Shown here: positions 1-64,000 of the stretch, in pieces
Layout of the letters: each line of letters opens with the position of its first letter
Numbering within the stretch: position 1 is the stretch's first letter
Notes under the pieces: generated by a model
The model's database searches: none
What the model was told of the DNA's origin: nothing
What the model saw: the letters and a program-made list of their open reading frames with translations, nothing else
Made by a program: the position numbers and the translations under genes
Source of the DNA: Macrostomum lignano
Taxonomy: Eukaryota
Direction of reading: 5' to 3'
Assembly: GCA_002269645.1 (NCBI GenBank)
Contig: NIVC01001309.1
Coordinates: 1 to 64,000, forward strand
DNA length: 64,000 nt

Positions 1-943
1 CTTTCGCTTCTTCCACCCTGCCAGCAAAGGAGGATCGCGATGCTCGTGACGCATTAAAAGAAAACTGCAACAGATGCCGTCTTATTTCATTTATTCAGGT
101 CGGTAGCTCGCAACTCATGCTCGAAGCCAACGCTAGGTCTCTTTCACCCTGGCTGTCGCGGTTTATCAATACACATGCATACTGCTCCATCATAGACTCA
201 GCTTTCTTCCCAAAACTTGGCAAAAATTTGCTTCTATAATTGAAAGGCTTCCGTCATTGTCGGTCTGAAAGCTTTCAGCATTTTAGCAACCTGTCAAGGT
301 TCTGACACTGTTGTTTTCAATCTGGCTCTTTCTTCGCCAGTGAAACAATATTTCAATCCTATCGGAATTCCAGTTACCTCAAAGAAGAAGTATGAAACCG
401 CATTATCAATTCCCGATGGCACTTGATATAATTTGATTGACGTCCCGTGTCTGCAAATACCAATATCTGTGATGAGCATCATTTGCATATATCTAGATAT
501 GTGTGCATAACAACGTCATCTATTTAATAATACTTGCATTGCAAGTATTGCTAATATTGGTGTACTTTGAAGACGTCTGTAGTACCAGAGTCGGATATTT
601 TTCAATAGTCTCAAAGCAGTGTTCAAGCCAAGCTCAAATGAAAAAAGCAACAATGATTCGCATAACGAAAGGTATTGAGTATTCTTTTATCAGACACAAT
701 CGTTTATTGCCAGAAAAAGGGAATCTATCAGTAGTTTTTTCACGATCGTTAAATTACCAAGCTTGGTGATACAGTGGCTCAAGGGGGGCTTGGAGCGGTT
801 GTGAGCGAGTGTCTGTGTGTGTGTTAATTCAGTCAGTTTTGTCTGCTTGCAGCGCTTTTAAATTTTCGAATTAGCATTCTGTCGAGTAAAGTTAATCCAT
901 TTTGGCTCGGGTTGCTCAGGATTAGAGACACGCCAGAAGATTT

Positions 944-1539
944 TTAGCCCAGTCGAGACTGGGCGCTCCAGACGCGCTTGTCGAGGTTCGCCTCTTCGAA
1001 GGCGATGATGGCGTGGTTGTTGTTGTTGATGGCGTCATCCCAGGCCTTCTTTCCCAGTCGGGAACCGGCATGCCAGGCCTTCTTTCCCAGTCGGGAACCG
1101 GCATGCCAGGCCTTCTTACCCAATCGGAACCGGCATGCCAGGCCTTCTTTCCCAGTCGGGAACCGGCATGCCAGGCCCTCTTCTTTCCCAGTCGGGAACC
1201 GGCATGCCAGGCCCTCTTCTTTCCCAGTCGGGAACCGGCATGCCAGGCCTTCTTACCCAATCGGGAACCGGCATGCCAGGCCTTCTTTCCCAGTCGGGAA
1301 CCGGCATGCCAGGCCCTCTTCTTTCCCAGTCGGGAACCGGCATGCCAGGCCTTCTTCAGCACAGCATCGTAATAATCAGAGTCAGCTCTATCCATGTACA
1401 TCCTGTACATTGCCTCCAGTTCGTCCAGACTGTCTCCGTCATGATGTTCGTCGTCTACGGCATGGTGAGACGAAGCTGAGCAGGACACTACGGCAATGGA
1501 GATCAGCAGTAGAGTCGCAATTAACGGGTGCTTCAGCAT
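944..1539 (-). CDS. Amidated neuropeptide precursor (9x AWHAGSRL-NH2 plus 1x VWSAQSRL-NH2), with a 1-bp frameshift at ~1126
   Basis: Signal peptide MLKHPLIATLLLISIAVVSCSA and an acidic pro-region, then repeats of KK(R)-AWHAGSRL-G (dibasic cleavage site plus Gly amide donor). Unit 7 reads caatcggaac at 1121-1130 where the sister unit reads caatcgggaac. Restoring one G gives ...AWHAGSRLGKKAWDDAINNNNHAIIAFEEANLDKRVWSAQSRLG-stop (TAA at 944-946), 198 aa. AATAAA on the minus strand at 703-708. Confidence 0.93.
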
Positions 1540-1699
1540 GTCCGTTGCTGCTGGCTCAACGTCGTTATAGTCTGTGGGTAATCAGTAGAGCTCGTCAAGA
1601 CGTGTTAATCCCTGTCGTTGAGATAGCACGGGAAGCGAAGCAACTGGGTTAGCTAGGAGCAGTGAGTCCTCTTTTAGAGCTGGGAGCTGGTGTCGCTAC

Positions 1700-1780
1700 T
1701 GATGCTGTAGGCCAATCGCCTTACGATTAGGAGGGGTGGGGGGGGGTTTCTCGTGCGTCACACGACATTGGTTGGCTGAG
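1700..1780 (-). promoter_or_regulatory. Candidate proximal promoter of the neuropeptide gene
   Basis: CCAAT motifs on both strands (ggccaatc ~1711; attgg ~1767), a G-rich tract and TGCGTCA (AP-1/CRE-like) lie 160-240 bp upstream of the ATG. Confidence 0.3.
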
Positions 1781-2821
1781 CAAAAGAGTGGATTTTGGGA
1801 GTTTCAGCGAATCGTTTCTAAAGCCGTATGGAATTAGGATTTCAAACAAGAATCGTCTGTTGGTAGTCATGGATTCGTGTACCTACCCGTATCAGTTACA
1901 GTTTCTCAGGATAGCATACCAGAGTTCAGGATGTGAGCACAGTGTTCTGCAGGATGTGAGCTTTGCACCAGCAATTTGAACTTGTTTAAATAATTCTCTT
2001 TGCATTCGTTGTTGATTTTGTGTTTAAAATCAATACGCGCTTCGGGTCCCAATGGACTGCCTCTCGGAGAGCAGATTTAGCTGAAACCATTCAGCTCTGT
2101 TCACTTAGGCTCGTTCAATCAGGCTGGCTTTAGCGCTAATTCAATTTCAATCGGATGATGAAGGCTGGATCAGTCAGTTTAGATTGCTATTTTTGCAAAA
2201 AACCGCCGTATTTAACAAATGGATTATCGGTTAGAGCTTGATGTTAAAATAGATATTCGAATTGACAGCTTAAAACCGCGGCTATTAGCGTAGAATCTCG
2301 TCGATTTTGTTATACTCGCAGTTCGACGTAATTACGTTATTACGTCTCGAATGCGGCACGCGAATCGGCAATCCAGTATTTTTATGCGCACTCCATAAAA
2401 CTGCAATGAATACATTTCGGCGAGAGATGGTTGGGAAAAATTGAGGATCTGGGTTAAGCGCGAAATTTATCCATTAGTCACAAAATACAGGGCACGCAAT
2501 TGCGACTCCATAAAGGTAGTCAGTTGGCAATAAAATATCATATTGGGGAACAGATTTTAGTAAACTGGGACATGAAACTTTATGCCAAAACTTTTATAGA
2601 AATATTTTACAGGCTGGTGTACCTAATTAGAACTCTGAGATTCAAAAAGGTAGCAACAAATCATTTAGTTGGGTGGCTGAATATCTCAAGAGGTCCATAA
2701 ACCCGGGTAGAGGTATCCCGAATTGATTCCGTGCTCGCCTATGAAGACCTCAAGGAACGGAGTCCGTACACTGCTTGACGATAAGAAAGTTCAGGGGCGC
2801 TGCTACACCCAGCCTGAGCAG

Positions 2822-3170
2822 CAGGCACGTCGTTACCGGGGGGGGGGACAGGGGGGACATGTCCCCCAGAAAAAGCTCTGGGGGACATGCCAATGCTTTG
2901 TCCCCCCCACCCCACCTTGCCAGTCGTTTTGGTAATCAATACTTTTCTACAGGGTGCTAAAATATAGCGCCTTCGGCGCTAAAATGAGTGCCTGCAACGC
3001 TAAAATGAGTGCCTGCTGCGCTAAAATGAGTACCTGCGGCGCTATAATGAGTGCCTGCAGCGCAAAAATGAGTTCCTGCGGCGCTAAAATGAGTGCCTAA
3101 GTTTAGTCATGTACATGTTGAATTCTTGGCTTTGTCCCCCCCACCATAAATCCATGGCGACGCCCTTGCC
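2822..3170. mobile_element. MITE, copy 1 (GGCGTCGCCA TIR family)
   Basis: The right end is TGGCGACGCC (3155-3164) and the left end is degenerate (aggcacgtcgtta). It has an internal ~21-bp tandem CTAAAATGAGTGCCTGCGGCG and is homologous, in inverted orientation, to 26443-26905. Confidence 0.75.
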
Positions 3171-6100
3171 CGAGCATGTGTATGCGCACACATCCACTTG
3201 TGTGCGTACAGCTCAGGTGTCACGGGAATGACTGTTTGGCTGCGGGTCAACTGTTTGCCTTGATCTGGGGGGCACAGCGCCCAACATCGAGAAAAATAAC
3301 TGACTAAACATCTATTCGATTGACACTATAGTTTCTTTATGAAGTAAACTAGTCAGTGATGGTAAAGTGATGGTCCAAGATGCAACAAGTCACAAAACAT
3401 TACAGGTGACAGGTAGCTTTCGATTTTGGTTTAAATTTTGCAACGAACGCATGCTGCAGTGATTAAAATTGGTTTATCAGTTTATTGAATTAGTTGTGGA
3501 ACGACGTCGTTAAAGGCGTTGCGCCAGGGTTTGTACACCTTTTCACTTTCCCTTTTGAACTACCTGCAGCCAATTTTAGTTTTATTGCATCCTGTTCCGG
3601 CAATTTTTGGTTGTGACGCAGCTTTGGTTTTAAATCAGTTTCGACAAGCTGCGATACAGATTCAACATTTTGCACACATTTCCGACAAACAGTCGATCAG
3701 TTCTAACAACTGCCAACCAATTCCGGTCAAATGAGGTAAGAAATTATCACCTGCGCTTTTCTGGTTTTGAAATTTCCATTCCAAAAACTCTTCATAAGAT
3801 TCTGCACTTACATTATGAAAAGCAGTTTACCAGGATCAATAAATACAAACCGTTAATCTATTCCTTATGGAAGCAACCATCGGTAGGATTCTGGTACAAA
3901 TTCACGAGTGGATAAAACAAGATTCGCGATTGTATCCAGTGCATGACGGCCGGGCACTATCGAATAGTAAATCACAGGGCACTTCCTGACCCTCTCTACA
4001 GTATATACTCCAGTCGATCGGATGAGTTATGGCGTGATTACCCAGATAAAAAGGTCAACGGGAGACCGCCAGAGGCTGATTTATCTAGGCTGGCTGTCTG
4101 CAAAGTTCTCCTAATTTTGTAATTGCTCGTGATACAATTTCTTATCTTTACTCGTGGCTACTCATCGACCTGCCATCATGCAAAATGGATGCACTGTGTA
4201 TTTTTGGCACATTCTGGCACAAGTGCGCAGCCTCTGAACTGCAGAAGCGCGCGACCGAAATGGTAAACTTTGGCATAAGCCAGTGCGTGCTTGGCACACG
4301 ACTCATATTGCTCATCATCACAAAGTATTGAAAAATTCGATTTCCTGAAGCACCTTTGACGTAGCAGGCGTCTTGGTTGTTTGACGTCTCTATTTCAGCA
4401 GATCTAATGACAAGTGCCAACAGAACTGGGCCTAAGTCTCTTGGTCAAACAGTTCGACACCAGCTTGTACTTCATTTTTCGTCGCGTTGTACATCAGTCA
4501 TGCTATTTAACAGCTCATTTGATGGCGGTGAGTCGGCTGGCTACGCGCATTCTCTTGAAGTTGTTTTTTAGGAGGTCCTAATTTTACTATTTTCCGTTGT
4601 CATTTTGAAGAAAAGAATTGCAAAGCAAATCTCCTTTGATCTTAATCTGCTTTTATGCAACAGTTAATTGTCGTCTTTTTATATAAGCACAAGTACGATC
4701 GCACTTAAGCTCGCGTAAAAACAGGATTGTTTTCCGTCTAAAAAAACAATTAGAAATGACCAGGAGACAAATTCTAAGGTGGAAAAACTGCCTTGCTTTT
4801 GTCGGCTCAAAGTTTTTGCTTTGCTTTCTCCCATCTCTTTTTCTGCCTCTTCTTCTGTAGTTCTGAGGGCTATAGCGCATTGCTTTAATTAGAATAGTGT
4901 TGTCCTCACCCGCTGAGAGCTGCGCGACTTGCGACACCTCCTAATTTCCTTCTAATGAACTCTATATTCAGCTGTTCTCACTAGCGGCTACCCTACGCCT
5001 ATACGTACTTAGTTAGATTTGTACAAAATCCCATCTCATCAGACGCGGCCTCGTGATCCCATCCGGTGGGCCAATTTGTCGCGAATTCTTCATCTGGCTG
5101 GCTGTCGTCAGTCCTAGCAGACCCGTCAGGACACGTTGAGTTTCGGGTGTCTTGAAGCCTCTCCTCTGAATTATTCAAATAAGTCCAGACGGGCTTCAGC
5201 CAATGAACCCCAAAACCAGAGCCTCGACTAGCAAGTCTTCCACAAACCCATTTTTGTAGACAACATTGGGCTGACTGCAATAACCTATGAGCTAGAGTCC
5301 GATGAGTACTCGACTCGAATCGACGCTGGTTTTGAGAGTTTCCCACAAAATTCAGAATTTGGACTGCAAAAACAGATTAGCAGCTGGTTTTTTAAATAAT
5401 TACTATGATTTTTAGAAAGGGAAAGAGGTAACTTTTTAGTCACCTCAAAGGCTTTTTAGAGATACGCATATAGTGTCAGATTTTATACGTCGGCCAACGT
5501 TTCTAACGGTTTAATGTAAAAAATGTAAAAAAATTGTTAAAAAACTAACAAACTCGGTGCTAATTTCTCCTTGGCCTAGCCTATGCCTCCACTGTGAGTC
5601 CTTCTAACAAACCTGTTGGCTTAATTTTTTATCGTGGAGTTGAAGTCCGCATTGACGTCCCCTAGGAAGCATCCAGCAATTCCAGACTGCATGATCTTCT
5701 TTGCAAAAGAGAATCTTTAAGAGTTGGCCCCTTGGATCTCTGATTAAGCTGTTGAAGTCGATTTTATTCTCTCAGCTGTATATGGCGTATCACCCTCCTT
5801 GTTTGTAGAATGAGCTCAGGGTTGGAATTCCCTGGGTTGAAGGTCCTCTGCGATTTCCCTGCTTTTTACGAGAATACGGATATTGCGCAGCTCTGGTGTT
5901 GAATTGGAAGTCGGCAAATAATCTTAGCGTCTATAAAATTCATTATTGCGAGTGCCGACAAGTGCTAAAAGGCGAGCAGCTTCTCAAGCTAACGTCTGAC
6001 TTTGCTTGGCGTTAAAGAATGAGGTACCGAAGTGCCGCCCGCCCAAGAGCCAAGGGCAATCCCGCTCAATTGGCCCCGCTTCATCGGATGTTTGGAATTA

Positions 6101-7244
6101 ATTTTCTTCCTCCAGCTTCCTCTCGTGAAACTCTTGAACTTACCCAGCTTCATCAATGCGGGCATAAAAATCTTTGGCCTGCCTTTATGCCTAGTGATTC
6201 TTTGAGTAAGCAGATTTACGCGTAGAACTCTATTTACACCAATAGAAAGTTGTGAAGTGATTAACAATATTATTATCAATGTCGCCATTCATTCTTAGCG
6301 GCATTTATAGAGAGTAAATTTTCGATTTATTAGTTGTACAGTAAAATCTGAAGTACAATCATAAAAACTGCGTGCAAATTATAACACTTGCTCAATATTG
6401 AGATTTATAATTTGCACTTTAAAATGATTTATATGACTGTGCTGTATTGTACTCAGCTCGAACTCTGCATGAATAGGTTATTGTTATAATATGTGCCACT
6501 CTGACTTATTAGGAGAATTTGTTGGATAAGTGCACTCTGTATCAGACCGTATCTATATGAATTGCTAATACATAAATTACCCCAATGCACCCAATGCAAT
6601 GCTGAGTGCAATCAGCGACTCCCCCATCATCTCATGTCGGATTTGTGAAGATCCGAGAGAGTTCCGACAGGCTGCAGCAACAAGCTTTCAACTTGTCTGT
6701 TTGCGTTTTATGCACCAATAAATTCCGTTATGAACAAGTTTCCTAATTAAGGCAGTGCTTAACTGAAGCCATGCACATCCTCTCTCTCTCCCTGCGCATA
6801 CTGGAGCGGAATACAATGTCAGAAATTGCAGCGTGCTTCTCGGGTCGGGACGGAATTAACTTATCATCTATCATGGAATCACGTGCCGCAAATTCTAGCA
6901 ACCCTACGGCACATCTTGCGCGAGCGTAAGCTACTAATGTGCAAGTAAGATGAGCTCTCGAGAGCGTCTGAAATTGCATACGCACCAAAGGCAACGGGGG
7001 TGAGTGAGTGACAAGCCTTGGAAGCTGGACTCAAATCACCCAGCTAGCGAGGGAATATGGAGTTGACGAAGACTACAGATCTTCAGAATAAGCAAGTTGC
7101 TGCTGATTACACAGTATCGCGTGTCCTTGGTGCAATTACAAATTGTAAGTAGCGCGTGTGCAATACAACCACACAACAACAAATACACCGTCATGGTTTT
7201 TAGCAGTCAGGGGAGCGCCGGCGTCAGCCAGCAGGCAGTCGACG

Positions 7245-7910
7245 AGGAAGAGGAAGAAGAGAGGAGAGAGGAGAGAGGAGAGAGGAGAGAGGAGAGAGGA
7301 GGAGAGGAGAGAGAGGAGAGAGGAGAGAGGAGAGAGGAGAGAGGAGAGAGGAGAGAGGAGAGAGGAGAGAGGAGAGAGGAGAGAGGAGAGAGGAGAGAGG
7401 AGAGAGGAGAGAGGAGAGAGGAGAGAGGAGAGAGGAGAGAGGAGAGAGGAGAGAAAGAGAAAGGAGGAGAGGGGAGAGAGGAGAGAGGAGAGAGAAGAGA
7501 GAAGAGAGGAAAGAGGAGAGAGGAGAGAGGAGAGAGGAGAGAGGAGAGAGGAGAGAGGAGAGAAAGAGAAAGGAGGAGAGGGGAGAGAGGAGAGAGGAGA
7601 GAGAATCGATGAGAGAGGAGAGAGGAGAGAGGAGAGAGAATCGATGAGAGAGGAGAGAGGAGAGAGGAGAGAGGAGAGAGGAGAGAGAAGAGAAAGAGAA
7701 AGGAGGAGAGGGGAGAGAGGAGAGAGGAGAGAGAAAGAGAAAAGAGGAGAGAGGAGAGAGGAGAGAGGAGAGAGGAGAGAGAAGAGAGAAGAGAGAAGAG
7801 AGGAGAGAGAAGAGAGAAGAGAGGAGAGAGAAGAGAGGAGAGAGAAGAGAGGAGAGAGAAAAGAAGAGAAAGGAGAGAGAGAAGAGGAGAGAGGAGAGAG
7901 GAAGGAGAGA
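7245..7910. repeat. Polypurine (GAGAG)n-type simple repeat
   Basis: About 660 bp consisting almost entirely of G and A. Confidence 0.97.
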
Positions 7911-9604
7911 TTATATTTATGCTTATGGTGTTGCAGCAGCTTCAAAATGCTTATACAGTTACAAAGGCCTTTTTGCGGCCAATTTTAATTCGAAAATACA
8001 GAAAATATGAAATCATTCGGAGATATTCAAAAGAGACTTGCAGTCGATGTTCTTGTGCACTGCTGTAACTGCACTCTCATACAAGAAAGTGCAATAACTA
8101 TATGCACTAATTCAAGGCCTCTGTGTACACCCTGGGATATTGATGAGCGCTGTACGTACATTTACACATATTTACTACTGGACTGGATTATACCGAAAGT
8201 GTAATAATTATTCAATATCCGCAACCGATCAGAAATAAGCTTTCTTTCCAATTCATCCGCAACCGATGCTTGAAAACTATTTCTTGTCGAGATCGCGTCC
8301 ATGAAAGAAGTGTTTGAATGGGAACCTTGATCGATAATTTCGACCCAGTCCTGTCGAAAATCGTCCGAAACTGCGTGACGAACAGACTCCCCTGGAAGTC
8401 AGATTAAATTACTTTAGCACAAGATGGGCGATGATTACATGTAGATGTTTCTGAGGCATGGAAGAACTCAGTCAGCACCATCTGTTCTCAAAGGTGCATA
8501 ACATGCATTTGAAAATTACACGTAATTAATTTACATACACGCTCGTATAGAATACAATTTACATGTCCCAGAGGTCCATCCTCTTGAAGCTTAGCAGATC
8601 AAACATTAATATAAGATAAAATTTAGTTTTTAATAATAATTAATTAATATTTATTAGGGCAGGCTGTACAAACATTTATTTTTACCTGCGCAATCTAACG
8701 CTAATATTAGTAGTTCTGATTTTAGGAAATGTACAATTGCCAATTTCAGTCTTGGACTGAACAGCCGTACGCAGTCTTGCACAGTTAAAAAAATAAGTCA
8801 TTGTCACAAGCAGCAGAGATCTCGGACTAAACTCTGCAACTAAAGATAATTTTGCGGTTACAAATATTGATTGAATTTTACTGCAATTCAGTCAGCAGTG
8901 AGGCGCTGTCAATCAAACCACCTCGCTCATTCGGTAATTATTATTTATCTATTTAATTATTATCGTAAGCGAGGCAATCCGTCGCGGCAAAAATCACACA
9001 AAATTTTAATAAAGAAAAATCCGGGTCGGCGAAGCTATGAGGTTATTTTTGAAGCGGCGTCATGAAACATTAAATTTAGGAGTTACACTCCAAGCGGCTA
9101 CTAACAGTAGGAAGCCAAACAAATCCGACCCGAAATTGTTCTTCATTTAACAAAAATCTACTGAGCGCCAATTCAATTGTAGTGCGTAGACGTGTTTTTA
9201 TTATTTATTAATTAGTGCATCGTTCAACTATGTTATCTCGGGTAGAACTATTAATACAAGCCATCAGAGGATCAATCCTACCTGTAACTTTCTGGACACA
9301 CAGAGCCAAGTTTGCAATTCTAAAACCAGGCAAGCAAGTAAAATGGAGAGAGGTTTAACAAAGCGCGATGTTTTGCAGGAAAAAAACGGAGCAACAACAC
9401 AAACAGTACACGGTTGCTGAATATTATCATAACAAATAACAGCGGTATAACTGCGATGAGTCGCTTGTTAAGAAATCAGAATTAAAACAACACAATACGA
9501 AGCCAGACAAATTAACTGAAAGCAGAGAATGACAACAACAAAAATTTAGTTGCACAACATCTACGATACTCTGAAAAGTTATCGTCAGACAAACCAATGG
9601 AAAA

Positions 9605-9966
9605 CTACTGATAAATGTACGTTGTGGGTAGAGGCGGGGGTAAGACAGCGGGAGTGAGGTGGGTGGCATTGACTGCCGATGAATGAGCATTGGGGTAGAG
9701 AGGCAGGGTTAAGCCGGGGGAGTGAGGTGGGTGGCATTGACTGCCGATGAGTGTACATTGGGGGTAGAGGGGCAGGGAGAGACAGGGGGAGTGAGGTGGG
9801 TGGAATTGACTGCTGATGAATGTACATTGGGGGTAGAGGCAGGGTTAAGACAGGGGGAGTGAGGTGGGTGGCATTGACTGCCGATGAATGTACATTGGGG
9901 GTAGAGAGGCAGGGGTAAGAGAGGGGGAGTGAGGTGGGTGGCATTGACTGCCGATGAATGTACATG
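9605..9966. repeat. ~69-bp G-rich minisatellite, ~5 copies
   Basis: GGGAGTGAGGTGGGTGGCATTGACTGCCGATGAATG recurs at ~9650, 9718, 9787, 9856 and 9926. Confidence 0.92.
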
Positions 9967-11009
9967 GGGTAGGGGGTTCCTTGGGGCACTTAAGGAAATA
10001 TTGATTCAGGAGTTTTCCATTGAGTAACCAGCCAGACCAATTGGAGTTCACGGTGATTTTCCAACCCCCCAAAGCTGAGAGACGATAGTTTCAGGCCTAC
10101 AATAATATAAATATACATATGCATCGATATCTAAACGAAAGTACACAGGTGTTGTTGGGTTTTAAAAGGCTGGTGCAAAAATAAATAATAAATGAATAAA
10201 AATCAAATCTGACATACAGACGTATAATTTATATATAAGAGAGAAATTAATACGAGAACGACATAGCAAGATTTAGTCGCGAACAGAATGAAATAAATTA
10301 TGATAACCGATGCGAGTAATTAAAAAACAGCAGGCTTTTATATTGAAATTTAATAAAGCCAGGTGTCTTCTCGAAGCACAGAGGAGTGATGATTGAAAAT
10401 AAAACAGTTATAGTATGGCATAAAATTTAGATATAAAAATGATATTTCACACAACACACGCACTAACAAAAAAGGGGGACTGTTATCACAGAGAAAGCAA
10501 ATTAGCTGAATACAAAGACACTGCCTGCGTTCTAAAGTTTTATTTAGTCTTTTATACATACCCACCATAATTATTTTAAATAGCATACATACTACTTGCC
10601 GCTAGTAGTGCAACAGCCTCGTTACCTATCAAGAGAAACTTCACAATACAGCCCCCAGTATTTTGTAAACATATTGAAATTTGTTAAAAATGAAAAATTG
10701 CACACTTAAATCTAATTAAAATGAAACAATAGAGCAGAGTAATACTAAATTAACTTGGATTTGCAAGGTTAGCTGACAACAATAAAACTGATATTTTGCA
10801 TTACAAGCTCGCTTGAGTTTGGCTAAGCCTACATTATCCCACTTAAAGGATTGCATAGCGGCGAGCATTCAAACATTTTTTAAAGATGGCTTTTATAAAG
10901 CCGAAAAATTAAATTAGTAGCAATAAACACAAAGTATAAAATATGTTAACCGGAAGAAATATGCAGCTTTGAGTAGCCAGTTGCTATGCAATGGATCTCA
11001 TCTGACTGA

Positions 11010-12568
11010 GTCGGGATCAGCCTAATTCAATAGAGATGTGATCTCACTTGAGTCTGATGAGATCTCAGTCGAGTCTGATGGGATCTCACTAGAGTCTGAT
11101 GAGATCTCACTTGAGTATGATGGGATCTCACTGGAGTATGATGGGATCTCACTTGAGTCTGATGGGATCTCATTTGAGTCTGATGAGATCTCATTTGAGT
11201 ATGATGGGATCTCACTCTTGAGTATGATGGGATCTCACTTGAGTATGATGGGATCTCACTGGAGTATGATGGGATCTCACTCTTGAGTATGATGGGATCT
11301 CACTCTTGAGTATGATGGGATCTCACTCTTGAGTATGATGGGATCTCACTCTTGATTATGATGGGATCTCACTCTTGAGTATGATGGGATCTCACTGGAG
11401 TATGATGAGATCTCAGTCGAGTCTGATGGGATCTCACTAGAGTCTGATGAGATCTCACTTGAGTATGATGGGATCTCACTGGAGTATGATGGGATCTCAC
11501 TCTTGAGTATGATGGGATCTCACTCTTGATTATGATGGGATCTCACTCTTGAGTATGATGGGATCTCACTCTTGAGTATGATGGGATCTCACTCTTGAGT
11601 ATGATGGGATCTCACTCTTGAGTATGATGGGATCTCACTCTTGATTATGATGGGATCTCACTCTTGAGTATGATGGGATCTCACTCTTGAGTATGATGGG
11701 ATCTCACTCTTGAGTCTGATGGGATCTCACTCTTGAGTATGATGGGATCTCACTCTTGATTATGATGGGATCTCACTCTTGAGTATGATGGGATCTCACT
11801 CTTGAGTCTGATGGGATCTCACTCTTGAGTCTGATGGGATCTCACTCTTGAGTATGATGGGATCTCACTGGAGTATGATGAGATCTCAGTCGAGTCTGAT
11901 GGGATCTCACTAGAGTCTGATGAGATCTCACTTGAGTATGATGGGATCTCACTGGAGTATGATGGGATCTCACTCTTGAGTATGATGGGATCTCACTCTT
12001 GATTATGATGGGATCTCACTCTTGAGTATGATGGGATCTCACTCTTGAGTATGATGGGATCTCACTCTTGAGTCTGATGGGATCTCACTCTTGAGTATGA
12101 TGGGATCTCACTCTTGAGTATGATGGGATCTCACTCTTGAGTATGATGGGATCTCACTCTTGAGTCTGATGGGATCTCACTCTTGAGTATGATGGGATCT
12201 CACTCTTGATTATGATGGGATCTCACTCTTGAGTATGATGGGATCTCACTCTTGAGTCTGATGGGATCTCACTCTTGATTATGATGGGATCTCACTCTTG
12301 AGTATGATGGGATCTCACTCTTGAGTATGATGGGATCTCACTCTTGAGTATGATGGGATCTCACTCTTGAGTATGATGGGATCTCACTCTTGATTATGAT
12401 GGGATCTCACTCTTGAGTATGATGGGATCTCACTCTTGAGTATGATGGGATCTCACTCTTGAGTATGATGGGATCTCACTCTTGAGTATGATGGGATCTC
12501 ACTCTTGAGTATGATGGGATCTCACTCTTGAGTATGATGGGATCTCACTCTTGAGTATGATGGGATCT
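11010..12568. repeat. 21/23-bp minisatellite (GATGGGATCTCACTCTTGAGTAT)
   Basis: 21-bp units at the left end change to 23-bp units. A variant block recurs at ~11060, ~11395 and ~11865. Confidence 0.97.
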
Positions 12569-12884
12569 CAAAGGAGTGTGACAGAATCTTATCTGCGAAG
12601 GCTGGGATCTTACCCGAGTGGGATGGCACCCCACTCGAATGTGATGGTATCTGACCTGATTGACTTGGGGAATCAGTTCCTCATTTTGGTACGCAGGTTT
12701 GGGTTAAGCCTAGGGCCTGGATTAAGCAAGGGAAACAATAAATATTTAATAATTAAAATAATAACCAACAGAAATGTGATTAAAAACACAAATTATAAAC
12801 TGAATAAGTAGATGGAGATTAGCGCCTGGCTGATATGAAGCGGCAAAACATTGGCTCAGTCTTACTCTCCCCCCCCCCCAAATT

Positions 12885-15800
12885 TCAATCTTCGGCCTCA
12901 GACTCGGCCGGGTTGCCGTGCAGAAACGGGCAGGTGTCACCTTTGAAGCACTCGCCAGCCGACCAGAACTTGCAGATGACCCGGTTGAGGTCGTGCGCGA
13001 ACTCGCAGTCCTCCTTCTTGCAGCGGCCTCGCAGTAGAAACGAACAGGCCCGCTTAGACTTCTCAAGCGGCGTCATCGGCTGCCGGCGAACCGGAGTTGG
13101 AGAAGTCTGCTGCTGCTGCTGCTTCTGATCCGGCTTGGGCGGCACCGGCTTCCGAGACCACATCTGGCAGCGAAGGCGGTCCAGCTGGGTCCACTGAGCC
13201 ATGCGGCCCAGCAACTCGTTGGCAGGCAGGGCGACTATGCCGGTTGCCATGGCAACTGTTGGTGGCTTAGCAACGGAGACACTAGACGACGCGGAGACGG
13301 AGACTGCGACAGATGCAGCAGCGGTGGAGCTGACCGAGCCCTGGTCGCTGGTGGCGTCCTCCGCAATGTCGTCAATGTCGAGCAGCGCCTGCGGCGGCAA
13401 TTCCTCCTCTTGGCTGGGCAGGTTGTCGAAATCGTGATCGCTGAGCAGCTGCAGATGGGGGATGGCTGACTGACTGACTGACTGACTGACTGCCTGACTG
13501 ACTGACTGACTGACTTGAGTGAGTGACTGACTGACTGACTGACTGACTGCCTGACTGACTGCCTGACTGACTGACTGACTGCCTGACTGACTGACTGACT
13601 GACTGCCTGACTGACTGACTGACTGACTGACTTCCTGACTGACTGCCTGACTGACTGACTGACTGACTGACTGCCTGACTGCCTGACTGACTGACTGACT
13701 GACTGACTGACTGCCTGACTGACTGCCTGACTGACTGACTGACTGACTGACTGACTGCCTGACTGACTGACTGACTGACTGACTGACTGACTGACTGACT
13801 GACTGACTAATTAACTGACTGCCTGACTGACTGACTGACTGACTGACTGACTGACTGACTGACTGATTAACTAACCAACAAGCCAGGTATAGCATACACA
13901 CCTCAGCCTCATCCTCCATCAAGGACATGCCAGTGAGCAGTCCGCAGTTGGTATTAACGGCACCAATAATCTGCTCGCTGTCGGGCAAATCCAGCGACAG
14001 AGGCTCCGACAACCGATTAAGAAGAAGTCTGTCGGGATCTGCTTTGCTGCTACTAGAAGCAGGTGCGGCGGCAGCTGCGGAAGCCAATTCGTCTTCAATC
14101 TCCCTGTTGAAGCTGTGCAGAATGTGGCTGACGAGCTGAAGGATCTCAGAGCCTTCGCTAGTGACGCTGACAGCATCGTCTCCGTCTTCATCTTCCTCCT
14201 CAGCCTCCACAGCTTCATCCAGTTCCTTCTCGTCAGCTTCCAACTCCTCTTCCAGCTCCTCATCCCCGAGGTACTCGTCGCCCTCTAGGAAGCCTTCGTC
14301 GGTGGTGGCGGCCGCCGATGCACAGGAGGCCACAACGCGGCGTTGTCGGCGATGAAGTCGACGGCCAGGCAGCCGGTTCTGGTGCTGCAGGCTGAGCGGC
14401 GGGCCTCTGCAAGTTCAGTTTGAGCAGCGGGTGAGCAGCACGATTGGGACGGACTTATAAATAGACGACAGTTTAAAGTAGGGATTCATAGAAAGATGCC
14501 TTTGTAAGATTCTTAGAAAGATCGCTTCTTAAAGTAGAGATTCTTAGAAACAGAGCAACTTTTAAAGTAAAGCTTTTTGGCAACAAAGCGACATTTTTAA
14601 AGTAGAGATTCTCGGAAACAAAGCGACATTCATGAAGTAGAGATTCTTGGAAACAAAGCGACATTCATGAAGTAGAGATTCTTGGAAACAAAGCGACATT
14701 CATTAAGTATTGATTCTTGGAAACAAAGCGACATTCATTAAGTATTGATTCTTGGAAACAAAGCGACATTCATTAAGTATTGATTCTTGGAAACAAAGCG
14801 ACATTCATAAAGTAGAGATTCTTGGAAACAAAGCGACATTCATGAAGTAGAGATTCTTGGAAACAAAGCGACATTCATGAAGTAGAGATTCTTGGAAACA
14901 AAGCGACATTCATGAAGTAGAGATTCTTGGAAACAAAGCGACATTCATTAAGTATTGATTCTTGGAAACAAAGCGACATTCATTAAGTATTGATTCTTGG
15001 AAACAAAGCGACATTCATTAAGTATTGATTCTTGGAAACAAAGCGACATTCATAAAGTAGAGATTCTTGGAAACAAAGCGACATTCATGAAGTAGAGATT
15101 CTTGGAAACAAAGCGACATTCATGAAGTAGAGATTCTCGGAAACAAAGCGACATTCATGAAGTAGGGATTCTCGGAAACAAAGCGACATTCATGAAGTAG
15201 AGATTCTTGGAAACAAAGCGACATTCATGAAGTAGAGATTCTTGGAAACAAAGCGACATTCATGAAGTAGAGATTCTTGGAAACAAAGCGACATTCATGA
15301 AGTAGAGATTCTTGGAAACAAAGCGACATTCATTAAGTATTGATTCTTGGAAACAAAGCGACATTCATTAAGTATTGATTCTTGGAAACAAAGCGACATT
15401 CATTAAGTATTGATTCTTGGAAACAAAGCGACATTCATAAAGTAGAGATTCTTGGAAACAAAGCGACATTCATAAAGTAGAGATTCTTGGAAACAAAGCG
15501 ACATTCATGAAGTAGAGATTCTTGGAAACAAAGCGACATTCGTGAAAAGTCTGTAGCTGGTTTCTTACAAAAATGTAGCGATTCTTAGAAAAAACTACAG
15601 TTTAACAGTTTAATCATCCATATGTTACCTCCCCAGCCATACCTAGCCCAAGCCGAGCCGGCATATCTGCCGGAGCCGTCGATCGGTTTATTCGCAGCTC
15701 TACTAGCAGAGCCTCCAGCGGCCTCGAAACAGCCGTCGCGCCTCAGCGCTTCGGCCAGGGCGGGAAAGGCGCAGACATAGTCCTCGGTGGCGGCGGCGGC

Positions 15801-18800
15801 TGGAGCGGCAAGCTCCTCAGGCGTGCTGGCCTGGCCCGAGTCCGTCACATCGATAGTCGCTCCGCTGTCCTCGTCTGCAGTGCCAGCAGCAGCAGCAACA
15901 ACAACTGTAGGCGAAATTCCATCAACAATGTCTTCGACTTGGTTGGTTGCGCTGGCTTTGACCCGGAATCGGAACTCGCCGCCAGCGCCGGGACTGCCGA
16001 CCTCTTCTTCGGCTAGCTGAGGCAGCCGCTTGGGGTTCGGCTGCAGAGCTGCGCCGCCTGTGGCAGCGTTGAGCCGCCTTAGGCGGTAGCACAGCTCGTC
16101 TGTAGTGGGCGAACAGAGACGGAATTTTAAAGGACTTCTTGAACTTTTATTAAGGGACTTCTTGAACTTTTATTTAAGGACTTCTTGAACTTTTATTAAG
16201 AGACTTCTTGAACTTTTATTTAAAGACTTTCTGAACTTTTATTAAAGGACTTCTTGAACTTTTATTAAAAGACTTCTTGAACTTTTATCAAGGGACTTCT
16301 TGAACTTTTATTAAGACTTCTTTGAACTTTACTAAAGGACTTCTTGAACTTTTATTAAGGGACTTCTTGAACTTTTATTAAAAGACTTCTTGAACTTTTA
16401 GAATGGCATTTATAAAAACTCTGTTTAGACTACTTGAGTTAGTAGGGTGTTAAGCGCTAACACAAAAACTTTTGGACGACTCTTTTACAATTCTGAAACT
16501 CGTTGAGTCGTTAAAAAGTCGCAAGAGTCGCTGGAATCACTGGTGAGTTGTTTGCAATGACTCTAGCGGTTCTTGTTATGGAAATGTTGTCAACGGGCGC
16601 CGTTATTTTGTCCAATAAAGACTACCTCCTATCACTTCAACACAGCCTTACCAATCAACTCGTCCAATTCGTAGGGGTCATTGCAAGCCGACTGCAGGCA
16701 TTGCACCGCCTCGGCCCGCTTCCTGCTGCTCACGCCGCTGGCCAGCCCGATGGCAGCTTCGCTTGAGGAGTCAGAGAGCAGAGTGGCTTGCTGCTGCTGC
16801 TGCTGCTGCTGCCTCCTGCGCCTCGACTTTCGACCAGGCCGTTTGACTCCGGCGGCAGAGTCCGACTCCTGATCGGAGACTTCGCTTCTGCGCGAGTTTG
16901 CCGGGTTTGAAAATCAATGAGTTGCTATATAATATTTATGCCTGTTTATTAACATTAATTATTTACTATTACAAAGACGGTTGCATTTACCAAAACTATT
17001 ATTAAGTAAAACTGCCATAGACATGCTATATAGCTGCGTATCGTATACTCGTACTCGATTCTATTATCTGGCAGATAGATTAGCAATCCTTTAGAATCCT
17101 TCATCTAGCAGATACATTAGCAATCCGTTATAATCCTTTATCTGGCAGATAGATTAGCAATCCGTTATAATCCTTTATCTGGCAGATAGATTAGCAATCC
17201 GTTATAATCCTTTATCTGGCAGATAGATTAGCAATCCGTTATAATCCTTTATCTGGCAGATAGATTAGCAATCCGTTATAATCCTTTATCTAGAAGATAG
17301 ATTAGCAATCCGTTATAATCCTTTATCTGGCAGATAGATTAGCAATCCGTTATAATCCTTTATCTAGAAGATAGATTAGCAATCCGTTATAATCCTTTAT
17401 CTAGCAGATAGATTAGCAATCCGTTATAATCCTTTATCTAGCAGATAGACTAGCAATCTGTTATAATCCTTTATCTGGCAGATAGATTAGCAATCCGTTA
17501 TAATCCTTTATCTAGCAGATAGACTAGCAATCCGTTATAATCCTTTATCTAGCAGATAGACTAGCAATCCGTTATAATCCTTCATCTAGCAGATAGACTA
17601 GCAATCCGTTATAATCCTTTATCTAGCAGATAGATTAGCAATCCGTTATAATCCTTTATCTAGCAGATAGATTAGCAATCCGTTATAATCCTTTATCTAG
17701 CAGATAGACTAGCAATCCGTTATAATCCTTTATCTAGCAGATAGATTAGCAATCCGTTATAATCCTTTATCTAGCAGATAGATTAGCAATCCTTTATAAT
17801 CCTTCATCTAGCAGATAGACTAGCAATCCGTTATAATCCTTTATCTAGCAGATAGATTAGCAATCCGTTATAATCCTTTATCTAGCAGATAGACTAGCAA
17901 TCCGTTATAATCCTTTATCTAGCAGATAGATTAGCAATCTGTTATAATCCTTTATCTAGCAGATAGATTAACAATCCGTTATAATCCTTTATCTAGCAGA
18001 TAGATTAACAATCCGTTATAATCATTTATCTAGTAGATAGATTAACAATCCGTTATAATCCTTTATCTAGCAGATAGATTAACAATCCGTTATAATCCTT
18101 TATCTAGCAGATAGATTAGCAATCCGTTATAATCCTTTATCTAGCAGATAGATTAGCAATCCTTTATAATCCTTCATCTAGCAGATAGACTAGCAATCCG
18201 TTATAATCCTTTATCTAGCAGATAGATTAGCAATCCGTTATAATCCTTTATCTAGCAGATAGACTAGCAATCCGTTATAATCCTTTATCTAGCAGATAGA
18301 TTAGCAATCTGTTATAATCCTTTATCTAGCAGATAGATTAACAATCCGTTATAATCCTTTATCTAGCAGATAGATTAACAATCCGTTATAATCATTTATC
18401 TAGTAGATAGATTAACAATCCGTTATAATCCTTTATCTAGCAGATAGATTAACAATCCGTTATAATCCTTTATCTAGCAGATAGATTAACAATCCGTTAT
18501 AATCATTTATCTAGTAGATAGATTAGGAATCCATTGTGATCATTGCTTTTAGTTTATACTCGTATAATAGAAGTTTGAGATCACCTAGAAAGAGTTACTA
18601 AATATTTATTCCGACTAAGGCATTATTGCATTAAAATTTGCATGGATGCACGAAGCCTAAGGCTACTTAAAAGGCAGCAAAAAGATAAGATAAAGATATC
18701 TTGGGTATAATATTTATAATTCATTCCGACTGCGTACTTTAAAGGTACACGTCCAATGTACATTAGAGAAATTTATCCATGTGCCAGACCCTAAAATCAG

Positions 18801-19940
18801 CATGTCTGGCACAGCTCTACATTATATAATAGAGTTCTGCTTATCCATGGCAGCGTGGACTATCCTAGCTAGTAACAAAAATTTAACTTTTAAGATAAGT
18901 GATCTGATACTAACTGCCAAGTGAAAGGTAAATCTTATAATGCAAAATTATGAGGATTTCTACTTTTAAACTTGACATGGTTGCTATTTTAATTAAGTTT
19001 AGCACAGCCTAAAAATAGTACGGTATCAAATACAGAACTGGAGGTCTTGGAATAAGGATCTGGGAGGCTGGCCCAGTAACTGAGGATCTGGGAGGCTGGC
19101 CCAGTAACTGAGGATCTGGGAGGCTGGCCCAGTAACTGAGGATCTGGGAGGCTGGCCGAGCAACTGAGGATCTGGGAGGCTGGCCCAGCAACTGAGGATC
19201 TGGGAGACTGGCCCAGAAACTGAGGATCTGGGAGGCTGGCCCAGCAGCTGAGGATCTGGGAGACTGGCCCAGAAACTGAGGATCTGGGAGGCTGGCCCAG
19301 CAGCTGAGGATCTGGGAGGCTGGCCCAGCAGCTGAGGATCTGGGAGGCTGGCCCAGCAGCTGAGGATCTGGGAGGCTGGCCCAGCAGCTGAGGATCTGGG
19401 GGGCTGGCCCAGCAGCTGAGGATCTGGGAGGCTGGCCCAGCAGCTGAGGATCTGGGAGGCTGGCAACTGAGGATCTGGGAGGCTGGCAACTGAGGATGTG
19501 GGAGGCTAGCTGCATAGCAACTGAGGATGTGGGAGGCTGGCTGCATAGCAACTGAGGATGTGGGAGGCTGGCTGCATAGCAACTGAGGATGTGGGAGGCT
19601 GGCTGCATAGCAACTGAGGATGTGGGAGGCTGGCTGCATAGCAACTGAGGATGTGGGAGGCTGGCTGCATAGCAACTGAGGATCTGGGAGGCTGGCCACC
19701 CAAAAGACATGACAAGAAGCGCACGCAGAATGAAGCAATTCCCTCCGCAACTTACCGTTCAAACTCGGCATCGTCCAGCTGCAGCAGCGAGATGAGGTAC
19801 CGAGAGTACACAGCCGGATCAATGCCCCGCATATCCAACTGAGCTTCAAGCCAGCCAAACAGCCGCTGAGTTGAGGGGCCGGGAAGCCGACGACTGTGCA
19901 GAGCGGAGCCATAGCGCACGATGGCTGTGCCCCTGCCCAT
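12885..19940 (-). CDS. Protein with an N-terminal CCDC43/PWI-like region and C-terminal tandem CCCH zinc fingers; exons complement(19756-19940, 16652-16887, 15643-16099, 13902-14406, 12885-13448)
   Basis: All four introns are GT-AG with matching phases (2,1,2,0), giving one open frame. N-terminal WLEAQLDMRGIDPAVYSRYLISLL...RKRAEAVQCLQSAC..ELDELIDELCYRL; acidic middle; C-terminal CSFLLRGRCKKEDCEFAH and CKFWSAGECFKGDTCPFLH (C-x7-C-x4/5-C-x3-H). The start codon is uncertain; an AG acceptor at ~19980 suggests an upstream exon or trans-splicing. Confidence 0.85.
13466..13865. repeat. (GACT)n microsatellite with GCCT variants, intron 4 of the CCCH gene
   Basis: Direct reading. Confidence 0.97.
14575..15541. 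repeat. 35-bp minisatellite (AGTAGAGATTCTTGGAAACAAAGCGACATTCATGA), intron 3 of the CCCH gene
   Basis: Period 35 (e.g. 14641 and 14676). Two variant unit types alternate in blocks. Confidence 0.97.
16128..16400. repeat. ~23-bp minisatellite (AAGGACTTCTTGAACTTTTATT), intron 2 of the CCCH gene
   Basis: About 11 imperfect copies. Confidence 0.93.
17070..18530. repeat. 37-bp minisatellite (AGCAGATAGATTAGCAATCCGTTATAATCCTTTATCT), intron 1 of the CCCH gene
   Basis: Period 37 (e.g. 17584 and 17621), about 39 copies. Confidence 0.97.
19057..19695. repeat. 28-bp array grading into a 31-bp array (CTGAGGATCTGGGAGGCTGG core), intron 1 of the CCCH gene
   Basis: The unit changes from ...GGCCCAGCAG to ...GGCTGCATAGCAA near 19490. 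Confidence 0.95.
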
Positions 19941-20547
19941 CCTGCCTGCCAGCTTGCACTCCAATTGCTGCGTGCTTGCCTTATGAGAAATAGTATTGAC
20001 CGTTGCTAGTAGGCCGACTCAATAGTCTTATTGTGATCAGTCAGTTATTATGAGAAAAACTATCTAATAAACTTGTTAAGTTAGATTGGAATTAGAAGAA
20101 TACTAAGCTATAAAAAAATCAGATGACAAATGAAACAATGATGAAAATAAAATGATAACTTGTAATTGAATTCTAAAATTATAGAACTTCATATATATTA
20201 TTTAAATAGAAAGGTGCAAATTGACTATAACTAGGCCTATAGCATCTTAAATTGGTCAAGAATTGCAGTCTCTAGAGCATTATAGATAAACATACAAACC
20301 TTAGAGATTTAGTATATTTAGATTAATTAATTAATTAATATCTATTATCTAGGTCTAATCATGAATAAAGAATCATGCTTAATTTTATAGGCCTAGTTTA
20401 ATACCATAGTCTAGATAGAGCTAATGTCATTTATATTAAAAGTTTATAATTATAAAATGAACTTGAATTTAGGATTAGAAGAGGTAATTCGCCTTTTAGA
20501 CCAATTATTTCTATGATCAATATAACCAAATATGAAATAAGAAGCTT

Positions 20548-20870
20548 ATACCTTTTCTAGACATTCATATCAATCTTGAAAGTGATTGTATGTCTACTAA
20601 AGTTTGTTATAAACCTACCTACACTAGTCTTCTATTAAACTTCAATGCCAAGCCTAATGGAAAGTGGGTCTGCTGCATAATGTGTTCCATTGGGCTTTTG
20701 AAATCTATACAAGTTTTCACAAAGAAGTCTACTTAATCAGCACCTTTTTTGCCAAAAACAACTACCCAAAGCAGTTCCTTAATTATCACATTAAGAGATT
20801 CTATAAGAGGACAGTTGGGAATCAGAACAATAGACAGAAAAAGAGAAAGAAAAAGAAGGATATCTGATGA
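20548..20870 (+). mobile_element. Penelope-like retroelement, decayed RT C-terminal/thumb fragment
   Basis: Translates, with one frameshift, as IPFLDIHINLESDCMSTKVCYKPTYTSLLLNF / GLLHNVFHWAFEIYTSFHKEVYLISTFFAKNNYPK. This matches the PLE consensus LPFLD..(T.VYRKPTHT..YL.F)..NGYP. Confidence 0.8.
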
Positions 20871-21152
20871 CTGATTGCCAGAAGTCTTCTTCTCTTCTAT
20901 GGGTCTGTTTCTCTGCATTTTAAAAAGAACCTATCAAAGTATTTAATAATGTCATATGTTAGTGCGCAAGCTCTAATCATCTAATGTTCATACTGTATAT
21001 CCAAGTATATTTTTTGTCTATGGTCTTTATTTTAAGAACAGCGGCCTACCAAATATATACTCTTATGCAAACAATGGACCATGGCTAGCAAGTACTTAGT
21101 CAGAAGCACCCTCATTCTACATTGCATAGTCTCATCGGCCATAACTCAACAG

Positions 21153-22486
21153 TGGTGACGAGGATGGGATCCATTGGTAGAATCTCTGCACTCATGGAAA
21201 ACTCTAATGTAAATGTCTACCTAGAGAGGTTTAACCAATTCCTCAAATACAAGATCAAAGATGAGGCAAAGGTTGCAATGCTTGTGACTACCATTGGAGA
21301 AGAGGCATACAAAGTGCTCTGCAATCTGTGCCAGCCCAATGCTGTGTCATACAAAGATCTGGTGAAACTTCTAAAAGAGCACTATGCTCCAAAGACTTGT
21401 ATGCTCTTGGCAAGATTTCGGTTCCAGCAGAGCTTTGCTGACTTTATTTCCAGTCTCAAGGCCACATCAGAGCACTGTAAACTTGGCATGGCTGATCAAA
21501 TAAAAGAGGCTGAGGGATCAACTTGTCTTTGGTCTTTGCAGCAACTCTCACTGTGCCAAGCTTTTAGAAATAGAAAAGCCAGACCTTCAAGCTTTGATTT
21601 ACAAGGTCAATGCTCTTGAAGCAGCTGAGATGAACTCTACTGAGATGGCGCATAAAGCGGAACTGGTGGCTTACCTGCAGTCCTCCAAGAAGCCGGCATC
21701 CAAGGTCAGCAAAAATAGTCAAGAGTCTCCAGCTAGCATCAACCAGGCAAGTTGGGCAGCGGGAGTATGTGCTATCTGTGGTAGTGCCCACAGTCGGCAG
21801 CAATGCAAACCTCGCAGGGCTAAGTGCCACAACTGTGGCAAGGTTGGCCATATCTGGAAGGTGTGCAGATCCTCTAAGCTGCACAAGATGGATACAGAGA
21901 TGGCTGAGCTGCAGGAGCCCATCTTCAGCATTCGCCCAAATGGATCGAGCAAGGGACTGAGAGTCAAGTTGCTGCTGCAAGGCCAGCCATGTTGTTTTGA
22001 GGTGGACACTGGGTCCACCCTCACCATCATCCCAAAAGCAATTCAGAAGAAGGTGCTGCCTGGACTTTGCCTGTCGCCAACTTCCACAGTGCTTGGAACC
22101 TACACTGGCAAGAGCTTCCAGCCAGTTGGTCAGGCAGACATCACCATCTAGCACAACAGCCAGGGTTGGCAACTGATGCTATTGGTGGTCAAGCTGAAGC
22201 GTAGCAACCTTGCACTGCTCAGCCATGATTGGCTGATAGAGCTGAAGCTAGACTGGTAGACTGGCCAAACATCCTTAGTCAAGTCAACTCAGTGGCTAGT
22301 GAAGCTGGCGACCTGTTACCACAGTTCCCCGAGGTCTTCCAAGGTGGCTTGGGCACCTATCAGTATGGGAAAGTCATGCTACACATGCCAGTAGAGGCCA
22401 AGCTGTGCTTCTTTAAGGCCAGACTGGTTCCCTATGCTCTCAGGCATCCCATTGACAAGGAGCTGCGATGGAATCCATCTTTTTGA
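21153..22486 (+). mobile_element. Degenerate Ty3/Gypsy (Mag-like) LTR retrotransposon: PBS, gag, zinc knuckle, protease and start of RT; 3' truncated
   Basis: ...TCAACA followed by TGGTGACGAGGA (PBS-like, 21153-21164) and ATG at 21164. Gag YLERFNQF..AMLVTTIGEEAYKVLCNLC; knuckle CHNCGKVGHIWKVC; aspartic protease FEVDTGSTLTII; RT start FPEVF..G..FFKARLVPYALR..IDKEL. Multiple frameshifts and stops. Confidence 0.9.
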
Positions 22487-22787
22487 GGGAAAACGGTATT
22501 TAAATTTGAAGTTTTTTGGTGACTACCATTATAAGAAAATTGGTACATTTATTTAAAAAATTGAAATGCTATGTTTATAGCTATTTATAAGTAAGTGTCA
22601 TTATCCCTTTACTAATTTTAATGCTTCTAATAAAAACATTAAAGTAAAAATATAGATAAAACTAACCAACACCTATATAGTATATATGAGCTAGGCCCTA
22701 TACTATAGTCAAGATAGTTTTTTCAAGGAAAATTCCAATACAAAAAGATGTTAAATATGAATAATGCTAGTGTAGAGCATTCTGGTA

Positions 22788-23057
22788 CATACATGCGCAA
22801 CTGCTGGCCGACCTGGCCGATCTGGCCACCATAAATTGTGGTGGACCAGGAGTAAGTTGCAAAAATGCCACCCCAAAGAATACAAATGTAGTACTAATTA
22901 GATGCCGAGGCATTTAGGCCTAATAAGACAGTCATAGTTACTCCTTACCCAAAACTGCGTTAATTTTGCTTTAGGGTTTCTTTCACAAGTAAGTTGCATT
23001 TTTGGTCAAAAAGTAAGTTGCATGGCCAGTGTAAATCAGGGAGGTTGCACATGTATG
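22788..23057. mobile_element. hAT-type MITE, 270 bp
   Basis: TIRs CATACATGCGCAAC / GTTGCACATGTATG (13/14 match). Perfect 8-bp TSD TTCTGGTA at 22780-22787 and 23058-23065. Confidence 0.88.
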
Positions 23058-24121
23058 TTCTGGTATAATAATAGGCCTAGGCAGAGGAGAATCTGATATA
23101 ATATAGCATAAGACAAAAAATCTAGCAAGACAATATTTTAGTAGAAAAATAGCCATTTTTGTTTGCTAGTATATTGATAGCAATTTCAAGTAAAATATGT
23201 TAATTCAATTAATACATAAATCAAATCAAATATGTTCAATTAAAATACATTTAAAACATTGTATTTTCTATGCAACAGATTCAAATACAAGTTTCAACCA
23301 ATATTTTTAAATGGAAAATATTGATTTGTGTTGTTGCATTCTTTTGCAACCAAAGTTTTGGCATATAACATGGCACAAGCAAACTTATTTGATAGGACTA
23401 GGCTTAGGCTAGGCTAGTTCTAGCATATAGTGCAATCAAACTTTTGGCATTCCTTTGGTTTACATTTATCCCAAACAGTGACAATCACCTTAAATAATGA
23501 CGATCACTACAAAAAACAGTTGTAAGACATAAAATCCATAGTTTACAATAAAACAAAATCAAATGTTAGATGGTAAGATTGTTGTAGCACCTTATATTTC
23601 ACCTTCAGTTTATGATCACCCAAACATATATTGCCAATTAAAATGATTGCAAACTGAAACTGGCTATAAGAAAGTATACTAAGGGTTGACATACTTTCCT
23701 ACAGCTAGCTTTGGTTCACGATCATTTCAACGGAGTGCATGTATAAAAGTGATCCTAAACCAAAAGTGAAGAGGGATACAGCACTAAAGATTAATTATAC
23801 TAAGCTAGGGTTGACATGCTTTTCCTATAGCCAGCTTTGGTTCACAATCATTTCAATGGGCAATATACATTTGGGCAATTGTTAACCAAAGGTGAAATTT
23901 AAGGTGCTATGACAATCTTACTATTGTTTAAAATAAACTTTCTTTTGAAATATATAAGCTACTAGTGAACCAATATACAATCCTTTCAATTTCAAATAAA
24001 CAAAGTTAGGCCTAGGGCCTAGTTGATCAGCCAACTTTTGCTGTCTTTTCATTTGAAACTACTGTTGGTTTTTTGTCTTAGTTTTGAACATGCCATTTTT
24101 GCCCTGCAGTAAGCAAAAAAT

Positions 24122-25260
24122 TAGTGTTCCGCCACCGCGAGTTTTGACCTCCGTAACCGTAACCGTAGCCATAAGAAAGAAGCAACTTCCGTAGCCAAAT
24201 TTTGCCGTCATTACGGGCTAAAAAAGTCCATAACCGTAATTTGCCGTAACCGTAGCCGTAGTGTATAACAAAAATTGATATTTTTGCATGAAAAGTGGGG
24301 CAGACAGAAAAGGACAGATAAAAAGGATAAAAGGATAGCAATAAAACCTACTTGTTGTTTGTTCATGCATTAATATTCATTTATTTTTTCATAAATATAA
24401 TATCTTTATCTAAGTATTCTTTAGCATTGTTGTATGCAATTGTGTGCTTGGTGCCTTTTTCAGTTTTCTATGTTGTGATTCTGTTTTGTTTTGCTACAAT
24501 ATGAATATATGATTGATGTGCCAAGGTCAATGTGTATGTTTAATATCATTAAATAAATATATGAATTTGTTCAAATAAAACTGCTTCAAAATTTCCGATG
24601 ACTAAGAAATTGCATGTTACATTTTTTCTTTTTCATTTTATTGCATTGTCTATTGTATTGTCTTCTTTGGTTTCAATCAATTTTCAATCATAATTCATAT
24701 TCTTATCCTATTAGTATTTATTTAGTATTTCCTTATTAATATTCTTTCATCCTTATCCTCATAATCTAAATCTAATATCCTATTTTTATGCTAAGGAGCT
24801 AAATGCTACATATGGCTAAGAAATAAGAATGCCAGATTCTTAGTCTCTTGTAGGCTTTGACTGGCTCTCTCTGTCTCGCTGCTATCATGCTATCGCTATG
24901 CTATGCCATGCCATATGCCTAATGAGAAAATTCGTGAAAAAAATTGTTTTTCATTTTCAAAAAGTTTTGTAGATATTTAGAAACTTAACAAATGTAAAAA
25001 ATAATAATAACTAGTAAAACAAAATGAAAACTGGTTGAAGTTGATATAAAAAAATTCTTTTATAACACTAAACAGTTAAAAATAAATAATTTTTGTTACG
25101 GCTACCAATTATGGCAAGTCTAGAAAAATCTCCGTAATCCGTAACCGTAACCGTAAGCTCAAAATATGTCCGAAACCATAATCCGTAATGAAAATACGGC
25201 TTCAAAAGTGTCGTAGCCGTAATTTACTGTAGCCATAGCCGTAATTATGGCGGAACACTA
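24122..25260. mobile_element. Non-autonomous hAT element, 1139 bp
   Basis: Perfect 13-bp TIR TAGTGTTCCGCCA / TGGCGGAACACTA. Perfect 8-bp TSD CAAAAAAT at 24114-24121 and 25261-25268. Subterminal CCGTAA/CCGTAG repeats at both ends and an AT-rich interior. Confidence 0.93.
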
Positions 25261-26442
25261 CAAAAAATAAGGTGATTATAAACTGAAACTAGCAAAATAG
25301 ATGGTGATTGTGAACCAAAAGATTGCCAAACTTTTTTGATAAGATTTGTTGTACTATAGTCATGCCATGATATTGACTAGAGGCCTATGGTATATAAGAA
25401 ATAGAGAACCTAGGCAAAAGATGTCAGTGAGGCCTATGTACAACTAGGGGGTTACCTGATAATATACAAAGAATGGTAGGCCTAGAGCCTATATAATAGG
25501 TAAATTGATAAAAAAATTCCATTAGGGCCTAGAGCCTTGGGCCTAGGGCCTATCTATATCAAATCCATAGATGTTCAAATGAGTATGTTCAAATGTTCAA
25601 ATACTATGATCTATGCATGGTCTATGCTAGGCCTACATAGGCCTAGGCCTATTTTTTGTAAAAAATGGGTAAATGCAGAGTCATATGGCATGGCACCTAT
25701 TCTACAATCAAGTAGGAGTAGAACATATAGGCCTAGATCTGATTAGATCATAGAAGACAGAAGCTATATGTCATGTCCAATGTCCCATAGGCCATAGGGT
25801 TTACAGTGCAGATGGTAATATGGTAACGCAGTAGCATAAGAATATAAGAAAATAAAGTGTTGTGTTGGCAGTTCTGGATAAGCAGTTAGCCAGTTAAGCA
25901 TAGCCTTAGATTGCTGTTTGCAATGCATTTTTAAAATTTACAAAAAAATTAGGCACAAACTTTCAATTAGGCCCATGCTTGTGTAGTTTGACAATAGTCT
26001 TTAAATAAATAAAGCTAAAGTAATTGCAATTGCTTTAGGTCTAGGCCTATAATTTTTGGAAGTTGAAGGCTTCGAGCAACGAAACGTAAACTTCATACAG
26101 TTATTATTCAGCGTTTTAAAGCGGCGCTTTTTTCTTCTGCAGTTAACCTATTTTAAAATTGAGTTCGCTTAAAAATAGAATTGTAACAATCTAATACACT
26201 GTTTTGATTGGCGCAAGAGTTTCGCTTGTAATAAAATAATCTGTTTTTATTTCAAATTTTTTAAAATTTAAAAACTTTGCTGACTTTTAATGACAATATC
26301 GTCTACCTTTTGTTATATCTCATTAACTTTAAACTTAGTACTCTTTTTAACTGACTTGTAAATTCATTTACATGTATACAGTAGAAGTATAATAACTGTG
26401 CGCTACAATTGCTCATTATATAGTGACAATGACAGTCACAAA

Positions 26443-26905
26443 GGCGTCGCCATGGATTTTATGGTGAGGGGGGACAAAGCCGAGAATTCTACATGTACAT
26501 GTAACATGACTAAAATTCATACATGTGTATTTCCGAATCGGTGTTGTCGTCATCGATCATTTTGGTGCCGCAGGCACTCATTTTAGCGCCGCACCCACTA
26601 TTTCAGCGCGGCACTCATTTTAGCGCCGCACCCACTATTTCAGCGCGGCACTCATTTTAGCGCCGCAGGCACGCGAATTTTAACGCCGCAGGCACTCATT
26701 TCGGTGCTGCAGGCACTCATTTTGGTGCTGCAGGCGCTATATATGTTTGCCGCTCTGAAGCAAAAGTATTGATTTCCATAATGATGGGTCAAGAAGGTGA
26801 GGTGGGGGGAGGGACAAATTAAAATAAAGCATTGGCATATTCCCCATATGTTTTTACTGGGGGGGGGGGACATGTCTCCCCTGCCCCCCCCGCGGTGGCG
26901 ACGCC
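26443..26905. mobile_element. MITE, copy 2 (GGCGTCGCCA TIR family)
   Basis: Perfect 10-bp TIR GGCGTCGCCA / TGGCGACGCC. Internal GCAGGCACTCATTTTAGCGCC tandems. Inverted homolog of 2822-3170. Confidence 0.82.
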
Positions 26906-28229
26906 CGGCCCCTGCATGGACAGCCATCAAAGTCAGCAGATGCATGTGTAAATCCAGTGCAATAATTAACTCTCGTGGAAGCAGCAGTGCCAGCATATGA
27001 TGATTTTATTTTTCTGCTCTATACTACTGCAGGTATTCCCGGCACAAATCAAGGAGTACTCAAGGCCTACTCAATATTTCGGTAAAACCAGGACCTCCAG
27101 CAAAATTTTCAGGATTTTCAGGATTTTCAAGTTATAGTTTTCTACAGCATGCAATGCAATCATGATGATGGTAGTAATTTGGTAAATACCTGTACTTCAA
27201 AAGTAAAAATGAGCTGTTCATAAAAAGTGTTTTTATACAGTATAGCGAATAATAAATAATTAAGCTTACATTACTTCACGAGCTGAGGTAAAATCACACA
27301 AAACTTACTTGAAATTCTGTACGTGACGTCTGCGTAGATTTATAAGTTTCAAAATGTTGCTTAAGTCAGGTATATACAGCGTAATTAACCACTGCAGTTA
27401 CACTTGCAGCAGGCAGCAGTAGATCTACTGTAAAGCCGAAGTTTATTTTTATAAAAAGTCGTCCTTTTTATATTTAGACTTTATACATCTGTAGCAGTTT
27501 TTTGTAAGCCCTTGCGCCGTACCCATAGAGTGTTGCCCAGCAGGTGCATCACAGCTCTCAGAACACTGCCCTATATTCATATATGACGAGTGTAACTCTT
27601 ACTTGTACAGTATAGAAAGACTGCCGCAGACACTGTACTGGGACAAGTAAAATACTGTTATATAGGCTCTTTCGGTTTACAACATCGTCCATATATGCAG
27701 TGGATGTACTACGATGTACATGTACAGTTGTACAACTCAACTGTCACGATAAAAATATGTACCCAATGATGATGCATGGAGACTGGCCGAGATGCAGAGA
27801 ATTACATTTGAGAAGAATGAGGCAACACAGTACGTAATACAATTGGTGGAGCAATGTCTATTCAGAAGGAACCAAAAACTTCTAGCTCAGAAAGCAGTCT
27901 GGTGGATGGGTGGTATATACATAGCACAGACGTTTCGTACTGCAAATATCTGACGAAATGGGTGGCGGGTTAATATTAAAAATTAAGTTAGCTAGATGCT
28001 ATGCTTTACACTATACTCAGAAATACGCCCACACACTCCCGCTTTACAAATTGGCATGCCGCAACTCATATATGCCTCGGTTGAACAATGAGGGTATATA
28101 TGCACAGCACAGTGTTAATAAAAAGACACCATATAAGTATAAAGGCCCTGCATCATTTTTTAACTCATTCACAAGTTAAAAAGAGGCGCCAATAAAAATT
28201 TGAGAGGTGCCAGGCACTGCCAGTAGTCT

Positions 28230-29515
28230 AGACCTGAGAGAGGCGCCAATATAGACCTGAGAGAGGCGCCAATATAGACCTGAGAGAGGCGCTAATATAG
28301 ACCTGAGAGAGGCGCTCATATATAGACCTGAGAGAGGTGCCAATCTAGACCTGAGAGAGGCGCCAATCTAAATGTGAGAGAGGCGCCAATATAGATAAGA
28401 GAGAGGCGCCAATCTAGATCTGAGAGAGGCGCCAATCTAGACCTGAGAGAGGCGCCAATCTAAATGTGAGAGAGGCGCCAATATAGATAAGAGAGAGGCG
28501 CCAATCTAGATCTGAGAGAGGCGCCAATCTAAATGTGAGAGAGGCGCCAATATAGATAAGAGAGAGGCGCCAGTCTAGATCTGAGAGAGTCGCCAATATA
28601 TCTAGGTCTGAGAGAGGCACCAATATATCTAGGTCTGAGAGAGGCGCCAGTCTAGATCTGAGGGGGCGCCAATCTAGATCTGAGAGAGGCGCCAATCTAG
28701 ATGTGAGAGAGGTGCCAATATATCTAGATCTGAGAGAGGCGCCAATATATCTAGGTCTGACAGAGGCGCCAATATATCTAGGTCTGACAGAGGCGCCAAT
28801 ATATCTAGGTCTGAGAGAGGCACCAATATATCTAGATCTGAGAGAGGCGCCAATCTAGACCTGAGAGAGGTGCCAATCTAGACCTGAGAGAGGCGCCAAT
28901 CTAAATGTGAGAGAGGCGCCAATATAGATAAGAGAGAGGCCCAGTCTAGATCTGAGAGAGGCGCCAATATATCTAGGTCTGAGAGAGGCACCAATATATC
29001 TAGACTGAGAGAGTCGCCAATATATCTAGGTCTGAGAGAGGCACCAGTCTAGATCTGAGGGGGCGCCAATCTAGATCTGAGAGAGGCGCCAGTCTAGATC
29101 TGAGAGAGGCGCGAGTCTAGATCTGAGAGAGGCGCGAGTCTAGATCTGAGAGAGGCGCGAGTCTACATCTGAGAGAGGCGCCAATCTAGATCTGAGAGAG
29201 GCGCCAGTCTAGATCTGAGAGAGGCGCCAATCTAGATGTGAGAGAGGTGCCAATATATCTAGATCTGAGACAGGTGCCAGTCTAGATCTGAGAGAGGCGC
29301 CAATCTAGATCTGAGAGAGGCGCCAATCTAGATGTGAGAGAGGTGCCAATATATCTAGATCTGAGACAGGCGCCAGTCTAGATCTGAGAGAGGCGCCAAT
29401 CTAGATCTGAGAGAGGCGCCAGTCTAGATCTGAGAGAGGCGCCAATCTAGATGTGAGAGAGGCGCCAGTCTAGATCTGAGAGAGGCGCCAATCTAGATCT
29501 GAGAGGCGCCAGTCC
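28230..29515. repeat. 23-bp minisatellite (TCTAGATCTGAGAGAGGCGCCAA), array A
   Basis: About 55 units, some with a 2-bp AT insertion. Confidence 0.96.
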
Positions 29516-29993
29516 AGCTGAAAATCGCATTTTGCAAAGCAGCAGTTAACATACTGCTGAATACCCAATCTGCAGTACTCGTGCATATACATACTTATAA
29601 AGTTCCATGCACATTGTGCAGATATGATCTACACTGTATTAATAGTAACAAATTTACAAGAAATCATTCATGCAGTACATTCGCCAATTTTCAGATCTGC
29701 ATTCTCTTCGATATTTTTGAATAGACAGTAAAGAAATACGGCTGACAGCACAGCATGCACCGAGAAGAGAACTTCCTCTCTTGAGCTTCCAAAAATGTGT
29801 GAGTGCAGGGTAAACTGCACATGTTTGTAACAATGAGAGAGACCATAACACCACAATGATCAAGCTACGTACTTATTTTAGACTATTTAAATCCAATACT
29901 ATTTGATTATTAGGTGACTCCAGAAATTCTTTCAAGTCAGCTACAGATCTTATAAATTGAAAAAAAATCATTGTTAAGCATTGTTTATCTTCA

Positions 29994-31597
29994 ATGCACG
30001 AACGCGTAGAAATGTCCGACATGAATTTTGACACCGAGGCCGTGAGATTAGGATTAGAATTAGTGCCGGAAAAGTCCCGTGTGAATAGCACTTTCAAGTT
30101 TGCAACGATTCTATGTTCAGTTCTGATTTCATCAATAATGCTACTGATGACTGTGCTATTTTGCAGTTCACTGGTGCAACGTCATTCTAAGGTTAGTTAT
30201 GCGGTCAATATTGACATTAACTGTGCAAATTTCCATATACGCGGGTACATCGACGAAATTTAAAATTATTTTGCATTTCCAGGAAATGCTAACCGTAACG
30301 GTTGCGAGGAGAAACACGAGCGGCATGACGTTTGGTGCGTTTATTCTGACTTGTTAAAAGCGCTTAAAAACGCCCCTAAAACGCCGCCAAAACTCACTAA
30401 ACTCTACCAAACCTCTACCAAACCTCTACCAAACCTCTACTAAACCTCTACCAAACCTCTACTAAACCTCTACCAAACCTCTACCAAACCTCTACCAAAC
30501 CTCTACCAAACCTCTACCAAACCTCTACCAAACCTCTACCAAACCTCTACCAAAACTCTACCAAACCTCTACCAAACCTCTACGAAACCTCTACCAAACC
30601 TCTACCAAAACTCTACCAAAACTCTACCAAAACTCTACCAAACCTCTACCAAACCTCTAACAAAACTCTACCAAAACTCATTGAAAGCGACCCAGCGCCC
30701 CCGCAACTCCACCGAAACGTATCAAAAAGGCTTCTTATTAGAAGTCTTTATTTTTTAATTCAACGTGATCCACAGATTCTCAGCTTCTCGCACCATTGAA
30801 AGTTTTCACACACGAATCGAACTCGAATGGGGCTGCTCGAAACTGCTTGAAGCTGACTGACAAGCAGCTGGGCGTTGAAATTCGTTGCTATGGCCTTTAT
30901 ATAGTTAGCGCACAGGTAAGTCACGGGTCTCTGGAAAAAAGTAATGAAATAAAAAAGGATGCAATGACGTTGGAATGGACACAGCGGAATCAGAATGGAC
31001 ACAATGAGAAAAGAATCGACACAGGGACTACTAGGTGTTTGAGTAGTCCCTGAATCGACACAATAAAGTCAGAATGGACACAAAGAAGTAAGAATGGACA
31101 TAATGACGTCGGAATGGACACAATAAGGTCATAATGGACACAGCGGAACCAGAATGTACACAATGAGAACAGAATCGACACAATAAAGTCAGAATGGACA
31201 CAATGAGGTCAGAATGGACACAATAAAGTCAGAATAGACACAATGAAGTCAGAATGGACAGAACGGGGTCAGAATGGATACAATGAGGTCAGAGTGGGCA
31301 CAATGGGCTTAAAGTGATTCTGTAGAACCTGTCACTAAACAGGTAAGCTACACGAGCTGTCAATCAGCATCCTACCTGAAGACAGCAGTGAGCATTAACA
31401 GCAAGGACCTGGCTACCTGCTACTCGACCAGCCTGGCCGCACACGCCACGCCAGTTCAAGCTTGCCAGCTGACCACGGCACGCCGGATGAAGAACGGAGA
31501 TCGGTTACAGTTGAAGCATTTCCACTGGCTGGCAGTGGCGACTGAAGCGCAGATGACTTTCATGACTGTCACCATGATGGGAGCCGAAGTCAGCTGA
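29994..31597 (+). CDS. TNF-superfamily ligand (type II membrane, EDA/Eiger-like), 214 aa; exons 29994-30191, 30283-30334, 30776-30915, 31343-31597
   Basis: Donors gttagt, gtgcgt and gtaagt; acceptors ttccag, ccacag and aaacag; phases 0,1,0 give 645 nt with no internal stop. N-terminal tail, then TM segment FATILCSVLISSIMLLMTVLFCSSLV, then a TNF homology domain: LKLTDKQLGVEIRCYGLYIVSAQ|VSY (consensus L.V...GLY.vysQV.F), VSINSKDLATC...QAC (E-F Cys pair), and RMKNGDRLQL...MTFMTV (consensus L..GD.l.v...TFFG). Confidence 0.85.
30400..30680. repeat. 11-bp repeat (AAACCTCTACC), intron 2 of the TNF-like gene
   Basis: About 25 copies. Confidence 0.96.
30965..31305. repeat. ~20-bp degenerate repeat (CACAATGAGGTCAGAATGGA), intron 3 of the TNF-like gene
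   Basis: Recurrent CACAAT / GAATGGA motifs. Confidence 0.85.
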
Positions 31598-31699
31598 AGT
31601 GCACGAGGTGCCTTTGCTGAAGTTGAAAATGCTTTGATCTCTAACGCTCGTAGATGGGCCATATAAAACATTTTTAATATTAACTGGGTTTCTTAGTAT

Positions 31700-32705
31700 A
31701 GAGACAACTGCCATAGAGAGACAACTGCCATAGAGAGACAACTGCCATAGTGAACTGCCACCATAGAGAGACAACTGACATAGAGAGAGAACTGCCATAG
31801 AGAGACAACTGACATAGAGAGAGAACTGCCATAGAGAGAGAACTACCATAGTGAACTGCCACCCTAGAGAGACAACTGCCATAGAGAGACAACTGCCATA
31901 GAGAGACAACTGACATAGAGAGAGAACTGACATAGAGAGAGAACTGCCATAGTGAACTGCCACCATAGAGAGACAACTGCCATAGAGAGACAACTGTCAT
32001 AGAGAGACAACTGCCATAGAGAGACAACTGCCATAGAGAATTGCCATAGAGAGACAACTGCCATAGAGAATTGCCATAGAGATACAACTGCCATAAAGAG
32101 AACTGCCATAGAGAGAACTGCCATAGAGAGAACTGCCATAAAGAGAACTGCCATAGAGAGACAACTGCCATAGAGAATTGCCATAGAGAGACAACTGCCA
32201 TAAAGAGAACTGCCATAGAGAGAACTGCCATAGAGAGAACTGCCATAGAGAGAACTGCCATAGAGAGAACTGCCATAAAGAGAACTGCCATAGAGAGACA
32301 ACTGCCATAGAGAGAACTGCCATAGAGAAATAACTGCCATAGAGAGACAACTGCCATAGAGAGACAACTGCCATAGAGAGACAATTGCCATAGAGAGACA
32401 ACTGCCATAGAGAGAACTGCCATAGAGAGAACTGCCATAGAGAACTGCCATATAGAGAGAACTGCCATAGAGAACTGCCATATAGAGAGAACTGCCATAG
32501 AGAACTGCCATAGAGAGAACTGCCATAGAGAACTGCCATATAGAGAGAACTGCCATAGAGAACTGCCATAGAGAGAACTGCCATAGGGAGAACTCCCATA
32601 GAGAACTGCCATATAGAGAGAACTGCCATAGAGAACCGCCATAGAGAGACAACTGCCATGGAGAGACAACTGCAATAAAGAGACAACTGCCATAGAGAAC
32701 TGCCA
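31700..32705. repeat. 13-18-bp repeat (GAGAGA[C]AACTGCCATA)
   Basis: Variable-length units immediately 3' of the TNF-like gene. Confidence 0.96.
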
Positions 32706-33221
32706 TAGAGTACTGCTATTGGAAGAGCTCCCATAGCATACAATAGGCTACTATTCCTCGAGAGTTAACTGAAAGCAGAAAGAAACGTCTACACTAAGAA
32801 AATATGCTTATAAATGGCAAATTAAGTTTTATTTTATTTGAGCTTTTTAAAGTAAAAATTTGTTTAAAAATAAAAATTTAAGGTTTTTATATTCTTTTAA
32901 TTTTTCCCTTGACAATTTTTAACTTAAACGGTCAATGGCGCAGTGAAAAATTTGTACAATTTTTTCATACCTTTTCCTAATATACTACTTTCCTAATTTC
33001 ATTCAAAAGCTGGGAACATTGTTTATGCACTCTTAGTGTTTCCGTTTTTGGAATAATTTTCTCCAAAAAAAACTCAAAAACCATTTCGATGCTACTTTGT
33101 TTTAGACAGCAAAGTATACCTTAACAGTTCGCAGTGTTCCAATGTTCGTCGATATGAAGCCGTTCAAGAATTCAAATAGATTTCTTTCAAAACTTATCTC
33201 TGGGGGCATCGGCTGCGCTAA

Positions 33222-33862
33222 TCTAGACCTGGAAAAGGCGCCAATCTGAATGCGAGAGAGGCGCCGATCTAGATCTGGAAAATGCGCCAATCTGAATGCG
33301 AGAGAGGCGCCGATCTAGACCTGGAAAAGGCGCCAATCTGAATGCGAGAGAGGCGCCGATCTAGACCTGGAAAAGGCGCCAATCTGAATGCGAGAGAGGC
33401 GCCGATCTAGACCTACAAAAGGCACCAATCTGTATGCGAGAGAGGCGCCGATCTAGACCTGGAAAAGGCGCCAATCTGAATGCGAGAGAGGCGCCGATCT
33501 AGACCTGGAAAAGGCGCCAATCTGAATGCGAGAGAGGCGCCGATCTAGACCTGGAAAAGGCGCCAATATAGACCTGAGAGAAGCGCCAATCTAGACCTGA
33601 GAGAGGCGCCAATCTAGATCTGAGAGAGGCCCCAATCTAGACCTGAGAGAGGCGCCAATCTAGATATGAGACAGGCGCCAATCTAGATGTGAGAGAGGCG
33701 CCAATCTAGACCTGAGAGAAGCGCAAATCTAGACCTGAGAGAGGCGCTAATCTAGACCTGAGAGAGGCGCCAATCTAGACCTGAGAGAGGCGCCAATCTA
33801 GACCTGAGAGAGGCTCTAATCTAGACCTGAGAGAGGCGCTAATCGAGATGTGAAAGAGGCGC
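33222..33862. repeat. 23-bp minisatellite family, array B (46-bp dimer at the left end)
   Basis: TCTAGACCTGGAAAAGGCGCCAA alternates with TCTGAATGCGAGAGAGGCGCCGA, then monomers match array A. Same orientation as array A. Confidence 0.95.
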
Positions 33863-34282
33863 CCATGTTTTTACTAACCCCAAAATTATTGGAAAATAAA
33901 AAACGCGCATTGCTACTAAAAGGAGGTAATAACAACATGCATGCAGGACTGCTTTCCAAACTGTGCACAGCCAAAAAGTGCATAGGCACTAGAATTACTG
34001 GCCGGTGAAAAACAGTTCAGTTAAGTATATGAAGGAAACCCAGCACCGGCAGGCCAAAAACTTTAGTCAAATATTGCCGCTGAGTCCTTTGGAGGGAGAC
34101 GAGAGCTTTGGAAGTATGGCTGGCGGTCAATACCGACTCATGCCATGCACCACCTTAATATAGCTTTTTGCCAAGTGCATCATCATAGCCTGTTTTATAG
34201 TACAGGGTCTCCCATGCAGGCAAGGTGTGAGGATGCTGTGGAGCTCAATTGTTTGGAAATTGTGCAGGGCTATGGCCTAAAG

Positions 34283-35319
34283 CATGGGTCGGCTAACTCT
34301 GGCCCGTGGGCCAAATGCCGCAAAGACTCTCAATCCGGCCCTAGGGTTTTTTATTCTATAGTCTTTATCTAGTCTCTAGTCTCTAGTGCTCTTATCTATA
34401 GTCTTTTCTCTTGGCTTCTCTCTCCTCTCCTCTCCTCTTTTCGATCTCCTCTCCTCTCTTCTCTCTCCTTTCCTCTCTCCTCTCCCCTCCTCTCTAATCT
34501 CTTCTCTCTCCTCTCCTCTCCCCTCTTTTCTTATCTCTTCTCTCTACTCTACTCTCCTCTCTTCTCTCTACTCTCCTCTTTTCAATCTCCTCTCCTCTCT
34601 TCTCTCTCCTCTCCTCTTTTCAATCTCCTCTCCTCTTTTCAATCTCCTCTCCTCTCTTCTCTCTACTCTCCTCTCCTCTTTTCAATCTCCTCTCCTCTCT
34701 TCTCTCTCCTCTCCTCTTTTCAATCTCCTCTCCTCTTTTCAATCTCCTCTCCTCTCTTCTCTCTACTCTCCTCTCCTCTTTTCAATCTCCTCTCCTCTCT
34801 CCTCCTCTCTTATCTCTTCGCTCTCCTCCCCTCCCTTAACCTCTCCTTTCTTCTCCCCTCTCCTCTTTTCTCTTTCCTTTCTTCCCATTTCCTCCTCTCC
34901 TCTCGCCCTCTCCTCTCCCCTCCTCTCTTTTCCTCTCCTCTTCTTTCCTCTCTTCTCCTCTCCCCTCCTCTGTCATCTCTTCTCTCTCCTCACCCCACCT
35001 CACCTCACCTCTCTTCTCCTCTCTTCTCTCCTCTCTCCTCTCTTCTCTCCTCTCTCCTCTCTTATCTCCTCTCTCTTCTTATCTCTCTCTCCTCTCCTCT
35101 CTCCTCTCCCCTCTCATCTCTTCTCCTCTCTTCTCCTCTCCCATTCATCACTCCTATCCTCTCGTCTCTTTTCGTCTTCTTTATTCTCTTGCCTTCTCTC
35201 TCCTTCCTCCTGTCTCCGTTCTCTCTTTTCTATTGCCTCATCTCTCTCCCCTCCTCTTGCCCGCAGTCATGCTGCAGCTGCTCTATCCGTCCCGTAAAAT
35301 TAAAGTTTGCGAACCCCTG
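34283..35319. mobile_element. hAT/Charlie-like non-autonomous element whose interior is mostly a CT-rich simple repeat
   Basis: Ends CATGGGTCGGCTAAC...GGCCCGTGGGCCAAATG and GTTTGCGAACCCCTG. Perfect 8-bp TSD GCCTAAAG at 34275-34282 and 35320-35327. Pyrimidine tract at ~34400-35260. Confidence 0.85.
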
Positions 35320-35489
35320 GCCTAAAGTACGAGAGTAATAATACAGTTTCCTCCAGCAGGAGGTTCAGGCTGTTGGAGAGCGGGCTATCCGCCAAATGCT
35401 CAAGTTTTGGAAATTTGATACGCCTAGCGTTAAAAATTGTGATTAAAGCACAATAGAAATGCGGGACCGACAAAAGATTAGTGTTTTGA

Positions 35490-36440
<951 letters not shown>

Positions 36441-37139
36441 AGTGGACATTGAGGAGCCAAGGATGAAGAAAACGGTGATCAAGCTAACAGAGATTAAAGC
36501 TGGAAGAGAGACATGAGAAGAAAACAAATCTGATACATTTACCAAAAAAATGAGAAAATTGAGACAATTGGGATAGGCTATTCCCGGGAGTAAAAAGACG
36601 ATAAAACTACACTCGGAGAAAGTTGAAAATGAAGCGTTGACGAATATTGGGGAAAAATTCTGCGATTGAGTGAGGCAGATGGAAATATAAGCCAGGCCCA
36701 CGCAGCGCAGATATTGAGCTTTCAAAACAATTATCTGGCCCGCACTGGGTTTGCTTCTTAGAAAATTTCAGGCAAAATTCATTGACATTTCTTTGTACAG
36801 CAAATTGCTACAGGGCTAACAGAGTCACGTCATTTCCCTTGTGCTGATGATTAAAGATCCCAAATTCACAATTTCTAATAAATACAGTTTTGAATAGGAC
36901 ACATGCAGCTTTCAGTGGGGATTAAGGATCGATTAGTGAGATTGAAAGCAAGAGGCATGCGAGCTGCTTTCAGAAATATTTTGTTAAGCCGCTGTTAAAT
37001 CCCAGCTGCAGTCCCATATCCTCACTTCCATTTATGCGCCGCGTTCCCATCTCTGGGAATCTAATTTTATTTTTATGATTTCTTTTGAGCCCAAATTCTT
37101 CACTTTTTGGATCGGAAATGCGCAAATGTTTAATTCCAC

Positions 37140-38028
<889 letters not shown>

Positions 38029-38329
38029 CTCTAGAGCTGCCCTGTATGCCAACAGAAAAACGGGAGACCCATCCTTCTTTTATCTGTCCTTTCGTCCTTC
38101 CTGCATCTAGTGAGCACTACAGCTTCCTTTTCCGCCAGTAATTTTCTCAAAACCAAAAGCAAAGGCCGGCAACTCCAATGTCTACACTGGGCAGCACAAT
38201 TGCCCCTCACTGTCGTGCCAAAATGTTTTTACAACCTATAATTAGTTTCTTTAGTGTCACGTATTTTGTCTGCTGCTCATGCACGTAATAAAAGGTCTAA
38301 ATCAACGAAATATATATATAGTTACTTTT

Positions 38330-39241
38330 CTCTTAACTGCCAGAATGTCACTCTTCCAGCTGAGTGTCTATCTCAATGTCACACTCTAAACTGTCAGAAT
38401 GTCACTCTTCCAGCTGAGTGTCTATCTCAATGTCACACTCTAAACTGTCAGAATGTCACTCTTCCAGCTGAGTGTCTATCTCAATGTCACACTCTAAACT
38501 GCCAGAATGTCACTTTTCCAGCTGAGTGTCTATCTCAATTTCACACTCTAAACTGCCAGAATGTCACTCCTCCAGCTGAGTGTCTATCTCAATGTCACAC
38601 TCTAAACTGCCAGAATGTCACTTTTCCAGCTGAGTGTCTATCTCAATGTCACACTCTAAACTGTCAGAATGTCACTCTTCCAGCTGACTGTCTATCTCAA
38701 TGTCACACTCTAAACTGCCAGAATGTCACTCCTCCAGCTGACTGTCTATCTCAATGTCACACTCTAAACTGCCAGAATTTCACTTTTCCAGCTGAGTGTC
38801 TATCTCAATGTCACACTCTAAACTGCCAGAATGTCACTCCTCCAGCTGACTGTCTATCTCAATGTCACACTCTAAACTGCCAGAATTTCACTTTTTCAGC
38901 TGACTGTCTATCTCAATGTCACACTCTAAACTGCCAGAATTTCACTTTTCCAGCTGAGTGTCTATCTCAATGTCACACTCTAAACTGCCAGAATTTCACT
39001 TTTCCAGCTGAGTGTCTATCTCAATGTCACACTCTAAACTGCCAGAATGTCACTTTTCCAGCTGAGTGTCTATCTCAATGTCACACTCTAAACTGCCAGA
39101 ATGTCACTCTTCCAGCTGAGTGTCTATCTCAATGTCACACTCTAAACTGCCAGAATTTCACTTTTCCAGCTGAGTGTCTATCTCAATTTCACACTCTAAA
39201 CTGCCAGAATTTCACTTTTCCAGCTGAGTGTCTATCTCAAT
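38330..39241. repeat. 54-bp minisatellite, ~17 copies
   Basis: Unit ACTCTAAACTGCCAGAATGTCACTCTTCCAGCTGAGTGTCTATCTCAATGTCAC. Confidence 0.96.
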
Positions 39242-40084
39242 ATAAAAATCTTCCCAATCGATACAGAAGATTTGAAAGTCTACAGAATCTATCTTAGTCA
39301 CCCAGACATAGAAACAATTCCTCGAAATATTCCTGCTCTGCTCGATGAAGACTTGCTTATTTTTCCCTCCTAAGCCCGGCTATCAATTTATCGAACCACA
39401 GCCTCGGAATTAGAAGTTGAGATGCACAAGGAAAATATCTTCTTTCGTGTCGCTGTCTTAGACTGCGTTGAGAGAGGACTTCGGCGGGAGGCTGGAAAAT
39501 TGATGAAGGTCGATATATACATGCAGAGCTTGGCCAGCTCCCTCTATCACTCTCTCACCATGGTCTCCAAGTCCCTCCCGACTGCTACAGCTCTTTGGGA
39601 ATTAAGTGCATTTTCGGGTCTGGGTTGGCCATACATTTACTCAATGCCTGAGCATTGCATGCTCAGATCTGTATGCATAGGGCTGAATGGCGAGTCCATC
39701 CTGTGTTGAGCCCTTTGTGTTTGTCGAGCATGACTTTAGGTTTGGGATCTGAGCGAGCGGGATTGGCCCCATTTTGCATGAGGCCCGCTCCTCAAGGAGA
39801 CCAGTCACTTTTTGTTGGAGAGAATCCACTTAATTAGCTAAATTTTACCTAAAGCACGAATGCTATTTCTAATTCATAGAAGAGACTTCTGGATTTAAAC
39901 TGACTTTTTTACTATTTTTTCAGGAAAAAGTGTATGTAGAATTTAATCAAAAATTTTAGTGAAACCTCAGTCAACTTTGTCGTATTTTTTTTATCTAATA
40001 ACACTATGAGAGCCTCCGAGCTGACAACTTTAAGGTAAGGTTCAACAACTAAGACTCTAGCAACGGTCAGATATTTTTTCTTAA

Positions 40085-40490
40085 GAAATCCCTAGCAACG
40101 GTTGTTAGGTGTTATTTCTTAGAAAGTCCCTAGCAACGATTGTCAGGTATGATTTCTTAGAAAATCCCTAGCAGCGGTTGTCAGGTATGATTTCTTAGAA
40201 AATCCCTAGCAGCGGTTGTCAGGTATGATTTCTTAGAAAATCCCTAGCAGCGGTTGTCAGGTGTGATTTCTTAGAAAATCCCTAGCAGCGGTTGTCAGGT
40301 GTGATTTCTTAGAAAATCCCTAGCAGCGGTTGTCAGATGTGATTTCTTAGAAAATCCCTAGCAGCGGTTGTCAGGTGTGATTTCTTAGAAAATCCCTAGC
40401 AACGGTTTTAAGGTATGATTTCATACAAAATGTCTAGCAACGGTTGTCAGGTAAGATTCTACAATCACGAACCTGCCCAGCAACGGTTGA
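40085..40490. repeat. 38-bp minisatellite (CCTAGCAGCGGTTGTCAGGTATGATTTCTTAGAAAATC)
   Basis: About 10 copies, degenerate at both ends. Confidence 0.94.
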
Positions 40491-41104
40491 TAAGGTAAGT
40501 TTATGAGTTACCTTCTTAGAAAATATAATAAATGGTCACATTTGTTTTAAAGAACAATTTTCTCTTGAGGAATAATTTTTGACAAAAATGAAAAACAATA
40601 ATAAAATATTTAGATTATAACAGACAATAGTCTAAATATCGATTCCGTAATATTGTGATAAATGAGCTGAGCAAACAAATTAAAATTTATCTGATTTTTC
40701 AAGGACTAAGATAAGTAATGTATTAGGGGGCATTCACGACATCAAAAAACAGATAAAATTACGTGTACTTTGCAACAAGCAAGGTCCCAAAAACAAAACA
40801 GTTTGATAGTTTTTTTTTTAAATTAAACTTTTCGAAAAAATGTAATTAATATAACAAAAATTATCGCCGCAACGAACTGATCAAGCAAGTTCGAGAGAGA
40901 TAAGACGCGTGCAAAAATATGCTTTTGATCAATTAAAAAAAACGACGCAATTATTCAATGAACAATGGGCTCTTTATAACAGCATCTGGGCAAAAGATGA
41001 AGAGGTGGAGTCTGGGGTGATTTCGAATAAACTTCGAGAAAGCATTTTGCCTGATAGCTTATGCGAGACAGCTAGCTACCAAGATTTTTAGCGATTGTCC
41101 TTTC

Positions 41105-43060
41105 TCAATCAGATTTCAATCAGGTTTCAGTCAGATTTCAGTCAGATTTCAGTCAGATGTCAGTCAGATGTCAGTCAGATGTCAGTCAGGATTCATTTAG
41201 ATCTCAATCAGGATTCAGTCAAATGTCAGTCAGGATTCAGTCTGGATTCAGTCAGATGTCATTCAGATCTCATTCAGGATTCAGTCAGATGTCAGTCAGG
41301 ATTCAGTCTGGATTCAGTCAGATGTCATTCAGATCTCATTCAGGATTCAGTCAGATGTCAGTCAGGATTCAGTCTGGATTCAGTCAGATGTCATTCAGAT
41401 CTCAATTAGGATTCAGTCAGATGTCAGTCAGGATTCAGTCTGGATTCAGTCAGGATTCAGTCAGATGTCATTCAGATCTCAATCAGGATTCAGTCAAATG
41501 TCAGTCAGGATTCAGTCAGGATTCAGTCAGATGTCATTCAGATCTCAATTAGGATTCAGTCAGATGTCAGTCAGGATTCAGTCAGGATTCAGTCAGATGT
41601 CAGTCAGGATTCAGTCAGGATTCAGTCAGATGTCATTCAGGATTCAGTCGGATGTCATTCAGGATTCAGTCAGATGTCAGTCAGGATTCAGTCTGATGTC
41701 AGTCAGATTTCAGTCAGATGTCAGTCAGGATTCAGTCAGATGTCAGTCAGATGTCAGTCAGATGTCAGTCAGGATTCATTTAGATCTCAGTCAGGATTCA
41801 GTCAAATGTCAGTCAAGATTCAGTCTGGATTCAGTCAGATGTCAGTCAGGATTCAGTCAGGATTCAGTCAGATGTCATTCAGGATTCAGTCTGATGTCAT
41901 TCAGGATTCAGTCAGATGTCATTCAGGATTCAGTCAGATGTCAGTCAGATTTCAGTCAGATGTCAGTCAGGATTCAGTCGGATGTCATTCAGGATTCAGT
42001 CTGATGTCATTCAGGATTCAGTCAGATGTCATTCAGGATTCAGTCAGATGTCAGTCAGATTTCAGTCAGGATTCAGTCGGATGTCATTCAGGATTCAGTC
42101 AGATGTCAGTCAGGATTCAGTCAGATGTCATTCAGGATTCAGTCAGATGTCATTCAGGATTCAGTCAGATGTCATTCAGGATTCAGTCAGATGTCAGTCA
42201 GGATTCAGTCAGGATTCAGTCGGATGTCATTCAGGATTCAGTCAGATGTCAGTCAGGATTCAGTCAGATGTCAGTCAGGATTCAGTCGGATGTCATTCAG
42301 GATTCAGTCAGATGTCATTCAGGATTCAGTCAGATGTCAGTCAGGATTCAGTCAGATGTCATTCAGGATTCAGTCAGATGTCATTCAGGATTCAGTCAGA
42401 TGTCAGTCAGGATTCAGTCAGATGTCATTCAGGATTCAGTCAGATGTCAGTCAGGATTCAGTCAGATGTCAGTCAGGATTCAGTCAGATGTCATTCAGGA
42501 TTCAGTCAGATGTCATTCAGGATTCAGTCAGATGTCATTCAGGATTCAGTCAGATGTCAGTCAGGATTCAGTCAGATGTCATTCAGGATTCAGTCAGATG
42601 TCATTCAGGATTCAGTCAGATGTCATTCAGGATTCAGTCAGATGTCATTCAGGATTCAGTCAGATGTCATTCAGGATTCAGTCAGATGTCATTCAGGATT
42701 CAGTCAGATGTCATTCAGGATTCAGTCAGATGTCAGTCAGGATTCAGTCAGATGTCATTCAGGATTCAGTCAGATGTCATTCAGGATTCAGTCAGATGTC
42801 ATTCAGGATTCAGTCAGATGTCAGTCAGGATTCAGTCAGGATTCAGTCGGATGTCATTCAGGATTCAGTCAGATGTCAGTCAGGATTCAGTCAGATGTCA
42901 GTCAGATATCAGTCAGATGTCAGTCAGGATTCATTTAGATCTCAGTCAGGATTCAGTCAGATGTCATTCAGGATTCAGTCAGATGTCAGTCAGATTTCAG
43001 TCAGATGTCAGTCAGATTTCAGTCAGATGTCAGTCAGGATTCAGTCTGATTTCATTCAGG
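41105..43060. repeat. 11-bp-based satellite (TCAGTCAGATG / TCAGTCAGGAT / TCATTCAGGAT)
   Basis: About 2 kb, starting just beyond the GPCR stop codon. Confidence 0.97.
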
Positions 43061-43074
43061 GTCACATGTCCCAG

Positions 43075-46000
43075 TTAATCCTCAGTAGACACCATCGCCA
43101 CAGCCACAGGCGCGGAGGTCGCTGCCAGGGTTGTCTCCGCTGTGCCTTCGTCTGTGGGCGTCGCACTCTTGTCAGGAGACTGCGACCTGACGTGTTCCAG
43201 ACTCTCGATTTCGTCATCAGCTGGTCGAATCAGCTGCGATTCGTGATGCTGCTGCTGAAGCTGTTTCAGCTCCATGCAGGACTCATCCACTCGGACACCC
43301 AGCTCAGCCTTGTCTGCAGACAGCTTGACCAGCCTCCTCTTGCCAATGGCATCCGCTTCATCAATAATGTTGGTCTGATTTTTTCGGCTACGCCGATTGC
43401 GACGAAATATTCGATCAAATTCCGAGCGAAAGTTCTCGCTGAAGAAGCCGTGCAGGGCGGGGTTGGCGCAGGCGGACAGCAGCAGGAGCAGCAAGCAGCC
43501 GCCCTGCAGCATCGGGATGTTGAAGATGTCGGAGCCTTCGCTGCTGCCACCGCCAACTCCAGCGCCGCCTCCAGTGGTACCACCGCCGCCGCCGCTGTTA
43601 TTGAAGTTGATCTTCAGCGACTGCACCCTCAGCGTGGCCACGTCCATGTAGATGTTCTGGATAGTCAGCGGGCACCAGCTGACTGCGAACTGGCCGACGG
43701 TCAGCACCAGCAGCAGCTTGGCCCGGGTCTGCTTCCGATGCTCCCGACGGGATCGGCGTCGGCGATACTCGGACGTCGACCGGCTCGGCTGCCGGATGCT
43801 GGGATGCCGGCGCTGCATCACCCGGCCGATTCTGGCGTAGGCAACCAGCAGGACCGTCAGCGGGATGAGGAACTGGACGGCCAGGGTCACGCAGCTGTAG
43901 GCCAGCTTCAGCGAGGTGCCCAGGCCGGCGCCGGTGTCCTCGGAGCACAGGTACACCCGGCGACTGGAGAAGCCGCGGTTCTGCGTCAGCTTAGCCAGCC
44001 AGGCCAGCGGCGAGGCCATCAGCAGGCCGAGGCCCCAGATCAGCAGCACGAAAGCTTTGAGTCGGCTTCGGGATACCCGACTGGTGGACGGATGGACGAT
44101 GGCCTGCGAATGTTTTCCGGTTGGGTTGAATGAAGTTTGAGCAGCTGTACATGTAGTCAGCCGAAATTTATCGTGAATTCCAAAGCTGACTGTCGCTCCT
44201 CGACCCGCACCATTCATTTGGGGCTTGTGTGCACTAAAAGCTACTGACGTGCGATTCGCAACCCCCAAGGCACGGAGAGTGTACATCCCTGACGATCAGA
44301 AAGTCAGGGCCACTGTACACACTGTGTGAGCGTGGGTGTGAGTTCGTACAGTATGCGTTCAGGAGTCAGCGGAGTTGGCCGATGCGACCAAACTGTGTGA
44401 AGGACCTCCGAACCTCTCTGACTGGATCCCGCGCGATTGCTCTGGCGCATGGCAGTTGAAAAAATCCATTGAGATCAATTCGATTGTCAGCTTCCTTCAT
44501 CGAAATTTCTTGAATATCCTCAAGCCGTCCATATCGTGCCAGAAAGAAAATTCGGATCGTTTTTCCCCCGAACAGAAATCACTCGTGACTCGTGACGAGA
44601 AGGAGCTCTGAGGGGAAGCCGCTGACCAGCGGGCTACAGCGACTGATGAGGCAGTTTTAAATACACAGGGGTCGGGCAGACCTCATCTGGACTCAATCAA
44701 GAGGATTCCATCAAAGCAGCCCCTCGTCTACTGTCCCAGCATCCATGCAATCTGTCGTCGTCATCAGATTAGAAAGAGTAAATCCCAACGCGCACACCAT
44801 GTGGGGCAGAAGGCCAAAACTGGATTGTGAGCTTCTACGCACGCGAAATCTGTCAGATGGGAGGGCAGGGCGGAGGACGCTGTGAATTAATTACAACCGA
44901 TTGGAGGAGGGCCCAGCGTCTGTCAGAGCCCAGAGTCGGGCCGGTCCACAGAGAGAGAGAGGGAAACGGAAAAGCGGGGAAGAGAACTGCAACAAAATCC
45001 TATGGGTCGAGCTAGGTCCTTCCTCTATAGTTTAGGCTCAAAAAAGAATTAGAACGAGTCTCGGAAAAGCAGGCTATGCTTCATGGCGTCCCATTAACAT
45101 TAATATATGTTAAAATTATTACGTACTGGACACCAAAGTCTACACACTTAGCAGACACCCTAGTGGACAGTCCGATGGACACCATATAGTGGACAATCTG
45201 CAGATGGACACCCTATAGTGGACAATCTAATGGACACCCTATAGTGGACAATCTAATGGACACCCTATAGTGGACAATCTAATGGACACCCTATAGTGGA
45301 CAATCTAATGGACACCCTATAGTGGACAATCTAATGGACACCCTATAGTGGACAATCTAATGGACACCCTATAGTGGACAATCTAATGGACACCCTATAA
45401 TGGATCGACGAGTTGATGGACACCCTAGGAGACGAGTTGATGGATAACCTAGGAGACGATTTGGTGGATAACCTAGGAGACGAGTTGATGGACACCCTAG
45501 GAGACGAGTTGATGGATAACCTAGGAGACGATTTGGTGGATAACCTAGAAGACGAGTTGATGGATAACCTAGGAGACGATTTGGTGGATAACCTAGGAGA
45601 CGAGTTGATGGATAACCTAGGAGACGATTTGGTGGATAACCTAGTAGACGATTTGGTGGATAACCTAGGAGACGATTTGGTGGATAACCTAGAAGACGAT
45701 TTGATGGATAACCTAGGAGACGATTTGGTGGATAACCTAGAAGACGATTTGATGGATAACCTAGTAGACGAGTTGATGGATAACCTAGTAGACGAGTTGA
45801 TGGACACCTAGTAGACGAGTTGATGGATAACCTAGTAGACGAGTTGATGGATAACCTAGTAGACGAGTTGATGGATAACCTAGTAGACGAGTTGATGGAT
45901 AACCTAGTAGACGAGTTGATGGATAACCTAGTAGACGAGTTGATGGATAACCTAGTAGACGAGTTGATGGATAACCTAGTGGAAAATCTGATGAAGATTT

Positions 46001-46599
46001 AAATCTAAACTCAAATGGACACCCTTTGTTGACACCCTACTGGACACCATAGAGCTGACATTTAAATGTCAATATTCGTGGACTATTAACGACCAAGCAA
46101 CCAAGGTAACCTCGGTTTTACTCTTTGTTTGACTACAAGTCAGCGCTCTGTTCTAAGAATGGACATATCAACTCACGTGGAATCTGTCCAGTGCTATTGC
46201 GCTAACGGAGAACGTGGACACGAACAGGTTCACGCCGGTGAGCAAATTGCCCAGCTTGCACAAAGCGCTGCCATAGAGCCATCCGTAATGAGGCTGCAAC
46301 AGTCGGAGCAGGTTCAACGGTTGAGTGACCACACAGAGCAACAGATCGGAACAAGCCAAATTCAACACGAATGCGTAATGCGACGAGGTTCGTAGTTCGC
46401 GTCGTGAGCAGACGACTCCAATTAGTAGAAGGTTGAGAAAAGCGCCGAGAAGTATGAGGATGGCGAACGCTCCGGCAAGGCAGAGCATCGGCGGGAGTCG
46501 CTGGCGCTGCATCGCCAGGGTGCCCTCCTCGATGGTCTCGATCACGCTGGTGAGATTGGTGAAGTTCATGCACTTGTAGAACCTGTAGTAGTCGTACAT
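43075..46599 (-). CDS. Class A neuropeptide GPCR, NPY/NPF/RFamide-receptor-like; exons complement(46177-46599, 43075-44103)
   Basis: Phase-0 GT-AG intron joins DRFH to AIVHP. TM1 GAFLN, TM2 NLACSDLLLCV, ECL1 W.YG..LC, TM3 FVSTFSVSAIALDRF, TM4 IW....LMASP, ECL2 Cys, TM5 QFLIP....YARI, TM6 FAVSWCPL, TM7 SACANPALH, helix 8 FFSENFRSEF. The start could be Met at 46599 or 46665, or lie in an upstream exon. Confidence 0.93.
45165..45980. repeat. 26-bp array (GTGGACAATCTAATGGACACCCTATA) followed by a related 24-bp array (GACGAGTTGATGGATAACCTAGGA), in the GPCR intron
   Basis: The switch occurs at ~45400. Confidence 0.95.
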
Positions 46600-47539
46600 G
46601 CTCAGCGGCGGCTCGCCCTCCCTGGGCAGCGGCAGCAGGTGCAGACATGGGTTTCTAACTAGCATAGTTTGAACCGATGAATGGCTTCTATTCTTGGAGT
46701 TCTTGTGTTCTCTGTTGGCTTCGTCTGCTTTGAAGTTTTCAGGCAATGCTTTTATTAGCTAGTGAGAGGGGGGGGGTAAAACTCTCAAAGAAACAAAGGA
46801 GAAGGTACCGGGGGGCTCGCACCGCGCTTCGCTGCTCTAGCTAATAAGGGGAAAGAGTCACGGGAAAAAGGGCGGACGCGGGCGGGATTTGATTGAGCCG
46901 CAGGGATCGCTGTCCCCAGAGCTCTGGTTGGCTGGCTGCAGAGTTTGGACCCGGGGAGAATCTGAGAGCCCCATCAGCAGAGGGAGAGGGACAGAGAGGA
47001 AGCCTCTTGGAAGGCCTAGCAGTGCAGCTTCTGCAACTTCGGCTTCTGTCTTGTCTTGAAGAGCCAAGGAAAACGATTGGAGAGGAGCGACATGGAGAGA
47101 GAGGGAGAGGAGAACGCGTTGAGTCTTCAAAGCAGACTGCGTAGGCGGGAGGAAGGACAGGGTTATCAGCTCAAAGAGAGGTGAAATGCAAAGATTTTTT
47201 GACGCTGAGAGCCGCAGCTGCGTCGCGAAAATTAGAGGCGTTTTTTTCGTTTTTCCTTTCAGAGTCTGCTTTACAACGAAAAGCCGGAAAAAAGAAACTA
47301 AGAAAGCTGATGCTGATTATAGGGATAAATTGGTGTGGAAGCTGTCTTCAATTAGCCCGCCAGTATACATAGGCCTACCGCTGAAGGACGGAACAGAGAC
47401 CTCTTAGCGCTCTCTACGAGAATGCCTGAAGGACATCATCCCACATGTACATGTAATGGGCCATAGAAGACATACTGAACACCCAAGTCTAAAACCGTCA
47501 GTAGATGCTCTAAAAAACACACGAACGAATACTTTAGAG

Positions 47540-48170
47540 GACACCCTATAGTGGATAATCCAATGGACACCCTATATTGGTGGACAATCTGATAGACACC
47601 CTTATAGTGGACAATCTAATGGACACCCTATATTGGTGGACAATCTGATAGACACCCTTATAGTCGACAATCTAATGGACAACCTATAGTGGTAGATAAA
47701 TCTGATAGACACCCTTATAGTGGACAATCTAATAGACGCCCTTATAGTGGACAATCTATTAGACACCCTATAGTGGACAATCTAATGGACATGGACACTA
47801 TCGTTGACAATCTCATGGACACTCTATCGTGGACAATCTAATGGACATGGACACTATCGTTGACAATCTCATGGACACTCTATCGTGGACAATCTAATGG
47901 ACACTCTATCGTGGACAATCTAATGGACACTCTATCGTGGACAATCTAATGGACACTCTATCGTGGACAATCTAATGGACACCCTATAGTGGACAATCTA
48001 ATGGACATGGACACTATCGTGGACAATCTAATGGACACTCTATCGTGGACAATCTAATGGACACTCTATCGTGGACAATCTAATGGACACTCTATCGTGG
48101 ACAATCTAATGGACATGGACACTATCGTGGACAATCTAATGGACACCCTATTGTGGACATATTCGTGGAC
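47540..48170. repeat. Second array of the 26-bp GTGGACAATCTAATGGACAC family
   Basis: Same unit and orientation as 45165-45395. Both arrays are followed by ATATTCGTGGACT...AACGAC..AGCAACCAA. Confidence 0.93.
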
Positions 48171-48814
48171 TCAATTTGGACACCAAAAAGCGTAAGTCAT
48201 ATGTAAATATTCTTGGACTTGCAACGACTGAGCAACCAAAAAATGTTTCTTTAGTCGAGCACTGACTCAGCTGCTATAGGTATGTTATTTACACCTGGTT
48301 GGATACTTCAACTTCATCAATCTATCGTTATCTCGCGGGTGCCATGTAATTATTTCGGCACTATAATCCGGATTAGGAAATATTATAATTAATATCCATC
48401 CAACCAGCCGAGAGGCTGTGCAGTGGCGCCTACGGTGTAATTAATTATCGACTGAGGAGCTACCTGTGACTAAAAAAAATAGTGCGACTTTATTTGCCCG
48501 AAAGAGTCTCGTAAACTTCTCTGAATATGGAAAAAACAAAATTATACTTTAAATTTAGACTCTTTCTAGAACGCTAAACATGAAAGAGTAGTTTGTCCTT
48601 AGACTATAGCTAGTGAAGAACTGGCTTAATGTGATTTAAATGCATATGGCTCTTTTGGCTATAAACAGTTTTTGTTGAAATTTGATCCTTTTGAACAAAA
48701 ACAGTTCACCGAGAACACGCAGATGAAAAGTGCGTCTCATAAATAATTAGCAAGAGGGAACCTTTATGACCAGCCTCAATGACCAAATAGGAGAGTCTAT
48801 ATGACCAACAAGCA

Positions 48815-49395
48815 GGAGGAGAGAGCCTTTATGACCAAGCAGGAGTAGAGAGCCTCTATGACCAAGCAGGAGCTGAGAGTCTCTATGACCAAGCAGGAGT
48901 AGAGAGCCTCTATGACCAAGCAGGAGCTGAGAGTCTCTATGACCAAGCAGGAGCTGAGAGCCTAGCTCTATGACCAAGCAGGAGGAGAGAGCCTCTATGA
49001 CCAAGCAGGAGGAGAGAGCCTCTATGACCAAGCAGGAGCTGAGAGTCTCTATGACCAAGCAGGAGGAGAGAGTCTCTATGACCAAGCAGGAGCTGAGAGC
49101 CTCTATGAGCAAGCAGGAGCTGAGAGCCTCTATGACCAAGCAGGAGGAGAGAGCCTCTATGACCAAGCAGGAGCTGAGAGTCTCTATGACCAAGCAGGAT
49201 CTGAGAGCCTCTATGACTTAGCAGGAGAGAGCCGGCCTTTATGACCAAGCAGGAGCTGAGAGTCTCTATGACTTAGCAGGAGAGAGCCGGCCTTTATGAC
49301 TAAGCAGGAGCTGAGAGTCTCTATGACCAAGCAGGATCTGAGAGCCTCTATGACTTAGCAGGAGAGAGCCGGCCTTTATGACCAAGCAGGAAGGA
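48815..49395. repeat. 27-bp minisatellite (TATGACCAAGCAGGAGCTGAGAGCCTC)
   Basis: About 21 copies. Confidence 0.95.
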
Positions 49396-49549
49396 AACGA
49401 AGAGCCGCTATGACCAAATGCTATGACCAATATCAGAATGTCATGTTCCATCGTAGAGATTAATCTACTGTATGACAAAATACACGTAGTGCCCGCTTCG
49501 ACGAAGCAGGCAACAGGTCATGCAAGCTTGTCCTCTGAATAAGCTACTT

Positions 49550-51758
49550 TGATGTAACCACGCTCTGGTCGCGGGATAGGGCATGGGAACTTTTTCGTAA
49601 GTGCCTCCTATCCCGTGTACCCCCCTGCACAGAGCCGTCGAGACTCGGCCAGGTTTCCGACCAGGCCTGGAGACTCCCGCTCTGCTGCACCCCCCTGCTG
49701 CCTTGGTTCCGTCTCCCCTGCCGCCACACCTGCCTTCCCGGAGCTCCCTGTCCCTCTCTGTACCCTCCCCTCTACCTTATCTCCCCTGCACTCCACCCTA
49801 TTCTTCTTGTACTTTCCCTATCCCCCTCTTTTTGTCTCTCTCTGCACTCTTTTCTTGCGCTGTCCCCTCTTTCTCTACGTCTACTTACAGTATGTTGTGT
49901 GCTCACCGTCCTCCCATCCTTTCCCAAACTCCCAAACGGTGACGCAAGTCGTGTGACCCCTTCTTCCCCCCGATGACTCATCGATGACTCACCCCCCTCT
50001 CTTGCGCAACCTTTTCTCATGCCATTGTTCTCCTCCCCAAATTTCTCATGCGACACCCACCCCACCTCCGCTTCTATTGTTCTCGTTTTTGATTCTTTTG
50101 TTCTCTCGACCCCCACCAATATCACATTTTCTCCGATTTTCTCTTTCTTTTGTTCTCGTTTTCGCACCTAATTATCACCTTTTCCCCAATGTTTACGTTT
50201 CCATTGTTCTCAGTTCTCCCCAATTATCCCCGATTTCCAATTCCTTTGTTCTCGACCCCAGCCCTATTGTTCTCAATGTTTGCTTGCGCAACACTTTCGC
50301 GACCACCCGCTGCGCCAATTATCCCCCCACCCCACCTCCGGATTGCGCAATTTCCCGATTTCTCATGTTGCTATGCCGGTCTCATGCTTCTCATCATGAC
50401 TCATTCTGACGTCATTCTGCCGGCAGCCAATCAGAGAGAGGGAGCCATGGTAACGACCTTGAGGAGGCGGCTGTGAGGTCTATAAAAGGAAGCGATTTCG
50501 GCATGAGAATCCAAAAACTCTTCCTCTCCTCGTCCTTCTTTGGACTTGCTGTCAGATTGAGTTCTGACCCATTCGTCTATAAGACGAATCCCTGCCGGTC
50601 CGCGGTCTGTTACCGCTAAGTTATCTTCAGCTCCCCAAGTGAGCTCGCCTATCGGCCCGCGGTCTGAAACCGCCCAGCATCATCAGCATCGCCTGACCTA
50701 CATCAGCGCCTCGTCGCTTCAGCGCACCGCCGCTTCACTGTCTGCTGGACTGCAACCTACAGCCGCCCTCGGTCACTCCGCCTCTCTCTCTCTCTGTGCA
50801 TCTGCCGGTAAGTTCCTATTACTGATTTGTGCTCCAATTGCCTTTGCTTATCCGGAGTCTGCCTATTTGTCCATTGTCTGATTAGAGAGCTGAGCCAGTT
50901 GTAATACCGTATCTTTTGCTGTATTTTTTACCTAATAGTGAAGCCGCCTAATTGCCTGATTATTCGCCTAAGGGCCTAATTATTAACTATTAACTAACTC
51001 CATCATTATTCACTCTTTCACCATCATTTCACTCATGGCTTGCTAAGCCTTTCTCCCGGGGTGGCAAAGCATAAGGAAGTTTGGGTAAGCTAATGGCCTC
51101 TCCCCGTGCAAAGCCCGCCTGTAAGTGCGTGCTTCGGGGCCGCGTGTGCGTGCAGTAGAGGGATTAGCGAGTCTTGGCACAGAATGGCAGTAGGAAGGTT
51201 GCAACCCCATGCTGACGCGTCCCTTCGCCCTGAGCAATCTAAACTGTAGACAGTACATGTTCGCCTCATACTACTCTTAGTAATCAAGGTCGTAAGTCAG
51301 CCTCGCTCACAGCCACAAAGGATCCCCTGCTCAGAAATCCTCCAGGATTGAGCCCAGAGTTCCCGATCATGCCCCAAGCAGAGTCCCTGTACTCGGCTGC
51401 ATGTGTCTCCCCTGTTAGCCTAAATCTCCTGGTAACCATCCCAGGCGGGGCTCTAGCCTCGAGAGGTCTGGTAGAAAGATCCAGGTGCGCCAGGTCACAT
51501 AGAGTGGTGGCAGCCACTCGGTCATACTATGACCGAGTGACCAACTATTGCACCTTGGCTACAGGTGGGGGTCCATGTGGGTCCTTGGCCCTCTGGTCAC
51601 AAAGCGCTACCAAAGCTACCAATCATGTGGGCGGGACAGTCTGGTGCTGGAGGTCCGTCAGGTCATTGCCCGGTCATAGGCAGCCTACGGTCATTGCCCC
51701 CTCTAGTCATGCGTTCGTCTCTCTACGGAGCGGACAGGCGACAAGGGCGGTTACATCA
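49550..51758 (+). mobile_element. Solo-LTR-like element, 2209 bp
   Basis: TG...CA termini with a perfect 10-bp inverted repeat TGATGTAACC / GGTTACATCA. 4-bp TSD ACTT at 49546-49549 and 51759-51762. Composition differs from the flanks, it contains an internal promoter cluster, and no recognisable TE protein is encoded. Confidence 0.75.
50397..50487 (+). promoter_or_regulatory. Pol II promoter cluster inside the solo LTR
   Basis: TGACTCA (AP-1) at 50397-50403, TGACGTCA (CRE) at 50407-50414, CCAAT at 50427-50431 and TATAAAA at 50481-50487, in canonical order and spacing. Confidence 0.7.
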
Positions 51759-52954
51759 ACTTCAGAAATATATTTAAATATAATGTACATGCAAATTACA
51801 CTACATTTACTGTGTGATTATGAATGTATAAAATCGATGAGTCGGAAATCTGATCAAGATCTTACACGCATGGGAAAATTTTAGCCGGATCGAGATGTGG
51901 AGAAAATCTAATTATTTTTCGATGTTATATTATATTAACACTGTTACAAAGTTCTCAGTGAAAAGTTTAGTAGCAGCGAAAGGAGTTTTTGTGCTGATTG
52001 ATAATGTCAAAATCGATCCGGTTCGGATTTCAACATGCATGCCGTACTGCATGTACGAGCTTCATGATCGTGCACGCATGTAATTAAAATGCGAAAATAC
52101 ATATGAATTCGCTCTGTACAGTACATGTACATATGTATATTGAATTACATTTTGATCATGATACTTGTTGCAAGCTAGAATACTACATGTGTATAAGCAA
52201 ATCATAGCGACTTTTTGTTTATGTAGACCCTTTATGTGTAAATGTAAATTATTTTACATGTGCATGTATAATTCTCATAGTCAATTCTCGCATTATCACG
52301 CAAATATCTGTTAGTGCGATATCGCAATATCTACAAACTATCACTATGTCATTAAAATTGGTACATGTGTACATGTGTATGTGTATGTAATGTATGTGAT
52401 GTATATGTCACCCCATGTGTATATTTGCACGGACTTACACGGACTGCACTATGTAATTTTGAATGGCTTTTGGGTTCTCATGTTCTGTTGTGGAATTTCT
52501 ACACCATTCTTATTATTATACTAACCTGAGTGAGCTAAATTCAAGATAATTTACCCTCTGAACTTGTGATCAAAATTGGAGCTAAGAAAATATTGTAACA
52601 CCAGCAATATGGGTTCAAGTAGGTATGATGTTCAGCGTTTTATAATTAATTGTATAAATGTTATTCTGTATCTGTAAAGGCTTTTTAAAATAAACATACA
52701 TAATTTTTCTCAAAAATATTACCGTTTTATCTTTAATTTTACAACAAAAAACTCGGCAACATTTGTTAATCTTTCTGCTCAATGCTTCAATTGAAACGAA
52801 GAATGTTTGACTTGCATATTTCTGCATGCTTTTATATTTTTAAATTTACAGCTTTTACTTAAAGCTGTTTGTTTTTGTTGCTGACTTATAAAAATAGAAT
52901 TAGCATACTTGAATAGAATTTACTGCCTGCTTTGATTGTATTAAACCTATCACT

Positions 52955-55900
52955 ATGCCATCGATCGATGACTTGATTCGCGAGTTGTCACGAAGTTTTG
53001 AACTTCTTTCGGATGGTGAGGCCACAAGGTTCCAGCGGAAAAAGTCTTTAGAAACAATTTGGACAAAATCGAAGGAACACTTTAGCAGCCTCGCATCTGA
53101 TCGCGACGCTCAACAAGAACAGACGCAGCAATTTCTATCGTATTCTACAAAGTTTTTGGCCAGTAGCTTCTCAGACCAGACGGAGTTGATCCGGGAGAAA
53201 TCCATTGATATTGTGACCTACTTTGTACAGAATACTGAAGAACTTCCACAAGCAGTGTGCACCACCATTGTAAACATTCTCGTTGGCCGTCTGGGCCAGA
53301 ATCAAAAAGATGTTGTCGAGCCATCCGAGGAACTTCGGCTGAAGATGTCAATCTTACTTGATGCACTAATCAACAAGCTGCAGAAGAATTCGCACCTGTA
53401 CTTGTCAGAATTTACCCAGGTGATTGTCCAGATTCTTGACGACGCCTTTCACGAGGTTAAAAAGCAAGCTTGCAACACACTAAGTAACCTGGCTAAGCTG
53501 ACTGAAGGCTATTTTCACCCATTCACGGAGAAATTCATTAAGCCCTTGCTACATAATATTGCTCATCAGCATTCAAGAGTGAGAAAGGATGTCATCAGAA
53601 CTGTTGGTGATGTCATCCAGTATGGATCTGGAAAGCATGTTGATGATGTGCTCAGTCATTTGGCTCAAAGATTATTTGATGATTCACCCTTGGTTCGAGA
53701 AGAAGTCATTAATGTTGTTGGTACATGGCTTTTAGATTTGCCTGATCGCTATTCATTTTTCCATAAGTTGATCCCTTTGCTTCTAACTGGACTTTCTGAT
53801 GAGATTCCATCGATTGTGGAAAAGTCTGAGGCTTTTTGGGATGATATTGGTAAGTTTTTCAATTAGAACATTATTAACTAACTTATTTTAAGCATTTTTT
53901 AAAGAATTATCTTAAAAAGGCCTTTAAATGAAAATTATTCAGTTGTTATATAATAGAAGATTTGCACAAGTTAATTATACTGACAAAAAAATCACTTTTT
54001 ATCATATTTATATGAAATACCTATTTTTTGTTTCTTGGGTTATTGACTACTTATATGTTTGATTTATTTTTAATTTCATCCAGCTTATATAAAGAATGAA
54101 TTGATATACTTTTGGTATTACTTTAATATATAATATATTTATGTAAAGATTTTAAGATAAAACTTTTCTATGTATATCTATAGTGTTTATTTAATATAAT
54201 TCTTGCATTATATATATCTATGCCTACTTTAATTATATATTTTCTAGTTTTTATTTTGAATGCATTTGATTTTGTATTGTTTTTGTTGGTCTAGGTCTAT
54301 TAAAAATTCTTATAATTTTTTTACTAAAGCCTTGGTTAATGATCATCAAAAATTCAATAATTAAAATGCTAGAATTGAACTATATAACCTATCTATATTA
54401 CTAATTTAAAAAAATATATTTTAACTATGCTTCTAAGCATAAAAGTAATATTAACTATACTTTTCAATCCTGTTAGGTTGATCTATCAAAATTAGAATAA
54501 ATCAGTCATCTTAACTTTATATAGGATATAAAATTTTATATTATATAAATATACTACTCTTCTTACTACTAACCAGGTGCCAAGTTTGAGGCTGAGAATG
54601 AAGAGGACCTAAAAGACAAGCAGGACTTTGCTACCTTGTGTCCGGAACACTACCCAGTGCCACCAGCTAAGCGACCAAATCTTGGCTGCAGAACTTTGGT
54701 GAATCGCAATCTCTCGAAGGTTGGTGATTAAAAGCATAATTAGAAAATTGGCAATCTGCTTTACAACAGAGTTTAAGCTTGGGGTTGAAATAAGTAATGT
54801 AGAAAATAAAGGACTTCTGCTGTAATCTACAGAGCTAGTTGAAAAATATACCTCACATTCTAAGTTAGAAGGGGGCAGAAACCAGAGCCACGATTGTCAG
54901 AGGGGGCGGAAAACCAGCTTCCACAATTGTCAGAGGGGGCGGAAAACCAGCTTCCACAATTGTCAGAGGGGGTGGAAAACCAGCTTCCACAATTGTCAGA
55001 GGGGGAGGAAAACCAGCTTCCACAATTGTCAGAGGGGGCGGAAAACCAGCTTCCATGATTGTCAGAGGGGGCCGAAAAACTAAGCAGTCAGCGCGCCGCC
55101 CCCGCCCGCAGATCCTGCCGCCCCTATCCCGCGACCTCACCGACTGGGTGGCCTCCACCCGGCTGAAGTCCGCCCAGCTGCTGCCGCATCTGATCCTGGC
55201 GGCCGAGTCCTACACGACCCAGCACCTGGAGACGCTGCTCACCGCCGCCTATCGGGCCGCAGCTGACGACGAGGCCGGCGTTCGCCGCGGCGTAGACCAG
55301 GCAATCTTCTACGCCAGCCACTTTGCCGAGCCGTCGCTCTGGTGGCGCCTCGTCGGGCCGCACGTCAAGCGGTCCGCGGACGGCAACCGGCAGCTCGCCA
55401 GCGCCCTCCGCGTGCTGACCCGCCTGCTGGCCGGTGCTGAGCCACGCCTGGCCCGGCCGCTGCTGCCCGAGGTGGCCGCCGCTCTGGCCGCCAGCGATGT
55501 CGCCTGCGGCGCCTACGGCTTGGATACTAAATGGCGCCTGTTGAAGTGCTTGGATAGTCTTGTTGGAGTGTGCGACTCTGCGGCGGTTAGTGACTGCGGT
55601 TTCATGGGCCTCTTCACCCTGTCACTCTCCCTGTCACTCCACTTGTCACTCTCCTTATCATCCATCCTGTCACTCTCCCTGTCACTCCACTTGTCACTCA
55701 CCCTATCATCCACCCATGTCACTCTCCCTGTCACTCCACTTGTCACTCACCCTATCATCCACCCATGTCACTCTCCCTGTCACTCCACTTGTCACTCTCC
55801 TTATCATCCACCCTGTCACTCTCCCTGTCACTCCACTTGTCACTCTCCTTATCACCCACCCTGTCACTCCACTTGTCACTCTCCTTATCATCCACCCTGT

Positions 55901-58720
55901 CACTCCACTTGTCACTCTCCTTATCATCCACCCTGTCACTCTCCCTCTCACTCTCCCTGTCTCTCTACTTGTCACTCTCCCTATCATCCACCCTGTCACT
56001 CCATGTCACTCCACTTGTCACTCTCCTTATCATCCACCCTGTCACTCTCCCTCTCACTCTCCCTGTCTCTCTACTTGTCACTCTCCCTATCATCCACCCT
56101 GTCACTCCCTGTCACTCCACTTGTCAGTCTCCTTATCATCCACCTTTTCACTCTCCCTGTCACTCTTCTTGTCACTGTCACTCACTATCACTCTACTTTC
56201 CATTTTGTATCATAATTTATCTCACCCTCATCTCTGACCCACCCCGTCAAACTATGTGTCACTGTGCCATCCTTCACTCTATCGCAGCCCCAGAGCACTG
56301 GCACTGAACCAACACCCGCAGATAGAGGAGATAGCCGAGCCGGTCTATTACACCATACTGGCCGTGATGACTCTGCCAAACATCAAGGACGATGCCGCTG
56401 CTGCTGTTGATCCTTGCGACGGCGCCCAGCCGCCGCAGCAGGCCCTGCTGGCCGAGTGCCGCCAGCTGCTCGGCCGCCTGTCCGAGAGGCTGGGCCTGCC
56501 CGACCCGGCCTGCCTCGCTGCGCTGCATCGGAAGTACTTTGGCACCTGCCTGGCCAGGCTCAAGGTGGGCTGGCGAAGTGGGGATGAGACTGAGAGGGAG
56601 ACAGAGAGAGGAGAGACTGAGAGGGTGAGACTGAGAGAGTAAGACTGAGAGAGTGAGACTGAGAGAGGGAGACTGAGAGATGGAGACTGAGAGATGGAGA
56701 CTGAGAGCGGGAGACTGAGAGATGGAGACTGAGAGAGGGAGACTGAGAGATGGAGACTGAGAGCGGGAGACTGATGAGAAAGGGAGACTGGGAGCGGGAG
56801 ACTGAGAGATGCAGACTGAGAGCGGGAGACTGAGAGAGGGAGACAAAGAGGAAGACTTAGGGGGAGAGACCTGGCCCACGGTTAAAATTAAATGATCAAC
56901 ACGCGGTTCCAACCTCATTGCAGCGCACATTCACTGACTGGACCAAGCACAGTTATGAGAGGGCCATATTGGACACCCTGTGCTTGGAGGCCGGGCCCGT
57001 GGTTGGTGCCCACCTGCCCGACCTCATGGAGGTGTTTCGGGTCTGCCTGCATGTGGACAAAGATGTGGAACTGCGGCTAAAGCTGTTCCTGCTGCTGGCC
57101 AGGCTGTGCGCTAGGAGTGCCGAGACAGTGGACTCTTGTGTGAGTGTCCTGTGCTTGTCTCCTCGGTAGTTTTTCGGTTTTACATTCTGTAGTTTCCCAG
57201 TGTTACATTCGGTAGTTTCCCAGTGTTACATTCGGTAGTTTCCAGTGTTACATTCGGTAGTTTCCAGTGTTACATTCGGTAGTTTCCCAGTGTTACATTC
57301 GGTAGTTTCCCAGTGTTACATTCGGTAGTTTCCCAGTGTTACATTCGGTAGTTTCCAGTTTTATATTCAGTAGTTTCCCAGTGTTACATTCGGTAGTTTC
57401 CAGTGTTACATTCGGTAGTTTCCAGTGTTACATTCGGTAGTTTCCCAGTGTTACATTCGGTAGTTTCCAGTGTTACATTCGGTAGTTTCCCAGTGTTACA
57501 TTCGGTAGTTTCCCAGTGTTACATTCGGTAGTTTCCCAGTGTTACATTCGGTAGTTTCCAGTTTTATATTCAGTAGTTTCCCAGTGTTACATTCGGTAGT
57601 TTCCAGTGTTAAATTCGGTAGTTTCCAGTTTTATATTCAGTAGTTTCCCAGTGTTACATTCGGTAGTTTTTAGTTTTCCAATAAAAACCCTACATCCGCA
57701 TTGCAGTTTCCAATACCTACATCGGCAGTTTCCCTACCCTACCCCATCCGCAGGGCCAGCTTCCCGAGCACATCCCGGACATCATCGGGCAGCTCATTCT
57801 GCCCAACTGTCGCTGGCGGGCCGGTCGCACGGCCGAAGCGATTCGCCGAGTAGCCGTCGCCTGTCTGTGGACCCTGCTGTCTGCCCAGTCCACTACCGAC
57901 TCGGATTCAACGATGTCGGAGTCCTTGAAGCCGGTTCTGGACGAGTTGCTGACCGCCTTGGGCTCCTTAATGGAGGACGACTCGCAGGAGACGAGGCACC
58001 TGGCTAGTCGCTGCCTCGGCAAAGTTCTGGCCACCTCCGGCCCGGCCATGGACGCCGACAAGGTGCACCAGTTCTACCCGAGCCTGGTCAAGCGCCTGGA
58101 CGACTCCAGCGATGCTGTGCGGCTGAGCGCCTGCGAAGCCTGGCTGGTCTGGCTGGGGGTGACCGCTCAGAGCTTCAGGAGCTCACCCGATCTCTATGCC
58201 GCTCATCTGCAGGTGAGAATAGACTAGGGTGTGAGATTTTGGTGGTTCAGTGTGAGATTTTGGTTCAGTGTGAGATTTTGGTGGTTCAGTGTGAGATTTT
58301 GGTGGTTTAGTGTGAGATTTTGGTGGTTCAGTGTGAGATTTTGGTGGTTCAGTGTGAGATTTTGGTGGTTCAGTGTGAGATTTTGGTGGTTCAGTGCGAG
58401 ATCAGGATATGAGCACGGTATGAGATTTTAGTGGTTCAGGGTGAGATCAGGGTGTGAGATTTTGGTGTTTCAAGTTTAGAATTCAAGTTAGGGTTTCCAA
58501 TCCCATCAAATTGCACTGCAAGGACATCTACCGCGGACTACTAGTACACCTGGACGATCAGGACTCGCGCATTCGCTCGGCCGTCTACGGCGTCCTGGCC
58601 GTTGCCGGGCGGCTGCACAGCCGCCTGCTCGCTGAGGAGGTGCAGCGGGTGCGGCACAAGCACCGAGACGAGGCCCTGCTGACCCGCCTGCTTGACGAGT
58701 GCCAGCGCGACTCTGAATGA
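52955..58720 (+). CDS. DNAAF5: Dynein axonemal assembly factor 5 (HEAT repeat-containing protein 2), 875 aa; exons 52955-53849, 54577-54719, 55112-55585, 56322-56564, 56924-57139, 57754-58212, 58523-58720
   Basis: HEAT repeats and recognisable motifs: [115 protein letters not shown] phases are consistent (total 2628 nt). AATAAA at 58795-58800. Confidence 0.95.
54890..55075. repeat. 33-bp minisatellite, DNAAF5 intron 2
   Basis: TTGTCAGAGGGGGCGGAAAACCAGCTTCCACAA, about 6 copies. Confidence 0.93.
55615..56175. repeat. CTGTCACTC-based pyrimidine-rich repeat, DNAAF5 intron 3
   Basis: Variable units built from CTGTCACTC[C/T]C and TATCATCCACC. Confidence 0.92.
56585..56845. repeat. ~14-bp GAGACTGAGAG repeat, DNAAF5 intron 4
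   Basis: Direct reading. Confidence 0.92.
57190..57665. repeat. 22/23-bp minisatellite (TTACATTCGGTAGTTTCCCAGTG), DNAAF5 intron 5
   Basis: About 20 copies. Confidence 0.95.
58228..58470. repeat. 21-bp minisatellite (GTGTGAGATTTTGGTGGTTCA), DNAAF5 intron 6
   Basis: About 10 copies. Confidence 0.93.
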
Positions 58721-59204
58721 ATTTGCCAGTGACTAGATACCGGCACGCCTCCAATAGGACTCTACGGCCCCTGAGTCGTTTCAGAGTTTCAGACAATAAA
58801 CCGCCTCAAACTGGCTCTTAGGCGACTTTTATCGCAAAATTTCATCTTTTTACAGTCGTCTAGAGTTACGTTACTTTCCTGTTTTACTTGTGTTACCTGC
58901 AACGACTCTTGGGACGGCTTCTTGGCCTGGGTACCGTTTTCATCGGGCTTGCTCCATCTTTTTTCTCCGTCCATTCAACCCCATGAGCTGTAGTGTGTTT
59001 TGCTGTTGTCTGCTATTGTCCCATTTTATTAGCCGTGCTTAATAATACTTATTGTTATTAATAATAATGATGATAATGATGATTTTCTATCCTTAAACAA
59101 CTTTAATAAGCTACTGCTGCCTAACACATCTTGAAAGTTGATCAACAAATGGAGCTTAGCTTGTGTTATTATATTTAATTTCTTGTTGAAAATTGAGTAC
59201 TTCC

Positions 59205-62200
59205 ATGGATGCCTCTTACAGAATGACTTCCATGCCTCATTACACAATGACTTCCATGCCTCATTACACAATGACTTCCATCCCTCATTACAGAATGACT
59301 TCCATCCCTCATTACAGAATGACTTCCATCCCTCATTACACAATGACTTCCATCCCTCATTACACAATGACTTCCATCCCTCATTACACAATGACTTCCA
59401 TCCCTCATTACACAATGACTTCCATCCATCATTACAGAATGACTTCCATCCCTCATTACACAATGACTTCCATCCATCATTACACAATGACTTCCATCCC
59501 TCATTACAGAATGACTTCCATCCCTCATTACAGAATGACTTCCATCCCTCATTACACAATGACTTCCATCCCTCATTACACAATGACTTCCATCCCTCAT
59601 TACACAATGACTTCCATCCATCATTACAGAATGACTTCCATCCCTCATTACACAATGACTTCCATCCCTCATTACACAATGACTTCCATCCCTCATTACA
59701 CAATGACTTCCATCCCTCATTACAGAATGACTTCCATCCCTCATTACAGAATGACTTCCATCCCTCATTACACAATGACTTCCATCCCTCATTACACAAT
59801 GACTTCCATCCCTCATTACACAATGACTTCCATCCATCATTACAGAATGACTTCCATCCCTCATTACACAATGACTTCCATCCCTCATTACACAATGACT
59901 TCCATCCCTCATTACACAATGACTTCCATCCATCATTACAGAATGACTTCCATCCCTCATTACACAATGACTTCCATCCATCATTACACAATGACTTCCA
60001 TCCCTCATTACACAATGACTTCCATCCCTCATTACACAATGACTTCCATCCCTCATTACACAATGACTTCCATCCATCATTACACAATGACTTCCATCCC
60101 TCATTACACAATGACTTCCATCCCTCATTACACAATGACTTCCATCCATCATTACAGAATGACTTCCATCCCTCATTACACAATGACTTCCATCCCTCAT
60201 TACACAATGACTTCCATCCATCATTACACAATGACTTCCATCCATCATTACACAATGACTTCCATCCCTCATTACACAATGACTTCCATCCCTCATTACA
60301 GAATGACTTCCATCCCTCATTACACAATGACTTCCATCCCTCATTACACAATGACTTCCATCCCTCATTACACAATGACTTCCATCCCTCATTACAGAAT
60401 GACTTCCATCCCTCATTACAGAATGACTTCCATCCCTCATTACAGAATGACTTCCATCCCTCATTACACAATGACTTCCATCCCTCATTACAGAATGACT
60501 TCCATCCCTCATTACACAATGACTTCCATCCCTCATTACAGAATGACTTCCATCCCTCATTACACAATGACTTCCATCCCTCATTACAGAATGACTTCCA
60601 TCCCTCATTACACAATGACTTCCATCCCTCATTACAGAATGACTTCCATCCCTCATTACACAATGACTTCCATCCATCATTACAGAATGACTTCCATCCC
60701 TCATTACACAATGACTTCCATCCCTCATTACACAATGACTTCCATCCCTCATTACACAATGACTTCCATCCCTCATTACAGAATGACTTCCATCCCTCAT
60801 TACAGAATGACTTCCATCCCTCATTACAGAATGACTTCCATCCCTCATTACACAATGACTTCCATCCCTCATTACAGAATGACTTCCATCCCTCATTACA
60901 GAATGACTTCCATCCCTCATTACACAATGACTTCCATCCCTCATTACAGAATGACTTCCATCCCTGATTACACAATGACTTCCATCCCTCATTACAGAAT
61001 GACTTCCATCCCTCATTGCAGAATGACTTCCATCCCTCATTACACAATGACTTCCATCCCTCATTGCAGAATGACTTCCATCCCTCATTACAGAATGACT
61101 TCCATCCCTGATTACACAATGACTTCCATCCATCATTACAGAATGACTTCCATCCCTCATTACACAATGACTTCCATCCCTCATTACAGAATGACTTCCA
61201 TCCCTCATTACACAATGACTTCCATCCCTCATTACACAATGACTTCCATCCCTCATTACACAATGACTTCCATCCCTCATTACACAATGACTTCCATCCC
61301 TCATTACACAATGACTTCCATCCCTCATTACACAATGACTTCCATCCCTCATTACACAATGACTTCCATCCCTCATTACAGAATGACTTCCATCCCTCAT
61401 TACAGAATGACTTCCATCCCTCATTACACAATGACTTCCATCCCTCATTACACAATGACTTCCATCCCTCATTACACAATGACTTCCATCCATCATTACA
61501 GAATGACTTCCATCCCTCATTACACAATGACTTCCATCCATCATTACACAATGACTTCCATCCCTCATTACAGAATGACTTCCATCCCTCATTACAGAAT
61601 GACTTCCATCCCTCATTACACAATGACTTCCATCCCTCATTACACAATGACTTCCATCCCTCATTACAGAATGACTTCCATCCCTCATTACACAATGACT
61701 TCCATCCCTCATTACGCAATGACTTCCATCCCTCATTACACAATGACTTCCATCCCTCATTACACAATGACTTCCATCCCTCATTACACAATGACTTCCA
61801 TCCCTCATTACACAATGACTTCCATCCCTCATTACACAATGACTTCCATCCATCATTACACAATGACTTCCATCCCTCATTACACAATGACTTCCATCCC
61901 TCATTACAGAATGACTTCCATCCCTCATTACAGAATGACTTCCATCCCTCATTACAGAATGACTTCCATCCCTCATTACACAATGACTTCCATCCCTCAT
62001 TACAGAATGACTTCCATCCCTCATTACAGAATGACTTCCATCCCTCATTACACAATGACTTCCATCCCTCATTACAGAATGACTTCCATCCCTCATTACA
62101 CAATGACTTCCATCCCTCATTACAGAATGACTTCCATCCCTCATTGCAGAATGACTTCCATCCCTCATTACACAATGACTTCCATCCCTCATTGCAGAAT

Positions 62201-63447
62201 GACTTCCATCCCTCATTACAGAATGACTTCCATCCCTGATTACACAATGACTTCCATCCCTCATTACACAATGACTTCCATCCCTCATTACACAATGACT
62301 TCCATCCCTCATTACAGAATGACTTCCATCCCTCATTACAGAATGACTTCCATCCCTCATTACACAATGACTTCCATCCCTCATTACACAATGACTTCCA
62401 TCCCTCATTACAGAATGACTTCCATCCCTCATTACACAATGACTTCCATCCCTCATTACAGAATGACTTCCATCCCTCATTACAGAATGACTTCCATCCC
62501 TCATTACACAATGACTTCCATCCCTCATTACACAATGACTTCCATCCCTCATTACAGAATGACTTCCATCCCTCATTACACAATGACTTCCATCCCTCAT
62601 TACACAATGACTTCCATCCCTCATTACACAATGACTTCCATCCCTCATTACACAATGACTTCCATCCCTCATTACAGAATGACTTCCATCCCTCATTACA
62701 CAATGACTTCCATCCCTCATTACACAATGACTTCCATCCCTCATTACACAATGACTTCCATCCCTCATTACACAATGACTTCCATCCCTCATTACAGAAT
62801 GACTTCCATCCCTCATTACACAATGACTTCCATCCATCATTACACAATGACTTCCATCCCTCATTACAGAATGACTTCCATCCCTCATTACACAATGACT
62901 TCCATCCCTCATTACACAATGACTTCCATCCCTCATTACACAATGACTTCCATCCCTCATTACACAATGACTTCCATCCCTCATTACACAATGACTTCCA
63001 TCCCTCATTACACAATGACTTCCATCCCTCATTACACAATGACTTCCATCCCTCATTACAGAATGACTTCCATCCCTCATTACACAATGACTTCCATCCC
63101 TCATTACACAATGACTTCCATCCCTCATTACACAATGACTTCCATCCCTCATTACACAATGACTTCCATCCCTCATTACACAATGACTTCCATCCCTCAT
63201 TACACAATGACTTCCATCCCTCATTACACAATGACTTCCATCCCTCATTACACAATGACTTCCATCCCTCATTACACAATGACTTCCATCCCTCATTACA
63301 GAATGACTTCCATCCCTCATTACAGAATGACTTCCATCCCTCATTACAGAATGACTTCCATCCCTCATTACAGAATGACTTCCATCCCTCATTACAGAAT
63401 GACTTCCATCCCTCATTACACAATGACTTCCATCCCTCATTGCAGAA
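59205..63447. repeat. 24-bp satellite (AATGACTTCCATCCCTCATTACA[C/G]), ~175 copies
   Basis: 4.2-kb near-perfect array with a few recurrent single-base variants. Confidence 0.98.
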
Positions 63448-64000
63448 TGCAATCAGTGTTAAAGAATTCAGTCTTTTTCACCGAAATTTGCAACGATTAA
63501 CACCAATGCTGTGCTTCTGTTTATCAGCTCTGAACTTTGTATTTATAAATAGAGAAGTTTTATGTTGCACAAAACCTGACAAAACAGATCGATACAGGGA
63601 CTGAGGAGACTCAGCCTCGGCTTGAGTAGCCGTGACAGCTAAAATTAGTGGGTATTTAGAAAAAATATTAAGGTACCAAGCCTTGAGAAAAATAAAAGAA
63701 ACACTAACACTACTTATATAGTAGAGCGGAGGCCGTTAAATTTTAGAATTGAACTGGGGGGAGGTGCTGGAACGGCAGCCTTTGGATGCCAGTAATAATT
63801 ATCTATCACGCGCCAGAATTTGATTATGTAACGATTTTCAATGAAAACACACCTGGAACCTATTCTCCAAGTCATGCTACTGTCTAATTTGCACAAGTAG
63901 CATAATTGGGATATCCAGTGTAAAAATGTGATAAAGTAAGAAATTACGATTGAATTTATTGCCGCAGGCGCAGTGACGCAGAGCAAGTGATAAATAAGTT

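Follow-up and report, generated by a model that had tools for sequence, protein, structure and literature searches.

A gene of four short exons located on the forward strand of the window (the whole stretch of DNA analysed here, 64,000 nucleotides) most probably encodes a divergent, compact ligand of the TNF superfamily belonging to the flatworm family of such ligands. When spliced, the exons gave an in-phase open reading frame of 645 nt (198 + 52 + 140 + 255) on the + strand, corresponding to 214 codons followed by TGA, and GT..AG borders were found in all three introns. The coordinates of the exons, the introns and the flanking elements are shown in Table 1. The initial annotation had proposed the same four-exon model, and all its coordinates and sequence claims agreed when the sequence was re-checked: one 91-bp intron and two repeat-filled introns separate the exons (the repeats of introns 2 and 3 being 11-bp and 20-bp minisatellites, respectively), the product has 214 aa, and the GLYIVSAQ/VSY junction of exons 3 and 4, as well as the quoted motifs VSINSKDLATC, QACQLTTARRMKNGDRLQL and MTFMTV, are each present in the spliced translation. 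The modelled frame was the best one in terms of codon usage, and the stop codon of exon 4 is found 5 residues past the last strand, the same as in the aligned homologues. The four exons are colinear with the 213-220-aa ligands of Macrostomum and comprise a short tail, an anchor helix, a linker and a jelly-roll ending at the stop. The introns bearing minisatellites are located in a very repeat-rich region of the window, and no match was obtained when the window was scanned for Rfam families and tRNAs.

Table 1. Features of the probable TNF ligand gene and its flanks (a slash marks a splice junction)
Feature	Position	Strand	Description
Possible TATA box, TATAAAT	29951..29957	+	37 nt 5' of the ATG; putative, from reading of the sequence
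Exon 1	29994..30191	+	198 nt, residues 1-66; first ATG past an in-frame stop; donor AAG/GTTAGT; start codon, cytoplasmic tail of ~35 aa and signal-anchor transmembrane helix
Transmembrane helix, residues 36-61	30099-30176	+	Hydropathy, AlphaFold and alignment with Macrostomum ligands
Intron 1	30192..30282	+	91 bp, GT..AG, phase 0; acceptor tttgcatttccag/G
Exon 2	30283..30334	+	52 nt, residues 67-83 plus 1 nt: EMLTVTVARRNTSGMTF
Intron 2	30335..30775	+	441 bp, phase 1; donor TTG/GTGCGT
11-bp minisatellite CCAAACCTCTA, ~27 copies	30387-30679	+	Inside intron 2
Exon 3	30776..30915	+	140 nt, residues 84-130; donor CAG/GTAAGT; N-terminal half of the TNF homology domain, through GLYIVSAQ (strand C)
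Intron 3	30916..31342	+	427 bp, phase 0
20-bp minisatellite, ~13 copies	31052-31305 (also 30973-31023)	+	Inside intron 3
Direct repeat ACAGGTAAG bounding intron 3	30912-30920, 31339-31347	+	One copy at each end of intron 3
Exon 4	31343..31597	+	255 nt, residues 131-214 plus TGA; C-terminal half of the TNF homology domain (strands C-H)
Cys156 and Cys171 of exon 4	31418-31420, 31463-31465	+	Exon 4 also encodes RR177-178 and GD182-183
Possible variant polyadenylation signal, TATAAA	31662..31667	+	65 nt 3' of the stop; putative

The membership of the candidate in the flatworm family was evaluated with an HMM constructed from nine published flatworm TNF ligands (Bertevello 2020), from which the candidate was left out. 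This flatworm TNF HMM matched residues 82-209 of the spliced protein in one stretch with 52.0 bits (E = 1.6e-14), whereas the best of 5000 shuffled versions of the candidate reached 11.1 bits. In a six-frame scan of the 1783 ORF pieces of the window, the HMM matched exons 3 and 4 only; exon 3 alone gave E = 9e-4 over profile positions 12-70 and exon 4 alone gave E = 1.1e-8 over positions 59-143, both matches being colinear and in the correct order. BLASTP comparisons to ten published flatworm ligands gave E values from 5e-7 to 7e-5 and covered the same region each time. All eight invariant columns of the family are kept in the candidate (G123, Y125, C156, C171, R177, R178, G182 and D183), and 11 of the 20 columns that are at least 85% conserved in the family are identical, or 14 when similar residues are also counted. 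Exons 3 and 4 encode the TNF homology domain and, as judged from its sequence, the candidate is a member of the flatworm TNF ligand family (E = 1.6e-14), its TNF homology being visible solely via flatworm sequences.

A direct search with the Pfam TNF model, which had been proposed initially as a check, turned out negative: the spliced protein had no PF00229 match with E values up to 10. No C1q match was found in the same Pfam scan up to the same limit, and the sole match, DUF2206, was sub-threshold and was discarded. The missing PF00229 match is a matter of sensitivity and not evidence of absence; the flatworm relatives scored 31.2, 24.7, 19.4, 16.0 and 12.9 bits with this model, only two of them above its gathering score of 23 bits. 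There was likewise no TNF match when phmmer was run on the PDB sequences, where an HTLV capsid protein (E = 1.7) was considered a chance match, or when it was run exhaustively on 1.84 billion representative proteins. The latter search gave two bacterial RTX/Ig-repeat matches only (E = 2.7e-7 and 4.5e-4), which were rejected as relatives, because their scores are sums of 5-8 tandem repeats contributing 7-15 bits each and the alignment crosses repeat boundaries, indicating chance matches summed over the repeats. Nothing was found in a word-indexed search of 5.8 billion clusters, no relative was found in a metagenome scan with the exon 4 peptide, and the known M. lignano protein was all that was recovered when a profile of the family alignment was run on the protein collection. 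The window also encodes DNAAF5, whose best identity in the protein collection was 46-50% (38% to the DNAAF5 of Echinostoma caproni). Since DNAAF5 reached only 46-50% at best, the animal itself and its close relatives are absent from that collection, and the lack of matches to the candidate says nothing about its expression.

Residues 36-61 of the protein are hydrophobic (mean Kyte-Doolittle value of 2.6 for residues 39-57). AlphaFold predicted a helix at residues 27-65, with pLDDT values of 83-91 in its core, and the transmembrane segment aligns with that of the full-length Macrostomum ligands. The candidate has this single hydrophobic anchor and its N-terminus does not resemble a cleavable signal peptide; the charges flanking the anchor do not favour one orientation clearly, and a type II orientation would be the one suggested by the homologues. 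The AlphaFold model of the full-length protein obtained from the single sequence (pLDDT 42) was uninformative, since it was confident in the transmembrane helix only. For residues 67-214, AlphaFold was given a two-row alignment including one true TNF ligand and predicted nine beta strands with moderate confidence (pLDDT 64, pTM 0.60, core 70-89). The best Foldseek match of this model was EDA-A1 (E = 7.6e-6, TM about 0.6), and the top matches were EDA-A1, TNF-alpha, EDA-A2 and Eiger, all with a probability of 1.00 and TM values of 0.5-0.6, the E values of the Eiger matches being 2.6e-5 and 1.2e-4. The TNF/C1q jelly-roll fold for which the initial annotation had asked to look is what the moderate-confidence model suggests, namely a beta jelly-roll nearest to EDA-A1.

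The PDB matches of the flatworm family profile, together with the top fold match to EDA-A1, supported the original assignment of the candidate as a TNF-superfamily ligand of the EDA/BAFF/APRIL/Eiger type. This profile matched 76 PDB sequences, and the 60 matches listed were all TNF ligands. The lowest E values corresponded to EDA-A2 (1e-10), EDA-A1 (4e-10), BAFF (3e-8) and the Eiger of Spodoptera (6e-8), followed by APRIL (5e-6), TWEAK (7e-6) and Eiger (1e-4), as compared with values of 3e-3 or worse for CD40L, RANKL, TNF and FasL. Cys156 and Cys171 are present in every row of the 10-sequence alignment and align with the Cys pair of EDA-A2, APRIL and BAFF, in keeping with the E-F disulfide pair suggested for the candidate; in the AlphaFold model they are placed in consecutive strands, the 6th and 7th of nine, and the disulfide bond itself is a prediction. 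Ligands of this subgroup are shed at furin sites. The candidate sequence contains no R-x-K/R-R furin site; apart from the conserved core, it has a single dibasic site, V-A-R-R (residues 73-76), in which P4 is Val. The RR of this site (RR75-76), assigned to a very short stalk in the initial annotation, may lie either in a stalk or within the first strand region.

Homology supports the junction of exons 3 and 4; exons 1 and 2 were placed by splice consensus and a weak alignment, and exon 2, which carries RR75-76 and the N77-T-S sequon, is the least certain of the four. Its length has to be 1 mod 3, because it must bring exons 1 and 3 into one frame. There are 56 possible in-frame GT..AG joins from exon 1 to exon 3, so GT..AG splicing with an open frame is not rare by itself; the choice of exon 2 in our model ranked 1st among them with a crude consensus score. 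These 56 joins, the beginning of the HMM alignment at residue 82 and the absence of AlphaFold confidence over residues 67-92 would also agree with a genuine TNF domain in exons 3-4 preceded by a wrongly modelled 5' half, in which exon 2, the donor of exon 1 or the first exon itself (located further upstream) would be different. We consider this arrangement unlikely, since the modelled join has the top splice consensus of the 56 and provides the transmembrane anchor seen in all the full-length homologues; moreover, HSKEMLTVTV of exon 2 aligns, directly past the transmembrane segment, with the HKSIHLVID stretch of Macrostomum ligands, and the resulting 214 aa are in line with the 213-220 aa of these ligands.

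The N-terminal Cys pair of the family (LGPLxC...C) and its DD motif are not kept in the candidate, which reads LAPLKVFTH...NC; the first Cys is replaced by Val93 and DD by TH, and the second Cys (C107) stays. The ectodomain has five Cys, an odd number. The loss of the first Cys and of DD could signal relaxed constraint and, along with the introns invaded by minisatellites, the very repeat-rich surroundings and the lack of relatives in the searches of 5.8 billion clusters, 1.84 billion proteins and the metagenomes, would be compatible with a flatworm TNF ligand paralogue that is in decay or not expressed, that is, a young pseudogene whose frame is open and which yields no working cytokine. This seems distinctly improbable to us, given that the four exons are open and have canonical splice sites, that the eight invariant family positions are kept, that the stop codon is found where the family has it and that the modelled frame has the best codon usage. 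Furthermore, published flatworm ligands from different clades share just 20-30% identity in the alignment, so the divergence of the candidate is not unusual for the family.

That the candidate is not a TNF ligand at all, but a chance spliced ORF, a C1q/cerebellin protein or a bacterial Ig-like beta-sandwich, is hardly tenable and already largely refuted by the HMM score, the PDB matches and the window-wide scan, since against the two bacterial RTX/Ig-repeat proteins as sole matches among 1.84 billion proteins, the presence of Cerebellin-1 among the fold matches and the missing direct Pfam TNF match, it has to be considered that the bacterial scores are summed across repeat boundaries, that the 52 bits obtained with the flatworm TNF profile come from a single stretch, that the PDB matches listed for this profile are TNF ligands in 60 of 60 cases, and that C1q proteins generally use a signal peptide and not an N-terminal anchor.

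The flatworm TNF HMM, the PDB ranking and the predicted fold together favour the divergent, compact invertebrate TNF ligand that had been suggested from the sequence at the beginning. Going by what is established for TNF ligands, such a ligand would be inserted as a type II membrane protein, and three of its jelly-rolls could pack into a homotrimer via conserved aromatic and hydrophobic strands (G-x-Y of strand C and TF of strand H). Cys156 in strand E and Cys171 in strand F would form a disulfide that stiffens the receptor-facing loop, as in EDA, BAFF and APRIL, and the trimer might cluster the NGFR-like TNF receptor of the animal, leading to the recruitment of TRAF adaptors. The ligand may work membrane-bound, or it may be shed by a cut near ARR/N (residues 74-77), which is not a furin site.

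TNF receptors have been reported in 30 out of 30 flatworm species surveyed, and TNF ligands have been reported from few free-living flatworms, the parasitic ones being thought to be without ligand (PMC7519573; bioRxiv 10.1101/2024.07.27.603686). The statement in the initial annotation that parasitic flatworms have TNF receptors and no evident ligand was correct (PMC7519573). A single NGFR-like receptor has been reported for flatworms, and the ligand family has so far been described solely from the free-living Macrostomum and Microdalyellia (PMC7519573); we found nothing relevant in the literature on a planarian TNF ligand. The gene described here shows that a flatworm-type TNF ligand can escape the Pfam TNF model. 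Screens of predicted proteomes would miss such a ligand, because it is invisible to Pfam and is split into four small exons by minisatellite introns. The addition of the candidate to the family profile would result in a wider profile, with which exon-level six-frame searches of planarian and parasite genomes could then test ligand loss directly. The candidate is also a possible endogenous partner of the animal's own TNF receptor. A flatworm origin of the window would agree with the nearest relatives of the protein. Only tentatively can it be proposed that the window represents a flatworm lineage outside Macrostomida and Rhabdocoela (triclads and Neodermata being possible), from which no endogenous TNF ligand has been reported and in which ligands invisible to Pfam and divided into small exons by introns full of repeats have been missed by protein screens. 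Compatible with this are the missing Pfam TNF match of the candidate and the DNAAF5 of the window, whose identity does not exceed 50% in a protein collection that includes at least one M. lignano protein and the DNAAF5 of Echinostoma caproni. If the proposal holds, the picture of most flatworms, and of all parasitic ones, as having kept the receptor, lost the ligand and perhaps turned to host TNF would need revision.

Among the known systems, the ligands of M. lignano, M. tuba and Microdalyellia ruebushi (PMC7519573; e.g. BOX15_Mlig009154g1) are similar in size to the candidate (213-220 vs 214 aa) and have the same order of transmembrane anchor, short linker and C-terminal TNF homology domain. 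They share with it the G-x-Y-x-[IV]-x-x-Q-[VT] motif, the two Cys and C-x-[LV]-x-x-x-R-R-[LFM]-x-x-G-D, and end, as it does, a few residues past the last strand. However, the identity is only 21-33%, and the candidate lacks the CPxP...PC loop of the flatworm ligands, carries Val where LGPLxC has its first Cys and TH where the family has DD, contains the extra Cys 121 and 136 as well as a longer cytoplasmic tail, and remains below Pfam TNF detection, unlike the two flatworm ligands above the cut-off.

With regard to ligands from other animals, the vertebrate ectodysplasins EDA-A1 and EDA-A2 (PDB 1rj7 and 1rj8) are the best single-domain PDB matches of the family profile, their Cys columns are aligned with the candidate pair and EDA-A1 is the top structural match, with an identity of ~15% on the structural alignment. 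EDA possesses both a stalk of collagen-like sequence and a furin site. No collagen-like G-x-y run was seen in an informal reading of the 214 aa of the candidate, which is also without the R-x-K/R-R furin motif, unlike EDA, and has a shorter domain than that of EDA, its A-to-B region being short. In the fusion chain 4zch, both the APRIL and the BAFF domain share with the candidate the Cys pair and xGDxhxh ahead of strand G; in contrast, the RR that precedes GD is peculiar to the flatworm family and does not occur in the APRIL, BAFF and EDA alignments, and the candidate differs from BAFF, APRIL and TWEAK (TNFSF13B, 13 and 12) in having no furin site. Eiger of insects is an invertebrate type II TNF ligand with a long stalk, its receptors being Grindelwald and Wengen; its profile matches (1e-4 for Drosophila, 6zt0, and 6e-8 for Spodoptera, 6i50) were weaker than those of EDA. 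Finally, C1q and cerebellin belong to the same jelly-roll fold class, and Cbln1 occupied rank 15 among the fold matches. C1q proteins are secreted via a signal peptide and have no N-terminal anchor; they showed no sequence-level match to the candidate in Pfam, and the N-terminal membrane anchor of the candidate is a feature of TNF ligands.

The four exons proposed in the initial annotation, when assembled from positions 29700-31900, were spliced into an open frame of 645 nt (214 codons plus TGA), and the exons, the introns, the junction peptide and all the quoted motifs were each present as described. All three introns were of the GT..AG type, with donors AAG/GTTAGT, TTG/GTGCGT and CAG/GTAAGT (slashes mark junctions); intron 1 measured 91 bp, and the peptide GLYIVSAQ/VSY was found across the exon 3/4 junction.

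Features of the candidate gene and of two further coding regions in the window
Feature	Coordinates	Strand	Description
Exon 1	29994-30191	+	198 nt, read from sequence
Exon 2	30283-30334	+	52 nt, read from sequence
Intron 2 array	30387-30679		11-bp unit, about 27 copies (Tandem Repeats Finder)
Exon 3	30776-30915	+	140 nt, read from sequence
Intron 3 array	31052-31305		20-bp unit, about 13 copies (Tandem Repeats Finder)
Exon 4	31343-31597	+	255 nt, read from sequence
CCCH zinc-finger ORF	12885-14333	-	482 aa; C-terminal CCCH, Pfam 1.3e-7
DNAAF5/HEATR2, two large exons	52955-53866, 55055-56215	+	Pfam TPR_DNAAF5 7.7e-92, HEAT_DAAF5 7.2e-33

Exon 2 remains the weak point of the gene model. Joining exon 1 to exon 3 requires an intervening exon of length 1 mod 3, and there were 56 in-frame GT..AG solutions, among which the proposed one ranked first by a crude consensus score. 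A correct domain behind a wrong 5' half of the model, which would be compatible with our main reading, is rather unlikely but keeps some weight; the encoded protein carries a strong hydrophobic anchor at residues 36-61 (Kyte-Doolittle 2.6), and the Macrostomum ligands (213-229 aa) were colinear with it throughout a full-length alignment, with the transmembrane segments aligned and their HKSIHLVID just past the membrane lining up with its HSKEMLTVTV.

Intron 3 was bordered by the 9-bp direct repeat ACAGGTAAG (30912-30920 and 31339-31347; when extended, identical at 11 of 13 bases), so that GTAAGC at the start of exon 4 duplicates the donor. The pattern resembles a target-site duplication or a duplication of an AGGT segment, which, if so, would indicate intron gain through an inserted minisatellite-bearing segment. 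Read-through at this donor would yield AQVSHGS in place of AQVSYTS.

That the candidate is a decaying, unexpressed paralogue appears improbable. Codon-usage log-odds, trained on the small set of DNAAF5 (dynein axonemal assembly factor 5) exons of the window, were highest in the modelled frame (0.02 vs -0.14 to -0.54 in the other five) and were -0.15 to -0.65 in the introns. A word-indexed collection of 5.8 billion clusters gave zero matches to the protein. Such missing matches are uninformative on expression, because the DNAAF5 of the window itself never exceeded 50% identity in the protein collection (best identity 46-50%; 38% to Echinostoma caproni DNAAF5), which contains at least one M. lignano protein as well as the E. 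caproni DNAAF5. The window is eukaryotic and presumably animal; judged by DNAAF5 identity, its source has no close relative in that collection and would probably be neither M. lignano nor another species represented there by a DNAAF5.

The Pfam TNF search (PF00229) suggested in the initial annotation came out negative, as did C1q, even at E 10, and nothing meaningful was matched among PDB sequences. Exhaustive phmmer against 1.84 billion representatives retrieved only two proteins (P0001 and P0002), both bacterial RTX-type with tandem Ig-like repeats. These were rejected, since each repeat contributed 7-15 bits and significance was a sum over five to eight repeats; that the alignment crosses a repeat boundary, from the last part of one unit to the first part of the following one, also counts against a relationship. 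The short resemblance (TPTQGQTLTAANTLADLDGLGTIHYQWLA vs TPVQACQLTTARRMKNGDRLQLKHFHWLA) was raised to E 2.7e-7 by repeat summation, a case in which the whole-sequence E-values of repeat proteins can mislead.

Bertevello et al. 2020 (PMC7519573) reported TNF ligands from free-living flatworms and supplied the sequences as a supplement, and a profile HMM was built from nine of them (Macrostomum lignano, M. tuba and Microdalyellia ruebushi) without the candidate. The candidate matched it over residues 82-209 in a single stretch with 52.0 bits (E 1.6e-14), against a top score of 11.1 bits among 5000 shuffles. Pairwise BLASTP against ten published flatworm ligands gave 5e-7 to 7e-5 with the region constant throughout, and identities of 31-33% to Microdalyellia and 21-28% to Macrostomum ligands. 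When the 64-kb window was scanned as 1783 ORF pieces in six frames, the HMM matched exactly 2, those bearing exon 4 (profile positions 59-143, E 1.1e-8) and exon 3 (positions 12-70, E 9e-4), on one strand, in the correct order and joining at the G-x-Y-x-[IV]-x-x-Q-V motif. Because they meet colinearly, the exon 3/4 junction is backed by homology beyond the splice consensus. With the empty Pfam and PDB searches on one side and these matches on the other, it is very hard to believe that the candidate is no TNF ligand.

Five published flatworm ligands matched Pfam TNF directly, two (31.2 and 24.7 bits) passing the 23-bit gathering score and three falling below it; flatworm-type TNF ligands can evade Pfam-based screens, as the candidate shows. 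A profile of ten sequences (the candidate and the nine published ligands) matched 76 distinct PDB sequences, and all 60 among the matches listed were TNF ligands. At the top was a single-chain APRIL-BAFF-BAFF fusion (6e-29, a three-domain sum), followed by EDA-A2 (1e-10), EDA-A1 (4e-10), BAFF (3e-8), Spodoptera Eiger (6e-8), APRIL (5e-6), TWEAK (7e-6) and Drosophila Eiger (1e-4). CD40L, RANKL, TNF-alpha and FasL came behind (3e-3 or worse), in agreement with the EDA/BAFF/APRIL/Eiger-type identity first proposed. Cys156 and Cys171, in invariant flatworm columns, aligned with the cysteine pair of EDA, APRIL and BAFF, as had been predicted; this pair forms the E-F disulfide of the EDA/BAFF/APRIL/Eiger subgroup.

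Single-sequence AlphaFold of the full protein was uninformative save for a confident helix at residues 27-65. Residues 67-214, modelled from a two-row alignment whose second row was the M. lignano ligand P0053, gave nine beta strands (mean pLDDT 64.1, pTM 0.60, core pLDDT 70-89), residues 67-92 not being confident. Foldseek against PDB placed EDA-A1 (1rj7) first (E 7.6e-6, TM about 0.6), then TNF-alpha, EDA-A2 and Eiger, with Cerebellin-1 lower in the list, supporting a jelly-roll fold; the model's confidence is moderate, and a true TNF sequence was included in its alignment.

A TNF homology domain of EDA/BAFF/APRIL/Eiger type is encoded by exons 3 and 4, and the gene as a whole shows the complete layout of a small TNF ligand with a membrane anchor. 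By analogy with established TNF ligand biology, the protein would be inserted as a type II membrane protein, homotrimerise through conserved residues of strands C and H, form the E-F disulfide, cluster the single NGFR-like TNF receptor carried by flatworms (PMC7519573) and signal via TRAF adaptors. Shedding is possible but is not confidently predicted. V-A-R-R (residues 73-76), with an N-T-S sequon after it, was the sole dibasic site outside the core and is not a furin site; whether it belongs to a stalk or to the region of the first strand depends on the domain start, which differed by method (first strand 91-96 in the AlphaFold model vs strand 68-73 in the alignment).

The gene was flanked on both sides by related minisatellites in the same orientation (28227-29505 and 33221-33863), one with the 23-bp unit TCTAGATCTGAGAGAGGCGCCAA in about 54 copies and the other with a 46-bp unit in 14 copies, which reads as two diverged copies of the 23-mer. 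A 17-bp array (31700-32710) began about 100 bp past the stop codon. Mini- and microsatellites were unusually dense across the window, with roughly 35 distinct arrays (e.g. 59212-63449, 17064-18532, 11035-12570 and 41105-43060), including a 24-bp unit x177 (4.2 kb), an 875-bp (ACTA)n tract and a 579-bp (AGAT)n tract. Many long ORFs within arrays, such as 59029-63423 (several frames), 41674-44133 and 31680-32693, are probably not genes. A (CTGA)100 microsatellite (13466-13866) lay within the open frame of the CCCH zinc-finger ORF; either it forms part of the protein, or exon and repeat together make up a composite ORF.

TNF ligands have been reported only from Macrostomida and Rhabdocoela and from no parasitic species (PMC7519573; bioRxiv 10.1101/2024.07.27.603686), which agrees with the statement in the initial annotation that parasitic flatworms are reported to retain TNF receptors without an evident ligand. 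Were the source of the window to belong to a lineage regarded as ligand-free, the gene would gain considerably in importance. We class the candidate as a further TNF ligand of a type already known from flatworms. Compared with the published ligands, the candidate has Val93 in place of the first cysteine of their LGPLxC...C pair and TH in place of their DD motif, and it lacks their CPxP...PC loop, leaving it five ectodomain cysteines (107, 121, 136, 156 and 171). Of the 20 columns with 85% or more conservation across the nine published ligands, 11 were kept (14 including similar residues), with all eight invariant columns (G123, Y125, C156, C171, R177, R178, G182 and D183). Like all the homologues, the candidate stops a few residues past the last strand. 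Its closest relatives were the flatworm ligands, whose family-specific RR..GD motif it carries, which is consistent with the flatworm assignment made at the outset.
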